Assembly (NCBI GenBank): GCA_963771355.1
Contig: CAVYTA010000002.1
Coordinates: 1-64,000, forward strand
DNA from: an uncultured Candidatus Rokubacteria bacterium
GTDB lineage: Bacteria > Methylomirabilota > Methylomirabilia > Rokubacteriales > CSP1-6
Direction of reading: 5' to 3'
DNA: 64,000 bases
The notes under the pieces were generated by a model. It had not been told where the DNA came from. It ran no database searches and was given only the letters and a program-made list of their open reading frames with translations. This document shows, one piece after another, positions 1-64,000 of the stretch. The translations under genes and the position numbers were made by a program. How positions within the stretch are numbered: the first letter of the stretch is position 1; each line of letters starts with the position of its first letter.

Positions 1-600
1 CGAATCCGCAAGGAGTGAGGGCATGGGCGTGCATGCCGCCCAGTCTCGTCCTTGACTAAACCCGTCGTCTCAGCTGTAGGGCAGGTCCCACAAGAGTTCC
101 CCGAGCGATCAAAGTCTTGACCCAAGGCAGAATCGGAGCTGTTTAAAGCCATGCCAATCAAGTGGTTGATATAATTCACCTGATCAGCGTCACCAGCTGG
201 ATTGTCTGGGGTGAAAGCGCCGAGGAATTCGTCGCTGCTCGTCGTCAAGATAGTAATAGCGCCAACTTGGGAAGCAAGCCCCATAGAGAAGACGGTGACG
301 ACGACTGCGATGGTCAAGCTCAATCCTGCAAATCGAACCAGTCTTTCCATAAGCGACTCTCTCTCTACTGATGCCGGTTAGGTGGTGGATCGCTGACTCC
401 TGCTCCGATACCCGCCACAGTCCAACAGCTAAGCACGTGCGATGCCAGGCTGTCTGCGCCAAGGGATCCCTTTATTTTCAGCCTGTTACAGCTCCTTCCA
501 TACGATCTTTGTGTCTAAGGCCTGCATACGATGTGCAGCGCCGTGCACATGACGTCTAGGAACATGCAATGATTCAAGCGCACGTGGCTGATTCGCAAAG

Positions 601-2787
601 CTAGCTGAGCTCCGCGAGGGTCCTCTTCGCTTCCTCTGCACCCGGGAACCCCGAGCTCAGCTTCAGGGCCTGAGCGAGGGCCTGCTTGGCTGCCGCCTTG
701 TCGCCCAGCTTGTGATAGGTCATCCCGAGGTGGTACTGGATCTCGGCGTTGGCCGGCATCTTGGTGGCGCTTTCCTTCAACAAGCTGAGGGCGCGCTGGT
801 AGACCCCGCGCTTGTAGAGGATCCACCCCAGGGTGTCCGAGATGCTGGGCTCGTCCGGGAGCCCTTCCTTGGCCGTCTGGGCTAGCTGAAGCGCCTTCTC
901 CTTGTCTCCACCATGCTCGGAGTAGAGCCAGGCAAGGTTGTTTGCAGCCGGAGCAAAGCGCGGGTCGACCGCCAGCGCCCTTTCGTAGGCTTGCTGGGCC
1001 TTCGCGGTCTCGCCCTTCTGCTCGTAGACCATGCCCGAGACCATGAGCGCCGTCAGGTTCTTGGGGTTGACGCGGAGCGCCTCGTCAAGCCTGGTGAGCG
1101 CTTGATCGTGTTTGCCCGCCGCCGCGTAGAGACCGGCGAGCTTCAAGTATGCGCCGAACATTTGCGGATTGAGCTTCAGGGCCTTCAGGTAGGCCCCCTC
1201 CGCCAGATCGACCTCCTTCCTCGCTGCATGGACCCGTCCGAGCTCCGCATAGAGCCGTGGCGAGTCGGGAACGAGCGCGATTTGCCTCTTCACGCGCTCG
1301 AGCGCCGCATCGGGCTGCTTTTCGGCCAAGGCCATCGTCACGAGCTGGTCCAGCGCATCGACGTAGCCGGGAGCGAGGGCCAGGGACGCCTCGAATTGCT
1401 TCTTGGCCTCGGCCGTCTTCCCTTGAAGGCGGAGCCCCCCGCCGACGAAATAGGGGCCCCGCGGGTCCTTGGGGGCCTGCGTCAGGATCTTGCGGTAGAC
1501 CTCGGTTGCCCTCGCGGGGTCCCCTTTCTTCAGGTACGCCGAGCCCAGCAGGATATAGGCGTCAACCGCCTCCGGGTGTTTTGCGAGCAGCCTTTCCAGT
1601 CCCTCGATGGCCGGCTGGTGCGCTCCCGCCTGGAGGTCCAACTCCGCGAGCCGCAGTGTCGCCGCGACGAAATCCGGGGCAGTGTTGAGGGCCTCTTTGA
1701 AGGCTTGCCTCGCTTGCTGCACCTTTCCGTCTCTGAGGTAGGCCAAACCAAGGGTGTAGTGAGCCTCGGCGAACCAGGGCTCGAGCTTCAGGGCCTGGAG
1801 AAGCTCCTGGATGGCCTCCAGTGTGTGGCCCTCTCGCAATTCGAGCCGACCCTGGTGGTAATGGCCCTCCACGTCCGAGGGGTTCTTGGCGAAAAGGGTC
1901 TTGAGCTCCTTTCGCGCCTCCACGAGGTTCCCCTCTTTCAGGAGAATGGTGATGAGTCCTCGGCGGGCTCGGAGGTTGTCCGGGTTCTTGCCCAGGATCT
2001 CGCCCAGGAGCGCCACGGCCTCCGGCCGCCGCTGCTGAGCGTCGTAGAAGGCGGCCAGCGCCAGCTTGACCTGGGCGGAGGCAGGGTCATCGATCTTGAG
2101 GGCTTCCTTGTAGATCTCCTCGGCTCGAGCGGCCTGTCCCTGCCTGCGGTAGAGGCTCGCCAGGGTCAGGCGATATTCGACCCGAGTGGGGGCCAAACGG
2201 ATAGCTTCCAGCACGTGCTTCTCCGCGGCCTGGTTGTCCCCCTGTGCCCGGAGAAGCTCGGCCAGCGCCGCATGGGCGTTGGCGTCAAGGGGCTGCTCGG
2301 TCACCAGCGCGACCATCTCCGTGATCGCGCGCTTCCGATCTCCCTCGCCGTCGTACACCGCGGTCATGAGGAGCCGCGCCTCCCGGCTCGTGGCATCCTT
2401 CGCCGGCACGGCTTCAATCTGCTCCCGCGCCTTGGCGAAGTCTCGTTTGGCAAGGAAAATACCGGCGAGCTTCAGTCGGGCTTCCGGCTGCGCCGGGTTC
2501 AACTCCAGGCTCTTGCTTAGCGCCGCGAAGGCGAGCGACCCTTCCCCGAGCTTCAAGGCGGCGAGGCCGATCCGGTAGTAGGCCTCGGCGTTGTTGGGGT
2601 CGATGACGAGAAACCTGCGGAACTCGAGAATGGCCTCGCGGTACTTCTCCTTCTCCGCAAAGCTCACCCCGCGTTGCCAGTGCCTGGCCTTCGTCGCCTC
2701 GGGGCTCCGGGAGCAGCCGACGGCGAGACCCACGAACCCCGCCAAGAGGACACACAGCAGAAAATAGGTGCGGGCTCCACGCTTCAT
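601..2787 (-). CDS. TPR-repeat lipoprotein, PEP-CTERM system PrsT-like
   Basis: Signal peptide with lipobox LAVGC; tandem TPRs; C-terminal AANNLAW...DTLGWILY...YHLG motifs; next to exosortase. Confidence 0.85.
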   Translation of the reverse strand: MKRGARTYFLLCVLLAGFVGLAVGCSRSPEATKARHWQRGVSFAEKEKYREAILEFRRFLVIDPNNAEAYYRIGLAALKLGEGSLAFAALSKSLELNPAQPEARLKLAGIFLAKRDFAKAREQIEAVPAKDATSREARLLMTAVYDGEGDRKRAITEMVALVTEQPLDANAHAALAELLRAQGDNQAAEKHVLEAIRLAPTRVEYRLTLASLYRRQGQAARAEEIYKEALKIDDPASAQVKLALAAFYDAQQRRPEAVALLGEILGKNPDNLRARRGLITILLKEGNLVEARKELKTLFAKNPSDVEGHYHQGRLELREGHTLEAIQELLQALKLEPWFAEAHYTLGLAYLRDGKVQQARQAFKEALNTAPDFVAATLRLAELDLQAGAHQPAIEGLERLLAKHPEAVDAYILLGSAYLKKGDPARATEVYRKILTQAPKDPRGPYFVGGGLRLQGKTAEAKKQFEASLALAPGYVDALDQLVTMALAEKQPDAALERVKRQIALVPDSPRLYAELGRVHAARKEVDLAEGAYLKALKLNPQMFGAYLKLAGLYAAAGKHDQALTRLDEALRVNPKNLTALMVSGMVYEQKGETAKAQQAYERALAVDPRFAPAANNLAWLYSEHGGDKEKALQLAQTAKEGLPDEPSISDTLGWILYKRGVYQRALSLLKESATKMPANAEIQYHLGMTYHKLGDKAAAKQALAQALKLSSGFPGAEEAKRTLAELS

Positions 2788-2789
2788 CG

Positions 2790-3655
2790 TCAATTCCCTC
2801 TGATCGGTACCGAATGAGATGCTTCGAGGCGCGGGCTTTCACCACCGCGTCGCAGGATCAACGCCAAAATGACGAGAGACACGAGGGTAAGGGCCCACAC
2901 GCCCTTGGCGATGGAGTTATGGATGAAGCCTTGCGCCGCGCTGGGCCCGATGTAATACACGGCGAGGGCGATTGTGGCAACGCGGACCGCGTTGGCCAGG
3001 ATGGCGATCGGGATCGCCGACGCCACGAGGATCAGCTTCCGCGGCAGACTCCGCTGGCTCAGGTGGGCGAAGGCGATGGTCAGTACCACGAGCGCCGACA
3101 AGAAACGGAGTCCGTTGCAGACCGTGGCCACGGTCAACGTGATGCCGGGGAGCTGGATCAGCACGCCGTCCAGGAAGAACGGGACGTCAAAGAGATCGAG
3201 CGCCGCCCCAGCGGTCCGCGCCGCGAAGAGCTGCAAGTCCTGGGTCACGGCGCTGACCACCGGGTTCGGGAGCGGCAGCATCAAGAGCAGGAATGCCACG
3301 GGGAAGGCCGCAGCCTGCAACGCGCGCGGCCCGAGGATCCAGAGCACCATGCCCGCCAGACACATGACCAGGGATACGCCCTGCAGGAGGAGGCTTTCGA
3401 TCGAGCGCCCGGCGAAGAGGAGTCCCAGCGCCAGCAGGATGACCGCAAGGCCGATCGCTGCCCCGGCGTGACGGCGGCTCGGATCCTTGCTCGGTCGGTC
3501 CAGAGCAAGAACGCGCTAAACGCAGGGACCAAGGGCCCATGCCCCGCATACGGATGCGTCCACCAGGCGTGGGCAAGGTCCCGGAGGGTGGGCGTGTAGA
3601 GGGGCGCCAGGATGAGCCCCCCGACTATGAGCTTGAGAAGAGCTGTTCGGTTCAA
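2790..3655 (-). CDS. Exosortase/archaeosortase family protein (frameshift near 3460)
   Basis: Y-x-GHG-x-LVP N-terminus; VATVCNGLRFL (Cys), ANAVR (Arg), FIHN (His); split over ORFs 3281-3655 and 2790-3365. Confidence 0.85.
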
Positions 3656-4396
3656 GGCCTGAGCCCGCGATCACGCAGGGCAGGCTCGAACACAATGAAC
3701 ATAGCCCGCCCGTTGTCAAGGCGCCAGGCTTTTCGGTGAAGTGACACTTCCATGGCCTCGCCGGCGTTCATCGACTCGGCCTGCCTCTCGCTGCGTTCTC
3801 CTGGGATTTCCTGATCTGCTCCAGTACTGGGTCCTGCGGCATCGCGCACTTGGCCGTCAGATCTGGCGTCGGGCACGCCCCCGGCATGAATTGCTCCGCG
3901 CCTGGCTGCTGCTGCGCGGCGCGCCGGGCGCGCTCAGTCTCCTGCCGGGCCTCGGTCCGACGGGCGGCGTCGGTCTCTTTGGCTTACGCACGCGCTCGGC
4001 CTCCGGCCTCACGCGCGCGCTCGATCTCTTCGGCCTTACGCGCGCGCGCGGCCTCCTGACGCGCCCTGCTCTTCTCCTTCGCCGCCTGGGCGGCTGCCTC
4101 TTGAGCCTGGGCCTCCGCCTGCCGTCGCGTTCCACCTCCGCCGCCCGGCGCTGGTGCTCGCGCTCTGCCGTCTCTTTGGCCTGGCGCCTGAGCTCGTACT
4201 CGCGCTGGGCTTCGTAGCAGGCGAAGTGACGTTCTATGTCGATCCGCTGGGCATGCGACGGCCGCACCGAGTTTGACCCGCTGCCAGTAGCTAAACAGCG
4301 CGTCAGGGAGAACTCGTCGGCTCCGGCAGGGACCACGAGCATGACGGCGGCCAGCCAGGCTCCGAGGAGCGACGTGTACACCCAGCCGCGACTCAT
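3652..4396 (-). CDS. Secreted Ala/Glu/Arg-rich coiled-coil protein (frameshifted)
   Basis: Signal peptide ending PAGA; Cys pair; EAQRE/EAARARKAEE helical repeats across frames; paralog at 14691. Confidence 0.55.
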
Positions 4397-4589
4397 CGCA
4401 CTCCCCCATCGCTTCGCACTACTTGAATAGGTCGTAGGAGGCGGAGATCATCCGGAGCATCCGCGGACACGTTAAGATCGCGGTGGCGGAGGTCGGACAT
4501 CAGGAGCGCGTCCGGATTGGTGGGGCTCGTGTCTGCCGGGCCGGGGTTCGATAGCACCCGTTCGTCAAGCAGCCTCACGGAGTCCTGAA

Positions 4590-4770
4590 GGGCCAGCATC
4601 GCTTACACCATCCTGTTGGTGCACGTCCCTGCGGTTGTCGTCGCAGTCTAATACATCGGGCTCAGCGCGCGCCAAGGATTCGTACACAAATTCATCGCCA
4701 AGACTTGTGTTAGTCGTGATACTCGTCCCTCTCGGCATCGTGACGCTCCTCCTGAGACGTGCTTGGCGAG
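4590..4770 (+). pseudogene. Degenerate exosortase C-terminal remnant
   Basis: Translates VAV*YIGLSARQGFVHKFIAK / LVLVVILVPLGIVTLLLRR versus exosortase LAVYYIGPSAAQGFIHNSIAKGVWALTLVSLVILALILRR. Confidence 0.65.
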
Positions 4771-5002
4771 AGCCCAGCGGCGCGGACAAACCGGTACTGC
4801 ATAATCTATGACGTTTTTTGCATAATTAAGGTAAGCATTTGCATTGGAAGACTGGCTTCCGTGGAATTCCGGAGCCCCGTCGATCGCGGCCGCCCGCGGG
4901 CCACCCCAAGAGACATTCTGGCTGAGGGCTAAGCGGTTCCTCTTTCGGCATTCCGGGGGCTTGTATCATCGGCACTGACTCAGGAGGAGGAGGAGGCTTT
5001 CA

Positions 5003-6742
5003 ATGGAGCGCCCGGCGAAGAGGAGTCCAAGCGCTAGCGGGATCCTAGCAAGGCCGATCGAGTGCACTGGTCCCCGGCAGCATGGAGGAGGCTCTCCAAG
5101 AGCCCTCAGGTGGTTCCTTGCGCTGGCGCTGTTGTCGTCTCTGATCCTGCCTGTCCCCGCGGCGACAGCTCAGACCCTCGATCAATACGGCGGCTATACA
5201 TCCCTGCCCGTGCCGGGTGGCGCGACGGGGCGCTTCCGGGTCGGGAAACTCGGTAGTCGGTGGGTCTTTGTCACGCCCGCGGGCAATGCATTCTGGATGA
5301 CGGGGGTCTTCAACATTGATGTCGATAAGCGATTTGTCGATCTTGCGGCAAAGTACGGCGGGACAAACCCGCAGGCATCGTTTGGCATCCAGGCGACCAA
5401 GCGCCTGACATCGTGGGGCTTCAATTCCGTCGCGGAGTACTCGTCGGCCTATGTGTACCCGTATCGAGCGGGTGTCGTGAAAATGCCCGCGATGATCATG
5501 GCTCGACCGACGTCGGCGGGGCTCGGGAACTCGGGGAATCGCGCGCCTGCAGGCGGCGCCTACAAGGACATGATCGACTCGTTGGGTCCCGTCTATACGA
5601 ATGCGCGGCGCTCATTCCCTGACGTGTTCGACCCCGCGTACGCAACGTATGTCAATGCCTACATGCCGGCTCTTGTGGTGAACGATCCCTTCTGGGGTGG
5701 GCTGGCGAGCTTGCCGTGGTGCATCGGCGTCAGCGTGGACGACGCGGACGATCTCTTTGGATTCGGGCCGGGCCCAGAGGTGCCCTCGGCACGCGTCCAT
5801 CCGCATCCCTCGTGGTATGCCATTGCGGCATCCCCAGGCAAGGCGTCCAGCGCGAAGTGGAAGCAGACGTACACCGACACCAAGGTCTACACGAAGTACG
5901 CTTTGCAGAGATTCCTTCAGGGGCGTTACGCGACTATTGGCGCCCTGAACACGGCGTGGGGGTCAAACTACACGACGTGGGACAGTGCCGGCGGCTGGGG
6001 CGTGGGCACCGGCTGGCTCGATGAAGATGGGCGTCACACCGCCTGGCTGGGCGCGACGAACGCCACCCTGGCGGGAGCCACGCCAGGAGTCACGAAAGAC
6101 CTCGATGATTTCCTCTACGAGATTGCACATCAATACTTCTCCGTCGTGACGGCAGCGGTCCGTACGGCCGCGCCCAACCAGCTCATGTGGGGGCCGGCCT
6201 CGCTCAACGGGTGGGGCGGACTCACGAGGAAACAGATCCTGCGGGCTGCCGGGGGGTCGGTTGATGTGCTGAACGCGATGATTAGCAGTCAGAATGTCGC
6301 GGACAAAACAAAGGCCTACTATGGTGATAAACCGGTTGTGACCTGGGAGGGGTACACGGCCAATCCCGATTCTGGGATGCATTCTCATCCAGACAATCCG
6401 CCCCGTGACAACGTTGCCTATAAGTTTACGGTGGCCGATCAAGCCGCCCGGGCATCGCACTACACGACACGTATGGCTTTTCTTCTGTCGGTAGAGACGG
6501 TTGTGGGGCTCAAGTGGTGGGCGTGGCGGGACTCGTGGGGCGAAAAGCGCAACTGGGGGCTGACGTCCCTCAAGGACAACGCCTACGATGGGATCGAGGC
6601 GCGGATCGGCGTCGGCACCGATCCGTGGGGCTACGCGACCGGCGGGGAAGCGGGGAACTACGGCAATTTCCTGAGCTCGGTCAAGAGCGCAAACGCAGGG
6701 GTGGCCGCGACAATCGGTGGCCCGACCGGTGGGATCCGTTGA
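5003..6742 (+). CDS. Secreted glycoside hydrolase, GH50/GH42 (beta-agarase-like) clan; copy A, intact
   Basis: Signal peptide; DQYGG, ATGRFRV, RLTSWGFNS, FPDVFDP, RYATIGALNTAWG, DKPVVTWE motifs; strong RBS. Confidence 0.7.
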   Translation: MERPAKRSPSASGILARPIECTGPRQHGGGSPRALRWFLALALLSSLILPVPAATAQTLDQYGGYTSLPVPGGATGRFRVGKLGSRWVFVTPAGNAFWMTGVFNIDVDKRFVDLAAKYGGTNPQASFGIQATKRLTSWGFNSVAEYSSAYVYPYRAGVVKMPAMIMARPTSAGLGNSGNRAPAGGAYKDMIDSLGPVYTNARRSFPDVFDPAYATYVNAYMPALVVNDPFWGGLASLPWCIGVSVDDADDLFGFGPGPEVPSARVHPHPSWYAIAASPGKASSAKWKQTYTDTKVYTKYALQRFLQGRYATIGALNTAWGSNYTTWDSAGGWGVGTGWLDEDGRHTAWLGATNATLAGATPGVTKDLDDFLYEIAHQYFSVVTAAVRTAAPNQLMWGPASLNGWGGLTRKQILRAAGGSVDVLNAMISSQNVADKTKAYYGDKPVVTWEGYTANPDSGMHSHPDNPPRDNVAYKFTVADQAARASHYTTRMAFLLSVETVVGLKWWAWRDSWGEKRNWGLTSLKDNAYDGIEARIGVGTDPWGYATGGEAGNYGNFLSSVKSANAGVAATIGGPTGGIR

Positions 6743-6947
6743 CAGCTGTCGGGCGAGGCAGCAAGGCACGGACCACTATTCTTCCCTCCGACATGATCAC
6801 AAGGAGCTCGCCCGCCCGCGGTACGCCGGAGGTTGATCGGCTGGCATCGCCTTGCTCAGACCTTCGAAACAGGGCAGCTCCCTAGGTCCCCCGCAGTCCG
6901 AGCGGGTCAGAGTCGGCCCCGGGCGCCTCCTCGCAGAATTGACCCAC

Positions 6948-6963
6948 TGTCGACCAGATGACA
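6948..6963. promoter_or_regulatory. Putative sigma-54 activator (bEBP) upstream site TGT-N10-ACA
   Basis: TGTCGACCAGATGACA about 85-100 bp upstream of a sigma-54 promoter; present in mirror arm. Confidence 0.35.
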
Positions 6964-7045
6964 CTGTTACGACGATCGAACCATCCGCTCACATGGCTTC
7001 AAGTGGCCTGGATTGTAACTGCTTGGTCTTACAGAAGAAAACTTG

Positions 7046-7061
7046 TGGCACGCCCGTTGCT
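7046..7061 (+). promoter_or_regulatory. Sigma-54 (-24/-12) promoter
   Basis: TGGCAC-GCCCG-TTGCT, exact TGGCAC-N5-TTGCW; IHF-like AT-rich element just upstream. Confidence 0.8.
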
Positions 7062-7096
7062 GCTCTGAAAGGCCACAAAGGCAAAGAGCGAAAGCC

Positions 7097-7186
7097 CCGT
7101 CCCGAAAAGGCAAACCCGCCGCGAGGTGGGGGCGCAAAGCCACGGGTCAGGCATCGGGCCTGACAGCCGGGCTGTCGAAGGAAGGG
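7097..7186 (+). ncRNA. c-di-GMP-I (GEMM) riboswitch, C92U variant
   Basis: GAAAAGGCAAACCCGCC-GCGA-GGTGGGGGCGCAAAGCCACGGGTC...GACAGCCGGGCTGTCGAA; P2 with GNRA loop and P3; lies in the 5' UTR of GH-B. Confidence 0.9.
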
Positions 7187-7221
7187 AACGAGGGTCATCG
7201 CAACGTGGAGGAGGTTCTCCA

Positions 7222-9413
7222 ATGGCCCTCAGGTGGCTCCTTGCGCTACCCTGCTGTCGTCTCTCTTCCTGCCTGTCCCCGCGGCGACGGCTCAGACCCT
7301 CGATCAATACGGCGGCTATGCGTCCCTGCCCGTGCCGGGTGGGGCAACCGGCTCCTTCCGGGTCGGGAAAATCGGCGACCGGTGGGTCTTTGTCACGCCC
7401 GAGGGCAATGCATTCTGGATGACCGGGGTCTACAACATTAATGCCGATACCCGGTTGTCGATCTTGCGGCAAAATACGGCGGGACAAACCCGCAGGCATC
7501 GTTTGGCATCGGGGCGACCAAGCGCCTGACATCGTGGGGCTTCAATTCCGTCGCGGAGTACTCGTCGGCATATGTGAACCCCTATCGACCGGTGTCGTGG
7601 AGATGCCTCGTGATGGTTATGGCCCGATCAAGCGCCAAAGGGAATTCGCTGCACGGCGCCTATGTACAGCATAAGAAACGTAACAAAAGCCCTTATAGAC
7701 GCCGTTCCTCTACCTTTCCTTTAAGAGTCGTAAGTTCCCCGATATCTTTGATCCAGCTTTGCAACTACTGGATGCCTACATGCCGGCCTTGTGGCCATCC
7801 CTACTATGCGCGGGCGGCGACCTCGCCGTGGCGCATCGGCGTTAGCATGGACGACACTGATGACCTCTTCGGCTTTGGGCCCGGCCCAGAGGTGCCCGCG
7901 GCACACCTCCATCCTCATCCCTCATGGTATGCCATCGCGGCTCCTCAGCCACGGCGTCCAGCGCCAAGCAAGCGAGACGTACACCGACCCCAAGGTCTAC
8001 ATAAAGTACGCACTCCGGAATTCTCCAGGGGCGTACGGGACGTTGGCGCCTTGAACACCGCGTGGGGGTCAAACTACACGACGTTTGACAGCGCCGGCGG
8101 GCTGGGGAGCGGGCACGGGCTGGCTCGATGAAGACGGGCGCCAGACAGCCTGGCTGGGCACGACCGACGGCAACTAGCGCGAGCCACGCCAGGCGGTCCG
8201 AAGGGACCTCGATGATTTCCTCTACGAGATTGCCACATCAATACTTCTCGGTCTCGAGCGGCAGCGGTCCGTACGGCCGCGCCCAATCAGCTCATCTGGG
8301 GCCGGCCTCCCATCAACGGGTGGGGCGGGCTCCCGCGGAGACAGATCCTTCAGGCGGCCGGGGAGTACACTCGATGTTCTCAACGCGACGAGCTAGCGGT
8401 GCAGAGTACCGCGGACAACAGTGGCCTACCCTGGCGACAAACCCTGTGTGCTCGGGCGGGGTTTACGGCCAATTCCGATTCTGGCATGTCCCCGTACCCG
8501 ATCGCCGCGGCACGACTCTCGCCTATTATTTCACATGACCGATCAGGGTGCGCGTGGCTCGAATTACGCCTGCACGATATGGCGTTTCTCCTCTCAGGGC
8601 GCCGATCGGTTGTCGGGCATCAAATGGTGGGCAGTGGCAGGACAAGTGGGGCGAGAAGCTCAACTGGGGGCTGACGACCCTCAGGATAATGCCTATGATG
8701 GGGTCGAGGCGCGTGTCGCCGTCGGACCGATCCGTGGGGCTATGCGACTAGGCGGGGAAGACAGGGACTACGGCGATTTCTTGACCTCGGTAATGACGGC
8801 AAACGCTGGGGTGGCCGCGCAATCGGCGCCGGAGGCGGCCGTCCGCCGTCGACCACCGTGTCAATAAGCTCGCCGACGCCGGGAGCACGGTGCAGCAGAC
8901 CGTCACCGTCTCCGCAGCAGCCTCGACCTCTGCCGTTCGCGTCGATCTGGCTTTGGACGGGGCCTTGTAGGCATCTTTAGTGGAACGGTGGCCCAGTATC
9001 CCTGGGATACGACGGCGTCGCCAACAGCACGCACCGGTGGATCGCGAAGGCATATGATGTTTCGGGGCTTCAGTCACGTCCTCTCCCGTGGACGTCATCG
9101 TCAGCAACGCCGGCACCTCGGATACCACGCCGCCTGTGGTGTCCATCACGCAGCCGACGAATGGAAGCTCCGTCGTCCGAAAGACGAAGACCACGATCCA
9201 GGCGACCGCCTCGGATAATGTCGGTGTAACGCGCGTGGAGTTTTACGTCAACGGCAGCCTGAAGTGTTCGGTTACCGTAGCCCCCTATGCCTGCCAGTGG
9301 CAGGTGCCTGCGGCCAACCCGGCCACGGAAAAGTGTATAGTCTTCAGGCGAAGGCCTACGATGCACAGGGTAACGTGGGCTCCTCCAGCATTGTGACGGT
9401 GCAGTCACAATAG
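7222..9413 (+). pseudogene. Glycoside hydrolase copy B with two C-terminal Ig-like domains; heavily frameshifted (possibly sequencing error)
   Basis: GGAGGAGG RBS then ATG; fragments match GH-A in several frames; C-terminal DTTPPVVSITQPTNG...TRVEFYVNG Ig-like repeat. Confidence 0.7.
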
Positions 9414-9525
9414 GAGTCCTCGGTGCCTCCGGACGCCTGGGGATGTGGTGGTCTATGGCCTCACTGTTCGTGCCCCCGCTGGGGTGCCCACGAGTTGTGG
9501 TGACGTTGGCAGTGGCTCCACTGCC

Positions 9526-9583
9526 ATCGTCCGGATTGTGCTCAAGACAGGCAGCTCCCTGTCTTGAGCACAATCCGGACGAT
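9526..9583. repeat. Perfect 26-bp hairpin at the palindrome centre
   Basis: ATCGTCCGGATTGTGCTCAAGACAGG-cagctc-CCTGTCTTGAGCACAATCCGGACGAT. Confidence 0.95.
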
Positions 9584-9696
9584 CGCAGGCGAACCCGCTG
9601 CCAACGTCGCCACAGCTCGATGGGCACCCCAGCGGGCACACGAGCGGTGAGGCCATGTCCCACCACATCCCCAGGGTCCGGAGGCACCGAGGATTC

Positions 9697-11897
9697 CTAT
9701 TGGGCCTCCACCGTCACAATACTGGAGGAACCCACGTTACCTCGTGCATCGTAGGCCTTTGCCTGGAGACTATACGCTTTCCCGCTGGCCGGGTTGGCCG
9801 CAGGCACCTGCCATTGGCAGGCATAGGGGGCTACGGTAGCCGAACACTTCAGGACGCCGTTGAGGTAAAACTCCACGCGCGTTACGCCGACATTATCCGA
9901 GGCGGTCGCCTGGATCGTGGCCTTCGTCTTGCGGACGACGGAGCTTCCATTCGTCGGCTGCGTAATGGACACCACAGGCGGCGTGGTATCCGCGCTGCCG
10001 GCGTTGCTGACGGTGACGTCCACGGGAGAGGACGTGACTGAAGTCCCGGAACCGTCATAGGCCTTCGCGACCCACCGGTGCGTGCCGTTCTGCGATTTCG
10101 TCGTATCCCAGGGATACTTGGACCACCGTCCCACCAAAAATGCCTACAAGGCTCCCGTTCAAAGTCAAATCGACACGAACGGCGGAGCTCGAGGCTGCTG
10201 CGGAGACGGTGACGGTCTGCTGCACCGTGCTCCCGGGCGTTGAGCTGATTGACACTGAGGCCGATGGCGGGTGCCGCCCCGGCGCCGATTGCCGCGGCCA
10301 CCCCAGCGTTCGCGGTCATTACCGAGCTCAGGAAATTGCCGTAGTCCCTGTCCTCCCCGCCCACCGCGAATCCAGACGAATTGGTGCCGGCGGCGATCCG
10401 CGCCTCGATCCCATCATAGGCATTGTCCTTGAGGACGTCAGCCCCCAGTTGCGCTTTTCGCCACGAGTCCTGCCATGCCCACCATTTGAGCCCGACAACC
10501 GTCGGCACTGAGAGGAGAAACGCCATGCGTGATGGATAATACGAAGCCCGCGCAGCCTGATTGGTCACTGTAAAATCATAGGCCACATTGTTGCTTGACG
10601 GACTATCAGGGTACGCGTATATCCCAGAATCGGGATTGGCCGTATACCCTTCCCAGGTCACAACCGGTTTGTCACCATAGTAGGCCTTTGTTTTGTCCGC
10701 GGTATTCTGACTGCTAATCATCGCGTTGAGCACATCAACCGACTCCCCGGCAGCTTGCAGGATCTGTTTCCTCGTGAGCCCGCCCCACCCGTTTAGCGAG
10801 GCCGGCCCCCACATGAGCTGATTGGGCGCGGCCGTACGGACCGCTGCCGTCACGACGGAGAAGTATTGATGTGCAATCTCGTAGAGGAAATCATCGAGGT
10901 CTTTCGTGACCCCTGGCGTGGCTCCCGCCAGGGTGGCGTTCGTCGTGCCCAGCCAGGCGGTATGGCGCCCATCTTCATCGAGCCAGCCGGTGCCCACACC
11001 CCAGCCGCCGGCACTGTCCCACGTCGTGTAGTTTGACCCCCACGCCGTGTTCAGGGCGCCAATCGTCGCGTAACGCCCCTGAAGGAATTCCCGCAATGCG
11101 TACTTTGTATAGACCTTGGTGTCGGTGTACGTCTGCCCCCACTTGACGCTGGACGCCGTGGCTGAGGATGCCGCAATGGCATACCACGAGGGATGCGGAT
11201 GGAGGCGTGCCGAGGGCACCTCTGGGCCCGGCCCGAATCCAAAGAGATCGTCCGCGTCGTCCACGCTGACGCCGATGCACCACGGCGAGTCGCCAGCCCA
11301 CCCCAGAAGGGATCGTTCACCACAAGAGCCGGCATGTAGGCGTCCACGTAGTTTGCATACGCTGGATCAAATACATCGGGGAACGAACGACTGATAAAGG
11401 AAAGGTAGAGGGAACGGCGTCTATAAGGTCTTTGTACGTTTCTCCTGCCAGTACATAACCGCCGGTGTTGCCAAATCCCTTTGACGTGGGTCGGGCCATA
11501 ATCATCGCGGGCATCTTCACGACACCGGCTCATAGGGGTACACATAGGCCGACGAGTACTCCGCGACGGAATTAAAGCCCCACGATGTCAGGCGCTTGGT
11601 CGCCTCGATGCCAAACGATGCCTGCGGGTTTGTCCCGCCGTATTTTGCCGCAAGATCGACAAACCGGGTATCGGCATTAATGTTGAAGACCCCGGTCATC
11701 CAGAATGCATTGCCCGCGGGCGTGACAAAGACCCACCGGTCGCCGAGTTTCCCGACCCGGAAGTACCCGGTTGCCCCACCCGGCACGGGCAGGGACGCAT
11801 AGCCGCCGTATTGATCGAGGGTCTGAGCCGTCGCCGCGGGGACAGGCAGGAAGAGAGACGACAGCAGGGTGAGCGCAAGGAGCCACCTGAGAGCCAT
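9697..11897 (-). CDS. Glycoside hydrolase copy B' with Ig-like domains (several frameshifts)
   Basis: ORFs 11517-11993, 11317-11520, 11051-11545, 9882-11264, 10055-10255 and 9697-10137 tile one GH50-like plus Big-domain protein. Confidence 0.7.
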
Positions 11898-11932
11898 TGG
11901 AGAACCTCCTCCACGTTGCGATGACCCTCGTT

Positions 11933-12022
11933 CCCTTCCTTCGACAGCCCGGCTGTCAGGCCCGATGCCTGACCCGTGGCTTTGCGCCCCCACCTCGCGG
12001 CGGGTTTGCCTTTTCGGGACGG
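11933..12022 (-). ncRNA. c-di-GMP-I (GEMM) riboswitch, second copy, C92U variant
   Basis: Reverse complement of 7097-7186. Confidence 0.9.
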
Positions 12023-12057
12023 GGCTTTCGCTCTTTGCCTCTGTGGCCTTTCAGAGC

Positions 12058-12073
12058 AGCAACGGGCGTGCCA
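12058..12073 (-). promoter_or_regulatory. Sigma-54 promoter (mirror copy)
   Basis: Reverse complement TGGCACGCCCGTTGCT. Confidence 0.8.
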
Positions 12074-12376
12074 CAAGTTTTCTTCTGTAAGACCAAGCGG
12101 TTACAATCCAGGCCACTTGAAGCCATGTGAGCGGATGGTTCGATCGTCGTAACAGTGTCATCTGGTCGACAGTGGGTCAATTCTGCGAGGAGGCGCCCGG
12201 GGCCGACTCTGACCCGCTCGGACTGCGGGGGACCTAGGGAGCTGCCCTGTTTCGAAGGTCTGAGCAAGGCGATGCCAGCCGATCAACCTCCGGCGTACCG
12301 CGGGCGGGCGAGCTCCTTGTGATCATGTCGGAGGGCAGAATAGTGGTCCGTGCCTTGCTGCCTCGCCCGACAGCTG

Positions 12377-14110
12377 TCAACGGATCCCACCGGTCGGGCC
12401 GCCGATTGCCGCGGCCACCCCTGCGTTTGCGCTCTTGACCGAGCTCAGGAAATTCCCGTAGTTCCGCTCTTCCCCGCCGGTCTTGTAGCCCCAGGGATCG
12501 GTGCCGATGGCGATCCGCGCCTCGACCCCATCGTAGGCATTGTCCTTCAGAGACGTCAGCCCCCAGTTGCGCTTCTCGCCCCACGAGTCCCGCCATGCCC
12601 ACCACTTGAGCCCGACAACCGTCTGTACCGACAGAAGAAAGGCCATACGTGTCGTGTAGTACGATGCCCGGGCGGCTTGATCGGCCACCGTAAACTTGAT
12701 AGGCCACATTGTCACTGAGCGGCTATTCAGGGTAGAGCGTAAATCCCAGAATCGAGATTGGCCGTGTACCCCTCCCAGGTCACAACGGGTTTATCACCGT
12801 AGTAGGCCTTCGTTTTGTCCGCGACATTCTGACTGCTAATCATCGCGTTCAGCACATCAACCGACTCGCCGGCGGCTTGCAGAATCTGTTTCCTCGTGAG
12901 CCCGCCCCACCCGTTGAGCGAGGCCGGGCCCCACATGAGCTGATGGCGCGGTCGCCCGGACCGCGGCCGCCACGATGGAGAAGTATTGATGCGCAATCTC
13001 GTAGAGGAAATCATCGAGGTCTTTCGTGACCCCTGGCGTGGCGCCCGCCAGGGTGGCGTCTCGCGCCAAGCCAGGCCGTGTGGCGCCCATCTTCATCGAG
13101 CCAGCCGGTGCCCACCCCCCAGCCGCCGGCACTGCCCCACGTCGTATAGTTTGACCCCCACGCCGTGTTCAGGGCGCCAATAGTCGCGTAACGCCCCTGA
13201 AGGAATCCCTGCAAGGCGTACTTCGTGTAGACCTTGGTGTCGGTGTACGTCTGCTTCCACTTCGCGCTGGACGCCTTCGCTGGGAATGCCGCCATGGCAA
13301 ATCACGAAGGATGCGGATGGAGGCGTGCCGAAGGCACCTCTGGGCCCGGCCCGAATCCAAAGAATCGTCCGCGTCGTCCACGCTGACGCCGATGCACCAC
13401 GGCAAGGTCGCCAGCCCACCCCAGAAGGGATCGCACCACAAGGGCCGGCATGTAGGCATTGACATACGTTGCGTACGCGGGATCAAATACGTCAGGGAAT
13501 GAACGACTCGCATAAGTATAGAGGGACCCAAGGAGTCGATCAGGTCCTTGAACGCGCCGCCTGCAGGCACATGACCCCCCGAGTTCCCGAGCTCCTCCTA
13601 GGTCGGGCGCGCCAAAATCATCGCGGGCATTTTCACGACACCCGCTCGATACGGGTACACATAGGCCGACGAGAACTCCGCGACGGAATTGAAGCCCCAC
13701 GATCTCAGGCGCTTGGTCGCCTGGATGCCAAACGATGCCTGCGGGTTTGTCCCGCCGTACTTCGCCGCAATATCGACAAACCGGGTATCGACATCAATGT
13801 TGAAGACCCCGGTCATCCAGAATGCATTGCCCGCGGGCGTGACAAATACCGACCGACTACCGAGTTTCCCGACCCGGAAGCGCCCCGTCGCGCCACCCGG
13901 CACGGGCAGGGATGTATAGCCGCCGTATTGATCGAGGGTCTGAGCTGTCGCCGCGGGGACAGGCAGGATCAGAGACGACAACAGCGCCAGCGCAAGGAAC
14001 CACCTGAGGGCTCTTGGAGAGCCTCCTCCATGCTGCCGGGGACCAGTGCACTCGATCGGCCTTGCTAGGATCCCGCTAGCGCTTGGACTCCTCTTCGCCG
14101 GGCGCTCCAT
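12377..14110 (-). pseudogene. Glycoside hydrolase copy A' (frameshifted)
   Basis: Same N- and C-termini as 5003-6742; broken into about 6 ORFs; also carries genuine substitutions (YKTGGEERNY versus YATGGEAGNY). Confidence 0.7.
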
Positions 14111-14334
14111 TGAAAGCCTCCTCCTCCTCCTGAGTCAGTGCCGATGATACAAGCCCCCGGAATGCCGAAAGAGGAACCGCTTAGCCCTCAGCCAGAATGT
14201 CTCTTGGGGTGGCCCGCGGGCGGCCGCGATCGACGGGGCTCCGGAATTCCACGGAAGCCAGTCTTCCAATGCAAGCGCTTACCGTAACTGTGCAAGGAAC
14301 GTCACAGATCATGCAACGCCGCTTCGTGCTCGCC

Positions 14335-14500
14335 AGGGCGCCTCACAGGAGCGTCAGATGCCGCGAGGGATGAGTACACGACTCACACCTCCTTGGCGAT
14401 GAATTTGTGTACGAATCCTCGACCCGCGCTGGGTCCGATGATTAGACTGCGACGAACCGCGGTGACGTGCACCAACAGGATGGTATAAGCGATGCTGGCC
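14335..14500 (-). pseudogene. Degenerate exosortase C-terminal remnant (mirror)
   Basis: Translates IGPSAGRGFVHKFIAKEV* versus IGPSAAQGFIHDSIAKGVW. Confidence 0.6.
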
Positions 14501-14690
14501 CTTCAGGACTCCATGAGGCCGCATGACGAACGGGGGCTATTGAACCCGGCCCTGCCGGAACGGCGTGACAATCGGCGGCGGCGCTCCTGAGGACCGTCCT
14601 CCTCCACCGCGATCTGAAGGTGTCCGCGGATGCCCCGGATGATCCCACCTCCTACGACCTATTAAGTAGTGGAAGCGAAGGGGGAGAGAG

Positions 14691-15345
14691 ATGAGTCGCG
14701 GCTCGATGACATGGTCGCTCCTCGGGGCCTGGCTGGCCGCCGTCGTGACCGTGGTCCCTGCCGGAGCCGACGAGTTCTCCCTGACGCGCTGTTTAGCCAC
14801 CGGCAGCGGGTCAAACTCGGTGCGGCCGTCGCATGCCCAGGGGATCGACATAGAACGTCACTTAGCCTGCTACGAAGCCCAGCGCGAGTACGAGCTCAGG
14901 CGCCAGGCCAAAGAGACGGTAGAGCGCGAGCACCAGCGCCGCGGCGGCGGAGGTGGAAGCGCGACGGCAGGCGGAGGCCCAGGCGAAGGAGACAGCCGAG
15001 CAGGCGGCCAAGGAGAAGAGCAGGGCGCGTCAGGAGGCCGCGCGCGCGCGTAAGGCCGAAGAGGTCGAGCGCGCGCGGAGGCCCGTGAGGCCAAAGAGAT
15101 CGACGCCGCCCGTCGGATCGAGGCCCAGCAGGAGACTGAGCGCGCCCGGCGTGCCGCGCACAGGAGCGCGCGGAGCAATTCATGCCCCGAGCGTGCGCGA
15201 CGCCAGATCTGATCGCCAAGTGCGCGATGTCACAGGACCCAGTACTGGAGCAGATCAGGAAATCCCAGGAGAACGCAGCGAGAGGCAGGCCGAGTCGATG
15301 AACGCCGGCGAGGCCATGGAAGTGTCACTTCGCCGAAAAGCCTGA
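14691..15345 (+). CDS. Secreted coiled-coil protein (frameshifted), paralog of 3652-4396
   Basis: ORFs 14691-15053 and 14953-15345; signal peptide. Confidence 0.55.
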
Positions 15346-15411
15346 CGCCTTGACAACGGGCGGGTATGTTCATTGTGTTCGAGCCTGCCTGCGTGATCGC
15401 GGGCTCAGGCC

Positions 15412-16284
15412 TTGAACCAAACAACTCTTCTCAAGCTCATAGTCTCGGGACTCATCCTGGCGCCCCTCTACGCGCCCGTCGCCCGAGACCTTGCCCAGGC
15501 CTGGTGGACGCATCAGTACGCGGGGCATGGGCCCTTGGTCCCTGCGTTTAGCGCGTTCGTGCTCTGGACCGATCGAGCCCGGATCCGAGCCGCCGCCACG
15601 CCGGGGCACGTGATCGGCCTTGCGGTCATCCTGCTGGCGCTGGGACTCCTCTTCGCCGGGCGCTCGACCGCAAGCCTCCTCCTGCAGGGTGTGTCCCTCG
15701 TCATGTGTCTGGCGGGTATGGTGCTCTGGATCCTCGGGCCGCGAACGTTGCAGGCCGCGGCCTTCCCCGTCGCATTCCTTCTATTCATGCTGCCCCTCCC
15801 GAGCCCGGTGGTCAGCGCCGTGACCGAGGACTTGCAGCTCTTCGCGGCGTGGATCGCTGGGGCGGCGCTCGATGCTTTTGACGTCCCCTTCTTTCTGGAC
15901 GGCGTACAGATCCAGCTTCCCGGCATCACGCTGGCCGTGGCCACGGTCTGCAACGGGCTCCGCTTCCTGTTGGCGCTCCTGGTGGTGACCATCGCCTTCG
16001 CCCACCTGAGCCAGCGGAGTCTGCCGCGCAAGCTGATCCTGATAGCCTCGGCGCTCCCGATCGCCATCCTGGCCAACGCGGTCCGCGTTGCCACAATTGC
16101 CCTCGCTGCGTACTATATCGGGCCCAGCGCGGCGCAAGGCTTCATCCATGACTCCATCGCCAAGGGTGTGTGGGCCATTACCCTCGTGCCGCTCGTCATT
16201 TTGGCGTTCATCCTGCGACGCGGTGGTGAAAGCCCACGCCTCGAAGCATCTCATTCGGTACCACTCGGAGGGGCGTCACGATGA
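15412..16284 (+). CDS. Exosortase family protein (intact, no EpsI domain)
   Basis: Multi-TM; AVATVCNGLRFL, ANAVR, FIHD triad motifs. Confidence 0.9.
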   Translation: MNQTTLLKLIVSGLILAPLYAPVARDLAQAWWTHQYAGHGPLVPAFSAFVLWTDRARIRAAATPGHVIGLAVILLALGLLFAGRSTASLLLQGVSLVMCLAGMVLWILGPRTLQAAAFPVAFLLFMLPLPSPVVSAVTEDLQLFAAWIAGAALDAFDVPFFLDGVQIQLPGITLAVATVCNGLRFLLALLVVTIAFAHLSQRSLPRKLILIASALPIAILANAVRVATIALAAYYIGPSAAQGFIHDSIAKGVWAITLVPLVILAFILRRGGESPRLEASHSVPLGGASR

Positions 16285-18459
16285 AGCGTGGGTCCTCCGC
16301 CTATTTTCTGCTTTTACTCGTTGGGCTCGCGTTCCTCAGCCTCAGCTGCTCCCGGAGCCCCGAGGCCACGAAGGCCAGGCACTGGCAGCGCGGACTGAGT
16401 TTCGCGGAGAAGGAAAAGACCGCGAAGCCATCCTCGAATTCCGTAGATTCCTCGTCCTCGACCCCAACCACGCCGAGGCCTACTACCGGATCGGGCTCGC
16501 CGCCTTCAAGCTCGGGGAGGGCTCGCTCGCGCAAACAGCCCTGACCAAGAGCCTGGAGCTGAACCCGGAGCAACCAGATGCCAGGTTGAAGCTCGCCACC
16601 GTGCTCATCGCCAGGCGGGATTGGGCCAAGGCCCGCGACCAGATTCAGACCGTCCAGGCGAAGGATGCAACAAATCATGACGCCCGGCTTCTCATGGCTG
16701 CCGTCTACGAAGGGGAAGGAGACCGAAAGCGCGCAATCGCAGAGCTGGCCCCCATCGTGGAGAACAGGCCTGATGATGCTCGAAGTCATGCTGCTCTGGG
16801 CGAGCTTCTGCGGGCACAGGAGGATAATCAGGGCGCGGAGAAGCATATGCTCGAGGCCATTCGCCTCGCCCCCACCAAGATCGAGTATCGCCTGGCCCTG
16901 GCGAACCACTATCGCAGGCTCGGACAAGCAGCTCGAGCCGAGGCAACCTACAAGGAAACTCTCAAGATCGATGATCCTGCCTCCGCCCCGGTCAAGCTGG
17001 CGCTGGCGGACTTCTACGACAGTCAGCAGCGCTGGGCGGAGGCCGAGGCGCTTTTACTCGAGATGCTCGCCAAGAACCCGGACAACGTCCGGGCCCGTCA
17101 CGGACTGATCAGCGTGCTACTGAAAGAAGGGAAACTGTCCGATGCGAGAAGGGAGCTGAAGACGCTTCTTGCCAAGAATCCCTCGGATGTGGAGGGGCAC
17201 TATTACCTGGGGCGACTCGAGCTGCGTGAGAATCACCTCCAAGAGGCCATCCAGGAGTTCCTCCAAGCGGTGAAGCTCGAGCCGCGGCTGGCCCGAGCCC
17301 ACCACAGCCTTGGGCTGGCGTACCTCCGGAGTGGAAATCTTCCCCAGGCGAGACAGGCCTTCAGGGCAGCTCTCAACGCTGCCCCAGACTCCATCGAGTC
17401 AGCGTTGCAGCTAGCCGAGTCGGACCTCCGGCAGGCGCTACGCAGCCAGCGATCGAGGGCTTGGAAAGGCTAATTGCAAAGCGACCCGATACAGTCCACG
17501 CGTATGTGCTATTGGGCTCAGCGTACCTGGCGAAAAGAGAGGCCGTCAAGGCAACCGAGATTTATCGCAAGCTGTTGAAGCTGGCGCCCAAGGACCCGCA
17601 GGGTCCCTACCTTGTCGGGGTTGGCCTCCGCGCTCAAGGGAAAACGCCTGAGGCCAAGAAGCACTTCGAGACGGCTCTCGATCTTGCGCCCGCTCATGTG
17701 CCTGCGCTCGAGCAGCTAGTCTCCATGGCGCTCGCCGAGAAGCAACCCGACGCCGCTCTCGAGCGCGTCAAGAGGCAGCTCGCACTTGCTCCGAAGTCCC
17801 CGCAACTTTATTCCGAATTGGGGCGGGTCCATGAAGCAAGAAAGGAAACCGGCCTCGCCGAGACCGCTTATTTGAAGGCCCTCGAGCTGGAGCCACGGAT
17901 GTTCAGCGCATTCATGCGGTTGGCAAATCTTTACTCAAGTTCAGGGCAGTACGATCAAGGAATCGCGAAGCTGAATGGCGCGCTCAAACTGGACCCGAAG
18001 AATGTGGTCGCGCTCACGGTTCTGGGCCTTCTGTACCAGCAGAAGGGTGAAATGCAGAACGCACAACGGGCCTACGAACAGGCGCTGGCGATCAATCCCC
18101 GGCTCGCCCCCGCGGCGAACAACCTTGCCTGGATCTACTCCGAGTACGGGGGCGACAAGGAGAAGGCACTTCAGCTCGCTCAGACGGCCAGGGAGGCGCT
18201 CCCAGAGGACCCCGGCATCTCGGACACCCTCGGGTGGATCCTCTACAAGCGAGGCGTCTACCAACGCGCCTTGAGCTTGTTGCAGGAGAGCGCGGGCAAG
18301 ATGCCCGCGAACGCCGAGGTGCAGTACCACCTGGGGATGACGCACTTCAAGCTGGGCAACAAGGCAGCGGCGAAACAAGCACTCGCCGAGGCCCTGAAAC
18401 TGAGCCCGACATTCCAGGGAGCGGATGAGGCCAAGACAATCCTGGCCAAGATCGACTAG
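16281..18459 (+). CDS. PrsT-like TPR lipoprotein (frameshifts near 16418 and 17435)
   Basis: Lipobox LSLSC; collinear with 601-2787 but clearly diverged. Confidence 0.8.
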
Positions 18460-18570
18460 CTGGGGATCGCCGTCAATGCACTACATAGCCGCTGCAGTCT
18501 CATGCAGCAATCCTGCAACAGGATGCGACCCCATTGGCTCTAAACTATTGAAATATTGGACGGGAACCTG

Positions 18571-18586
18571 TGGCATGCTCCGTGCT
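18571..18586 (+). promoter_or_regulatory. Sigma-54 promoter of the PEP-CTERM gene
   Basis: TGGCAT-GCTCC-GTGCT; IHF-like TAAACTATTGAAAT at ~18541. Confidence 0.6.
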
Positions 18587-18640
18587 GCTAAACGGTCACC
18601 ACAGACGTCCGATCCCCATCACCAAGAGCAGGGAGGCATT

Positions 18641-19354
18641 ATGGAAGGACTGAGGAAGTGCGCAGGTAGGGCGGGGCTGATCGCGTTGATGGCGGTGTTG
18701 GCCGTCGGATCTTTTGCGATGAGCGCCGAGGCGTTGTTGACATATAACCTGGATCACGTGTTCTCCGGCGCCACACCGTCCGGCGGCACCCCGTACGCAA
18801 CCGCGACATTCCTAAGTACTGGGGCAAATGAGGTTACGCTGACGATGACGAACCTCCTTGGAAGCGGTCAGTTCATCACGGAGTGGGATTTCAACAGCAC
18901 GGTCACCAGCGGCCTCACGTTCACGTACGTCTCCGGGGCTGAAGCGGAGAGCGTGGGCTTGGGCAGCAATTCGTTCCAGGCTGATGGGGATGGAAAGTAT
19001 GACATCGAGTTCGATTTTCCCAGCAGTGAAGCCGACAGATTCACTGCCGGTACCTCGGCGTACACCATCACTGGTACTGGAATTACCGAAGCGACGTTTA
19101 GTGGGCTCAGCGCACCGGGCGGAGGCGCAGGAGGCCCCTTCCACACGGCCGCGCATGTCCAGGGGATTCCCGGCACGGGTGGGGGCACCTGCAGCGGATG
19201 GATTTCCGACACTGTAGCCGGCTCAGGTGGGAGTACCACCGGTCCGTGCACTGCAGTCGCGGAGCCGTCAGTTCTCCTCTTCAGTGGGCTCGGATTGGCA
19301 TTCGTGGGGGGCCTCTGGAGGCGGATGCGGAACATCTCGACGCGGCCTGTCTAA
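18641..19354 (+). CDS. PEP-CTERM sorting-signal protein (VAEP variant)
   Basis: Signal peptide; Gly/Ser/Thr-rich body with AAHVQG motif; C-terminus VAEPSVLLFSGLGLAFVGGLWRRMR. Confidence 0.85.
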   Translation: MEGLRKCAGRAGLIALMAVLAVGSFAMSAEALLTYNLDHVFSGATPSGGTPYATATFLSTGANEVTLTMTNLLGSGQFITEWDFNSTVTSGLTFTYVSGAEAESVGLGSNSFQADGDGKYDIEFDFPSSEADRFTAGTSAYTITGTGITEATFSGLSAPGGGAGGPFHTAAHVQGIPGTGGGTCSGWISDTVAGSGGSTTGPCTAVAEPSVLLFSGLGLAFVGGLWRRMRNISTRPV

Positions 19355-19378
19355 AGAATAAGACGCCCTGACCCCGCG

Positions 19379-19412
19379 ACCGCCCCCTTCTGTCTAGGCA
19401 GTTGGGGGCGGT
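19379..19412 (+). terminator. Putative intrinsic terminator hairpin
   Basis: ACCGCCCCC...GGGGGCGGT after the PEP-CTERM stop; weak U-tract. Confidence 0.4.
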
Positions 19413-19420
19413 GTGTGTGT

Positions 19421-19510
19421 ACCCAGCCGCGAGCGCTACGTGCGCGGCGTCCGCCACTTCGCCGCCGCCGCTTTTTGCGGCCCCCCGATCAGCTGACCCT
19501 CGACGAGACG
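19421..19510 (+). pseudogene. Tyrosine recombinase N-terminal (SAM-like) fragment
   Basis: RYVRGVRHFAA / FLRPPDQLTLDE resembles integrase N-termini. Confidence 0.45.
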
Positions 19511-19622
19511 ACGAAGACGCAGGCCGCGCTCAAGTCATGCTGAGGCGGGCAGCAAACGCCAGCGTGCCACGGCCAACGGCACCAAACGGACCGGCGCACG
19601 TGGCCTTGCCCCTTATCGGACG

Positions 19623-21238
19623 TCAGCGCTGTTGGCGCGGAGACTCCTTCAGGAGCCAGTCGATGATCGCGGAGGGATCCTGGGTCTCACGCTCCGGACG
19701 GGCCTCTTGACGGGAGGCAGCACCGCTCTCCGGCGCAGGCCTGACCGGGACACGGGACGTCGCTTCTGCGCGCTCCGCGGAGCCGGCGGTGGGGTCCTGA
19801 CCCTCTCTGACGGTGGCGGGGGCGTGCCCCGGACACGAGGCGTTCCCTGTGTGCCCTCCGGCGTCGAGGGTAGCGCGGTCCTGCTCGCCGGTGACGCCGG
19901 CACGGGCGGTGTGGCCCGGGGCATTACCGGGGTCCCCTCCCGCGCCAAGGACGGCGTGCTTGTGACGGCCGGTGGCGTCGGAGGAATCGGTTCGGTGCGC
20001 GGGACCGGCGGCGGGACCGGCGGGCTTATGACGACTTCCGCCGGTCGCCCGACCGCCGCCGGCTCGGGGACTCCCGCCGCTGGGACGCGCGGGGACTGAG
20101 CAGCCGGAGTGGCATGAATCACCGGCGCCACCGGCGGCGGGTCCGTCGCGCGGTACCGGGTGACCCAGGCGCCGAGCGCGATCACCGCTACGACCAGGGC
20201 ACCTATGCCCACCGTCCGCCACCGCGCCCGCGGCCACACGGCGCGCACTGGGCCCTCGACCGCGGGGATTGGGCGATCCGCCATTGGGGGATCCGCCACG
20301 GGGCGCTCCGTCGCCCGCTTGAGCTCCACCCACAGCGCGTTGACCACGGCACCCATGTCATGTGCTCGTGGCTCCGGCGACTTGACCAGGGCCTGCATCA
20401 CGAGCTCTCGGACTGCCGCGGGCACCTCGGGACCGAGCGTCCGCTCGGGGTGCGGGTCGGAGCCTTCGCTCTGGGGCCGCACCGCGCCGGTGAGCATCTG
20501 CATCAGGAGGCGGCCGAAAGCCTGGATATCCGCCTGCTCGGTCAAGCCTCCAGCCTTGAGACCCGCCCCTCCGAGGCGCGCGACCTCGAATCCCGTGAGC
20601 TTGACGGTGTCCTCCGCGCCGATCAGCACGTGCTCGGCGTCGAGGGCGCCGTGGATGAACACGAGATTATGGGCGGCCTGGAGGCCGTCGGCGATCTCGA
20701 AGGCCAGGCGCAGTGCGCGCTCGACGGGGAGCGCTCCCTCCTGGCCGATCACATCAGCCAGGCTGCGCCCGTCGAGAGGCTCCAGAACCAGGAAGTCCCG
20801 GCCGTCCGCCGTGCGGTCGCAGTCGTGCACGATGGCCACGTTGGGGCGGATCCGGGCGACGGCGCGCGTGACCGACAGCTCGGCCCGGAGGCGAGAGACG
20901 ATCTCGTCATCCAGCTCAATGCCGGCTGGCAGGAGCTTGAGGGTCACCTCGGCGCCCGTCTCCCCGTCATGCGCGATGTACAGATTGCCCGATGGCCCCG
21001 CGGCAAGCTGCCGCGACACTTGATACCGCGCCTTGATCGCGCGGCCGATCCAGGGATCCTGGGTGGCGTCGGCGCGGACAGAGGATCCCGGATCGGCGTC
21101 CAGGGTCGCGACCGGCTTCGCTTCACCGTCCTTTTCGCCGACCTCAAGGGCTCGATGGAGCTGCTCGTCGACCGCGATCCCGAGGAGGCGCGCAAGCTCC
21201 TTGACCCTGTCCTCGAGCGAAGGATTGGGCTCCATCAT
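19623..21238 (-). CDS. Membrane Ser/Thr pseudokinase with Pro-rich tail (frameshift near 19710)
   Basis: Hanks-kinase fold but IHGALDAEHV and TGFE replace HRDLKPEN and DFG; TM helix; C-terminal DPSAIIDWLL. Confidence 0.75.
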
Positions 21239-21391
21239 CCCTTACCTCCTCGGCGTGCCTGTGCGGCGAACCGAGCCGAGCCGGGGCTCCATGACCATCA
21301 CCGGGTTCCACTCCACCTGCGCGGTATCGCGGGGTCCGTGGGGGCCCAAGGCTAGCACGACTGCGGCCGTCCCAGATGCCCGAACTTTGCC

Positions 21392-22963
21392 TTATTCCAC
21401 CCCTGCCCGCGACGGCGGCCGCGGGGACCGTCGGAGCCGCCGCAGCTCCTGGATGACGAGCTGGACGGCGTTCGTCGACGTCCAGTAGAGGACCATGCCG
21501 GCGGGGGCCGTGTAGAAGAGCAGGAAGAAGAGCAGGGTCATGCCGGACAGGTTCCGGCGCTGCCGGCGAACCAGTGGCGGCGGGAGGACGGGCGAGTGGA
21601 ACCGTAGCAGCGCAGCCAGCGAGACGCTGCTCATCAGGAACGGCAGCAGGTTCAGGTAGCACCCGAAGAACGGCAGGCATCCAGGCAGGCGGAGCAGCTC
21701 GTCCGGACGCGACAGATCGGACATCCAGAGAAACGAGGCCCGATAGAGAGTGAAGTCCTCGGCGAGCATGTCGAACACCGCGATGAACGCGGGGATCTGG
21801 ATCAGGAAGCCGAGCAGGCTCTTCAGCGTGTACAGCGGGTGCACGCCCGCGTCGCGGTACAGGGCCACCGTACGCCGGGCGCGCTCCTCGCCTCGATGAG
21901 CCGCGTTGATGGCGTCGATCCCGGGCCGGAGCCGCGCCTGGGTGGCATTGACCTGCTCCTGCAGCCGGTCGGCCACCACGGTCAGGGGCAGGAGGAGGAT
22001 CTTGACGCAGATCGCGAGGGCGATGATCGCCACGCCGGGATGGCCGACGATCGCGGTCAGCCCGCGGAACAGGGACAGGAGCGCCAGGCTCAGCACCCGC
22101 AGCCAGGACCAGAGCCCCGAGAAGAGCATCGCCTCGAGCGACGGATCCGCGCGGGTCAAGGCGCGGCCCTCCAGCGGCCCGGAATAAAACGTGTAGCGCC
22201 ACGAGAGCTCGTCCGAGGCGTCCGCGAGCAGGGCGACGCCCGCGCCGGGGCGCGGAGCCAGGGCGGCGGCCCGGTCCGGACGCAGGACGATCGCCCAGAA
22301 CCGACTGCGAACCCCGGCCCAGTCGCCGGCCCGAAGCGAGACTGGATCCCGGCCGTCGTCGCCGAGAACGCGGACGCTCCCGTCGGCGACGACCACCCGC
22401 TGCACGCGCTCGAGCTGCGCGGCGAAGCCGGTGGCCGGAGAGGGGTGGAGATCATGGCCCGCTTCGAGGTCCAGCTCCAGTCGTCGGTCGGTCATGAACG
22501 CGGCCGCGTCCGCGCCCAGCAGTCGTACCGTCATGACGACCTCGTATCCATCCTTGGAGACCTCGAACGTCTTCACCAAACGGATGCGGCCGCCCGACAG
22601 GTCGGATTGGAACGTGACGTGCCATGCGCGCGCCTCCTCGGTGAGGGCGGCGGTGAAGCGCAGGCGCTGGAGATCCACGGCCGGACCGGGGCCGCGGAGG
22701 CTCAGCCGCGCCTGCGGCGGATCATCGGCGCCGGTGAACCGGACCGAGGTGCCCGATGCTCCGTCGGCCAGCGCGCAGGAGGGATGGCAGGCCCGCCAGG
22801 CCACCGGGCCGGCGCCCTCGAGGGCGAACACCAGGTCGAGCTGGCCGGTCGTCAGGCGGACCCGGCTGGGGCTCGTCTCCTCGGCGGCGACGGGGCTGGC
22901 GATCGCGCCGGCGAGCAGGAGCAGGCCGACGAGCGAGCCGGTCGGGCGGTTCCGTCCAGCCAT
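21392..22963 (-). CDS. yidC: Membrane protein insertase YidC paralog
   Basis: Periplasmic domain with YSGP; AIIALAICVKILLLPL, LIQIPAF, FLWMSDLSRPD, GMVLYW motifs. Confidence 0.85.
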   Translation of the reverse strand: MAGRNRPTGSLVGLLLLAGAIASPVAAEETSPSRVRLTTGQLDLVFALEGAGPVAWRACHPSCALADGASGTSVRFTGADDPPQARLSLRGPGPAVDLQRLRFTAALTEEARAWHVTFQSDLSGGRIRLVKTFEVSKDGYEVVMTVRLLGADAAAFMTDRRLELDLEAGHDLHPSPATGFAAQLERVQRVVVADGSVRVLGDDGRDPVSLRAGDWAGVRSRFWAIVLRPDRAAALAPRPGAGVALLADASDELSWRYTFYSGPLEGRALTRADPSLEAMLFSGLWSWLRVLSLALLSLFRGLTAIVGHPGVAIIALAICVKILLLPLTVVADRLQEQVNATQARLRPGIDAINAAHRGEERARRTVALYRDAGVHPLYTLKSLLGFLIQIPAFIAVFDMLAEDFTLYRASFLWMSDLSRPDELLRLPGCLPFFGCYLNLLPFLMSSVSLAALLRFHSPVLPPPLVRRQRRNLSGMTLLFFLLFYTAPAGMVLYWTSTNAVQLVIQELRRLRRSPRPPSRAGVE

Positions 22964-24759
22964 CAGCGGAAGAACCGGCTCATCTCTTTCTGCGCGGCCC
23001 GCAGGCTCTCGCGTGGGAGCGCCGGGTAGGCCACCAGCCGGTAGTCGCGATCGCGGATTTCGTAGCTGGCCGGATACACGATGGTCACCCGGTCCGGTTC
23101 GATCAAGGCGAACTCGCTGTAGCTCGCGGCGATGAGCCAGTCCCACTCCCCCTCCGAGAAGAGATCCCGGCCGCTCGCGTAGTCCGACGCCGGATTCGCG
23201 CAGCCGAAGAGCCCGGCGACCAGGGTCGGCGCCACGTCGTTGTGCGAGGTCCGCCGCGCCACGCGTCCCGGCGGCCGCCCGGGCCAGCCCAGCACCAGGG
23301 GGGTGTGCAGCTGGTGGCGGCTGTACGCCGTGCCGTGCCCCGTGAAGCCCTGCCCGTTCTCGTCGAACTCCATGCCGTGATCGGACGTCACGAGGACCAC
23401 GGTGGACTCCAGCAGCTTCCGCCGCTCCAGATCGTCGAGCACCCGCCCGACCAGGGAGTCCACATAGTGCACCGCGCTCAGGTAGCGGCCGTACCGGCGT
23501 TGCTGCGTCGAGGCGCCGGGGGCGATCGGGACCACCGGGGCGTAGCTGTCCGGCGGGTCGACCGCCACCGCGGCGTTGTAGTAGAGCAACCCGAAGAACG
23601 GCCGCGCCGGGTCCCGCCGATCGAGCCAGCCATACCACTCGTCGGTCAAGCCCCGGTCTTTCTCGCTCCACCCACGATATCGCGAGCTCGTCCTCAGGCG
23701 CAGATCTGGAACGCCGGCCAAGGCCGTCCGATCGAGCCCCACCCCTTCGTCGAGCGGCGCGCTGACGAACAACCCGAGCTGGTAGTCGTACTGTCGGAAC
23801 AGGTCCATCACCACCGGGGGCCGGGCGAGGTCGGCGAAGGCGTCCCAGTAGGTCGCGGGGATGCCGTAGAACAGCGAGAACATGCCGGCCCGCGACGAGT
23901 TACCGCCGCTGTAATGCTGGTCGAACTGGATCGCACCGCGCGCGAATTCGGCCAGCCGCGGCGCGACGGCGACCGTGAGCGCATCCGCCCGCATCGCGTC
24001 GATCACCACGAGCAGCACGTTGAGCCGCGGCGCGCGGGGCTCGCACCGCAGGGGCGCCAGCGGGTAGCGCAGCTCGCCCGCCGGCGTTCCGCCGAGGGCG
24101 GCGATGACGCCTCGCTCCCGCGCCCGCGCCCGGTCCACGAGGCCCAGCTTCACCTGGAGCGTGGTGGCCCTCAGCGGTCCGTAGAGCGGCAGGTAGCGGG
24201 TGAACGAGGTCACCGGCACGTCGTAGCGTGCCTCGGCCCACGCGTAGATCAGGTGACCGGCCACGAAGCAGGCCCCCAGGCCCAGCGCCAGGTACCGCCC
24301 CCAGCGGCGCGCCGGGGGCCGCGCGGTGCGCTGCCAGACCCAGCCCGCCAGCATTCCCTCGATCGCCACGCCCACGACGACGTAGAGGCCGAGAAAGCTC
24401 CAGGTCTGCGGCGCCAGCAGGATGAACGTCAGGACGCTGAGATGGTACCGGTTCTCCGCGAAGACCAGGCTGTCCAGCAGCAGCAGGCTCCCGCCGATGC
24501 TGCCCAGCACGACGCCGAGCGGCACCACCAGCCGCGGCCGCGGGCTCAGCAGGATCACCGGCATCAGCATCAGCAGACACGGGAGATAGGCGAGCGCACT
24601 CACGTGCCCCACATAGGCGAGAGGCACGTAGCCCCAGGCCACCGACGGCGAGAGACGAACGTAGAGCCACAGATACCGGAGCCCGATGATCCCCAGGAGG
24701 GCCGCGTTGGCGGCCGCGAACCAGCTCGCCCACCGGAGGAGGCGCCTCCTCGAGCTCAC
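22963..24759 (-). CDS. DUF3413/YejM(PbgA)-like membrane sulfatase-superfamily protein
   Basis: N-terminal TMs; LRYPLAPL, NVLLVVIDAMRAD, HYSGGNSSRAGMFSLFYG, TSDHG. Confidence 0.8.
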   Translation of the reverse strand: MSSRRRLLRWASWFAAANAALLGIIGLRYLWLYVRLSPSVAWGYVPLAYVGHVSALAYLPCLLMLMPVILLSPRPRLVVPLGVVLGSIGGSLLLLDSLVFAENRYHLSVLTFILLAPQTWSFLGLYVVVGVAIEGMLAGWVWQRTARPPARRWGRYLALGLGACFVAGHLIYAWAEARYDVPVTSFTRYLPLYGPLRATTLQVKLGLVDRARARERGVIAALGGTPAGELRYPLAPLRCEPRAPRLNVLLVVIDAMRADALTVAVAPRLAEFARGAIQFDQHYSGGNSSRAGMFSLFYGIPATYWDAFADLARPPVVMDLFRQYDYQLGLFVSAPLDEGVGLDRTALAGVPDLRLRTSSRYRGWSEKDRGLTDEWYGWLDRRDPARPFFGLLYYNAAVAVDPPDSYAPVVPIAPGASTQQRRYGRYLSAVHYVDSLVGRVLDDLERRKLLESTVVLVTSDHGMEFDENGQGFTGHGTAYSRHQLHTPLVLGWPGRPPGRVARRTSHNDVAPTLVAGLFGCANPASDYASGRDLFSEGEWDWLIAASYSEFALIEPDRVTIVYPASYEIRDRDYRLVAYPALPRESLRAAQKEMSRFFR

Positions 24760-24786
24760 CGCGATCCGTCTCCCGCGCGCCCCACG

Positions 24787-25950
24787 CTAGCGGACAATCC
24801 CGAGCGCGCCGATTCCCGCCCGCTCGTCGGCGATGCGGGCGATCTCCCGCGCTCCCACCTCGACGCTCCGGCCGAAGTTGAACGCCCATTGCTCCCGGAA
24901 CGCGACACTGCGGTGGCGGAATTCCCCCGCCCCGCGGATCAGCTCCGCGACGTACTGCGGGGCGTCCGCCAGGCGATCGAGCGGCAGGATCCTCCCGAGC
25001 TCCCGGCGGATGCGCATCTCCATCGGCTCGAGGCCCAGCTCCGCGTACTTCGCATTCCGCACCCGGGGCGGGACATCGACGAAGAGCACCGGCTTGCCCA
25101 GGCCGAGGGCGTACTCGATCGCCATCGCGGACCAATCGCTGATCAAGAGGTCGGACTCCAGCAGCGAGTCGCTCTCCTCCATCCGGTCCACGTGCCGGAA
25201 GCGCAGATCCGCCCCGAACCGGGCAATCAGCCTCTCCACCAGCCGCGGGGCGAGCCGCGCCGTCTGGTAGTGCGGGCGCAGGATCACGCGGATCCCGGCC
25301 CCGAGCAGGGCCGCGATCAAGGGCTCGCCGCAAACGTGCAGGGTCGACTGCTCGCCCCACGTGGGCGCGAGCAGCACGGTGGCGGGATCCGACGGCTTGC
25401 GCGGCGGCGCGGTCGCGATCTCGGCCAGCCGCTCGAGCCGCGGATAGCCGCGGGGGAACAGGTGCTTGGGTGGGAGGTCCTTGAGCTGCTCGCGCCGGCG
25501 GATCTCCTCCACATGATGAGGGCCCGCGCAGAGGAGGCTGTCGTAGTGGTCGTACGAGTTCTCGTGGTCCACCATGTGCGTGCTGCCCATGCTATGGAAT
25601 ACGTAGACGTAGTGCACGGGGTGGAGCGATCGCTTGAGCTGGAAATTCCCCAGATCGAGCATGGTCAGGACCATGACGTCGACCTTGAGCGTCTGGAAGA
25701 GCCAGGTGCACACCGCGCCGGCGCCGACCCGAAACGCGTGCAGCCGACCGCTCGGCGCCGATGGCAGCGCGACGGCGGGCTCGGAGGTGAGGTGGCAGAC
25801 CGTCCGGGAGAGCCGCTCGGTCAGGAAGTCGCTGAGGGGCTGGAGATGATGCCAGTCCTGATAGGTCTCGGAATAGAAGGCGATATTGCGCTCGCGCGGC
25901 GGGAGCTTCCGGAAGCGGCGATAGCTGGCCCACTCCCGCCAGATCGTCAT
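24787..25950 (-). CDS. CDP-glycerol glycerophosphotransferase family protein
   Basis: FHSMGS, GYPRLE, VLLAPTWG, LRPH, SDLLISDWS, KPVLF. Confidence 0.8.
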   Translation of the reverse strand: MTIWREWASYRRFRKLPPRERNIAFYSETYQDWHHLQPLSDFLTERLSRTVCHLTSEPAVALPSAPSGRLHAFRVGAGAVCTWLFQTLKVDVMVLTMLDLGNFQLKRSLHPVHYVYVFHSMGSTHMVDHENSYDHYDSLLCAGPHHVEEIRRREQLKDLPPKHLFPRGYPRLERLAEIATAPPRKPSDPATVLLAPTWGEQSTLHVCGEPLIAALLGAGIRVILRPHYQTARLAPRLVERLIARFGADLRFRHVDRMEESDSLLESDLLISDWSAMAIEYALGLGKPVLFVDVPPRVRNAKYAELGLEPMEMRIRRELGRILPLDRLADAPQYVAELIRGAGEFRHRSVAFREQWAFNFGRSVEVGAREIARIADERAGIGALGIVR

Positions 25951-25965
25951 GCGGCGTCGGAGGGC

Positions 25966-26202
25966 CTACTGGTCCTCGGGAGGACGGGCACCGTCCATCG
26001 GTCCCGGCCTCCTGCCGCGAACCAAGCCCACGAGCCGGTACCAGAACATCCTGACCGCGAGGCCGACCGCCGCCGCCACTCCGATCACGGCCGAAAGGAG
26101 CATGCTCCCGGTCCCCGGATCGAGATACGCGTACGCCGGAGATGTGATCGACAGGCACACCGCAAGCACGAACCCGATTCGAAGCGCTCGACGGAGCATC
26201 AT
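25966..26202 (-). CDS. Small membrane protein with AYLDPGTGS motif
   Basis: Signal peptide ending AYA, then YLDPGTGSMLL, a TM helix and a basic tail. Confidence 0.7.
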   Translation of the reverse strand: MMLRRALRIGFVLAVCLSITSPAYAYLDPGTGSMLLSAVIGVAAAVGLAVRMFWYRLVGLVRGRRPGPMDGARPPEDQ

Positions 26203-26341
26203 CCCTTGTGCTCCTCTCAGACGCGAAGGGTGTAGGGCCCCGGCCGCCGCGTCGTCGTCTCGCCCATCGGTCGACTGCATGATCACGGTCATGCTACCGC
26301 CGGGGTCGGGCCTGCGGGGCTTAATTCCGCGCGGGGCGTGC

Positions 26342-27397
26342 TCACTCCACCCCGGCCAGCTGCAGCTCGCGGGCGCGGTGACAGGCGACGAAACGGCCGG
26401 GGGCGATCTCTTGCCATGCCGGCGCCTGCGTCCGGCACACCTCGATCGCGTGCGGACAGCGCGGGTGGAAATAGCACCCGCTGGGAGGCGAAGCGGGATT
26501 TGCCACTTCCCCCTGGAGGATGATGCGCCGCGAGCGCATGCGCGGGTCCGGCTCGGGCACCGCGGACAGGAGGGCCGCGGTGTAGGGATGCTTGGGCGCG
26601 GTGAAGAGATCCTCGGTCTCCGCCAGCTCCACGATGCGCCCGACGTACATCACCGCCACGCGGTCACTGATATGCCGCACGACGCTGAGATCGTGCGCCA
26701 CGAAGAGGTAGGTTAGCTGGAACTCGGCCTGCAGGTCCTGGAGCAAATTCAGGATCTGGGCCTGGACCGAGACGTCCAGGGCCGAGACCGGCTCGTCGGC
26801 GACCACCAGGCGGGGCCGGAGCGCGAGCGCGCGGGCGATGCCGATGCGCTGGCGCTCGCCGCCGCTGAAGGCATGGGGGAAGCGCCGCATGTACTCGGGC
26901 CGGAGCCCGACGCGGCGGAGGAGCTCGGCCACGCGCTCCTCGCGCTCGCGCCGGCTCTTCACGCCATGGACCAGCAGCGGCTCGCCGACGAGGTCGAACA
27001 GCGTCATGCGGGGATTGAGCGAGGAGAAGGGGTCCTGGAAGATCATCTGCATCTCCCGGCGCAGCGCCCGCAGCTCCGTCCGGCCCAACCGGCCCACCTC
27101 GACCACCGCGCCGTCCGTGAGGCGCATGAGAATCTCTCCGCCGGTCGGCTCGATGGCCCGCATGATGCAGCGCGCGGTGGTGGTCTTGCCGCAGCCGCTC
27201 TCCCCCACGAGACCGAGCGCTTCCCCGACGTCGATGTGAAAGTCGACGCCATCCACCGCGCGGACGTGGCCCACCGTCCGCTTCCAGAAGCCCTTCCGGA
27301 TCGGAAAGAGCTTCTGGAGCCCGGTGACCTGCAGCAAGACCTCGGGAGGAAGCAGGGGAGGAAGCAGGGGAGGAAGCAGGGAGGGAGGCGCGCTCAT
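26342..27397 (-). CDS. Oligopeptide ABC transporter ATPase (OppF-like)
   Basis: [18 protein letters not shown]-terminal GCYFHPRC. Confidence 0.9.
27344..27379. repeat. 12-bp tandem repeat x3 (GGGAGGAAGCAG) encoding LLPP
   Basis: Direct reading. Confidence 0.85.
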
Positions 27398-28434
27398 GGA
27401 TAGAGGAAGCAGCTCACCGTGTGCTTGTCGCCGACCGGCCGCAGGGTCGGCGCCTCCACGTCGCAGCGTCCCACCATGAATTCCGGGCAGCGCGGGTGGA
27501 AGGGGCAGCCGGAGGGCCGGTCGTAGGGGTGCGGCACCGCCCCCGCGATGGGGATGAGCCGCTCACGCGAGCGCGAGCGCATGCGGGGTATGGAGCGCAG
27601 GAGGGCCTGGGTATACGGGTGCCGCGGGGTATGAAAGATCTCGTCGACCGGCGCCTGCTCGACCACGCGGCCGAGATACATCACCGCCACGTCGGTGGCC
27701 ATCTCCGCCACCACCCCCAGGTCATGGGTGATGAGCATGATCGCCATTCCGTCCTCGCGCTGGAGCTGGCGCATGAGCTCGAGGATCTGAGTCTGCGTGG
27801 TCACGTCGAGCGCGGTGGTGGGCTCGTCGGCGATCAGCAGGGTCGGATGGCAGGACAGCGCCATCGCGATCATGGCCCGCTGTCGCAGGCCCCCGCTCAG
27901 CTGGTTGGAGAGCTGGTCGATCCGCTGCTCCGGCGAGGACACCCCGACCCGCCGCAGCATCTCGATCGTCTTGGCGCGCGCCTCGCGCCGGTTGACCTGC
28001 TGGTGGAGCATGATCGCCTCGACGATCTGGCTGCCCACCGTGTGCACCGGACTGAACGAGGACATCGGCTCCTGGAAGATGAGCGCGATCTCCGCTCCGC
28101 GGATGGCGCGCATCTCGGGGCCGTTCGGCGGCAGCTTCGCCAGGTCCACCACCCCGTCGCCGAGGGCGGCCCCGGCGGGCTGCCGGCGGAATCGGATCTC
28201 GCCCCCGACGATCCGTCCCGGGCGATCCACGATGCCGAGGATCGAGCGGGCGGTGACGCTCTTGCCGCAGCCGCTTTCGCCCACGATGCCGAGGGTGCCC
28301 TCGGGATAGAGGTCGAAGCTCACGCCGTCGACCGCCTTCACGGTGCCTTCGTCCTGGAGAAAGTAGGTCTTCAGATCCCGGACGGACAGCAAGGCCGTCC
28401 GGGGGTCAGCAGCCGGCTGGGGGTTAGCGGCCAT
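27394..28434 (-). CDS. Oligopeptide ABC transporter ATPase (OppD-like)
   Basis: [24 protein letters not shown]. Confidence 0.9.
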
Positions 28435-29587
28435 AGGGGTCCGCGGCATCCCGGAGGCCGTCGCCGAGGAAGTTGAAGGCCATGACCACGATGATCACGG
28501 GCACCGCCGGCAGCATCAGCCACGGCGACAGCGCCACCGTCTGGACGTTCTGGGCCTGCTGCAGCAAGACCCCCCAGCTGATGGCGGGCGGGCGCAGGCC
28601 CAGGCCGAGAAAGCTCAGCGCGGTCTCGCTGACGATCATGGCGGGCAGCGCGAGCGTCGTCGCCGCGATGATATGGCTCATGAACGACGGGACCATGTGG
28701 ACGAAGATGGTCCGCATCTGGCTGCACCCCACCAGCCGCGCGGAGACGACGAAGTCTTCCTCCCGCAGGGCGAGGAAGCGTCCCCGGACCACCCGCGCCA
28801 GCTCGGTCCAGCCCAGGAGGGAGATGATGATGGTGATGGCGAAATACACTTGCAGGATCGACCAGTCGCGGGGGAGCGCGGCCGCCAGCCCCATCCACAG
28901 CGGGATGGTGGGGATCGAGCGGAGGATCTCGATGACCCGCTGGATGAGCGTATCGGCGAATCCCCCGTAGAAGCCCGAGAGCCCGCCGAGAAAGACCCCC
29001 AGGACCAGGCTCATCGTCACCCCGACGAGGCCGATGGTGAGCGAGATGCGCGTGCCGTACATCAGCCGCGACCAGAGGTCCCGCCCCTGCACGTCCGTGC
29101 CCAGGATGAAGATGGTCTTGGCGACGTCCCGGCCCCCGTCGACACCGATCAGGTGCCGCGTCGTCGGGATCACCCCCAGGAAGTGATACTCGAAGCCCTC
29201 GGCGAAGAATCGGATGGGGATCTTCTCCGCCGGGTCCGCGCGATACACCCGCTGGAAGGTCTGGGGGTCGCGCGCCCCCTTCACCGCGTACACGTGGGGG
29301 CCGAAGCGCCCGTCGTCGAACCAGTAGACGCGCTGGGGGGGCATGAGCGAGCGCTGCGCCTCGGACGCGTTGGGGTCGGCATACGCGAGAAAGTCCGCAC
29401 CGAGGACGATCAAATAGAAGCCGAGGACGATCACCGCGCTCGCCACCGCCACCTTGTGCTTCCGGAACCGCCACCACATGAGCTGCCACTGCGACGCCAC
29501 GAAGATGCGCTGCTCGGCGGCGGCCTCCGCGCCCCCTCCGCGAAGGGGGGCGCGCGCGGGATCGAGGGCCAGCTCGGGCTCGGCCAT
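28424..29587 (-). CDS. Peptide/sugar ABC transporter permease (OppC-like)
   Basis: LGTDVQGRD, EAA-like loop, LSFLGLG. Confidence 0.9.
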   Translation of the reverse strand: MAEPELALDPARAPLRGGGAEAAAEQRIFVASQWQLMWWRFRKHKVAVASAVIVLGFYLIVLGADFLAYADPNASEAQRSLMPPQRVYWFDDGRFGPHVYAVKGARDPQTFQRVYRADPAEKIPIRFFAEGFEYHFLGVIPTTRHLIGVDGGRDVAKTIFILGTDVQGRDLWSRLMYGTRISLTIGLVGVTMSLVLGVFLGGLSGFYGGFADTLIQRVIEILRSIPTIPLWMGLAAALPRDWSILQVYFAITIIISLLGWTELARVVRGRFLALREEDFVVSARLVGCSQMRTIFVHMVPSFMSHIIAATTLALPAMIVSETALSFLGLGLRPPAISWGVLLQQAQNVQTVALSPWLMLPAVPVIIVVMAFNFLGDGLRDAADPYGR

Positions 29588-30576
29588 CACGTGTCCTCGA
29601 ACCGGATGCGCGGATCGACCCATACGAGCAGGATGTCCGAGATCAACGTGCCGATCACCGTCATGACTCCGAGCAGCAGCACGATGGTGCCGGCCAGGAA
29701 CATATCCTGGGCGATCAAGGCCTTGAGGAGGAGCGGCCCGACCGTCGGCAATCCCAGCACGATGGACACGATGATGCTCCCCGACACGATGTACGGGAGC
29801 GTGTAACCGATGGTGCTCGCGAAGGGATTGAGCGCCACCCGCACCGGGTACTTCAAGATCACGGTGCGCTCGGGAAGCCCCTTGGAGCGCGCCGTCACCA
29901 CATAGGGCTTGCGCAGCTCATCCAGCAGATTGGCTCGCATGATCCGGATCTGCTGCGCGGTGCCGGCGAGACCCAGGATCAGGGCCGGGATCGGCAGATG
30001 CTTCAGGAGGTCCCACACCCGCGCCAAGCTCCACGGCGCGTCCTGCAGCTCCGGCGAGAACAGTCCTCCGATATGCGCGTTGAAGAGCGTGAAACCCAGA
30101 TAGAGCAGGACCAGCGCGAGGAGAAAATTTGGGACGGCGAGACCGATGAAGCCCACGAAGGTGAAGACGTAGTCAGCCACGGAGTACTGCCGGACGGCGG
30201 AATAGATCCCGATGGGGAGGGCGAGCACCCAGGTGATGAACAGGGCCGCCACCGAGATCACCACCGTCAGCCAGAGCCGCTCGCCGATCACCTCGGTGAC
30301 GGGCCGCCGCCACTCCATGGACATGCCGAAATTGCCCTGGACGACGAGCTTCATCCACTTGAGGTACTGCACGTACATGGGCTGCCCCAGCCCGTACTGG
30401 ATACGGAGGGTCTGCGCCTCCTCGTCGGAGACCACGCTGCCCATGGACGCCATCTGGGCGATGTAGGACGTCACGTAGTCGCCGGGCGGGAGCTGGATGA
30501 TGGCGAAGGACAGGACGGAGATCGCCCACACCGTGAAGATCGCGAGGAGGGCGCGGCGGCCGATGTACGCGAGCAT
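29587..30576 (-). CDS. ABC transporter permease (OppB-like)
   Basis: LPPGDY, YVVTARSKG, DPRIR. Confidence 0.9.
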   Translation of the reverse strand: MLAYIGRRALLAIFTVWAISVLSFAIIQLPPGDYVTSYIAQMASMGSVVSDEEAQTLRIQYGLGQPMYVQYLKWMKLVVQGNFGMSMEWRRPVTEVIGERLWLTVVISVAALFITWVLALPIGIYSAVRQYSVADYVFTFVGFIGLAVPNFLLALVLLYLGFTLFNAHIGGLFSPELQDAPWSLARVWDLLKHLPIPALILGLAGTAQQIRIMRANLLDELRKPYVVTARSKGLPERTVILKYPVRVALNPFASTIGYTLPYIVSGSIIVSIVLGLPTVGPLLLKALIAQDMFLAGTIVLLLGVMTVIGTLISDILLVWVDPRIRFEDT

Positions 30577-30631
30577 GGGACGAAGCCCGGGTCACCGCCG
30601 GCAGGGGCGGCGACCCGGGCGCGTTGGCCGT

Positions 30632-32631
30632 CTAGTTCTTGTAGTAGAACGTCGCCGGACGCGAGATGCCGGGAGTCTTGCCGTCCGGGCTGTTGTACTG
30701 ACGCGACGGGATATTGCCCATGTTGTTCTTGACCACGCGCACGCCCATGGCGGCCGGGCCCTGGCCGACCACGCCGATGATGAAGACCTCCTCGGCGGCG
30801 ATCCTCCAGACGTCCTTGCCGAGCTGGATCCGCTCCTTCTCCGGCACGCCGAAGGCCTTCCTCCACTTTTCCATCAGCTCTTTCATCTTCGGCTCGGGCT
30901 CCTTCCCCTGCGTGCCGCCGGACTGGAACCACTTTGCATAGAGCGGCCCCGAGGACGCGACGGCGTCGACCTCGAAGGGAAACACGTGAAGGGGAAACGT
31001 GAAGAGGTGCTCGCTGCCGTCGTTGTTCCAGGCGCCGAGCTGCTGCTCGTTGGCGGCGGTGCGCTTCAGCGCGAGACTCCGCTCCACCTCCTGCACCTTC
31101 AGGTCGATGCCGATCTTCTTCCACTGCTCGCGGATCATCTCGGAGATCTGCGTGTACTGGACGAACTGGCCACCGAGCGTCATGATCTCGATGCGCAGCC
31201 GCCCCTTGCCGTCGGCGCGCAGGCGGTAGCCCTCCGCGTCCTTCTTGGCGAGGCCGAGCTTGTCGAGCATCTCGTTGGCCTTCTTGATGTCGAGCGTCGA
31301 CCACAGCTTCCGGTACTGCGGCCCGGGGTTGTACTTGTTGCTGTCCACCGGCACCACCGAGCCCGGCGTGCCCGTGCCGAGCCAGAACGTCTCGTTGATC
31401 TGGTCGCGGTCGATCCCGAGCGAGAGCGCGCGGCGGAAGTCGGCGGTGTTGAACCACTTGCCGATCTCCGGATCGGCGTCGTAGTTCAGGTTGAACTTGA
31501 TGATGAGGTCACAGTAGTCGCCGGGATCCAGATGGACCTTGTAGTTACCCTTCTGCTGGTTCTCGATCAACACGGGGAGCTTGCCGAGATCGACGTGCCG
31601 CGACGCGTAGTCGTACTCCCCCGCGATCGCGCGCAGGTTCAGTACTTCCAGATTTTCCGCGAGCGTCAGCACGACCTTGTCGATGTAGGGCAGCTGATTC
31701 CCCGCCGTGTCCACGTAGACGCTGTACGGGTTACGCTCGAGGGTCCACGTTGCGGTGTTGATCGGGGTCACCGTCTTCCACGGCGACAGCACGGGGAGGT
31801 CGGGGTTGGTCGCCCAGTCGTTCCGGTTGAGGAAGTAGCGCACCCAGCTGTCGAACTTCGCGTCCTTCGCCTTCTTGTCGAGCTCCTCGGCCTTCGCGTA
31901 CTTCGGATGGAACTGTTTCAGGTAGTGCGCGGGCGCGAAGCCGCCCAGCGCGCGGTAGCCCCACATCTGACCCGCGAGCTCGGTGGAGCCGGCCAGCACG
32001 TCGGGGAACATGAAGTAGGGCTCGGCGAACTTGTAGCGCACCGTGTAGGTGTCGACCTTCTCGATCACGCCCTGCTTGCCGTTGATGGCCAGGGTCGCCG
32101 ACGGCGTCGGCACGAGGTCCTTGTTCCGGTAGATGTCCTCGAACCAGAACACGAAGTCGTCGGCGGTGAACGGCTTGCCGTCGCTCCACTTCATGCCGCG
32201 ACGCAGGTGCACCAGCCACGCCTTGCCGCCGTCCTGCATCTCGAGGCCCCGGGCGAGGTTCGGCATCACCTTGTCGCCCGTGTAGTCCCAGAACATCAGA
32301 TGGTCCGGCCCCGAGCAGCATCGGAAGCCATTCCAGAAGTCCGCGGGGCCGGTGAAGCCCGGCGCGCCACGTGCCGCCGTACTTGCCGATCTCGACGCAG
32401 CGGCTTGATGACGAGCGGGTCCTGCCCGATCCGCTCGGCCACGGGCGGGAGCTTGCCGGCCTTGACCAGCTCGGCGAGCTGAGGGGCTTCCTTGAAGGCC
32501 TTGGGCCACTTCGCCTGGTCGGTGACGACCTCCGGTCCTTCCAGCTTGCCGATGAGGCCGCTCTTGGCCATCTGGGCCAGGGCCCCCGCGGCAACCCCGA
32601 TGGTGAGTAGCCCCACCACGAGGGCAATCAT
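30632..32631 (-). CDS. ABC transporter family-5 substrate-binding protein (frameshifts ~32360-32400)
   Basis: FKEAPQL...GKLPPVAERI, GKYGGTW, KWSDGKPFTADD, GNQLPYID. Confidence 0.8.
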
Positions 32632-33012
32632 GTAGCGGGACCGTCGCTCGCGTCGTCCGCGGCGTTCGCCCAAGGTCGGTCATGACGCGTCCCCCCATTT
32701 GCCGCTTGCCCTTGCCGTCCGTGCGCGTGCTGGCCGCGGCCCCGTTGCCCCGGCCCCGCCACCCTGCCCGACCCGTGACCTGTATGTTGGGGGGGATACT
32801 GACCCGGCGGGGGCACCTCGTCAAGCGGCTGTCGGAGCCGTGCCGAGATGCGCCCCGCTAGTCTCCAGGATGGCGCTGCGGGCACCTGAGCCGCGGGCTC
32901 GGCCGTCAACGTGCCGATACGCACCTGCCACCGCCGTGCCGTACTGCGAGTCGGTCGAAGCCGCCCAACGCTCGTTCGCGCTCGCCAAGTGGCTCCCCGC
33001 CGGACCAGCAGA

Positions 33013-34734
33013 TCAGCGCTGTTGGCGTGGAGACCGCAGGAGCCAGTCGATGATCGCGGAGGGATCCCGCTCCGGACGGGGCTCTTGACTGGAGGCACCG
33101 CTCTCCGGCACAGGCCTGAGCGGGACACCGGACGTCGCCTCCACGCGCTCCGCGGGCGCCGCCGGCGGGGGCGTGACCGTCGCGGGTGCCGGCGGGGACG
33201 CGACCGTTGCGGGCGCTGGCAGCGGGGGCGTGACTGTCGCGGGTGCTGGCGGGGGCGCGACCGTTGCGGGCGCCGACAGCGGGGGCGTGACCGTCGCGGG
33301 TCGCTGCCGGCGGGGGCGCGACCGTCGCGGGCGCGGGCGGGGACGTGACCGGCGGGGGCGCCGGCGGCGGGGGCGTGACCGGCGGGGGCGCGACACTCGC
33401 TAACTCTGTCGGGGGCCTGACCCTCACGGGCGTTGGCCCGGGCGTGACCCGGACGAGAGGCGTGCCCTGAGCGCTTCCCGCTATCGAGGGTGGCGGGGTC
33501 CCGGTCGCCGGTAGTGCCGGATCGGGCGGTGTGGCTCGGGGCGTCACCGAAATCCCCTCCGGCGTCACGCCGGCGGGCTCTTGAAGGCCGGTTCATTCCG
33601 AGGAATCGGTTCGCTGCGAGGAGGCGGCGGTGTGATCGGCGTCCTGACGGCGACTTCCGCCGATCGACCGACTGGCGCCGGCGCGGGGGCTCTCGGCGCC
33701 CGGGTTGGCGGGGTCCGGCGAACCGGACCTTGAATCGCGATCGGCTCCGGCGGCGGGGCCGTCGCAAGGTGCCAGGAGACCCAGGCGCCGAGCGCGATGA
33801 CCCCCACGACCAGCGTGACCAGGGCGCCTATGCCCACCATCCGCCACGGCGCCCGCCGCCGCGCCCGCGGCTGCACGGCGGATGCTGAGTCCCGGTCCGT
33901 GGGGCCTGGCCGCTCCGCCACCCGATAGAGCTCCACCCACAGCGCGTTGGCCACGGAACCCATATCAGGGGCTCGTGACTCAGGCGACCTGGCGAGGGCC
34001 TGCATCACGAGCTCTTTGACGGCCGCGGGCACCTCGGGACCGAGCTGCCGCTCGGGGCGCGCGCTGGAGCCTTCGCTCGGGGGCTGCACCGCGCCGGTGA
34101 GCATCTGCACGAGGAGCAGGCCCAGGGCCTGGATGTCCGCCTGCTCGGTCAGCCCTCCAGCAGGCTCCGCCGTCTCAAGGCGCGCGACCTCGAATCCCAT
34201 GAGCTTGACCGTGTTGTCCGCGCCGACCAGCACGTCCTCGGCGTCAAGCGCGCCGTGGACCAGCGCGAGATTGTGGGCGGCCTGGAGGCCGTCGGCGATC
34301 TCGAAGGCCAGGCGCAGCGCGCGCTCGACGGGCAGCGCCCCCCCCTGGTCAATCACATCAGCCAGGCTTTGCCCGGCGAGGGGCTCCAGCACCAGGAAGG
34401 CGCGGTCGCTCGCCGTGCGGTCGAAGTCGTGCACGATGGCCACGTTGGGTCGGATCCGGGCGACGGCGCGCGTGACCGACAGCTCGTCCCGGACGCGGCG
34501 GACCTGATCGTCATCGAGCTCGATGCCGATGGGCAGGAGCTTGATGGTCACCGCCGCTCCCGTCTCCCCGTCCTGCGCGATGTACAGATTCCCCGATGGC
34601 CCCGTGGCAAGCCGCCGCGACACCTTGTACCGCGCCTTGATCGCCTGGCCGATCCAGGGATCCCTCTGGCCGTCGGCGCGGACCGGGGATCCCGGGTCGG
34701 CCCCGGGGAACGCAACTGGCTTTGCGTGCTCCAT
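33013..34734 (-). CDS. Second membrane pseudokinase with Pro/Thr repeat tail (frameshifted)
   Basis: Collinear with 19623-21238; VHGALDAEDV, MGFE; C-terminal DPSAIIDWLL. Confidence 0.75.
33160..33392. repeat. Degenerate 27-33 bp tandem repeats encoding TV(T/A)PPPAPA
   Basis: Recurrent GGCGGGGGCGTGACCGTCGCGGG-like units. Confidence 0.75.
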
Positions 34735-34907
34735 ATCCCAGACCTCCTCGGCGTGCCGACGGGGCACGCCGAGCCGAGCGGAAACTACCTGGAAACCATG
34801 TCCCTGACTGCGTCCATCGCGGGGTCCAGCCCTCCGGGGCGATATTGCGGGGCCCCGGGGGGCTCTACGCTAGCACAAGCACGCCCGTTCAGACGGCCGA
34901 ACTCGGG

Positions 34908-35345
34908 CTAAAGCCGATCGCCGCCAACGCTGGTACCGCCCTCCTCGACCGCCACCCGCGACCGCCCGTCCACGTGGCGTACGCTCACGCAGACATCGCC
35001 CGAGAAGAGGAGCCGTAGCTCGCCGCCGGCGGGGACGTCGGCGGTGGTGACCTTGACGAGCCGCTGGCCCACGAGGCCGTGGACGGCGCCCAGATCCGTC
35101 AGCGTGTAGTGATGGCGGTCCTGGTCGGGGCTGTCGAGCGAGTCGACCATCTGCCAGAACACCACCCCCGCTTCGATGAAGATCCGGTGCCACGGACCCT
35201 CGGCCAGGCGCAGGAAGAGCACGTTGGCCTCGTTGACGAGCTGCCCCCGGTAGTAGTGCGCCTGGAGTAGCAGCGCGTGGCAGACCTGGCCGGTGACCTC
35301 GGGAGGCGCGTCGCGATAGACGAGCATGGCGGCCGCCCGGCTCAC
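34908..35345 (-). CDS. Hypothetical protein
   Basis: ORF with protein-like composition, coupled to the upstream MFS gene. Confidence 0.6.
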   Translation of the reverse strand: MSRAAAMLVYRDAPPEVTGQVCHALLLQAHYYRGQLVNEANVLFLRLAEGPWHRIFIEAGVVFWQMVDSLDSPDQDRHHYTLTDLGAVHGLVGQRLVKVTTADVPAGGELRLLFSGDVCVSVRHVDGRSRVAVEEGGTSVGGDRL

Positions 35346-36592
35346 GCGCGCGGGCCCGTCGCCCGCGGCGCCGCGACGGCCGCGCGGTCGCCGGCGAGGT
35401 CGGCGGGGCGCAGCGCGACGAACGCGATGGCGCCGGCGACGAGCACGAGCGTCACGTGTCCGAAGGCCAGTCCCCAGCCGAGCACGCTGGCGCCGCCGAA
35501 GAGGTCGAGGGTCACGCCCAGCGCGAGGGGCCCGACGAAGCCGCCGGCATAGCCGAGCGTCGAGTGCACGGCGAGGGTGGCCCCGCGCCGGCCCGGCGCG
35601 GCGCTGCCCGCGCTGCCCGCGGTGAGGGAGGACGAGTCCGACCAGATCAGCAGGGCGTAGACCAGCACCAGCGCCGCGGTTGCCCCGTACGGGAGCGCGG
35701 CGCCGAAGCCGACGACCCCCGCCATCGCCGCCGAGACGAGCATGGTGCCCAGGATGAACCGCCGGCGCCCGAACCGGATGGAGAGCTCATTGCCCCAGAC
35801 GCTCGCCCACACGCCCACCAGCCCCATCACGCTCGCCACGGTGGCGGGGGCCAGCGGGACCCAGGCGCCGTCACTCCGAAGCGCGGCGAACGTCAGGAAG
35901 GCGACCACCCAGGCCCGTAGCGCGGACATCTCCCAGGTGTGCACGCAATAGGCGAGGGAGTAGGCCAGCGCCGAGCGGTTCCGGAGCACCGGACGGAAGT
36001 CGAGCAGCCCGGGCCGCGGCCCGGCCGACGGACGCGGCGCACGGCCCGGGAGGCCGATCAGAACGAACAGGAAGGCCAGTGCCGCGCCCAGCGCGCCCGG
36101 GACCAGCGCCCAGCGCCAGCCGAGCCATGCGTTCACCGCCCCCGCCACGCCGAACGAGAGCGCCGCGCTGACGCCGACGGCGGCGGCATGGGCGGCCACC
36201 GCGCGCGATTGCCCCGGGCCCTCGGTGAGGTCGCTGAGCGCTTTGAGCCCGGGCATGTAGCTGCCCGCCCAGCCGATGCCCATCAGGGCGCGGAACGCCA
36301 GCGCGGACCAGAACCCCGTGGCCATCCAGGCGAAGCCGGCGAAGGCCAGCGCGGTCAATGCGACCGATGCGAGATAGATGCGCTTGGCGTCCACCCGATC
36401 GGTCAGCGACGAGAGCAGCGGCACCACGAGGGTATAGGCCGCGTAGTAAATGCCGCTGATCCAGCCGGCCTCGGTGTTGGTGAGGCCCCAGGCGGGAATC
36501 AGCGTCGGGATGAGGGCGGCGACGCCGAACGCGCCGATCTGGGCGCAGGCCTGCGCCGCGCACATCGCCACCACCTCCCGGCGCATCGTCAC
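35342..36592 (-). CDS. MFS transporter
   Basis: About 12 hydrophobic segments; SLTDRVDAKR motif A. Confidence 0.85.
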   Translation of the reverse strand: MTMRREVVAMCAAQACAQIGAFGVAALIPTLIPAWGLTNTEAGWISGIYYAAYTLVVPLLSSLTDRVDAKRIYLASVALTALAFAGFAWMATGFWSALAFRALMGIGWAGSYMPGLKALSDLTEGPGQSRAVAAHAAAVGVSAALSFGVAGAVNAWLGWRWALVPGALGAALAFLFVLIGLPGRAPRPSAGPRPGLLDFRPVLRNRSALAYSLAYCVHTWEMSALRAWVVAFLTFAALRSDGAWVPLAPATVASVMGLVGVWASVWGNELSIRFGRRRFILGTMLVSAAMAGVVGFGAALPYGATAALVLVYALLIWSDSSSLTAGSAGSAAPGRRGATLAVHSTLGYAGGFVGPLALGVTLDLFGGASVLGWGLAFGHVTLVLVAGAIAFVALRPADLAGDRAAVAAPRATGPRA

Positions 36593-37107
36593 GCGGGGTC
36601 GGCCTCATCGAGCATCCGCTCCACGATCACGCAGTCGCGCCAGGCTCCCTCGAGCTTGCCGTGGCGCCGGTACACGCCCACCACGCGGAACCCGCAGCGC
36701 TCGTGCAGCGCGAGGCTCGGGGTGTTCTCGGGAAAGATCCGGGACACGAGCTTCCAGAACCCGCGCGCCGCATAGGCGCGGCACAGCGCTTCGAGCGCCG
36801 CCCGGCCCGCGCCCATCCCCCGCGCCGAGCGCGCCACGTACACCGAGTGCTCGGCGACGCCGGCATAGGCCGGCCGGCTCCGGTAGGGGCCCGCCGAGGC
36901 CCAGGCCACGATCTGCCCCTCGCGCTCGGCGACCACGGTGGGAAACCGGTCGCCCTTGTCCCGGAGCTGCGCCTCGAGCTGCGCCTCCGTGCGCGGCTCG
37001 GTCTCGAAGGTCGCGACGCGATCGGCGATGCCCTCGTTGTAGATGGCCGCGATCGCCGGCGCGTCCGCCGGCGTCGCCAGCCGCGTGCTGATCGGGCCGC
37101 TCGCCAT
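36589..37107 (-). CDS. arsN1: GNAT N-acetyltransferase, ArsN1/phosphinothricin family
   Basis: IAAIYNEGIADRVATFET, EHSVYV, KLVSRIFPEN, GKLEGAWRD; divergent from arsR. Confidence 0.75.
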   Translation of the reverse strand: MASGPISTRLATPADAPAIAAIYNEGIADRVATFETEPRTEAQLEAQLRDKGDRFPTVVAEREGQIVAWASAGPYRSRPAYAGVAEHSVYVARSARGMGAGRAALEALCRAYAARGFWKLVSRIFPENTPSLALHERCGFRVVGVYRRHGKLEGAWRDCVIVERMLDEADPA

Positions 37108-37130
37108 CGCGTGAGTATCCCAGGGGCGGC

Positions 37131-37158
37131 TTGACAGATCAACCGAGTTTGATATGTT
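37131..37158 (+). promoter_or_regulatory. Sigma-70 promoter with ArsR/SmtB operator
   Basis: TTGACA...TATGTT enclosing ATCAA-N6-TTGAT (37138-37153). Confidence 0.75.
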
Positions 37159-37164
37159 CGGCCG

Positions 37165-37494
37165 GTGCCCACCGCCGCCGCCCGGGAGGCCACGCACGCG
37201 CAGCGCTGCTTCCATGCGCTCAGCGACGAGACGCGGCTCCGGCTCCTCGACCTGCTCCGCGCCGGCGAGCAGTGCGTGTGCGACCTCACCGACTCCCTGG
37301 ACACCGGACAATCTCGGTTGTCTTTCCATCTGAAGGTCTTGAAGGACGCCGGCCTCGTCACCGATCGTCGCGAGGGCCGCTGGGTGTACTACGCCCTGGA
37401 CCTGGCCGCGCTCGACGCGCTGGTGGACTTCCTCTCCGGGCTCCGGCCTCGACGCGGCGGGCTGCGTCTGGCGCCGCCCCGCCGCTGCGACTGA
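37165..37494 (+). CDS. arsR: ArsR family transcriptional repressor
   Basis: FHALSDETRL, EQCVCDL, SFHLKVLKDAGLV. Confidence 0.9.
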   Translation: MPTAAAREATHAQRCFHALSDETRLRLLDLLRAGEQCVCDLTDSLDTGQSRLSFHLKVLKDAGLVTDRREGRWVYYALDLAALDALVDFLSGLRPRRGGLRLAPPRRCD

Positions 37495-37917
37495 GTGACG
37501 CGACCGCGGGCGCTCGTCCTCTGCACGCATAACTCGGCGCGGAGCCAGATGGCCGAGGGGTTGCTGCGCCGGCTCGCGCCGGAGCGCTTCGAGGTCGAGA
37601 GCGCGGGCACCGAGGCCACCCGCGTCCATCCCCTGGCGATCGAGGTGATGCGGGAGATCGGCATCGACATCAGCGGGCACCGCTCGAAGACGCTCGACCG
37701 CTTCGTGGCCGAGCCCTGGGACTACGTGATCACGGTGTGCGACCAGGCGAACGAGCGCTGCCCGCTCTTTCCCGGCCGCACCCAGCGCGTCCACTGGAGC
37801 TTCGAGGATCCGTCCGCCGCGCCGGGCTCGGAGCCGGAGCGGCTCGCGGTCTTCCGCCGGGTGCGAGACGCCATCGACGCGCAGCTGCGCCGCTGGCTCG
37901 CCGAGGCCGACCGGTGA
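37495..37917 (+). CDS. arsC: Arsenate reductase (LMW-PTP type)
   Basis: CTHNSARSQMAE, ITVCD, CPLFPG, HWSFEDP. Confidence 0.9.
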   Translation: MTRPRALVLCTHNSARSQMAEGLLRRLAPERFEVESAGTEATRVHPLAIEVMREIGIDISGHRSKTLDRFVAEPWDYVITVCDQANERCPLFPGRTQRVHWSFEDPSAAPGSEPERLAVFRRVRDAIDAQLRRWLAEADR

Positions 37918-38627
37918 GTCCCGCCCCGTCGCTGGCCCGCCGGGTGACCGCGGAGGCGGTCGGCACCGCCTTCCTCCTGGCCGCGGTCGTGGGCTCCGGG
38001 ATCATGGGCGAGCGCCTCGCCGGCGGCAATACCGCCGTGGCCCTCCTCGCCAATACCGTCGCCACCGGTGCCGCCCTCGTCGCCCTCATCCTGACCTTCG
38101 GTCCGATCTCCGGCGCCCACTTCAATCCGGCCGTCACGCTGGCCGACGCCGCCCAGGGGGGGCGGTCCTGGCGCGACGTGCCCGCCTATCTCGGGGCGCA
38201 GGTCGCCGGCGCCTTCGCGGGGGTGGCCGCCGCGCACCTCATGTTCGGGGAGCGCCTCTTCTTCGCCTCGCGCCACGCGCGCGCGGGGGGCGCGCAGGTC
38301 TTCAGCGAGTTCGTGGCGACGTTCGGGCTCCTCATGGTCATCTGGGGCTGCGCGCGGCTCCGAGAGTCCGCGGTGCCCTTCGCGGTGGCCGCGTACATCA
38401 CCGCCGCTTACTGGTTCACCGCGTCCACGTCCTTCGCGAACCCCGCGGTGACCCTGGCGCGGGCGGCCAGCGACACCTTCGCCGGCATTCGCCCGCTCGA
38501 CGTCCCCGCGTTCATCGCCGCCCAGCTCGTCGGCGCCGCCGCGGCCACCGCGCTCTTCGCGTGGCTGGTTCCCGTCGCTCCGGAGGCGGAGTCTCCCGTC
38601 GTCCCCGACCGCCCCCGCCCGCCTTGA
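37914..38627 (+). CDS. MIP/aquaporin family arsenite channel (AqpS-like)
   Basis: SGAHFNPAVT and SFANPAVT NPA motifs; in the ars operon. Confidence 0.85.
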   Translation: MSPAPSLARRVTAEAVGTAFLLAAVVGSGIMGERLAGGNTAVALLANTVATGAALVALILTFGPISGAHFNPAVTLADAAQGGRSWRDVPAYLGAQVAGAFAGVAAAHLMFGERLFFASRHARAGGAQVFSEFVATFGLLMVIWGCARLRESAVPFAVAAYITAAYWFTASTSFANPAVTLARAASDTFAGIRPLDVPAFIAAQLVGAAAATALFAWLVPVAPEAESPVVPDRPRPP

Positions 38628-39883
38628 GCGACGGGCGGCCGGCGGAGCGGGAACCCGGAGCGTCCGCGTCCCGGCGACACTACGGCTGGGTCATCGTGGC
38701 CACCCTCTCCGTGACCGAGACGATCACGTGGGGCATCATCTTCTACGGGTTCCCGGTGTTCCTGCGTGCGATGGAGGGGGACCTCGGGGCCTCGCGGGTG
38801 GTGGTGACGGGCGCCTTCTCGCTGGGGCTCGGGGTCGCCGCGCTGGCCGGCGTGCCCGTGGGTCGCTGGCTCGATCGCCACGGCGCGCGGCTCCTGATGA
38901 CCCTGGGCTCCACTCTCGCCGCGGGCCTCACCTTGCTCTGGTCCATGGTCGAGACGCCGGCCGCGCTCTACGCGGTGTGGGCCTTGATGGGCATCGCCAT
39001 GGCTACCACGCTGTATGAGCCGGCCTTCGCCGCCGTGGTGCAGTGGTTTCCCACCGGCCGCGACCGGGCCCTCCTCACCGTGACCATCGCCGCCGGCTTC
39101 GCCAGCACGATCTTCATGCCCATCGAGGCCTGGCTGCTGGTGTCGGTGGGCTGGCGCCAGGCGCTGGTCATCCTCGCCGCCGTGCTGGCCGTCACCACCA
39201 TTCCCCTGCACGCCTTCCTGTTGCGGCCGCCGCCGCACCTTGCGGTCTCGCGCGGGGCGGGCGCGGCCGCCCCCGCGGCCACACCGGGCCTGTCCCTCGG
39301 CGCGGCCCTCCGCCACCCGATCTTCTGGATCCTCGCCGTAGCGTTCTTCATGAGCAACTTCGCGCATACCTCCGGGACCGTGCACCTCATTCCCTACCTG
39401 ATGCAGTACGGCTATTCCGCCGCCCTCGCCGCCGCCACGGTGGGATGGATCGGCGCCATGCAGGTGGGGGGACGCATCTTCTTCGTCCCGGTGGCCGCCT
39501 GGGTCGGACCGAGATGGGTGGTCCCGGGCCTGTTTCTGGCCCAGACGGCGGGGATGGGGTTGCTTCCGTTCATCGGCTGGCTGCCATCGGCCATTCCCAT
39601 CGTCGTCCTGCTGGGCGCCGCCAACGGCATGTCGACCCTGGCCCGGGCCAGCATCGTCTCGGACATCTTCGGCCGCCGCCACTACGGGAGCCTCAGCGGC
39701 GCCATCGCGCTCGGCGCCAACGGCGCGCGGGCGCTGGCGCCGATCGGCTCGTCCGTCCTCCTCCTGGGGCTCGAAAGCTACGAGCGCCTGTTCGGGATCC
39801 TGGCGGTGGCGCTGCTGCTGGTCAGCGTGATGGTGCTCCTCACCGACACGAGCGTGCGCCTCAGCGGGCGCGAGCCACGATGA
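38624..39883 (+). CDS. MFS transporter in the ars operon (possibly ArsK-like)
   Basis: GRWLDRHG motif, YEPAFAA, AGFASTIF. Confidence 0.75.
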   Translation: MSDGRPAEREPGASASRRHYGWVIVATLSVTETITWGIIFYGFPVFLRAMEGDLGASRVVVTGAFSLGLGVAALAGVPVGRWLDRHGARLLMTLGSTLAAGLTLLWSMVETPAALYAVWALMGIAMATTLYEPAFAAVVQWFPTGRDRALLTVTIAAGFASTIFMPIEAWLLVSVGWRQALVILAAVLAVTTIPLHAFLLRPPPHLAVSRGAGAAAPAATPGLSLGAALRHPIFWILAVAFFMSNFAHTSGTVHLIPYLMQYGYSAALAAATVGWIGAMQVGGRIFFVPVAAWVGPRWVVPGLFLAQTAGMGLLPFIGWLPSAIPIVVLLGAANGMSTLARASIVSDIFGRRHYGSLSGAIALGANGARALAPIGSSVLLLGLESYERLFGILAVALLLVSVMVLLTDTSVRLSGREPR

Positions 39884-40628
39884 AGAGCCGCCGGAAGGGG
39901 AAGAGCGTGCGCCCGTCGGCGCGCCGCGGGTAGGCGCGCGCCACCAGCGCGGCGTAGGCGGCCTCGAAGCCGCCGCGCTCGGGCTCGTCCAGCGCGTCGA
40001 GGAGCGGACGCAGCCAGGTGCCCTTGGTCCACTCCTTCACCGGATTGTCGCCCTCGAGCACCTGGAGATACTCCGTCTCCCACACGTCGAGCGCGGCCGC
40101 GTGCGGCGCCAGCACATCGTGGTAGACGGCGGGATCACCCACCGGCGAAGGCCGGAGCAGGGGCTCGAGCCGGGCGCGCCAGGGGCCGCCGCGCGCCGCC
40201 TCGGCAATGAGGGTATGCGAGGGCGCGGAGAAGTTGCGCGGCATCTGCACCGCGAGCACGCCGCCGGGAGCGAGCCCGCCCAGCAGCGCGGGGAACAGCC
40301 GCGCGTGGCCCTCGATCCAGTGCAGCGCCGCGTTCGAGTAGATGAGGTCCGCGGGGCGCGGCGGCCGCCAGCCGGCGAGGTCGGCCCGCTCCCACCGGAT
40401 CGCGGGCTCGGCCGCGGCGGCCTTGGCCAGCATCTCGGCGGAGGAATCCACGCCGGTGACGCGCGCCTCGGGCCAGCGCGCCTTGATGAGCCGGGTGACG
40501 TTTCCGGCGCCCGCGCCCAGGTCGTACACCTCGCCCGGCGCGTCGAGGTCCACGCGACCCAGGAGATCGACGGCGGGACGGAGGCGATGATCGGCGAACC
40601 GCAGATACTGCGCGGGATCCCAGGGCAC
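39861..40628 (-). CDS. tam: Trans-aconitate 2-methyltransferase
   Basis: WDPAQYLRF, DLGAGAG, NAALHW, FPFRRLFIVA. Confidence 0.85.
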   Translation of the reverse strand: MPWDPAQYLRFADHRLRPAVDLLGRVDLDAPGEVYDLGAGAGNVTRLIKARWPEARVTGVDSSAEMLAKAAAAEPAIRWERADLAGWRPPRPADLIYSNAALHWIEGHARLFPALLGGLAPGGVLAVQMPRNFSAPSHTLIAEAARGGPWRARLEPLLRPSPVGDPAVYHDVLAPHAAALDVWETEYLQVLEGDNPVKEWTKGTWLRPLLDALDEPERGGFEAAYAALVARAYPRRADGRTLFPFRRLFIVARAR

Positions 40629-40729
40629 GGGGCGCTCCTCCTCGCACCATCCTAAAGCCTCGCCGGCGCTCGTAGCACTCGTATCAGATGATACTGGCGC
40701 TCCGCGAAGGCCTCGGTCATGCTGAGCGC

Positions 40730-41740
40730 ATGGCGGCCGCTGCCGTGCGCGAGTGCGCGAACATTCTCGGCCTGAGCCACGTGGAGCTGCTGGTCGGGGA
40801 CCTCGATCGCTCGCGCGCCTTCTACGTGGACCTGCTCGGCTTCACCGAGGCCGACCGCGACGCCGAGCACCTCTACCTCCGCTGCGTGGAGGACCGCCAG
40901 CATCACTCGCTCGTCCTGCGGCGGGCGCCGCGGGCGGGCCTCGGCCACCTCGCCTACAAGGTGGCCGACGACGGCTCGCTCGACTTGCTGGCGCGCCGCT
41001 TCCAGGGCCTCGGCCTCCCCACACGCTGGCTGGCCCCCGGCGAGGAGCGCGCCCTGGGCCGCGCGCTCCGCATGCAGGACCCGCTGGGGTTCCCGGTGGA
41101 GTACCACGCGGCGATGGACGCGGCCCCGTGGCTGCTCCAGGCCTATCACCGGCACCGCGGCGCCGCGCCGGTGCGGGTCGACCACGTCAACGTGCTGGTG
41201 CCGGACGCCCGGGCGGGGCATGAGTGGTACACGCAGGAGCTGGGCTTTCGCTGCTCGGAGTACACCGAGTCCGATCCGCCGGAATCGCGCATCTGGGCGA
41301 GCTGGCTCTTCCGCAAGCCCACCGTCCACGACATCGCCATCATGACCGGGCCCGGCCCCGCCGCGCACCACGTGGGCGTGACGGTGAAGGATGAGATGGC
41401 GGTGATCCGCGTGTGCGACATGCTCGCCAGTGCCGGCTTCCGGGACGCGCTGGAGCGCGGACCGGCCCGGCACGGGATCTCCAACGCCTTCTTCGAGTAC
41501 GTGCGCGACCCGGACGGCAATCGCGTCGAGTTCTACACCAGCGACTACCTCACCGCCGATCCCGGCTTCGAGCCGATTCGCTGGAGCCTCGACGACCCGC
41601 GCCGCCAGACGCTGTGGGGCCCGCCGCCGCCGCGCCGCTGGTTCGAGGAGTTCATGCCGGTGGAGTCCATCGTGGACGGGCAGCTGCAGGCGACCGCGGC
41701 CCCCGCCATGCGGGCCATTCCCACCTACGTCACCGACTGA
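40730..41740 (+). CDS. hpaD: Type I extradiol dioxygenase (homoprotocatechuate 2,3-dioxygenase-like)
   Basis: VOC fold; DHVN, RKPTVHDIA, RHGISNAF, RDPDGNRVE, RRQTLWG. Confidence 0.75.
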   Translation: MAAAAVRECANILGLSHVELLVGDLDRSRAFYVDLLGFTEADRDAEHLYLRCVEDRQHHSLVLRRAPRAGLGHLAYKVADDGSLDLLARRFQGLGLPTRWLAPGEERALGRALRMQDPLGFPVEYHAAMDAAPWLLQAYHRHRGAAPVRVDHVNVLVPDARAGHEWYTQELGFRCSEYTESDPPESRIWASWLFRKPTVHDIAIMTGPGPAAHHVGVTVKDEMAVIRVCDMLASAGFRDALERGPARHGISNAFFEYVRDPDGNRVEFYTSDYLTADPGFEPIRWSLDDPRRQTLWGPPPPRRWFEEFMPVESIVDGQLQATAAPAMRAIPTYVTD

Positions 41741-41752
41741 GGCGGGCGGCGA

Positions 41753-42592
41753 CTAGGCCAGCTCGTTCCAGGCCACCATGCCGGCACCGGACCGCCACGC
41801 GATGGCCGGCATGTAGGCCAGGATGTCGGCGGGCCCGCGCGTGAAGGCCAGCACCAGGATCCACGCGAGGAGCTCCGCGGTGCCGCCCGAGCCCGCGGCC
41901 TCCATGCGCTCGAGCGTGCACTCGCGCAGGATGGCCGCGTGGTCCCCGTGGTGGAGGAGATCGAGGAACCAGCGGTCGAACTCCTCGTCCACCCAGAAGT
42001 AGCGCGGCCCACCGGGCTCGTGCGAGAGCCCGCCGGTGGCGACCACCGCCACGCGCTCGGATCCCTCATACGCGCGGATGACGTCGCGGAGAATCTCCCC
42101 CACCGCGTAGGCCCGCTCCGGCCGGGGAATGGGCGGCACCGTGCAGTTCATGGTCACCGGGATGAGCCGGAACTTCCCATCGGGGTTGAGATAGTGCGTG
42201 GGGACCGAGATCCCGTCGTCGAACTGCATGTCGCGCAGATGGGCGAGCGCCAGCCCGCGCCGCGCGCTCTCGTTCACGATGAATCGGGCCAGCGGCGAGT
42301 AGCCGGGCACGTGGTACTTCTCCATGGCCAGCCACTCGTCGAACCAGTCCGCCGGCCCCACGTGCTCGTCCCCGACCCCCACCGTGTACTCCGGGGTGTT
42401 GTTCATGGGCCAGTTGAGGAGGTGATCGTTGCTGAACATGATCACCACATCCGGCCGCGCGGCCACGAGGCGCTGTCGCAGCGCGGCCGTCGCGCGCAGC
42501 GTGAGCTCCTGGTGGTCCTTGGGCGCCTGCGTGAACCAGCCGGTCATGCCGGGGGCGTGCGTCATGGCCATGGCGGCGACGATCTGGGCCAT
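41753..42592 (-). CDS. LigB-family extradiol dioxygenase catalytic subunit
   Basis: THAPG, NDH, TGGLSHEPGG, EEFDRWFL. Confidence 0.85.
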   Translation of the reverse strand: MAQIVAAMAMTHAPGMTGWFTQAPKDHQELTLRATAALRQRLVAARPDVVIMFSNDHLLNWPMNNTPEYTVGVGDEHVGPADWFDEWLAMEKYHVPGYSPLARFIVNESARRGLALAHLRDMQFDDGISVPTHYLNPDGKFRLIPVTMNCTVPPIPRPERAYAVGEILRDVIRAYEGSERVAVVATGGLSHEPGGPRYFWVDEEFDRWFLDLLHHGDHAAILRECTLERMEAAGSGGTAELLAWILVLAFTRGPADILAYMPAIAWRSGAGMVAWNELA

Positions 42593-42936
42593 CAGCGCGT
42601 CCCCTCGAGGCGCGCCTTGAGCGCGAGGGCCTTGGCGGTCTCCTCGGGATAGGCGCGCTGATAGCGCTCGAGCGCGGCGCTCGAGTTGCTATTGTTCGCG
42701 GTGCCGAAGAAGAGGCGCAAGATCTGAGGCACGTAGTACTGGTGCACCCCCAGATCCATCATGCGGCGCGGGTCCAGGTCGCGGATGGCCTCGTACTCGG
42801 CCGGGCTGAGGCCGAACTCGCGCGCCACCCCGTCCAGATCGCTGACGAAGCGCGCGCGCAGGGTGGCGTCCTTTCGAATGTGGTACATCATCTCGTTCGT
42901 CGGCAGGGTCTTGTCGCAGCGCTCGACGTTTCCCAT
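42592..42936 (-). CDS. LigA-like small subunit
   Basis: Short helical protein with GLSPAE...LGVH, coupled to the LigB gene. Confidence 0.7.
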   Translation of the reverse strand: MGNVERCDKTLPTNEMMYHIRKDATLRARFVSDLDGVAREFGLSPAEYEAIRDLDPRRMMDLGVHQYYVPQILRLFFGTANNSNSSAALERYQRAYPEETAKALALKARLEGTR

Positions 42937-42951
42937 GACGTGTCCTCCGCC

Positions 42952-43908
42952 TTACTTCAGGTGCTTGTGGAGCCAGCGCACGATGCGCTCGCGCTCGGGC
43001 CCGGACTCCTCGACCCGCTCGGGAATTTTCAGGAACTCGTGGTCGGCACCCTCCACCACCGAGAGCGTGGTGGGCACGTCCACCAGGGTCAGGGCATTGG
43101 TCATGGCCAGCGAGTGGCTCAGGAAGGCGTCCTCGTCCCCGCACGAGATGTAGGTGGGCGGCATCTTCGCGAGATGCGGATTGTGAATGGGGCTCACCAG
43201 CGGATGGCGCATCCGGTCGGTGAAGTTGGTGCCGAGATAGGACACGACGAAGAGCTCGGCGATACCGGCATAGTAGTGCGGCTCGAAGATCCACCGCGGG
43301 ACGTCCAGCACCCCGAAGTGGAGCACCGCGGCGCGGAAGCGCACGGGCACGCCGGCCAGGTCCCCACCCTCGAGCCCCTCCTCGGAGCCATGGAGCGCCA
43401 GCGTGGTGCACGCGCTGAGATTGCCGCCCGCCGAGCCGCCCCCCACCGCCAGGCGATTCGGGTCGCCCCCGTACTTCGCGATATTGCGGACGATCCAGCG
43501 CGCGGCGTAGATGCAGTCCTGGAGCCCCGCGGGAAAGGGATGCTCGGGCGCGAGGCGATAGTTCAGGTTGACCACCACGAAGCCCGCCGCGCAGAGCTGC
43601 ATGGCGAACTTCCGCTCGCCCTTGGCGCTGCCGGTGAACCAGCCGCCCCCGTGGATGTGCAGCAGCACGGGAAACGGACCCGTTCCCTTGGGCGTGTAGA
43701 TCTCGGCGTTGGGATAGCCGCCCCCCGCCTCACGCAGGACGACGTCGTGGCTCTTCCCGATCTCGGGCAGATCCACGTTGAGATCCTCGAACAGCTTGGC
43801 GCCCGCCGGGCGCCGGGAGACCAGATCCTGCACCGACGTGGCGCGCGTGTACTCGACGGGCTTCCCGGCAATCTTGGAGCGCCAGTTCCCCATGTTTGGA
43901 TGCGGCAT
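42952..43908 (-). CDS. Alpha/beta hydrolase (HSL family)
   Basis: HGGGW, YRLAPEHPFPA, GGSAGG. Confidence 0.85.
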   Translation of the reverse strand: MPHPNMGNWRSKIAGKPVEYTRATSVQDLVSRRPAGAKLFEDLNVDLPEIGKSHDVVLREAGGGYPNAEIYTPKGTGPFPVLLHIHGGGWFTGSAKGERKFAMQLCAAGFVVVNLNYRLAPEHPFPAGLQDCIYAARWIVRNIAKYGGDPNRLAVGGGSAGGNLSACTTLALHGSEEGLEGGDLAGVPVRFRAAVLHFGVLDVPRWIFEPHYYAGIAELFVVSYLGTNFTDRMRHPLVSPIHNPHLAKMPPTYISCGDEDAFLSHSLAMTNALTLVDVPTTLSVVEGADHEFLKIPERVEESGPERERIVRWLHKHLK

Positions 43909-43939
43909 CAGAAGTCCTCGTGGTCGCGGTGCGACGGGT

Positions 43940-45415
43940 TCACGACGGTTTCCGGCGATAGTCGGACATCGTGGCGGGCGCCAGCCCGGCCAGCGCCACG
44001 TCCAGGCGTGACGGCGCGCGTCCCTCGCGCTCGGCGATCTCCTTGCGGGCCACGCCGGCGCGGACCACGTGGCCGCCGAGGAAGCGCAGCGGCTCGGGCG
44101 GGAAGCGACCGCTCCGCGCGCGCTCGAAGCACTCGCTCAGGGCCGCCCACTCGTCCCGGCGGCCCAGCACGGAAGAGGCGAGGATGCGGCCGCCCAGCGC
44201 GCTGGCCCCCACGCCGTGGCCCGAGTAGCCGATCGCGTAGTGGATGCGGTCGCTCGACGACAGCGTGCTGAACCAGGGCAATCCGGTGGTCGAGCGGTCG
44301 ATGGGCCCCGCCCAGCTCCGGGTGATGGGAACGTCGCGCAGCTCGGGATAGAGAAATCGGAAGTCGCGCTCGACTTCTCGCGACTGCGTCGGGGACCAGT
44401 CGAAGGCCGGCCGCATGCGGCCCGCGAAGGCGATGGTGCCGCCGCCCCGGCCCAGGTACACCTGGCCCTTGGGCGTGATGCCGCCGTAGTTGACCATCAG
44501 GCGCGAGTTGAAGCCCCCCGGCCGCCGGCGCAACCCGAGGTGCTCCAGCAGCTCCGGAATGGGATCCGTGGCCACGATCTCGCTCGACACCACCATCACC
44601 GAGGGCCGGAACTCGGAGAGGTGTGCCATCCACGCATTGGCCGCCATGACGACCTTGTCGGCGGTGATGGTGCCCGCCGCGGTCTGGACCTCGAGCCCCT
44701 GGGGCCCCGGCGCGATGCGGCTGACGGGCGAGCGCTCGTACACCTCCGCGCCCAGGGCGAGCGCCGTCTGGCGCAGGCCCCGCGCGAAGAGCGCCGGCTG
44801 CACCCGCGACGCGCGCTCGTCGATCACCCCCGCCAGATAGGGGCCCTTCTGCCCGAACAGCTCACCCAGCTCTTCCGCGCCGAGCCGTCGCCACGGCGGC
44901 GCGAGGCCCACCTCGTCGGCGGCGCGGAACGCGGCCTCCCACGCGCCCACCTGGGCCGGAGCGGTCGCGCTCCATACCGAGCGGCCGCGGCGCCACTCGC
45001 ACGGCAGCTTGCGCTCGGTCACGATGGCTTCGATATCCTCCACCCCCTGGATGCTGGCCCGGAGCACGCGCAGCGCGTCCTCCTTGCCGAGCATCGTGAT
45101 CAGGGTGGGCAGCTTGCCCCACCAGGTGCCGATACCGCCGCTGCAGCGGCCGCTGGCCCCGGTGCCGCAGAGATCGGCCTCGACGACGGCGACCGTCACC
45201 CCGGGATCCAGCTCGCGCAGGCGGATCGCCGTCCACAGCCCGGTGAATCCGCCTCCGATGATGGCGACGTCGACCCAGCGCGCGCCCTGGAGAACGTGCG
45301 CCGGCTCGGTCGTCGCGTCGAAGGCCTCGTGCAGCCAGAGCGACCGGTGCTCCGGTCCCGCGGCGTTTGGCCGCCACGGCTGGAACGAGAGGCCGGTGAA
45401 CCCTCGCGTGGCCAT
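43940..45415 (-). CDS. FAD-dependent amine/amino-acid oxidoreductase (DAO/PuuB-like)
   Basis: IIGGGFTG, GASGR, GYSGHGV. Confidence 0.85.
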   Translation of the reverse strand: MATRGFTGLSFQPWRPNAAGPEHRSLWLHEAFDATTEPAHVLQGARWVDVAIIGGGFTGLWTAIRLRELDPGVTVAVVEADLCGTGASGRCSGGIGTWWGKLPTLITMLGKEDALRVLRASIQGVEDIEAIVTERKLPCEWRRGRSVWSATAPAQVGAWEAAFRAADEVGLAPPWRRLGAEELGELFGQKGPYLAGVIDERASRVQPALFARGLRQTALALGAEVYERSPVSRIAPGPQGLEVQTAAGTITADKVVMAANAWMAHLSEFRPSVMVVSSEIVATDPIPELLEHLGLRRRPGGFNSRLMVNYGGITPKGQVYLGRGGGTIAFAGRMRPAFDWSPTQSREVERDFRFLYPELRDVPITRSWAGPIDRSTTGLPWFSTLSSSDRIHYAIGYSGHGVGASALGGRILASSVLGRRDEWAALSECFERARSGRFPPEPLRFLGGHVVRAGVARKEIAEREGRAPSRLDVALAGLAPATMSDYRRKPS

Positions 45416-45422
45416 GGGCCCG

Positions 45423-46502
45423 TTACTCGAGCGTCTTGCGCACGGTGTCCTCGAACTTGGCCCGCACCGCCATGTAGTCCGCCGGCGCGATGGGCACCAG
45501 CGCGTCGACCAGCGCCTGGAGCTTGGGCCAGTCGGGCGGCGTCTGGACCCCGGGCATGAGCGGATAGCTATAGCCCTTGGTGACGAGCGCCATCTGGGCC
45601 TCCGGGGTGACGAACCAGGCCTGGAAGAGCTGCGCCATCTTGGCATTGGGCGCGCCCTTGAGGATCGCGGTGCCGCCGTAGAGCGGGACCACCATGCCGG
45701 GGACGGCCCGGAAGCCCACCGGCGCGCCCGCTTCCTTCAGGCGCAGGTAGCGCGAGAACGAGCCCCACGGGATCATCCGCACCGAGCCCTGGGTGAGGTT
45801 CGCGTAGTAGGGCGTCACGCTCGGCACCGTGGTGGCATTGTCGCGCAAGGCCTTCATCATCGGCGGGTCGATCTTCCCGCTGTTGTAGAGCTCGATCCAG
45901 CACAAGGCGATCAGGGCGCCCGCGAGCGGGTTGTCCATGATCATGCCCTTGTGCTTCGGATCGGTGAGGTCCTTGATGCTCCGGGGCAGGTCGGCCTCGG
46001 TCATCTTCTGCGTGTTGTAGACGACGCCGAACACGTCCGCGAACTGGATGACGAAGCGCCCCTGCGGGTCCACGTAGCGCTGCGGCAGCGCGCCCAGGTT
46101 CGGCGGGCGGAAGGGCTGCGCCCGGTCCTTGGCCACGTTCGAGAGCAGCTCGGTCATGCCCGCCATGAGGATGTCCGCGCCGTACTGGCCGCTGGCGGCC
46201 TCGGCGTCGAGCTTGCTCACCAGGGCGGCCCCGGAGAGCGGGTTGGGGACCACCGCCATGCCGGGGAAGCGCGCGCTGAACACCTCCCACAGCGGCTTGA
46301 AGATGGCGGAGTAGCCGCCGTAGACCACCACCTCCGACTGCTTGGCCTCTTTCGCGGCCGCGTAGAGCTGCATCACCGCCCGGGCATTGGTGTCGCCGCC
46401 CGCCCACGACACATCCTGGGCGCCGGCCACCGAGCTGCTCAGACCGGCGGCGACGATCGCGACCGCGCTCACCGCCATCCGGAACACTTTCCGACTTCTC
46501 AT
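45423..46502 (-). CDS. ABC substrate-binding protein (Fe3+/thiamine-type)
   Basis: Signal peptide; YNT; KGAPNAKMAQLF. Confidence 0.8.
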   Translation of the reverse strand: MRSRKVFRMAVSAVAIVAAGLSSSVAGAQDVSWAGGDTNARAVMQLYAAAKEAKQSEVVVYGGYSAIFKPLWEVFSARFPGMAVVPNPLSGAALVSKLDAEAASGQYGADILMAGMTELLSNVAKDRAQPFRPPNLGALPQRYVDPQGRFVIQFADVFGVVYNTQKMTEADLPRSIKDLTDPKHKGMIMDNPLAGALIALCWIELYNSGKIDPPMMKALRDNATTVPSVTPYYANLTQGSVRMIPWGSFSRYLRLKEAGAPVGFRAVPGMVVPLYGGTAILKGAPNAKMAQLFQAWFVTPEAQMALVTKGYSYPLMPGVQTPPDWPKLQALVDALVPIAPADYMAVRAKFEDTVRKTLE

Positions 46503-46524
46503 GTCCTTCTCCTTGGATAGGGGG

Positions 46525-48222
46525 TCATGCCGCTCGATAGGCACTGCGCAAGCGGAGCCTGGACACCAGGCCGACCAGCCCGCTGAGCGCGACGTACAGC
46601 AAGGCCACCCCGACGATGGCGACCAGCAGCAGCACCAGCAGCGCGCTCGCCTGGGTGGGAACTCCCGAGATGATGTGGGTGTAGACGAGCACGGCGACGT
46701 TCGGGCGCGTGGAGGGCAGGAGCATCAGCGGCACGTCCAGCGCCCCCGCGACGATCACCGCGGTGACGAGCCAGCCCGCCACAAAGCTCCGGCTCGTCAG
46801 CCGGAGCACGATGTCCACCAGCACGCGCGCCGAGGACGCGCCGCTCACCGCCGCCGCCTCCTCCAGCTCGCGCGCGATCTGGGCCAGCGCGCCCCGCACC
46901 GCGCGGCTCGCGATGGGCATGACCACGACCACCAGGCCGATCAGCGTCAGCCAGAAGGTCCCGTAGAGCCGGCGCAGGCCGGGGACCGACACGTAGGCCC
47001 ACATGAGCCCGATGGCCAGGACCACCCCCGGCATGACGATGGGGCTCAGAACGGCCGTCTCGAGATAGCGCTCCAGCCACTTCCCGGAGCGGCGGCCCAC
47101 GTGGCCCACCAGCATGGCCAGGCTCATCGCGATGAAGCCCCCCAGGATGGCCAGCTCCGCGGTGGTCCGGAAGGCGCCCAGCGTCTGGCGGTCGCCCAGC
47201 ACCGCCTGGAAATTCTTGAGCGTCATCCCCCAGATCCCGATGGTGGGCTGGAACGCGGTGAGCACGAGCTGGGTGACCGGCAAGACGAGGCTCACCAGGG
47301 CATAGACCACGATGGCGGCGGTGCCCAGCGCGCCCCACCGGCCGATGTCCCAGCGATCCTGCTTGAAACCCTTGCCGGTGACGGTGACGAACCGGCCCAG
47401 CTTCACCACGCGCCACTGGACGGCGAGGAGCAGGGCCAGCGCCGCCATCATGAACAGCGCCAGCGCGCTGGCGCGGGCGTAGTCCGGAGGGACGGAGAAG
47501 TTCACCGCCTTGAAGACCTCCGTCGAGAGCACCGAGATCTGCGGCAGGCCGCCCAGGATCTGGGGGATGTCGAAGGTGCCCAGCCCGAACACCGTCCCGA
47601 TGATCACCACGCCGAACAGCGCCGGGGTCATCAGGGGGATGTCGATGCGGAACACGGTGCCGAGCCGGCCCGCCCCCGCGATCAGCGAGGCTTCCTCGAA
47701 GCTCCGGTTCATGCTCTCGAAGGGGCCCAGCAGCAGGAGATAGCAGAAGCCGGTGAGCTTGAGCGACTGGACCACGATGAGGCCGGCCCACGAGTACGCG
47801 TTGAACGGGCTCCACGCGCCCCCGCTGAGGAAGCGCGTGGCCACGTTGAGGAGCCCGGCGCCGGGATCGGCGAGCAGCGCCCAGCTGATGGCGTAGAAGA
47901 GGTTGGGCGCGGCGAAGACCAGCAGCATCACCGGCGTGATGAGCCGGCGCAGCGCCACCGTGGTGCGCGTGGCGAGGAAGGCGAAGATCGCGCCCAGCAG
48001 GGTCGCCAGCGCGGTGGTGGTGACCGCGTAGATCACGGAGTTCTGGAGCGCGGCATAGGTGTGCCGGCTGCTGAAGGTGCGCGTGATGGTGTCGAGGGTC
48101 CAGTGTCCCGGCACGCCCGGCGGGGTGCTGCTGAAGATCCCGATGACGAGCATGGCGATGGGCCACACGAAGAGGAACCCCACCAGCAGCACCAGCGCGC
48201 CCATGGCGAGCCGGGCGCCCAT
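46525..48222 (-). CDS. ABC permease (FbpB-like, duplicated)
   Basis: Two EEAA loops. Confidence 0.85.
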   Translation of the reverse strand: MGARLAMGALVLLVGFLFVWPIAMLVIGIFSSTPPGVPGHWTLDTITRTFSSRHTYAALQNSVIYAVTTTALATLLGAIFAFLATRTTVALRRLITPVMLLVFAAPNLFYAISWALLADPGAGLLNVATRFLSGGAWSPFNAYSWAGLIVVQSLKLTGFCYLLLLGPFESMNRSFEEASLIAGAGRLGTVFRIDIPLMTPALFGVVIIGTVFGLGTFDIPQILGGLPQISVLSTEVFKAVNFSVPPDYARASALALFMMAALALLLAVQWRVVKLGRFVTVTGKGFKQDRWDIGRWGALGTAAIVVYALVSLVLPVTQLVLTAFQPTIGIWGMTLKNFQAVLGDRQTLGAFRTTAELAILGGFIAMSLAMLVGHVGRRSGKWLERYLETAVLSPIVMPGVVLAIGLMWAYVSVPGLRRLYGTFWLTLIGLVVVVMPIASRAVRGALAQIARELEEAAAVSGASSARVLVDIVLRLTSRSFVAGWLVTAVIVAGALDVPLMLLPSTRPNVAVLVYTHIISGVPTQASALLVLLLVAIVGVALLYVALSGLVGLVSRLRLRSAYRAA

Positions 48223-49325
48223 CAGGCGGCCAGCACCACGATCTGATCGGGCGCCACGAAGAGCTCCACCGCGGACCCGACCTCGAGCCGTCCGGCGGCC
48301 CCGCCCGCCGCGCGCTCGTCCAGTCGCGCCACCAGCCGGGTGCCGTAGGCGTCGAGCACGTACTCGGTGAGGTCGCCCACGTACATCGCGTCCACCACGT
48401 GGGCCTTGAGCGATGACGTCTCGGGCGCCGCGTCGCCGCGGAAGCTGCCGCCGCGGATGGCCAGGGTGACCCGCGCGCCGACGGGAAAGCGCCGGGCGCG
48501 ATCCGGGACGCCGCCGGTGAGCCCGGTGGGCCAGCCCTTCGGCCGCACCGAGAGCGCGGCCTCCGAGCTCTGCGTCACCTCGGCCTCGAGGAAGTTGTCG
48601 TAGCCGACGAACTCCGCCACCCACCGGTTCGCCGGGGCGCCGAAGATCTCCCGCGGCGTCCCGATCTGCTCGAGGCGGCCCCGGTTCATCACCACCACGC
48701 GGTCGGACAGGGTGGCGGCCTCGAGCTGGTCGTGGGTCACGTAGACCGAGGTGGTCCGGATCTCCCGGTGGATGCGGCGCAGCTCCCGTCGCATGTAGGC
48801 GCGCAGCGACGAGTCCAGATTGGACAGCGGCTCGTCCAGGAGGAGCACGCGGGGCTTGCTGACCAGGGCGCGCGCCAGCGCCACCCGCTGCTGCTGCCCG
48901 CCCGACAGATCCGAGGTGGCGCGCTCGTGCAGCTCGTCGAGCCCTACCAGCCGGAGGGCGTCCCGCACGCGGCCGCGGATCTCGGCCCGCGGGACGCCCC
49001 GGACCTTGAGGGGGTACGCGACGTTGCCATAAACGCGCATGTGGGGCCAGAGGGCGTAGCTCTGGAAGACCATGCCCAGCCCGCGCTTGTTGGGGGGGAC
49101 GGACAGGCCCTTTTCCCCGTGGGCCATCACTGCGCCGCCGATGGTGATCCGGCCCTCGTCCGGGGACTCGAGCCCCGCGATGCAGCGGAGCGTGGTGGTC
49201 TTGCCACAGCCGGAGGGGCCCAGCAGGGACAGGAATTCTCCTTCGTGAACGACCAGATCGATCCCATCGACCGCGGTGATCCCGCCGTAGCGTCTCGTCA
49301 GGCGGCTGATGGTGATCTCACTCAT
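48222..49325 (-). CDS. ABC ATPase (PotA/FbpC-like)
   Basis: GPSGCGKTT, LSGGQQQR, TOBE-like C-terminus. Confidence 0.9.
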   Translation of the reverse strand: MSEITISRLTRRYGGITAVDGIDLVVHEGEFLSLLGPSGCGKTTTLRCIAGLESPDEGRITIGGAVMAHGEKGLSVPPNKRGLGMVFQSYALWPHMRVYGNVAYPLKVRGVPRAEIRGRVRDALRLVGLDELHERATSDLSGGQQQRVALARALVSKPRVLLLDEPLSNLDSSLRAYMRRELRRIHREIRTTSVYVTHDQLEAATLSDRVVVMNRGRLEQIGTPREIFGAPANRWVAEFVGYDNFLEAEVTQSSEAALSVRPKGWPTGLTGGVPDRARRFPVGARVTLAIRGGSFRGDAAPETSSLKAHVVDAMYVGDLTEYVLDAYGTRLVARLDERAAGGAAGRLEVGSAVELFVAPDQIVVLAA

Positions 49326-49392
49326 GGCTGGCTCGGCGATCTAACTGAGCACTATCGCCCCGGCCCCCGGCCGCGGGCTGTATCAATCTATA

Positions 49393-49452
49393 CCGGCCGC
49401 CCATGGGCTATCCCGGCCGCCCATGGGCTATCCCGGCGCGCATGGGCTCTCC
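49393..49452. repeat. 20-bp direct repeat x3 (CCGGCCGCCCATGGGCTATC)
   Basis: Two exact copies and one degenerate copy, intergenic. Confidence 0.8.
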
Positions 49453-49469
49453 GGCGGGAGCGGGACGGC

Positions 49470-50111
49470 CTAGCGGGCGTCGAGGGCCAGGGGGTCCAGG
49501 ACGCGGATGCGCCCCCCCTCGTTCTCGATCACGCCGGCGAGCGAGAGCCGCTTGAGCGCGCGGGTCACGGTGACGCGCGTGGTCCCGGTGAGGCCGGCGA
49601 TCTCCTCGTGGGTGAGCTCGACCTCGGTATAGATCTCCCCCAGCCGGCGCAGCAGCTCGGCGATCCGCACCTCCGCGGAGGACAGCGCGGAATAGGCCAG
49701 CCGCACGGTGGCGATGCGCTGCTTGACCGAGATGAGCCGCAGCAGCGAGAAGGCCAGCTCCGGGGTCTCGCGAATGGCGTCCTCGATCTTCTCGGCGTTG
49801 AAGCGGACCAGGGTCGCGTCCTCGAGCACGGTGGCCATCGAGAAGCGCGGCAGCCCATCGAAGGCGGCCGCCTCGCCGCACAGCGCACCCTTGCCCATGA
49901 ACTCCATGACCAGCTCCGTCCCGTCCGGGCGCAGCACGGACACCTTCAGCTTGCCGGACAGCACGAAGTAGAAGTAGGGGCTCACCTCGCCCTGCTCGTA
50001 TACCGTGCGCCCCGCCTGGAGGCTGATCCGGTCCCCGGGTGGCCCCGACTCGAGCCAGAGCCGGACGGTGTCCTCGGCCACCCGCCAGGTTTCTATGGGA
50101 TGACGCCGCAT
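49470..50111 (-). CDS. Crp/Fnr family transcriptional regulator
   Basis: cNMP-binding fold (GEAAAFDGLPR); HTH LTHEEIAGLTGTTRVTVTRAL. Confidence 0.9.
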   Translation of the reverse strand: MRRHPIETWRVAEDTVRLWLESGPPGDRISLQAGRTVYEQGEVSPYFYFVLSGKLKVSVLRPDGTELVMEFMGKGALCGEAAAFDGLPRFSMATVLEDATLVRFNAEKIEDAIRETPELAFSLLRLISVKQRIATVRLAYSALSSAEVRIAELLRRLGEIYTEVELTHEEIAGLTGTTRVTVTRALKRLSLAGVIENEGGRIRVLDPLALDAR

Positions 50112-50113
50112 GG

Positions 50114-51661
50114 CTACGGGCGCATGCCGTGCGCCGACGGGCCCGGCGTGCGCAGGGGGGCGGCGAGGTGAGCCCACTCGCAGAGCAGCGGGCGCGTCTC
50201 GCGCGGATCCACGATCTCCTCGATCCAGAAGGTCTCCGCGGAGCGGAAGGGCGAGCGGAGCTTGTTGAGGCGCTCCTCGATCTCGGCCATCTTGGCGCCG
50301 CGGTCGGGCGCGGCGTCGAGGTCCGCGCGATACGCGGCCTCGATGCCTCCCTCCAGCGGCAAGGAGCCCCAGCGCCCGGAGGGCCAGGCATAGCGCGTGC
50401 AGTAGCGCCCGCCGTTCTGGTGCGCCGCGCCCGCCACGCCGAAGGAGTTGCGGACGATCACCGCGCACCACGGCACCGTGCATTGCCACATGGCCGACAT
50501 CGCGCGCACGCCCTGCTTGATGGTGCCGGTCTGCTCGGCCTCGAGCCCGATGAGGAAGCCGGGGCAGTCCGCGAGGTAGGCCACCGGGAGATGGAAGGTC
50601 TGGGCCATGTCCACGAAGCGCTCGACCTTCTGGCAGGTGTCCGCCGTCCAGGCGCCGCCATAGTGGAACGGGTCCGACGCCATCACCGCCACCGGCCAGC
50701 CGTCCAGCCGCGCCAGCCCGGTGATGACGCTCCGGCCGTAGAGCGGCGCGATCTCGAGGAAGGAGTCGCGGTCCACCACCGCCTCGACGATGGCGCGCAT
50801 CTTGTAGACTTTTCTTGGATCGCGCGGGATCGCGTCGCCCAGCCACTCTTCGCGGCGCGCGGGGTCGTCGGTGATCGGCCCCCGCGGCGGCACGTCGTAG
50901 ATCGACGACGGCAGATAGGAGAGGAAGCGGCGCGCCAGCGCGAAGGCTTCCTCCTCCGTGTCCACCGCATTGTCCACGCCGCCCGCGCGGAGCTGGATCT
51001 GCCAGCCACCGAGCTCGTTCTTGGTGAGCTTCTGGCCGAGCCGCTCGACCACCGGCGGACCCGCGACGAACATCGCCGACCGGTCCTTGATCATCACGGA
51101 GAAGTGCGCCGCGGCCAGGTGCGCGGCGCCGAGCCCGGCCACCGAGCCCAGCCCCAGCGCCACCCGCGGCACCGTCGCCACGTTGGCCACCACCCATTCC
51201 CAGCCGGCCACGCCGGGCACGTTGGCGCGGCCTGTGGTCTCGATGGTCTTGACCGAGCCGCCGCCGCCGGAGCCTTCCACCAACCTGATCAACGGAAGGC
51301 GTAATTCGTTGGCCATCCGCTCGCACATGAGGTGCTTGCCCTTGATGGTCGCGTCGGCGGAGCCGCCGCGGACGGTGAAGTCGTCGCCGCCCACCACCAC
51401 CGGCCGGCCCTCGACCCGGGCGCGCCCGAACACGAAGTTGGACGGCGTCAGGCTCACCAGCTCGTTGCGCTCGTCGTAGGCCGCCCGGCCGGCGATCTTG
51501 CCGATCTCGTGGAAGGAGCCGTCGTCCACCAAGCGGCTGATTCGCTCCCGTATGGTGAGCCGGCCCCCGTCGTGCTGCCGCTTCACCCGCTCGGCGCCGC
51601 CGAGGGCTTCGGCGAACTCCTCGCGCCGACGCAGCTCGTCCATCTCCGGTTTCCAGTTCAT
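50114..51661 (-). CDS. Acyl-CoA carboxylase carboxyltransferase subunit
   Basis: GRLTIRERI, DDFTVRGGS, DCPGFLIG, IVDPRETR. Confidence 0.9.
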   Translation of the reverse strand: MNWKPEMDELRRREEFAEALGGAERVKRQHDGGRLTIRERISRLVDDGSFHEIGKIAGRAAYDERNELVSLTPSNFVFGRARVEGRPVVVGGDDFTVRGGSADATIKGKHLMCERMANELRLPLIRLVEGSGGGGSVKTIETTGRANVPGVAGWEWVVANVATVPRVALGLGSVAGLGAAHLAAAHFSVMIKDRSAMFVAGPPVVERLGQKLTKNELGGWQIQLRAGGVDNAVDTEEEAFALARRFLSYLPSSIYDVPPRGPITDDPARREEWLGDAIPRDPRKVYKMRAIVEAVVDRDSFLEIAPLYGRSVITGLARLDGWPVAVMASDPFHYGGAWTADTCQKVERFVDMAQTFHLPVAYLADCPGFLIGLEAEQTGTIKQGVRAMSAMWQCTVPWCAVIVRNSFGVAGAAHQNGGRYCTRYAWPSGRWGSLPLEGGIEAAYRADLDAAPDRGAKMAEIEERLNKLRSPFRSAETFWIEEIVDPRETRPLLCEWAHLAAPLRTPGPSAHGMRP

Positions 51662-51717
51662 AGAGGCCGATGGTAGCATGGCCGAAGAGGGTCGATCGGT
51701 CCCCCCATAGAGGAGGC

Positions 51718-52196
<479 letters not shown>

Positions 52197-52200
<4 letters not shown>

Positions 52201-54374
52201 TGCCGGCCGCCCGGGCTCGCCGCCCCGCCGCGTTCCCGCTCTCCCGCCGTGCCGTGCTCCAGAGCGGTCTCGTCGCCGGCGCCGGGCTGCTCATCGGCTT
52301 CCGGCTGCCACTCGGCGCCGGGCCCGCCGACGCGCAGGCGTCAGGTGTCTTCGCGCCCAACCAGTGGCTCAAGATCGACCGCGACGGCGTCGTCACCATC
52401 GTGAACTCGGTGCCCGAGATGGGGCAGGGCTCGCTGACCACCATGCCCATGATCGTGGCCGACGAGCTGGACGTGGATCTCCCGCGCGTCAAGGTCGAGC
52501 AGGCGCCCGCCAACCCCAAGCTCTACGCGAATCCCGTCACCGGCTCCCAGTCCTTTGGCGGCAGCCGCGGCGTGCGCGATCACCTCGCCATGCTTCGCAA
52601 GGCGGGGGCCGCCGCACGCGAGATGCTGATGGAGGCGGCGGCCAAGGAGTGGGGCGTCCCCGTGAGCGAGGTGACCACCGAGCCCGGCGCGGCGGTCCAC
52701 ACGCCTTCCGGACGGAAGCTCCCCTACGGACAGCTGGTGGACAAGGCGGCCCAGCTCCCCGTGCCGCAGAATCCGAAGCTCAAGACCCCGGACCAGTTCC
52801 GCTATATCGGCAAGGAGACGCGGCGCCGCGACACCCCGGCCAAGATCAACGGCAGCGGCATCTACGGGATGGACGTACAGGTGCCGGGCATGCTGATCGC
52901 CTCCATCGAGCGCTGCCCGGTGTTCGGTGGCAAGGTGCGGAGCTTCGACGCGACCGCGGCCAAGCAGGTGCCGGGCGTGAAGCAGGTGGTGCAGGTCAGC
53001 AATGGCATCGCGGTGGTGGCCGACGGGTTCTGGAGCGCGGTGAATGGGCGCAAGGCGCTCAAGATCGTGTACGACGAGGGCCCCATGGCCCAGGTGACCA
53101 GCGCGATGATCGACCGCGAGTACGAGACGCTGTCGAAGAGGCCGGGGCAGGAGGCGCGCAAGGACGGCGACGCGGACGCGGTGCTGGGGCGCGGCGGCAA
53201 GGTCGTCGAGGGCATCTACCAGGTGCCCTTCCTGGAGCACGCGTGCATGGAGCCCATGAACGCCACCGCGCACGTGCGGACCGATGCCTGCGAGATCTGG
53301 GCTCCCACCCAGAACCCCGGCGGCACCCAGATCACCGCCGCCCGCCTCACCGGGCTCCCGCTCGAGAAGGTCACCGTGAACACCACGCTCCTCGGCGGCG
53401 GATTCGGCCGGCGCGGGGAGCAGGACTTCATCGTGGACGCGGTGGAGACCGCCAAGGCCGTGGGCGGGCCCGTCAAGGTGATCTGGACCCGGGAAGACGA
53501 TATCCAGCATGGGTTCTATCGCCCCGCCACCTATAACGTTTTTCGCGCCGCCCTGGACGGCAGCGGAAAGCCGGAAGCCTGGTGGAACCGGGTGGTCGGC
53601 CCGGGGATTCTCATTCAGAAGGGCCGGGCGGCGGCGGGCGTCACCATCGACCCCGCGGCGATGGAAGGCGTGCGCAACATGCCGTACGACGTCCCGAACG
53701 TCCGCGTAGAATGGGTGAACAAGGATTTCGGCATTCCGCTGGGCTTCTGGCGCTCGGTGGGGCCCTCGCAGAACGCCTTCATCGTCGAGAGCTTCGTGGA
53801 CGAGCTGGCGCACGCGGCGGGAAAGGACCCGGTGCAGTACCGCCTATCGCTGCTGGGCAAGTCGCCCCGCCATCGGGCGGTGCTGGAGCTGGCCGCGCAG
53901 AAGGCGGGCTGGGGCACGCCGCTCCCGCCGGGCCGCGCGCGGGGCATCGCGGTGGCGTTTTCCTACGGGAGCTACGCGGCGCATGTGGCCGAGGTCTCGG
54001 TGGCGCCCGACGGCAAGCCGAGCGTGCACAAGATCGTGGGCGCGATCGACTGCGGCATCGCGGTGAATCCGGACCAGGTCCGCGCCCAGATGGAAGGCGG
54101 GGCCATCTACGCGCTGACCGCCGCGCTCTACGGCGAGATCACGATCGAGGGGGGTCGCGTGAAGCAGTCCAACTTCCACGACTACCCAATGCTGCGAATC
54201 AATGAATCGCCCGTGATCGAGGCACATATCCTCGACTCGGGAGAAGCCGCGGGCGGGCTCGGCGAGCCGGGCGTGCCCACGGTGGCGCCGGCCGTGTGCA
54301 ACGCGATCTTCGCGCTCACCGGCAAGCGCGTCCGGCGGCTGCCGATACGCACGGACGAGCTGAAGCGCGCCTAG
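52197..54374 (+). CDS. Molybdopterin-binding subunit (IorB-like, Tat signal)
   Basis: [25 protein letters not shown]. Confidence 0.9.
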
Positions 54375-54384
54375 GAGGGAACAC

Positions 54385-54852
54385 ATGATACGGAAGGTTC
54401 TCGCGATAGTGGTCGTCGGCGTGGCGCTCCTCGCCGTGGCCCCCGCGGCCGAGGCCGGGACGGGGGCACGGGTCCCGGGGGCACGGGAACTGGCGGGGGG
54501 CACGGGTTCCGGGCGGCACGGGTTCCGGGGACACGGCTGGCGGGTTCGTGGCCGCGCGTCCATTTCGGATTTCGGCTTCGGGGCTATCCCTACTATGGCG
54601 GGTACTACCGCTATCCCTACTATGGCGGGTACTACGGCGGCTATCCCTATCCCTACGGGTACTATCCGCCGAGCGTCTACGTCGCTCCGCCCCCGTCCGG
54701 TATATACTGCGCCGCCCCCGGCGGTGGCGGCTCCAGCCCCCGCGCCCGAGATCCAGCGCGAGGTCATCTACCCGCACGGCAAGTACGTGCTCGAGGGGGA
54801 CGGGGTGAGACACCGCCTACCGCTGGACGTGGATCCCGAACCAATAGTCTAG
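54385..54852 (+). CDS. Secreted Gly/His/Tyr/Pro-rich protein (frameshifted)
   Basis: RBS and signal peptide; alternative frames give GHG and YPYYGGY repeats, then IQREVIYPHGKYVLEGDGV. Confidence 0.55.
   Translation: MIRKVLAIVVVGVALLAVAPAAEAGTGARVPGARELAGGTGSGRHGFRGHGWRVRGRASISDFGFGAIPTMAGTTAIPTMAGTTAAIPIPTGTIRRASTSLRPRPVYTAPPPAVAAPAPAPEIQREVIYPHGKYVLEGDGVRHRLPLDVDPEPIV
54583..54665. repeat. 27-bp tandem repeat (GCTATCCCTACTATGGCGGGTACTAC), 2-3 copies
   Basis: Direct reading. Confidence 0.8.
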
Positions 54853-56484
54853 GTCGCCCGCTTGCGGCCGCGCCCGACATAGCCCAGGGCGCGGTCGCGG
54901 CGGCGCCGGGCGGCGTCGCGCGCCCCCGGCGGTCCGTAGCCGCCGCCCCCCGGCGTCGAAACCTGCACGCGGTCGCCCCGCTCGAGCACCCACTGGCGGC
55001 GGTGATTCACCTTCTTCCCGTTGATGCGCACGTCCCCGAGCCCGCCCGGCCGTCCGCCCGCCAGCCCCGGCGCGGGGACGCGCGTCCGCTCCGCCATGAA
55101 GCTCAGCACCACCGGGCGGCGGGACTCCGACTCGAAGAGCACGTCCTGGCCGAGGCCGCCGCGGAAACGCCCGGCGCCGCCGGAGCCCGGCCGCATGCGC
55201 TTGTAGTGGAAGAAGAGCGGCGCGTTGCGCTCCGCCACCTCCACCGGCGTGCTCGAGATATTGCTGGGCCAGGAGAGCACCCCCTCGCCGTCCTTGGCGG
55301 AGGTCGCGCCCATGCCGCCGTTGTAGAAGAGCACCGTGGTATAGGGCCGCCCGTCGTCACGCGTCCCCGACTGGGCCACCGCCCAGAGCGGTGAGCCCGC
55401 GCCGGCCATCACGCGGTCGGGAATCACGTGGTGGAGCGCGCCCAGCACCAGGACCGGCACGTAGTGCCCGGTCTGCGCCCGGCTCACCACCGCGGCGGGG
55501 AACTTCGGGTTGAGGAGACAGCCCTCCGGCGCCACCACCGTCACCGGGCGGTACATGCCCTCGTTGTTGGGCAGCCCGGGCAGCAGCGCGCAGCGCACCG
55601 CGTACGCGGTCATGGCGTAGGTGTAGGCCATCACGCAGTTGATGGCGCGCGGCTGGGCGGGCGACGTGCCGGTGAAGTCGGCGACGATCGCGTCGCCCTT
55701 CACGGTGAGGGCGAGCGCGAAGTGGTACGGCTTCTCGAAGCCGTCGGAGTCCAGCGCGTAGCGATAGGTCCCGTCGGGGACCTTGCTGATCGCGGCCCGC
55801 ATCGCCGCCTCCGACCGGCCGAACAGCTCGTCGCCGAGGGCGTCGAGCCCGTCGAGCTGATAGTCGTCGACGAGCTTCCGCACCCGCGCGTCCATGAGCT
55901 GATTGGCGCTCACCTGCGCCCAGATGTCGCCCACCGTCTGGTCGGGGGTCCGCACATTGGCGCGGATCAGGCGGAGGAGGGTCTCGTCGGGCTCGCCCGC
56001 CCGGATCAGCCAGGTGAGCGGGATGTGCAACCCCTCCTCGAACAGCTCCCGGGCCTCGATGGCCCGCACGCGCCCGCCGATGTCCGGCATGTGCGAGGTG
56101 GTGGAGGAGAACGCCACCAGCCGGTCCGTCCCGTCGTTGCTTGTGGAAGATTGGCTTGACGAGCGAGACGTCGCTCATGTGCCCGGTGCCCTGCCACGGA
56201 TCGTTGGTGATGAGCACGTCGCCGGGTCGCATCCGCTGCGGGCCGATCTCGCGCAGGAAATGGCGCACGGTGGCGGGCAGGGTCCCGATGAAGGACGGGA
56301 TGCTCCCCGAGTTCTGCGCCAGGGCATTGCCCCGCGCGTCGGTCAGCACGCAGGCGAAGTCGTTGGCCTCGTTGGACAGCGTGGAGAAGGAGGTACGCAC
56401 GATGGCCTTGGCCGCCTCATCCACCACCGAGATGATCCGCGTCCAGAGCACTTCCAGCGTAATGGGGTCAAAGCGGGTGGTCAT
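54849..56484 (-). CDS. Hydantoinase B/oxoprolinase family (frameshift ~56120)
   Basis: DPITLEV, TNDPWQGTGH, SHMPDIGG, TPGGGGYG. Confidence 0.85.
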
Positions 56485-58649
56485 GGGGCCGCCTCCGCGA
56501 GCGTCATCACGAGATTGCCACTGGGCGCCACGCGCGCGATGGCGCCGGGCCCGATCACGAGCGTCGAGCCCTCCTCCTCCACCACCGCCGGCCCGGATAT
56601 CGTGTCGCCCACGCCGAGCCGGCGCTGGTCGTACACCGCGGTGGGCACGAAGCCGCCCGCCTCGCGGAAATACGCGGGGCGGCTCCCCTTGAGCGCGCGC
56701 TCGGCGCCCCCGCCCGGGCGTCCCTGCAGCACCACCTCGCTGCCGGACACGGGCGCGCGCACCGCCACGCGGATATTGAGGAACTCCACCGGCACGCCGG
56801 GCGGCGTGAGCGCGAACTTCTCGCGATAGGCCTCCTCGAAGGCGGCGGTGAGCCGGGCGCGGCCCGCCGCGGTGTCCGCGTACGGGCCCTCCGGCAGGCT
56901 CACCACCAGATCGAAGCCCTGGCCGAGGAAGCGGCCGTCGGCCAGCCGCTGGATGGTGGCCGACTCGAGCTTGAGCCCGGTGTCCGCCATCACCGCGCGC
57001 GCCTCGTCCTCGAGCCGCCGGAAGGCAGCCTCCAGCTCGGCCACGTTCCCCTCATCGAGGCGGATGCCCACGGTGGCCACGCGATCCACGCGTGCCGGGG
57101 CCACCAGCAGCCCCAGGGCGGAGGCCACGCCCGCGGAAGGCGGGCAGACGACGCGGGACAGGCCGAGCTTGGCGGCCACCGACCACGCGTGCACCGGCCC
57201 GGCGCCGCCGGTGCAGAGGAGGGCGTAGGCGCGCGGGTCGCGGCCGCGCTCCGCCACGTGGACGCGCGCCGCCGACGCCATGCTCTCGTTCACCACGTCG
57301 TGAATGCCCCACGCCACCTCCGTGGGCGGCAGGCCCAGCCGCGTGGCCAGCCGCTCCACCGCGGCGCGCGCGGCGGCCACGTCGAGCGGCATCGCGCCCC
57401 CCGCGAAGTAGCCAGGATCGAGATAGCCCAGCAGGAGGTCGGCATCGGTCACGGTGGGCTCCGTGCCCCCGAGCCCATAGGCGGCGGGGCCCGGCAGCGA
57501 CCCGGCGCTGCGCGGGCCCACCTTGAGGAGCCCGATCTCGTCCACCGACGCGATGCTGCCGCCGCCGGCGCCGATCTCGATCAGCTCGATGGTGGAGATG
57601 CGGATGGGCAGCCCGCTGCCCTCGATGAAGCGCCGCTGCCGCGCGGCCTCGAACGAGTAGGCGGTCAAGGGCTCGCCGCCGTCCACCAGCGAGAGCTTGG
57701 CGGTGGTGCCCCCCATGTCGAAGGCGAGCACGTTTGGCGAGCCGCTGCCGGAGGGAGCCGCAGCCGAAGGGAGGCGACATCGGGGATCGAGGCGAGCGGA
57801 TATGGAAGTCCCGTCGTCCTTGCCGAAGAAAGCGGCGGCGATGGCGCCGGCGGCGGGGCCCGACTCCAGCATGCGCACCGGCGCGCGCTCCGCCTCCGCC
57901 ACATGGGTGAGGCCGCCGCTGGAGAGCATGAGGAGGAGCGGGGCGGGAATGCTGGCCTCCGAGAGGCGGCGGCCCATGAGCTCCAGATAGCGCTGGGCCA
58001 GCGGCTTGATATACGCATTGGCCACCGTGGTGGACGCGCGCTCGAACTCGCGCACCTCGGGCGCCACCTCGTGCGAGGTGGTGACGGCCAGCCGCGGGAG
58101 GATGCGCGCCACGATGCGGGCGGCCTCCGCCTCGTGACGCGGGTTCGCGTAGGCGTGGAGGAACACGATGGCGATGGCCTCCACTCCCGCCTCCGCGAGG
58201 CGCCGGGCCCGGGCCGCGACTTCGCGGCGGTCGAGACGCCGTCGCACGCGGCCGTCCGCTCCCACGCGCTCCGTCACCTCCAGGCGCAGGTCGCGCGGCA
58301 CCAGGGGCTCCGGCTTGGTGATGGCGAGATCGTAGAGGTCGAACTTCCGCTCTCTCCCGATCTCCAGCGTGTCGGCGAAGCCGGCGGTGGTGAGGAGCCC
58401 GGTGCGCGCGCCCTTTCGCTCGATGAGCGCGTTGGTGAACAGCGTGGTGGCGTGGACCACGCGGGTGAAGCGCGAGGGCTCGAGCCGACCCTCGGCGAGG
58501 AGCGCGGTGACTCCCGCCGCCACCGCGCGCGCGGGATCATCGTGGGTGGTGAGCACCTTCCGGCTCCACTGCCGGCCGGTATCGTGGTCGTAGACCACGA
58601 GGTCGGTGAAGGTGCCGCCGATGTCGATGCCGAGCGAGTAGTGGGGCAC
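56481..58649 (-). CDS. Hydantoinase A/oxoprolinase family
   Basis: GIDIGGTFTD, ESGPAAG, DMGGTT, GAGGGS. Confidence 0.9.
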   Translation of the reverse strand: MPHYSLGIDIGGTFTDLVVYDHDTGRQWSRKVLTTHDDPARAVAAGVTALLAEGRLEPSRFTRVVHATTLFTNALIERKGARTGLLTTAGFADTLEIGRERKFDLYDLAITKPEPLVPRDLRLEVTERVGADGRVRRRLDRREVAARARRLAEAGVEAIAIVFLHAYANPRHEAEAARIVARILPRLAVTTSHEVAPEVREFERASTTVANAYIKPLAQRYLELMGRRLSEASIPAPLLLMLSSGGLTHVAEAERAPVRMLESGPAAGAIAAAFFGKDDGTSISARLDPRCRLPSAAAPSGSGSPNVLAFDMGGTTAKLSLVDGGEPLTAYSFEAARQRRFIEGSGLPIRISTIELIEIGAGGGSIASVDEIGLLKVGPRSAGSLPGPAAYGLGGTEPTVTDADLLLGYLDPGYFAGGAMPLDVAAARAAVERLATRLGLPPTEVAWGIHDVVNESMASAARVHVAERGRDPRAYALLCTGGAGPVHAWSVAAKLGLSRVVCPPSAGVASALGLLVAPARVDRVATVGIRLDEGNVAELEAAFRRLEDEARAVMADTGLKLESATIQRLADGRFLGQGFDLVVSLPEGPYADTAAGRARLTAAFEEAYREKFALTPPGVPVEFLNIRVAVRAPVSGSEVVLQGRPGGGAERALKGSRPAYFREAGGFVPTAVYDQRRLGVGDTISGPAVVEEEGSTLVIGPGAIARVAPSGNLVMTLAEAAP
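57745..57810. repeat. Probable small repeat element inserted in-frame
   Basis: Extra TSISARLDPRCRLPSAAAPSGSG between AAAFFGKDDG and NVLAFDMGGTT. Confidence 0.45.
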
Positions 58650-58655
58650 GCGCGC

Positions 58656-58928
58656 CTACTTCTTGAGCCTCAGATCCTCCATCGGCGCGGAGTACGCGTA
58701 GCCGGGGATGAGGCTGGCCCCGCTCTCCTCCACGCGCGGCCCCACCCCCCAGATGAAGGCCTCGGTCTCCGCGGGGTCCAGCCACTTGGCGGCGAGGGTG
58801 ACGTGCAGCGCCCAGCGCAGCTCGCCTTCCGCGGCGGGCGCGGCGGCGGGCCGCGCGAGGCCGGCGAGGAGCAGCGTGGCGACCAGGACGGCGGCGAGAC
58901 CGGCGCGGGAGATGGGGCGTGGGCTCAT
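58656..58928 (-). pseudogene. Internally deleted family-5 substrate-binding protein
   Basis: Signal peptide plus N-terminus (WALHVTLAAKWLDPAETEAFI) fused directly to C-terminus (WGVGPRVEE..YSAPMEDLRLKK). Confidence 0.7.
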
Positions 58929-58981
58929 GGCGAGACCCTAGGGCGGCGCGCGCCGGAGGTCAAGCCTTTCCGGGGACCGTG

Positions 58982-59869
58982 CTAACCCCGCAGTGTCGCA
59001 TCGAGCGTGTCACGAAGGCCGTCACCCAGCATGTTGAATCCCAGCACGGTCAGCATGATGGCCACGCCGGGAAAGAGCGTGATCCACCAGGCCTGGCGCA
59101 TGTAGTTGCGGCCCTCCGAGAGGATGCCGCCCCATTCCGGCGTGGGGGGCTGTGCGCCCAGCCCGAGGAAGGTCAAGGCCGAGCCGGTGAGCACTGCGGT
59201 GCCGAGCCCGATGGAGATGAAGACCATGAGCGGGCCGGCGATGTTCGGTAGGACGTGGCGCAGCGCGATGCGGAGGTCGCGGCCTCCCAGGGCCCGTGCG
59301 GCCTCGATGTACGGCTCCGCGGTGACGGCCAGCGTGGTCGCGCGCACGAGGCGCACATAGAACGGCACCGCCGACAGGCCCACCGCCACCATGGCCTGCA
59401 CCAGGCCGGGTCCAAGGATCGCGCTCACCGCGAGCGTGAGCAGGATGCCGGGGAAGGCCAGCAGCACTTCGGTGGCCCACTCGATGGGGCCCGCGATGCG
59501 CCCCGGGTACAGTCCCGCCACCAGGCCGAGGCCGCCGCCCAGGGTGACGGCGATGCTCACGGAGATGAAGCCCAGCCAGAGGGAAACACGGCCGCCGAAG
59601 ACCACCCGGCTCCAGACATCGCGCCCGAACTGATCGGTGCCGAAGGGGTTCGCGATCGAGGGCGGGCGGAGTACCTGCCGGGGCGACATCGCGAGGGGGT
59701 CGTGGGTCGCGATCCATGGGGCCAGCAGCGCCATCACGGATACCAGACCGAGGAACGCCGCCCCGATACACGCGGATCGGTTGCGGGCCAGCCGCGGCAG
59801 CACCCGCCGGCGTTCCGCGACGGGGTCAGCGAAGGCGGATGGCGGGGTTGAGGAGGGCATAGAGCACAT
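58982..59869 (-). CDS. Peptide ABC permease (DppC-like)
   Basis: FGTDQFGRD, YIEAARALG, PPTPEWG. Confidence 0.9.
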   Translation of the reverse strand: MCSMPSSTPPSAFADPVAERRRVLPRLARNRSACIGAAFLGLVSVMALLAPWIATHDPLAMSPRQVLRPPSIANPFGTDQFGRDVWSRVVFGGRVSLWLGFISVSIAVTLGGGLGLVAGLYPGRIAGPIEWATEVLLAFPGILLTLAVSAILGPGLVQAMVAVGLSAVPFYVRLVRATTLAVTAEPYIEAARALGGRDLRIALRHVLPNIAGPLMVFISIGLGTAVLTGSALTFLGLGAQPPTPEWGGILSEGRNYMRQAWWITLFPGVAIMLTVLGFNMLGDGLRDTLDATLRG

Positions 59870-60746
59870 CCACCAGCGTGTTGATGGAGACGTAAACGAC
59901 GGCGGCGAAGAAGACCACGCCCTGGACGAGCGGGAAGTCCTTGGCGAGGATCGCCGTCACCGCCAGGCGTCCCACCCCCTGGCGCGCGAAGACCGTCTCG
60001 ATGACCACGGCGCCACTCAGCATGGCGCCGAGCTGTAACGAGGCGATGGTCACCACGGGGATCAGCGAGTTGCGCAAGACATGCCGGATCAGCACGCTCG
60101 CGGGCGGCAAGCCCTTGGCTTGGGCCACCCGCACGTACTCCTTTCGAAGCACGTCGAGCACGCTCGAGCGCACCAGGCGCGCGATCAGCGCGCCCGGACG
60201 GACGGCGAGCGCGACCGCGGGCAGCACGAGGCGGTAGAGACGCCCTGCGCGGTGACCGGGAACCACCAGAGGTGCACGGCGAAGACGAAGATCAGCAGGA
60301 GGCCCAGCCAGAAGGAGGGCATGGAGATGCCCACCACGCGCCGCCGGTGGCGAGGCTGTCCAGCCAGCGGCCGCGCCAGAGGGCGGCGACCACGCCGAGC
60401 GGCACGCCCATCGCCACCGCGAGGCCGAAGGCCGCCAGCGCGAGCTCGGCGGTGGCGGGCAGCTGGCGGGCCAGCTCGGTGGCCACCGGCTGTCGGCTAT
60501 AGAACGAGTACCCGAAGTCGAGCTGCGCGGAGCGCCAGAGGAAGCGCCCGAGCTGGGTGAGGAGCGAGTCGTTGAGCCCGAGCTGCTCGCGCAGCGCCGG
60601 AGCTGCTCGGGCGACGCGCCCACGTCGCCCATCATGAGCAACGCCGGGTCGCCGGGGGCCAGATGCAGGATCAGGAACGTCACCACCGCGGCCCCGAGCA
60701 GCACCAGCAGCGACAGGATGCACCGCCGTACCAGGTACGCGAACAC
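59826..60746 (-). CDS. Peptide ABC permease (DppB-like; frameshifted)
   Basis: APGDPA, YVRVAQAKG, KDFPLVQG; middle part in a shifted frame. Confidence 0.8.
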   Translation of the reverse strand: MFAYLVRRCILSLLVLLGAAVVTFLILHLAPGDPALLMMGDVGASPEQLRRCASSSGSTTRSSPSSGASSGAPRSSTSGTRSIADSRWPPSWPASCPPPPSSRWRPSASRWRWACRSAWSPPSGAAAGWTASPPAARGGHLHALLLAGPPADLRLRRAPLVVPGHRAGRLYRLVLPAVALAVRPGALIARLVRSSVLDVLRKEYVRVAQAKGLPPASVLIRHVLRNSLIPVVTIASLQLGAMLSGAVVIETVFARQGVGRLAVTAILAKDFPLVQGVVFFAAVVYVSINTLVDVLYALLNPAIRLR

Positions 60747-60788
60747 GGCCGGCCCTAGCCGGTCACCGCGCCTCCCCGCCCGGAGTCC

Positions 60789-62417
60789 TCAGGCGCCCAC
60801 GCTCGCATTGTGGAACCAGATTGCCGTCCGCCGGTCGTACTCGACACCCTGCACCCGCGGCGCTTGCGCATTCACGTACTCGGCGTCGAACAGCGGGACC
60901 AGCAGCGCCTCGCGCATGATGCGGCGCTGGATATCGCTGTAGATCTTCGCGCGCTTGGTGAGGTCCAGCGTGGAGGCGCCCTCGTCGAGCAGCGCGTCCA
61001 TGCTCGGCTCGTTGTACATGGACCAGTTCCAGTTGCCGATGTTGGTGGAGCGGAAGTGCAGGCGGAGGAATTCGGGGTCCGCGGTCAGCCAGAACTTGAG
61101 CCCGAGGTTGTGCTCGCCCTTGTTGGCGTCGGAGAACATCCGGGCGCGCTCGAGCAGGCGCAGATCTACCTGGATCCCCACCGCCTGCAGCTGCGTCTGC
61201 ACCATGGTGGCGGTGGAGTCGTAGCCGCCCGCCGCGATGACCTGGAAGATCACCCGGAGCTTCTTGCCGTCCTTCTCACGGGTACCGTCCGCGCCCATCT
61301 TCCAGCCCGCCTCCTCGAGCAGCCGCTTGGCGCGGGCGGGATCGTGCTTGTACATCGTCTCCACCGCCGGATCGTAGCCGAAGGTGGCGCGGGTGAGGGG
61401 GCCGTAGGCGGGCTTGCCGATGCCGAAGAACAGCGTGTCCACGATGGCCTGCTGGTCCACCGCGTGGATGATGGCCTGGCGGACGCGCAGGTCGTCAGTG
61501 GGCGCCTTCTTCACGTTCAGGTTGATATGCCAGGGCGCGCCGGTCTGGAGCACGCGCGAGATCCGGTACTTGCCGGACTTCTGGAGCCGGCCGACCTCCT
61601 GGGCCGGCACGTTCTCAATCACGTCCGCCTCATCGCGCTCCAGCGCGCTCACCCGCGTGGCCTCCTCGGAAATGAACCGGATGAGGATGTTCGGCACCGG
61701 GGCCTTGCCGGTGGGCGGCAGGCCGGCCGGCGACCAGGCATAGGCGCCGTTCCGGACGAGGGCGAGCCGATCCTGGCGCACCCACTCCTTGAACACGTAG
61801 GGCCCGCTGCCCACCGGGCCCACCGCGAACTGGGCGCCGAGCTTCTGGACCGCGGCCGGCGACACCATGCCGGTGAACCCGTGGGCGAGGCCGGCCAGGA
61901 ACGGGGCGTACGGGTTCTTGGTCTTCACGCGCACGGTGGTCGGGTCCACCACCTCCGCCGACTCGTACTCCGCGATCTGGCCGAGGCCCGCGTTCTTCAG
62001 CTCGACGATACGGTCGAGGTTGAACTTCACCGCGGCGGCATCGAAGGGAGTGCCGTCGTGGAAGACGACGCCGGGACGAAGCTTGAAGGTCCACAGCCGT
62101 CCGTCGCGCGAGTTCGTCCACTGCGTAGCGAGCCCCGGGCCCACGGTGCCCTTGCCGTCCTGCCAGGTGAGCGTGTCGCACATGGCGAGCACGGACCGGA
62201 ACGACCAGATGGAGCCGGTGGCATGCGGATCCAGCGAGGGCGGCTCCGACGCGAAGGCGTAGCGCAGGGTGTCGGCGGGGGCGGCGGCCGCCACCCGGCG
62301 CACCGCCGGACCCACGGACGGGCCCAGCGCGACCCCCGCCCCCGCGCCTAGCGCGCCCTGGAGGAACCGCCGCCGGCTCACCTTGCCCGCTCGCCCCGTC
62401 CGCTCATGCTGTCTCAT
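60789..62417 (-). CDS. Family-5 substrate-binding protein with Tat signal
   Basis: SRRRFL; SLDPH; FHDGTPFDAAAVKF; VGSGPY. Confidence 0.85.
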   Translation of the reverse strand: MRQHERTGRAGKVSRRRFLQGALGAGAGVALGPSVGPAVRRVAAAAPADTLRYAFASEPPSLDPHATGSIWSFRSVLAMCDTLTWQDGKGTVGPGLATQWTNSRDGRLWTFKLRPGVVFHDGTPFDAAAVKFNLDRIVELKNAGLGQIAEYESAEVVDPTTVRVKTKNPYAPFLAGLAHGFTGMVSPAAVQKLGAQFAVGPVGSGPYVFKEWVRQDRLALVRNGAYAWSPAGLPPTGKAPVPNILIRFISEEATRVSALERDEADVIENVPAQEVGRLQKSGKYRISRVLQTGAPWHINLNVKKAPTDDLRVRQAIIHAVDQQAIVDTLFFGIGKPAYGPLTRATFGYDPAVETMYKHDPARAKRLLEEAGWKMGADGTREKDGKKLRVIFQVIAAGGYDSTATMVQTQLQAVGIQVDLRLLERARMFSDANKGEHNLGLKFWLTADPEFLRLHFRSTNIGNWNWSMYNEPSMDALLDEGASTLDLTKRAKIYSDIQRRIMREALLVPLFDAEYVNAQAPRVQGVEYDRRTAIWFHNASVGA

Positions 62418-62455
62418 CGTCGCTCTCCTGGAGGTTTCGGCTCGCGCCGCTGGGT

Positions 62456-63610
62456 TCACTTCCGAACGATGTCCGCGCGTCGGCCGAGCGCCTGGATCAG
62501 GCGCGCGTAGATGTCGCGGGCCTTCACGAGCTCCCCGACCCCGATGTGCTCGATGGGACTGTGGGCCAGCTCGATCCGGCCGGGTCCGCACCCCAGCACC
62601 GGGATGCCGAACTGATTCCAGAGATAGGTGCCGTCCGTCCCGGCGGTATAGCACTGCCGCCGCGGCGTCCGACCGATCACCGCCTTCACCACCTCGGCGA
62701 GGGCTTCGACCGCCGCATGGTCGGCCGGCATCAGGTAGGACGGCATCACGAGACGCCGGCGCAGCTCGTACTGGAAGTCGGGGACGGTGGCCGCCAGCCG
62801 CTCGAGAAGCCGGCGCACGTCCGCCTCGGGGCGCTCGTGCGATTCGCCCGGCAGGAACCGCACGTCGAAGTGGAGGCGGCAGCGGTAGGGAATCACCGCC
62901 AGCCGACCCGGCGAGACGGTGATATTGGTGATGGCCGACGTGCACCGGCCGGCCAGCGGGTGCTCCGGCATGGGCAGCTCGGGCCAGGCATTGAGAAACG
63001 CATTCATGAGGAGGAGCGCGCTGGTCCCCGTGTGCGGGATGCTGCTGTGCGCGGTGCGGCCACGCGTCTCCAGCTCGAACTCCACCTTGCCGCGGTGGCC
63101 GAGACAGATCTCGAAGTTGGTGGGCTCCGCGAGCACGGCGAGGTCGGGCGCGTGCGGGAGCGCGGGCGTGACCTGCCGCGTCCCCACGCCCTCACCCGGC
63201 TCCTCCTCGACGACCGCGGTGAGCACCAGACGCCCCGCGAAGCCTTCCGCCCGCGCGGTGGCCGCGGCGGCGACGAGCGCCGCCACCGGCCCCTTCATGT
63301 CGGACGACCCACGGCCCCAGAGCACGGGGCCGGGCGACCCCCACCGGGTGCCATCGACCAGCTCGCCGCTCCACGGATCGTCCATCGCGCCCGCGTCCAC
63401 GACGTCCAGGTGCCCGTTGAGCAGGATGGTCGGCCCGGGGCGATCCCCCGTCAGCTCCGCGATCACATTGCCGTGGCGGTCCACGCGCACCTCGTCGAAG
63501 ACGGGCTTGATCCGGTCGGCCAGATACTCGGCGACCGCGCGCTCGTCACCGCTGACACTGGGGATGCGCACCAGCGCCTGCGCGAGCTCGATCATCTCCA
63601 CGTCAGTCAT
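62456..63610 (-). CDS. M20/M25/M40 metallohydrolase (ArgE/YgeY-like)
   Basis: NGHLDVV, GRGSSDMKG, EEE, AHS, AHSPIEH. Confidence 0.85.
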   Translation of the reverse strand: MTDVEMIELAQALVRIPSVSGDERAVAEYLADRIKPVFDEVRVDRHGNVIAELTGDRPGPTILLNGHLDVVDAGAMDDPWSGELVDGTRWGSPGPVLWGRGSSDMKGPVAALVAAAATARAEGFAGRLVLTAVVEEEPGEGVGTRQVTPALPHAPDLAVLAEPTNFEICLGHRGKVEFELETRGRTAHSSIPHTGTSALLLMNAFLNAWPELPMPEHPLAGRCTSAITNITVSPGRLAVIPYRCRLHFDVRFLPGESHERPEADVRRLLERLAATVPDFQYELRRRLVMPSYLMPADHAAVEALAEVVKAVIGRTPRRQCYTAGTDGTYLWNQFGIPVLGCGPGRIELAHSPIEHIGVGELVKARDIYARLIQALGRRADIVRK

Positions 63611-63721
63611 CGCGGTGTCTTCGTGCATTCATCCTTGCGAACGCCGCGCGGCGTTCGCGCGGTGATGGTAACACTGGGCGGAAACTGGCTCCGCGTGTCC
63701 CGATCGTGTAGAAGAGGGCGC

Positions 63722-64000
63722 GTGAGGATCGCCATCGTGGGGGGCGGGCCGGCGGGACTTTACCTGGCCCTCCTCCTCAAGCGGGCCGACCCGCGGCATG
63801 ACGTGCACGTGGTCGAGCAGAATCCCGCCGGCGCGACGTATGGCTGGGGCGTGGTCTTCTCCGACCGCGCCCTGGGATTTCTCGCCGAGGCGGATCCCGA
63901 ATCCTACGCCGACCTCGCGCCCCGGCTCGAGACGTGGGGCGAGCAGGCCATCGTCCACCGCGGAGTGACGGTGCGCGTCGACGGCCTCGGCTTCTCCGGC
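63722..64000 (+). CDS. FAD-dependent monooxygenase (salicylyl-CoA 5-hydroxylase-like), partial
   Basis: RIAIVGGGPAGLYLALLLK...EQNPAGATYGWGVVFSD. Confidence 0.8.
   Translation, partial: MRIAIVGGGPAGLYLALLLKRADPRHDVHVVEQNPAGATYGWGVVFSDRALGFLAEADPESYADLAPRLETWGEQAIVHRGVTVRVDGLGFSG

Follow-up and report, generated by a model that had tools for sequence, protein, structure and literature searches.

In the Vc2 aptamer, the type example of the canonical c-di-GMP-I (GEMM-I) riboswitch family (Rfam RF01051), G20 is described as reading one guanine of the ligand via its Hoogsteen face, and C92 as forming a Watson-Crick pair with the other (PMC6140456, PMC5888326). C92 is among the positions that are >95% conserved in the Rfam seed (PMC3764141), and G20 and C92 have been described as less conserved than A47 (PMC9049102). 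In the cGAMP-sensing GEMM-Ib RNAs, G20 is replaced by A (PMC6140456, PMC5888326). A change from C to U at position 92 is known from the laboratory: three crystal structures of Vc2 C92U, namely 3MUR, 3UD3 and 3UD4, are listed in PMC10671752. In V. cholerae, C92U decreased riboswitch-dependent RNA 30-fold; this RNA level was partly restored by over-expression of a diguanylate cyclase, unlike that of the G20U/C92U double mutant, which has lost more affinity than the single one. The C92U riboswitch still responds to c-di-GMP in vivo, albeit more weakly (bioRxiv 10.1101/617340).

Here, we analyzed a natural RNA with U at this position, located in a window of 64,000 nucleotides (positions 1 to 64,000 of contig CAVYTA010000002.1, assembly GCA_963771355.1) from an uncultured Candidatus Rokubacteria bacterium. 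Smith et al., in an abstract of 2010, are said to have chosen G20A and C92U for study because natural variants at the two positions that read the ligand bases are most often of these types, and reportedly found that such variants form alternative pairs with the ligand and keep a biologically relevant affinity. The structures 3UD3 and 3UD4 reportedly contain C92U together with adenine-containing linear dinucleotides. Rfam also holds two related families, RF03167 (c-di-GMP-I-GGC) and RF03168 (c-di-GMP-I-UAU), and we take the name 'UAU' to give the bases at positions 20/47/92, in which case RF03168 would be a variant family bearing U92.

The aptamer and its ligand-binding pocket

The aptamer, including an extended P1, occupies positions 7096..7186 on the + strand, and a mirror aptamer of identical sequence occupies positions 11933..12023 on the – strand. 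Both were delimited from Rfam matches, a covariance model of our own (R1) and direct reading, supplemented for the left copy by the minimum free energy (MFE) fold. The complete GEMM-I aptamer itself covers 7099-7180 (+), and its copy 11939-12020 (–). The Rfam search (cmscan) placed a full-length aptamer of clan CL00126 at 7100-7180 (+) and 11939-12019 (–), with identical aligned rows, and these window copies were the only two GEMM-I matches in the 5.5-Mb genome. The RNA scored 68.4 bits against RF01051 (gathering score 35, model positions 1-87), 66.1 bits against RF03167 (gathering score 59, model positions 1-80) and 70.3 bits against RF03168 (gathering score 65.9), the last being the top score among the three clan models, and it scored 89.4 bits on R1. 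The proposal of a preliminary description, made from the letters alone, that a c-di-GMP-I riboswitch lies in 7097..7186 was thus borne out by Rfam models above their gathering scores. Since each of the three clan models exceeded its gathering score on one and the same RNA, the cmscan label is uninformative. The label left after clan competition was that of RF03167, and it was given although the window aptamer has neither the consensus G47 nor the consensus C92 of that model.

The MFE fold of positions 7090-7260 yielded P1, P2 with a GCGA loop, and P3. This loop is of the GNRA type, as is characteristic of P2 in RF01051; the P1-P2-P3 three-way junction is present, and the Rfam alignment bears no marks of non-standard pairs, every modelled pair being standard. 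The window RNA shares with Vc2 and RF01051 the three-helix junction, the GNRA loop on P2, G20 and A47, as well as the 5' leader position and the link to secreted or surface functions. In J1/2, it lacks one base relative to the majority of related aptamers, and the shorter junction also occurs in many of them.

The three pocket bases were located in the Rfam alignment and by direct reading. Position 20 is G at 7109, the last unpaired base ahead of P2; position 47 is A at 7136, the first base past P2, where the GGC model has G; and position 92 is T (U in the RNA) at 7175, the second of the unpaired junction bases that lead up to the P1 3' strand, where the model consensus is C. In the mirror copy, the complements of the same bases were read directly at 12010 (G20), 11983 (A47) and 11944 (U92). 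We further compared position 92 among the matches found in 60 related genomes, using a register alignment of the 68 matches listed, including that of the window and leaving out one that was cut by a contig end. In this column, C was found in 66/66 complete aptamers and T in the window alone. As the flanking letters are the same in the window and in its relatives, the alignment at position 92 is unambiguous, and in view of the >95% conservation of C92 in the seed and its presence in 66/66 aptamers of the nearest 60 genomes, the change to U is not trivial. The preliminary description had read U at the C92 position (7175) with G20 retained, and the same base in the mirror copy (11944). The Rfam alignment, the 66-aptamer register and direct reading agree with the first statement, and direct reading with the second; alignment to an Rfam model, which had been suggested as a check for C at position 92, placed U, not C, in the consensus-C column. 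We found 13 public sequencing runs (shares of at most 0.10, none of them RNA). The four runs examined gave no row covering 7175 or 11944 among the rows listed, and yielded short soil and rhizosphere contigs of relatives together with other GEMM-I copies.

By its bases, the pocket is G-A-U, and thus belongs to neither the GGC nor the UAU variant. The RNA scores above the gathering score over the full RF01051 model and has G20 and A47; it departs from that family in having U, not C, at position 92. Compared with RF03167, which has the consensus GCGAAg and C at 92, the window reads GCAAAG, like canonical GEMM-I, with A instead of G at the equivalent of position 47 and U at 92. Going by the name of RF03168, A47 and U92 are shared with this family, but the combination of U20 with U92 is absent, because the base at 7109 is G. 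The GEMM-Ib 3'3'-cGAMP riboswitches of Geobacter have the same fold and likewise have one pocket base changed; however, they carry A20/C92 (PMC6140456; 18/20 aptamers in Geobacter hydrogenophilus), whereas the window carries G20/U92, with G and not A at 7109. The pocket composition of the window, G20/A47/U92, is the same as that of engineered Vc2 C92U, although the latter is a point mutant of a gammaproteobacterial aptamer and the former is a natural sequence with another P2/P3 background. The novelty implied by the preliminary description was accordingly overstated, since the C92U structures 3MUR, 3UD3 and 3UD4 had been solved (PMC10671752).

These results establish the window RNA as a genuine, structurally intact GEMM-I aptamer in which U92 is the one pocket deviation. 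Because natural U92 exceptions exist (35 elsewhere, and 2/163 in the phylum, as described below), we treat it as a pocket variant inside the GEMM-I structural family, whose C92 consensus is not invariant in nature.

Occurrence of U92 in other genomes

Species-representative genomes were scanned for a pattern that opens with the conserved J2/3-P3 start and, after a gap, resumes at the P3 end with R-T-CGAAG behind it, which gave 69 matches. When scored with the covariance model R1, for whose construction 35 aptamers had been used, 35 matches beyond the window proved to be G20/A47/U92 aptamers, 34 of them at ≥43.8 bits and one weakly at 18.5 bits; judging by record titles, the confirmed aptamers are spread over many phyla. 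The remaining pattern matches, which had no R1 match, are probably due to chance. In an alignment of 37 distinct rows, including the window sequence and one C92 aptamer, which was fitted to the model and hence favours pairing, 95.2% of the cells were standard-paired and changes on both sides were observed in 13/23 pairs. The covariation score of this alignment was 0.446, compared with 0.142 for shuffled alignments, and was reached in 0/500 shuffles. The pairing and the covariation imply that the carriers of U92 are well-kept RNAs, not wrecks.

We also counted the U and C forms in 250 other genomes of the phylum with one common sequence pattern. The U form gave 2 matches (genomes G142 and G204) and the C form 161 matches in 102 genomes, so that U accounts for approximately 1.2%. 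The survey of U92 frequency in relatives that had been proposed beforehand thus returned 0/66 in the 60 related genomes and 2/163 in the phylum. A 21-nt pattern with Y at position 92 matched 19 metagenome loci, of which 16 had C and 3 had T, two of the T loci being nearly identical. A U92 aptamer (L153:426-506) and a C92 aptamer (L159:1207-1287), both from metagenomes, are identical at 78/81 positions, and each lies directly upstream of a homologue of gene A, which is described below (39-40% amino acid identity). This pair is also an instance of a conserved link between GEMM-I and the uncharacterised secreted-protein family of gene A. In a Gemmatimonadota subfamily, 151 genomes contained 1 U and 2 C, one of the latter from an unpublished genome (G287).

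U92 is rare yet recurrent; in several lineages the site flips from C to U or back between close relatives, and it forms no clade signature. Such flipping argues for affinity tuning or near-neutral drift over a new ligand class. Our literature search retrieved no account of natural G20/U92 aptamers as a class; primary variant studies, which lie outside its coverage, may hold one. U92 is therefore a rare natural variant that is found in many other bacteria and known as a laboratory mutant, and is in this sense ordinary.

The palindrome and the downstream genes

Both aptamers lie in an imperfect palindrome of 18 kb at the start of the contig (624..18436, axis near 9554), whose arms (624-9551 and 9558-18436) share 86.8% identity; their alignment contains 1006 mismatches and 151 gap openings. 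Each arm contains a gene for a PrsT-like TPR protein, an exosortase gene, gene A and a riboswitch-gene B unit. Decay differs between the arms: on the left, intact copies of the TPR gene and gene A accompany a truncated exosortase gene and a gene B with many breaks, whereas on the right, the exosortase gene is whole (290 aa) and gene B' largely keeps one frame, but gene A' and the TPR gene are split. The PrsT-like TPR protein (601-2793, – strand) matched TIGR02917 with 336 bits (cut-off 312), and the exosortase (15412-16284, + strand) was closest to the XrtW/XrtA models, below their cut-offs.

Gene A (5003..6742, + strand) is intact and encodes a secreted protein of 579 aa. It matched no Pfam or NCBIfam family, and its 246 homologues, many of which have added Ig-like domains, include none with a functional name. 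Its language-model features were closest to agarase/GH42-like glycoside hydrolase clusters (score 0.96), a predicted likeness that we regard as a lead only. Gene B (7223..9410, + strand), the paralogue of gene A behind the flagged aptamer, is frameshifted many times as assembled, including 24 nt past its ATG. The frameshifts were seen in three-frame translation; the tblastn matches of gene B are in pieces across frames, 5 stops are passed when it is read through, and 9 GC3 phase switches were counted in its region (7.5-10 kb), compared with a background of 2.5; where the arms differ in 7574-8867, no codon position is favoured. Gene B' (9700..11896, – strand), behind the mirror aptamer, keeps its signal peptide (MALRWLLALTLLSSLFLPVPAATAQ...) intact and follows a single frame for the most part, with approximately 3-4 frame breaks as assembled; its read-through passes 3 TGA and 1 TAG, and it has a long single-frame match to gene A (558 aa at 73%). 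The convergent B genes end approximately 290 nt apart around the palindrome axis.

At 0/29 of the GEMM-I loci of relatives was a homologue of gene A found within 1.5 kb, and 0/7 same-genus genomes had a GEMM-I match or a gene A homologue, which indicates that the locus is accessory in that sample. Judging by gene A, the exosortase/PEP-CTERM-type locus is absent from these 7 genomes.

The mismatches between the arms were distributed over codon positions 3/1/2 as 285/127/85 in the TPR gene and as 62/24/23 in gene A, and this periodicity means that the two arms have genuinely diverged and that their differences are not noise in the reads. GC3 phase switches numbered 7-9 per 2.5 kb in 5/8 palindrome bins, compared with 2.5 ± 1.5 on the rest of the contig, and of the 150 indel blocks between the arms, 136 were of 1 nt and 4 were multiples of three. 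We rejected a fold-back artefact of noisy long reads as the whole story, given that the substitutions are codon-periodic, the indels are not homopolymer-enriched and the contig extends 623 nt beyond the left arm. The single-base indels are either real or assembly errors, and the palindrome is either an inverted duplication or a mis-assembly. A third, partial paralogous segment was observed elsewhere in the genome: positions 3732-4843 and 19621-21121 are 84-89% identical to G000:C6:2744864-2748179, approximately 7 kb from the end of contig 6, and one of its genes is related to the Ser/Thr-kinase-like gene at 19649-21238.

The tract around the aptamer (6750-7500) has only 1-5 mismatches per 250 nt, and is far more alike between the arms than the remaining palindrome. 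The arms differ 11 times in this tract (9 substitutions and 2 one-base indels), the differences nearest to the aptamer being at 7078 and 7227. The near-identity of about 6720-7500 suggests recent homogenisation between the arms or gene conversion, and the two U92 copies consequently count as one event with a single recent common origin. The mirror copy had previously been cited as an argument against random error, provided that the arms are independent. This argument holds in so far as the arms were separately assembled and differ at 11 places, but the near-identical tract means that the shared U has one recent origin.

The leader and a possible switching mechanism

The leader between the aptamer and the start codon (7187..7225, + strand) contains an SD-like GGAGGAGG at 7208-7215, a UUCUCC anti-SD-like stretch and the ATG at 7223. 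A terminator scan detected no intrinsic terminator on the + strand between the aptamer and ATG 7223, and a promoter scan detected no sigma-70-like promoter in 6700-7400. In the predicted folds, both the SD-like GGAGGAGG and the AUG are paired, with or without P1. As no terminator was found and the ribosome-binding site (RBS) and start codon lie in a hairpin, the riboswitch probably acts on translation. In the alignment, the leaders of relatives have a conserved GGUCUUCC element with two possible, alternative pairing partners, namely the SD sequence and the purine-rich 3' strand of P1; by inspection, the window reads GGUUCUCC at the place aligned to this element.

In a possible mechanism, P1 stabilised by the ligand would free the anti-SD stretch and thereby turn translation off. 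By analogy with the leaders of relatives, we would give a translational off-switch upon ligand binding about even odds. No clean switching helix was found in silico, and the RBS hairpin was unchanged when the 5' strand of P1 was blocked; since blocking P1 does not release this hairpin, the switching direction stays a guess. As the gene behind the flagged left copy looks dead, any live regulation would run via the right copy, and given that both downstream genes contain frame breaks as assembled, the RNA may be under no selection.

Second messengers available in the genome

We searched the genome for enzymes that could supply c-di-GMP or 3'3'-cGAMP. Six GGDEF Pfam matches were obtained, five of which are full domains, the sixth being partial and degenerate. 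All five full domains carry GG[DE]EF and an Asp at the GHxxG-D position, which we take to be the position that sets GGDEF specificity. Ser or Thr at this site marks the cGAMP-making Hypr GGDEFs. The search for Hypr-type genes that the preliminary description had called for gave a negative answer, with 0/5 full domains in the genome being of the Ser/Thr type, and no SMODS-family cyclase was found in this genome, which is 99.8% complete. As a control, the same script detected one Ser-type among 16 domains in Geobacter hydrogenophilus. With Asp-type GGDEF domains and no SMODS cyclase, c-di-GMP is the available ligand, and a cGAMP reading needs an unrecognised synthase.

The 20 GEMM-I-type aptamers of G. 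hydrogenophilus (genome G252, L164-L183) comprised 18 of the cGAMP type, A20/A47/C92, as well as 2 G20/U92 and 0 G20/C92. The two G20/U92 aptamers lie approximately 2.9 kb apart, in a genome with one Ser-type GGDEF. In an uncultured Geobacter, two G20/U92 aptamers (L132 and L133) were found, which are also about 2.9 kb apart.

Interpretation

We estimate with a probability of roughly 0.68 that the window RNA is a c-di-GMP sensor of lowered affinity and not a cGAMP sensor. The aptamer, its three pocket bases, how rare and how recurrent U92 is, the neighbouring genes and the lack of recognisable cGAMP synthases were observed, whereas the ligand, the affinity and the direction of switching are inferred. 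U92 would read a guanine of c-di-GMP via a G-U wobble or a similar alternative pair, and the affinity, being below that of a C92 aptamer, would shift switching to higher messenger levels. The riboswitch lies in the leader of a gene for a secreted, probably polysaccharide-degrading protein, within an exosortase/PEP-CTERM locus. A detuned c-di-GMP affinity, one of the two outcomes considered in the preliminary description, agrees with the behaviour reported for Vc2 C92U (bioRxiv 10.1101/617340).

An unlikely, though still serious, explanation is that the riboswitch-gene B unit is a decaying remnant, eroding in a duplicated accessory region, in which C92U was the first damaging change in an unused RNA. 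Gene B is heavily frameshifted and B' has approximately 3-4 breaks; on this contig, the frame disruption seen as GC3 phase switches is confined to the palindrome, and the arm differences in 7574-8867 are without codon-position bias. Moreover, gene A homologues and GEMM-I were not found in the 7 same-genus genomes, so that the locus is dispensable in this sample of the genus, and the window reads GGUCAUCGC where the leaders of relatives carry a conserved GGUCUUCCGC element. However, the aptamer has no defect besides U92, its modelled pairs being standard and its scores high, and many well-formed aptamers elsewhere carry this substitution as well; B' also retains a signal peptide and the 558-aa single-frame match, and assembly errors in a repeat could account for its few breaks. 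In another explanation, a base-call or assembly artefact, the true base would be C and the T would have arisen by systematic error where a repeat at the contig end was poorly resolved. The element does lie within 19 kb of the contig start, and the arms of the odd palindrome around it differ by many single-base indels. We nevertheless think this improbable to a much greater degree: both arms carry the U92 base although their consensus sequences are distinct (11 differences in 6750-7500), no part of the palindrome is cleaner than the tract around the aptamer, the codon-periodic substitutions (285/127/85) point to real divergence, and the same variant occurs in other assemblies.

A change in specificity, in which G20 reads guanine and U92 forms a Watson-Crick pair with adenine, would make the RNA either bispecific or a sensor preferring 3'3'-cGAMP in the register opposite to that of GEMM-Ib. 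Such pairing would be chemically reasonable if the Vc2 C92U structures 3UD3 and 3UD4 contain adenine-containing dinucleotides, as is reported of them, and the 18 A20/C92 and 2 G20/U92 aptamers of G. hydrogenophilus, which has no G20/C92 aptamer and one Ser-type GGDEF, as well as the G20/U92 pair (L132 and L133) of the uncultured Geobacter, are in keeping with it. For the window, we hold it to be very improbable, a shade more so than a base-calling error, since the genome has 0/5 Ser/Thr-type GGDEF domains and no SMODS match, and U92 occurs in 2/163 phylum matches and is polymorphic between near-identical orthologues, unlike a maintained class; a G-U wobble, in addition, allows c-di-GMP to bind too. 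The preference for 3',3'-cGAMP that the preliminary description had raised thus found no support in the five GGDEF domains, the SMODS search or the scattered C/U polymorphism at this site. The broader idea that natural G20/U92 aptamers, that of the window included, are an unrecognised mirror solution for 3'3'-cGAMP or for both messengers, in which G20 might read guanine and U92 might pair with adenine, seems to us at least as improbable. If true here, it also requires an unrecognised source of cGAMP, and its best hint is the Geobacter genome, not the window.

On its own, the window RNA matters little: it is one more natural case of a pocket variant that is already known, as an engineered equivalent, from crystal structures and in vivo tests. 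The survey quantifies this variant: it makes up ~1% of the aptamers in the phylum, is present in at least 35 aptamers across species representatives, and is structurally maintained. The locus, in turn, links GEMM-I control to secreted, agarase-like proteins that form a widespread, uncharacterised family and are here encoded in an exosortase locus, and this link suggests that c-di-GMP may control the turnover of matrix polysaccharides in uncultured soil bacteria.

Follow-up and report, generated by a model that had tools for sequence, protein, structure and literature searches.

A cyclase gene fragment carried antisense and in frame near the start of a predicted pseudokinase gene in a Rokubacteria genome

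The kinase-like gene and its cyclase-derived segment

The window, by which we mean the whole 64,000-nt stretch of DNA that was analysed (C2:1-64000), comes from the genome of an uncultured Candidatus Rokubacteria bacterium that comprises 5.5 Mb in 8 contigs, with a GC content of 70% and a completeness of 99.8%. On the minus strand of the window, an ORF of 529 aa at 19649..21238, referred to here as k1, is preceded by a GGAGG Shine-Dalgarno sequence (21245..21249, minus strand) lying 6 nt upstream of the start. The ATG ATG start of k1 (21238-21233, minus strand) stands directly ahead of an N-terminus that reads, in translation, MMEP, followed by 35 inserted residues (aa 5-39) and then by AKPVA. 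Beyond the insert come a linker and then a kinase-like domain, after which the protein has one predicted transmembrane helix and ends in a Pro-rich tail. Residues 72-222 match the Pkinase family (PF00069) with 41.8 bits against a cut-off of 31.7, and the match is limited to positions 1-147 of the 263 positions of the profile. Ser/Thr kinases possess a catalytic aspartate in the HRD motif and another aspartate in the DFG motif. In k1 the corresponding positions read HGA (within HGALDAEH) and GFE, and both replacements form invariant columns in an alignment of 52 homologs. Because of these two replacements, pseudokinase is a fair name for k1, and the partial Pkinase match together with the loss of both aspartates sets it apart from the Ser/Thr protein kinases proper. 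As judged from its sequence, the k1 product is predicted to be a membrane-anchored, kinase-like protein of the pseudokinase type.

A paralog, k2, lies on the same strand at ~33565..34734 and begins MEHAKPVA; downstream of the insertion point, k1 and k2 are ~80% identical in nucleotide sequence. Alignment of the 5' DNA of four loci (k1, k2, a third paralog on contig C6, and one close homolog from related genomes) revealed a 105-nt indel, present in k1 only and flanked on either side by conserved sequence. The four loci have in common the upstream sequence, the start codon, and everything from GCG AAG CC onward, with the ribosome-binding site forming part of the common upstream sequence in three of them; the paralog on C6 is without that GGAGG stretch and has a different GGAGG upstream. 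Adding six metagenome loci gave a ten-locus alignment in which the insert is found in two (k1 and an independent metagenome locus, L013), with identical boundaries, and is absent from the other eight. The start codon is kept at all ten loci and the Shine-Dalgarno sequence at nine, and the insert therefore falls within the coding region, where it forms codons 5-39 immediately after codon 4, at 21122..21226 of the minus strand. In both alignments the net gain is exactly 105 nt, with host bases neither lost nor duplicated. Among 40 related genomes, a close homolog of k1 was found in one alone (G002), and it is without the insert. These DNA alignments bear out the first-pass annotation, made on the letters of the window, in its description of a 35-residue insertion between MEP and AKPVA that is absent from the paralog with MEHAKPVA; the extent that it gave, 21125-21224, falls inside the insert and is somewhat short, since the homology described below covers all 105 nt (21122-21226) rather than ~100.

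The insert comes from a class III adenylate/guanylate cyclase gene. Its plus strand translates to FTVLFADLKGSMELLVDRDPEEARKLLDPVLERRI and is an inverted, codon-registered copy of 35 cyclase codons (VTVLFAD...LERMM). In a blastn search, 22 other sites in the genome matched the 105 nt, all of them within ORFs that read the cyclase motif (RKxVTVLFAD...) in sense; the donors lie on contigs other than that of the window. The best match is C6:1496191-1496293 (90.3% over 103 nt, E 6e-32), and 16 of the 22 sites show 78-90% identity over 101-103 nt. The search for a donor by blastn, which the first-pass annotation had recommended, therefore identifies the donor family and, along with the translation, confirms that a cyclase-derived fragment lies antisense to its host gene and in frame with it. 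The genome contains 44 matches to PF00211 (Guanylate_cyc); all four donor ORFs that were tested match this family, with 35-87 bits, and two of the four are full DZR-cyclase-AAA_16-TPR proteins. The captured segment corresponds to PF00211 positions ~6-40, and the fragment had been described as the conserved start of the cyclase proteins. This is accurate for the start of the catalytic domain and inaccurate for the 5' end of the gene, as the segment begins at residues 83-273 of the four donor ORFs in a Pfam scan. The 35-aa peptide encoded on the plus strand has PF00211 as its sole Pfam match, a match below the cut-off (E 0.19, 11.8 bits, profile positions 10-37). A span of ~10-37 in a profile of ~183 positions, antisense to the only credible gene at this site, does not amount to a functional cyclase, and the locus is thus a caution for annotation, because a strong cyclase motif on one strand here is no gene.

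The ends of the insert are well defined. Over the interval from -18 to +220 nt around the start of the segment, the cyclase paralogs retain 0.75-0.87 identity among themselves, and yet the homology of the insert to the cyclases ends within a base of the ends of the indel. Because the homology stops there while the cyclases stay alike beyond it, the ends of the insert are true breakpoints. The last 7 nt are diverged in k1. An orthologous protein, P0006, reads E-H-H-P-S-L-E-D and comparison with L013 agrees, from which it follows that these 7 nt are also cyclase-derived (the reverse complement of ...ATG ATG) and that the homology spans the entire 105 nt.

A second short gene fragment lies elsewhere in the window. 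A 73-nt stretch (3385-3457) that codes on the minus strand and falls within a match to the exosortase family PF09721 has a copy with 88% identity at 4988-5060, at the 5' end of a plus-strand ORF (5003-6742), where it overlaps both the GGAGG and the ATG of that ORF. Source and copy are only 1.6 kb apart and have the same DNA orientation. The first-pass annotation had called the k1 insert the second independent case of its kind in the window, and this fragment is believed to be the other case meant; the 73-nt exosortase fragment does exist, and its proximity and direct orientation mean that it may have arisen differently from the k1 insert.

Authenticity, single origin and conservation of the insert

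The possibility that the insert is a product of assembly was addressed by mapping short-read contigs from four public soil and rhizosphere runs, one of which may be the source of the assembly, onto positions 20700-21700. The right junction is bridged in three of the four runs, representing three studies (X1, 21172-21534; X2, 21169-21608; X8, 21172-21700). At the left junction, one run of the four (X8, 20970-21163) has a contig that reaches at least 31 nt to either side; X1 and X2 cross it with 26 and 29 nt. Among the four runs no contig covers the entire insert, and this breakage in mid-insert would be a feature that speaks for an assembly chimera; the contigs break there because the words of the insert are common to very abundant cyclase genes, with a summed depth of ~1800. 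Stronger support is independent of these runs: L013 carries the full insert with both junctions on an independent metagenome contig at 94.3% identity, and six of 55 database proteins, all from other assemblies, cover the N-terminus and include the insert, with 77-98% identity over residues 1-130. Read support, which the first-pass annotation had named as the test of a chimeric consensus, is thus in favor of the insert. A small mobile element of the MITE or REP-like kind fares no better than a chimera, because the insert is without target duplication, terminal inverted repeat, or any copy outside cyclase genes; the hallmarks of transposable or miniature elements (TIR, TSD, varied contexts) were looked for and not found, and the 22 other copies are all at the homologous position in cyclases. 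An assembly chimera or a mobile element is accordingly so improbable as to be nearly negligible. One contig of X8 that skips from 21059 to 21229 was considered as an insert-free allele, and is read instead as a paralog, because 10 of the 105 nt on its aligned side are mismatched. In RNA runs X15-X20, 5-12% of the words were present.

The distribution of the insert among homologs fits one old event inherited by a clade. In the 52-row alignment the 35 residues are present in 7 rows, a single R or H stands in their place in 39, and 6 rows start later. Residues 40-330 alone were used for a maximum-likelihood tree, from which the frameshifted protein P0008 was left out, and this tree puts the other 6 insert-bearing rows together at one side of a single branch, such that one change is needed. 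The support of the insert-bearing branch is 95/70, and it was recovered in 95% of 200 bootstrap trees.

Comparison of the six insert-bearing proteins shows that the insert is conserved as much as the kinase-like core and more than the adjoining linker. Variable columns number 7 of 35 in the insert and 29 of 151 in the kinase-like core, each with a mean identity of 0.92, compared with 14 of 32 (mean identity 0.81) in the linker and 45 of 88 (0.83) in residues 223-310. In DNA, the differences between k1 and L013 number 6 in the 105 positions of the insert, 9 in the 96 of the linker, and 17 in the 156 of the domain. The insert has diverged less than the third codon positions of its flanks (6/105 versus 13/84, Fisher p 0.03), and the difference from all flank positions is not significant (6/105 versus 26/252, p 0.22). 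A continuous supply of cyclase sequence by gene conversion does not explain the conservation, because k1 and L013 have several derived bases in common, at positions 1, 12, 81, 87, 99, and 101 of the insert, that are rare or absent in 14 cyclases. Taken on six proteins and the one DNA pair of k1 and L013, these figures suggest that the insert is under constraint, of whichever kind, and we infer that its conservation reflects a use for the new peptide. Codon-level tests of selection are underpowered, as the metagenome scan yielded insert-bearing ortholog DNA at one of eight loci. Three of the four codons that differ between the inserts of k1 and L013 carry non-synonymous changes, which is not what strong selection at the level of the peptide predicts.

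Routes of arrival

The insert was probably acquired in a single, old, and accidental capture of a chromosomal fragment during the repair of a double-strand break, and was later retained. The sequence of events would have begun with a break between codons 3 and 4 of the ancestral pseudokinase gene, separating M-E-H/R from A-K-P-V, into which a 105-bp piece of one class III cyclase gene would have been taken as filler to seal the ends. Sealing was most likely carried out by the Ku/LigD end-joining system that the genome encodes. The piece would have entered backwards, its 105 bp divisible by three and its codons in register with those of the cyclase, so that the gene stayed open and gained 35 residues. 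Survival of the gene can be attributed to the multiple-of-three length, and to the fact that the in-register antisense frame is nearly free of stops in a 70% GC genome. The region just behind the start codon is also where an extra 35 residues would most likely be tolerated. The allele would then have become fixed and passed to the whole clade of this paralog, where it appears to behave like constrained coding sequence, with the new residues predicted, at low confidence, to form two short helices ahead of the kinase-like domain.

The machinery for such an event is encoded in the genome, with two matches to Ku (180 and 163 bits) and two to LigD_N; the Ku match at C5:122200-122733 adjoins the LigD_N match at C5:123010-123333. 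A search for RVT_1, the sole reverse transcriptase family that was looked for, gave no match in this 99.8% complete genome and did give matches in control genomes, and templated change by a DGR- or retron-like element is thus without a reverse transcriptase of this family here. The junctions resemble those of end-joining capture, with no target duplication, little or no microhomology, and an unlinked donor. In the observed orientation they have at most 1-2 nt in common with the donor flanks, a count that is limited by a junction divergence of ~10%, which has perhaps erased short original microhomologies and means that the sealing pathway cannot be read from the junctions themselves.

Replicative template switching, by fork stalling or microhomology-mediated break-induced replication, would account for some of the same features, since the insert reproduces a distant locus faithfully between sharp ends, with no host bases lost, and since the exosortase copy lies only 1.6 kb from its source, as the products of template switches often do. 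On this account, the nascent strand would have switched from the kinase template to the opposite strand of a cyclase gene, copied ~105 nt there, and gone back. The at most 1-2 nt in common between junctions and donor flanks in the observed orientation count against it. Two longer matches were considered as causal microhomology and rejected. A 9-nt sequence, ATGATGGAG, occurs both at the start of k1 and in the cyclases immediately 3' of the captured segment, and AAGC(C/A)GGTC gives an 8/9 match on the other side of the segment. Both matches are direct whereas the insert is inverted, and the 9-mer ATGATGGAG is missing from most insert-bearing orthologs, which start MEH. The check for junction microhomology advised in the first-pass annotation has therefore produced nothing convincing in the correct orientation, and template switching is, overall, an unlikely though fair rival to capture during end joining, given that fine detail is worn away in junctions of this age.

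Several known phenomena provide points of comparison. In eukaryotes, repaired breaks can contain filler DNA or templated insertions, including patches of organelle DNA, as known from yeast, from mammalian cells, and from NUMTs. The k1 insert resembles these in that a stretch from an unrelated locus would have patched a break, and differs from them in that eukaryotic filler DNA depends on other repair machinery, is rarely in frame in genes, and is rarely conserved. In overprinting, new coding sequence arises from the antisense strand of an existing gene. The 35 new residues of k1 are likewise an in-register, reverse-complement reading of a conserved cyclase segment, but the antisense reading is in a moved copy and not at the donor locus, and so the two readings evolve independently. 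To our knowledge, natural and fixed in-frame captures with a traceable donor have seldom been documented.

The closest likeness is to non-homologous end joining (NHEJ) in bacteria. Endogenous pieces of 42, 83, and 30 bp were captured at I-SceI repair scars in Streptomyces ambofaciens, with the 30-bp piece coming from the 5' end of a distant gene, among five insertions overall that ranged from 30 bp to 18.8 kb (PMC5869714). An I-SceI break in Sinorhizobium meliloti captured a linear cassette in either orientation, in a manner dependent on ku and ligD (PMC6379672). The k1 insert matches such captures as a short ectopic fragment inserted at one point, without homology or target duplication, from a donor in the same genome; the reported capture sizes of 30-83 bp are comparable with the 105 nt of the k1 insert, and both Ku and LigD are present here. 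Unlike the captures described there, which followed induced laboratory breaks, the k1 insert is natural and ancient, lies in a coding region and in frame, and has been inherited by a clade and conserved.

On the best reading, then, the k1 insert is a natural instance of a known repair accident, and not a new kind of system. Its main interest is that the scar has turned into coding sequence that is conserved, such that the full life history of a repair scar can be followed at one locus, from the donor family and the exact breakpoints to a single origin and survival as conserved protein sequence. The case bears on how proteins gain N-terminal segments, and on the reach of NHEJ in shaping bacterial genomes.

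Present role and recurrence

Three readings remain for what the insert is now: a tolerated N-terminal extension, a recruited helical segment, or a sequence with a role at the level of RNA. An AlphaFold2 model based on the 52-row alignment has a mean pLDDT of 51.9 and places two helices at residues 8-19 and 25-36 with pLDDT of ~56-66, values too low for the model to be used in assigning a structural role. At the RNA level, CCTCCTCGG within the insert is complementary to CCGAGGAGG, the ribosome-binding region of k1 itself. The SD/anti-SD hairpin that this complementarity could form was set aside, because this pairing is absent from the minimum-energy folds of both leaders (k1 and L013). Nor are the leader folds more stable than those of shuffled sequences (z -0.79 for k1, z +1.5 for L013).

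An antisense relationship to the cyclase mRNAs had been raised in the first-pass annotation as possible regulation. The insert is complementary to cyclase segments over 97-103 nt at 78-92%, and predicted RNA duplexes between the insert and 14 of these segments have energies of -134 to -204 kcal/mol, compared with -75 +/- 5 kcal/mol for shuffled sequence. These energies would be compatible with retention of the insert for the sake of a trans antisense RNA, namely the 5' coding part of the pseudokinase mRNA acting against cyclase mRNAs. So would the lower divergence of the insert relative to the third codon positions of the flanks, and so would the predominance of non-synonymous changes among the altered codons, which is compatible with a constraint not purely on the peptide. 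The strength of the duplexes follows, however, from the inversion itself, complementarity being a property of any inverted copy. Furthermore, the target lies 83-273 codons inside the scanned cyclase ORFs, away from their ribosome-binding sites, the leaders of k1 and L013 have no special fold, and the counts are very small. Antisense regulation of cyclase mRNAs would be physically possible, and retention by virtue of such a function is for these reasons very unlikely. The broader proposal, in which the pseudokinase mRNA would be the antisense partner of at least 14 cyclase-AAA-TPR mRNAs and the exosortase fragment a second example of the same route, has a slightly smaller chance still of being correct. 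If true, it would link the expression of a membrane pseudokinase with cyclic-nucleotide signalling by way of pairing between mRNAs, and the regulator would be one born from a repair scar.

The first-pass annotation had gone beyond the single locus to suggest a recurrent templated-insertion process, that is, a dedicated process of this lineage by which short antisense gene fragments are copied to the 5' ends of genes. The occurrence of two cases within one 64-kb window is what makes the suggestion attractive, and isolated short repeats are indeed numerous in the genome (352 pairs of 60-160 nt with at least 84% identity and unrelated flanks). The calls of reading frame in the flanks of such repeats are noisy, with both sides in agreement in 34 of 338 pairs, and a GC3-based gene caller that covered 71% of the genome and missed k1 was abandoned. 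Comparison of the genome with itself yielded 296 clusters of isolated short matches, of which 14 passed a filter for orphan fragments. The k1 insert is the clearest orphan of these, with all of its partners (12/12) located in long paralog alignments. Nine of the other 13 filtered loci were inspected in detail, in addition to 8 further pairs, and consist of conserved motifs of paralog families, leader or signal-peptide repeats, and dispersed repeats without coding function. At the protein level, a scan of the window, run in a fast mode that may miss weak matches, yielded the k1 insert and the exosortase repeat and nothing else.

No further clear orphan gene fragment was found in these limited genome-wide scans, which operate without proper gene calls, depend on a surviving donor that is still ~80% identical or more, and favor donors present in multiple copies. 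The search for similar short antisense captures that the first-pass annotation had called for thus adds no clear case beyond the exosortase fragment, and the process that it postulated is not sustained. The k1 insert is one old event, 22 of the 22 other copies of its segment sit in cyclase genes, the inspected loci that passed the orphan filter are conserved motifs or repeats, and the protein scan of the window shows the two cases alone. A bias towards 5' ends is to be expected in any event, because insertions are best tolerated at the N-terminus. A dedicated recurrent process is for these reasons improbable, and capture of the k1 insert in one accident of break repair is the preferred reading.

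Two minor observations concern the exosortase fragment and the window as a whole. The presence of a second antisense 5'-end fragment in the same 64 kb hints that such events may be commoner here than the term one-off would convey. Both exosortase stretches, the source and the copy, are mirrored in the other arm of an 18-kb inverted duplication.

Dispersed short repeats in the genome

The genome carries many families of dispersed repeats of 55-100 nt, whose copies share 85-98% identity while their flanks are unrelated, and 352 isolated repeat pairs were counted (examples lie at C6:1863431-1863531, C2:123381-123437 and C6:592278-592343, where C2 is the contig that holds the window and C5, C6 and C7 are other contigs of the same genome). 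These short repeats are frequently found near the starts of open frames and resemble REP or MITE-like elements.

Within the window, a stretch of about 67 nt (57736-57802) in the minus-strand hydantoinase gene (56481-58649) is 78-82% identical to short repeats at C6:1092012-1092084, C6:1519698-1519773 and C5:514048-514130. The stretch is read in frame as ISARLDPRCRLPSAAAPSGSGS, at about residues 283-305 of the hydantoinase. Pfam splits the Hydantoinase_A match of this gene into two stretches, the best of which starts at residue 303, adjoining the repeat-matching residues. Positions 57736-57802 have the appearance of a dispersed repeat that entered an enzyme gene without breaking its frame.

Repeated exosortase segments and the inverted duplication

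In self-alignment, window positions 599-18461 match their own reverse complement at 86.5% identity over 18,012 nt, and the region is therefore a giant inverted duplication. Positions 3385-3457, a 73-nt stretch inside a PF09721 match of a minus-strand exosortase gene, recur with 88% identity 1.6 kb away at 4988-5060, and mirror copies of these two stretches lie at 15606-15683 and 14023-14153, respectively. The copy at 4988-5060 overlaps the ATG of a plus-strand ORF (5003-6742) as well as a run of GGAGG repeats, an arrangement in which the antisense exosortase copy may supply the ribosome-binding site and first 19 codons of that ORF. The first-pass annotation had claimed two antisense gene fragments of ~80-105 bp at the 5' ends of genes in the window, and the exosortase copy is probably the first of these.

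Cyclase loci and antisense gene calls

The best donor ORF for the cyclase-derived insert of the pseudokinase-like gene k1 (C6:1496190 region, L021 366-2516) is a single frame of 716 aa, with a TauD-family match at residues 6-143 and a cyclase domain at residues 273-445. A neighbouring cyclase copy, C6:1499950, is only 221-234 aa long and comprises a DZR and one half of a cyclase domain. In several other paralogs, including C7:788612 and C7:769768, the conserved segment is interrupted by gaps or frameshifts; these paralogs could be disrupted genes or artefacts of assembly.

Two arginine-rich proteins in public collections, P0054 and P0055, match the k1 insert at 81-84% identity over ~32 residues. 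Both are antisense translations of cyclase genes, that is, spurious gene calls, and 'proteins' of this kind could misdirect homology searches.

Immediately upstream of k1 lies a minus-strand YidC-type insertase gene (21392-23671, PF02096). A 64-nt stretch at its 3' end (21415-21478) matches C6:2345961-2346032 at 82%, a site ~170 nt upstream of the frame containing cyclase C6:2346468.
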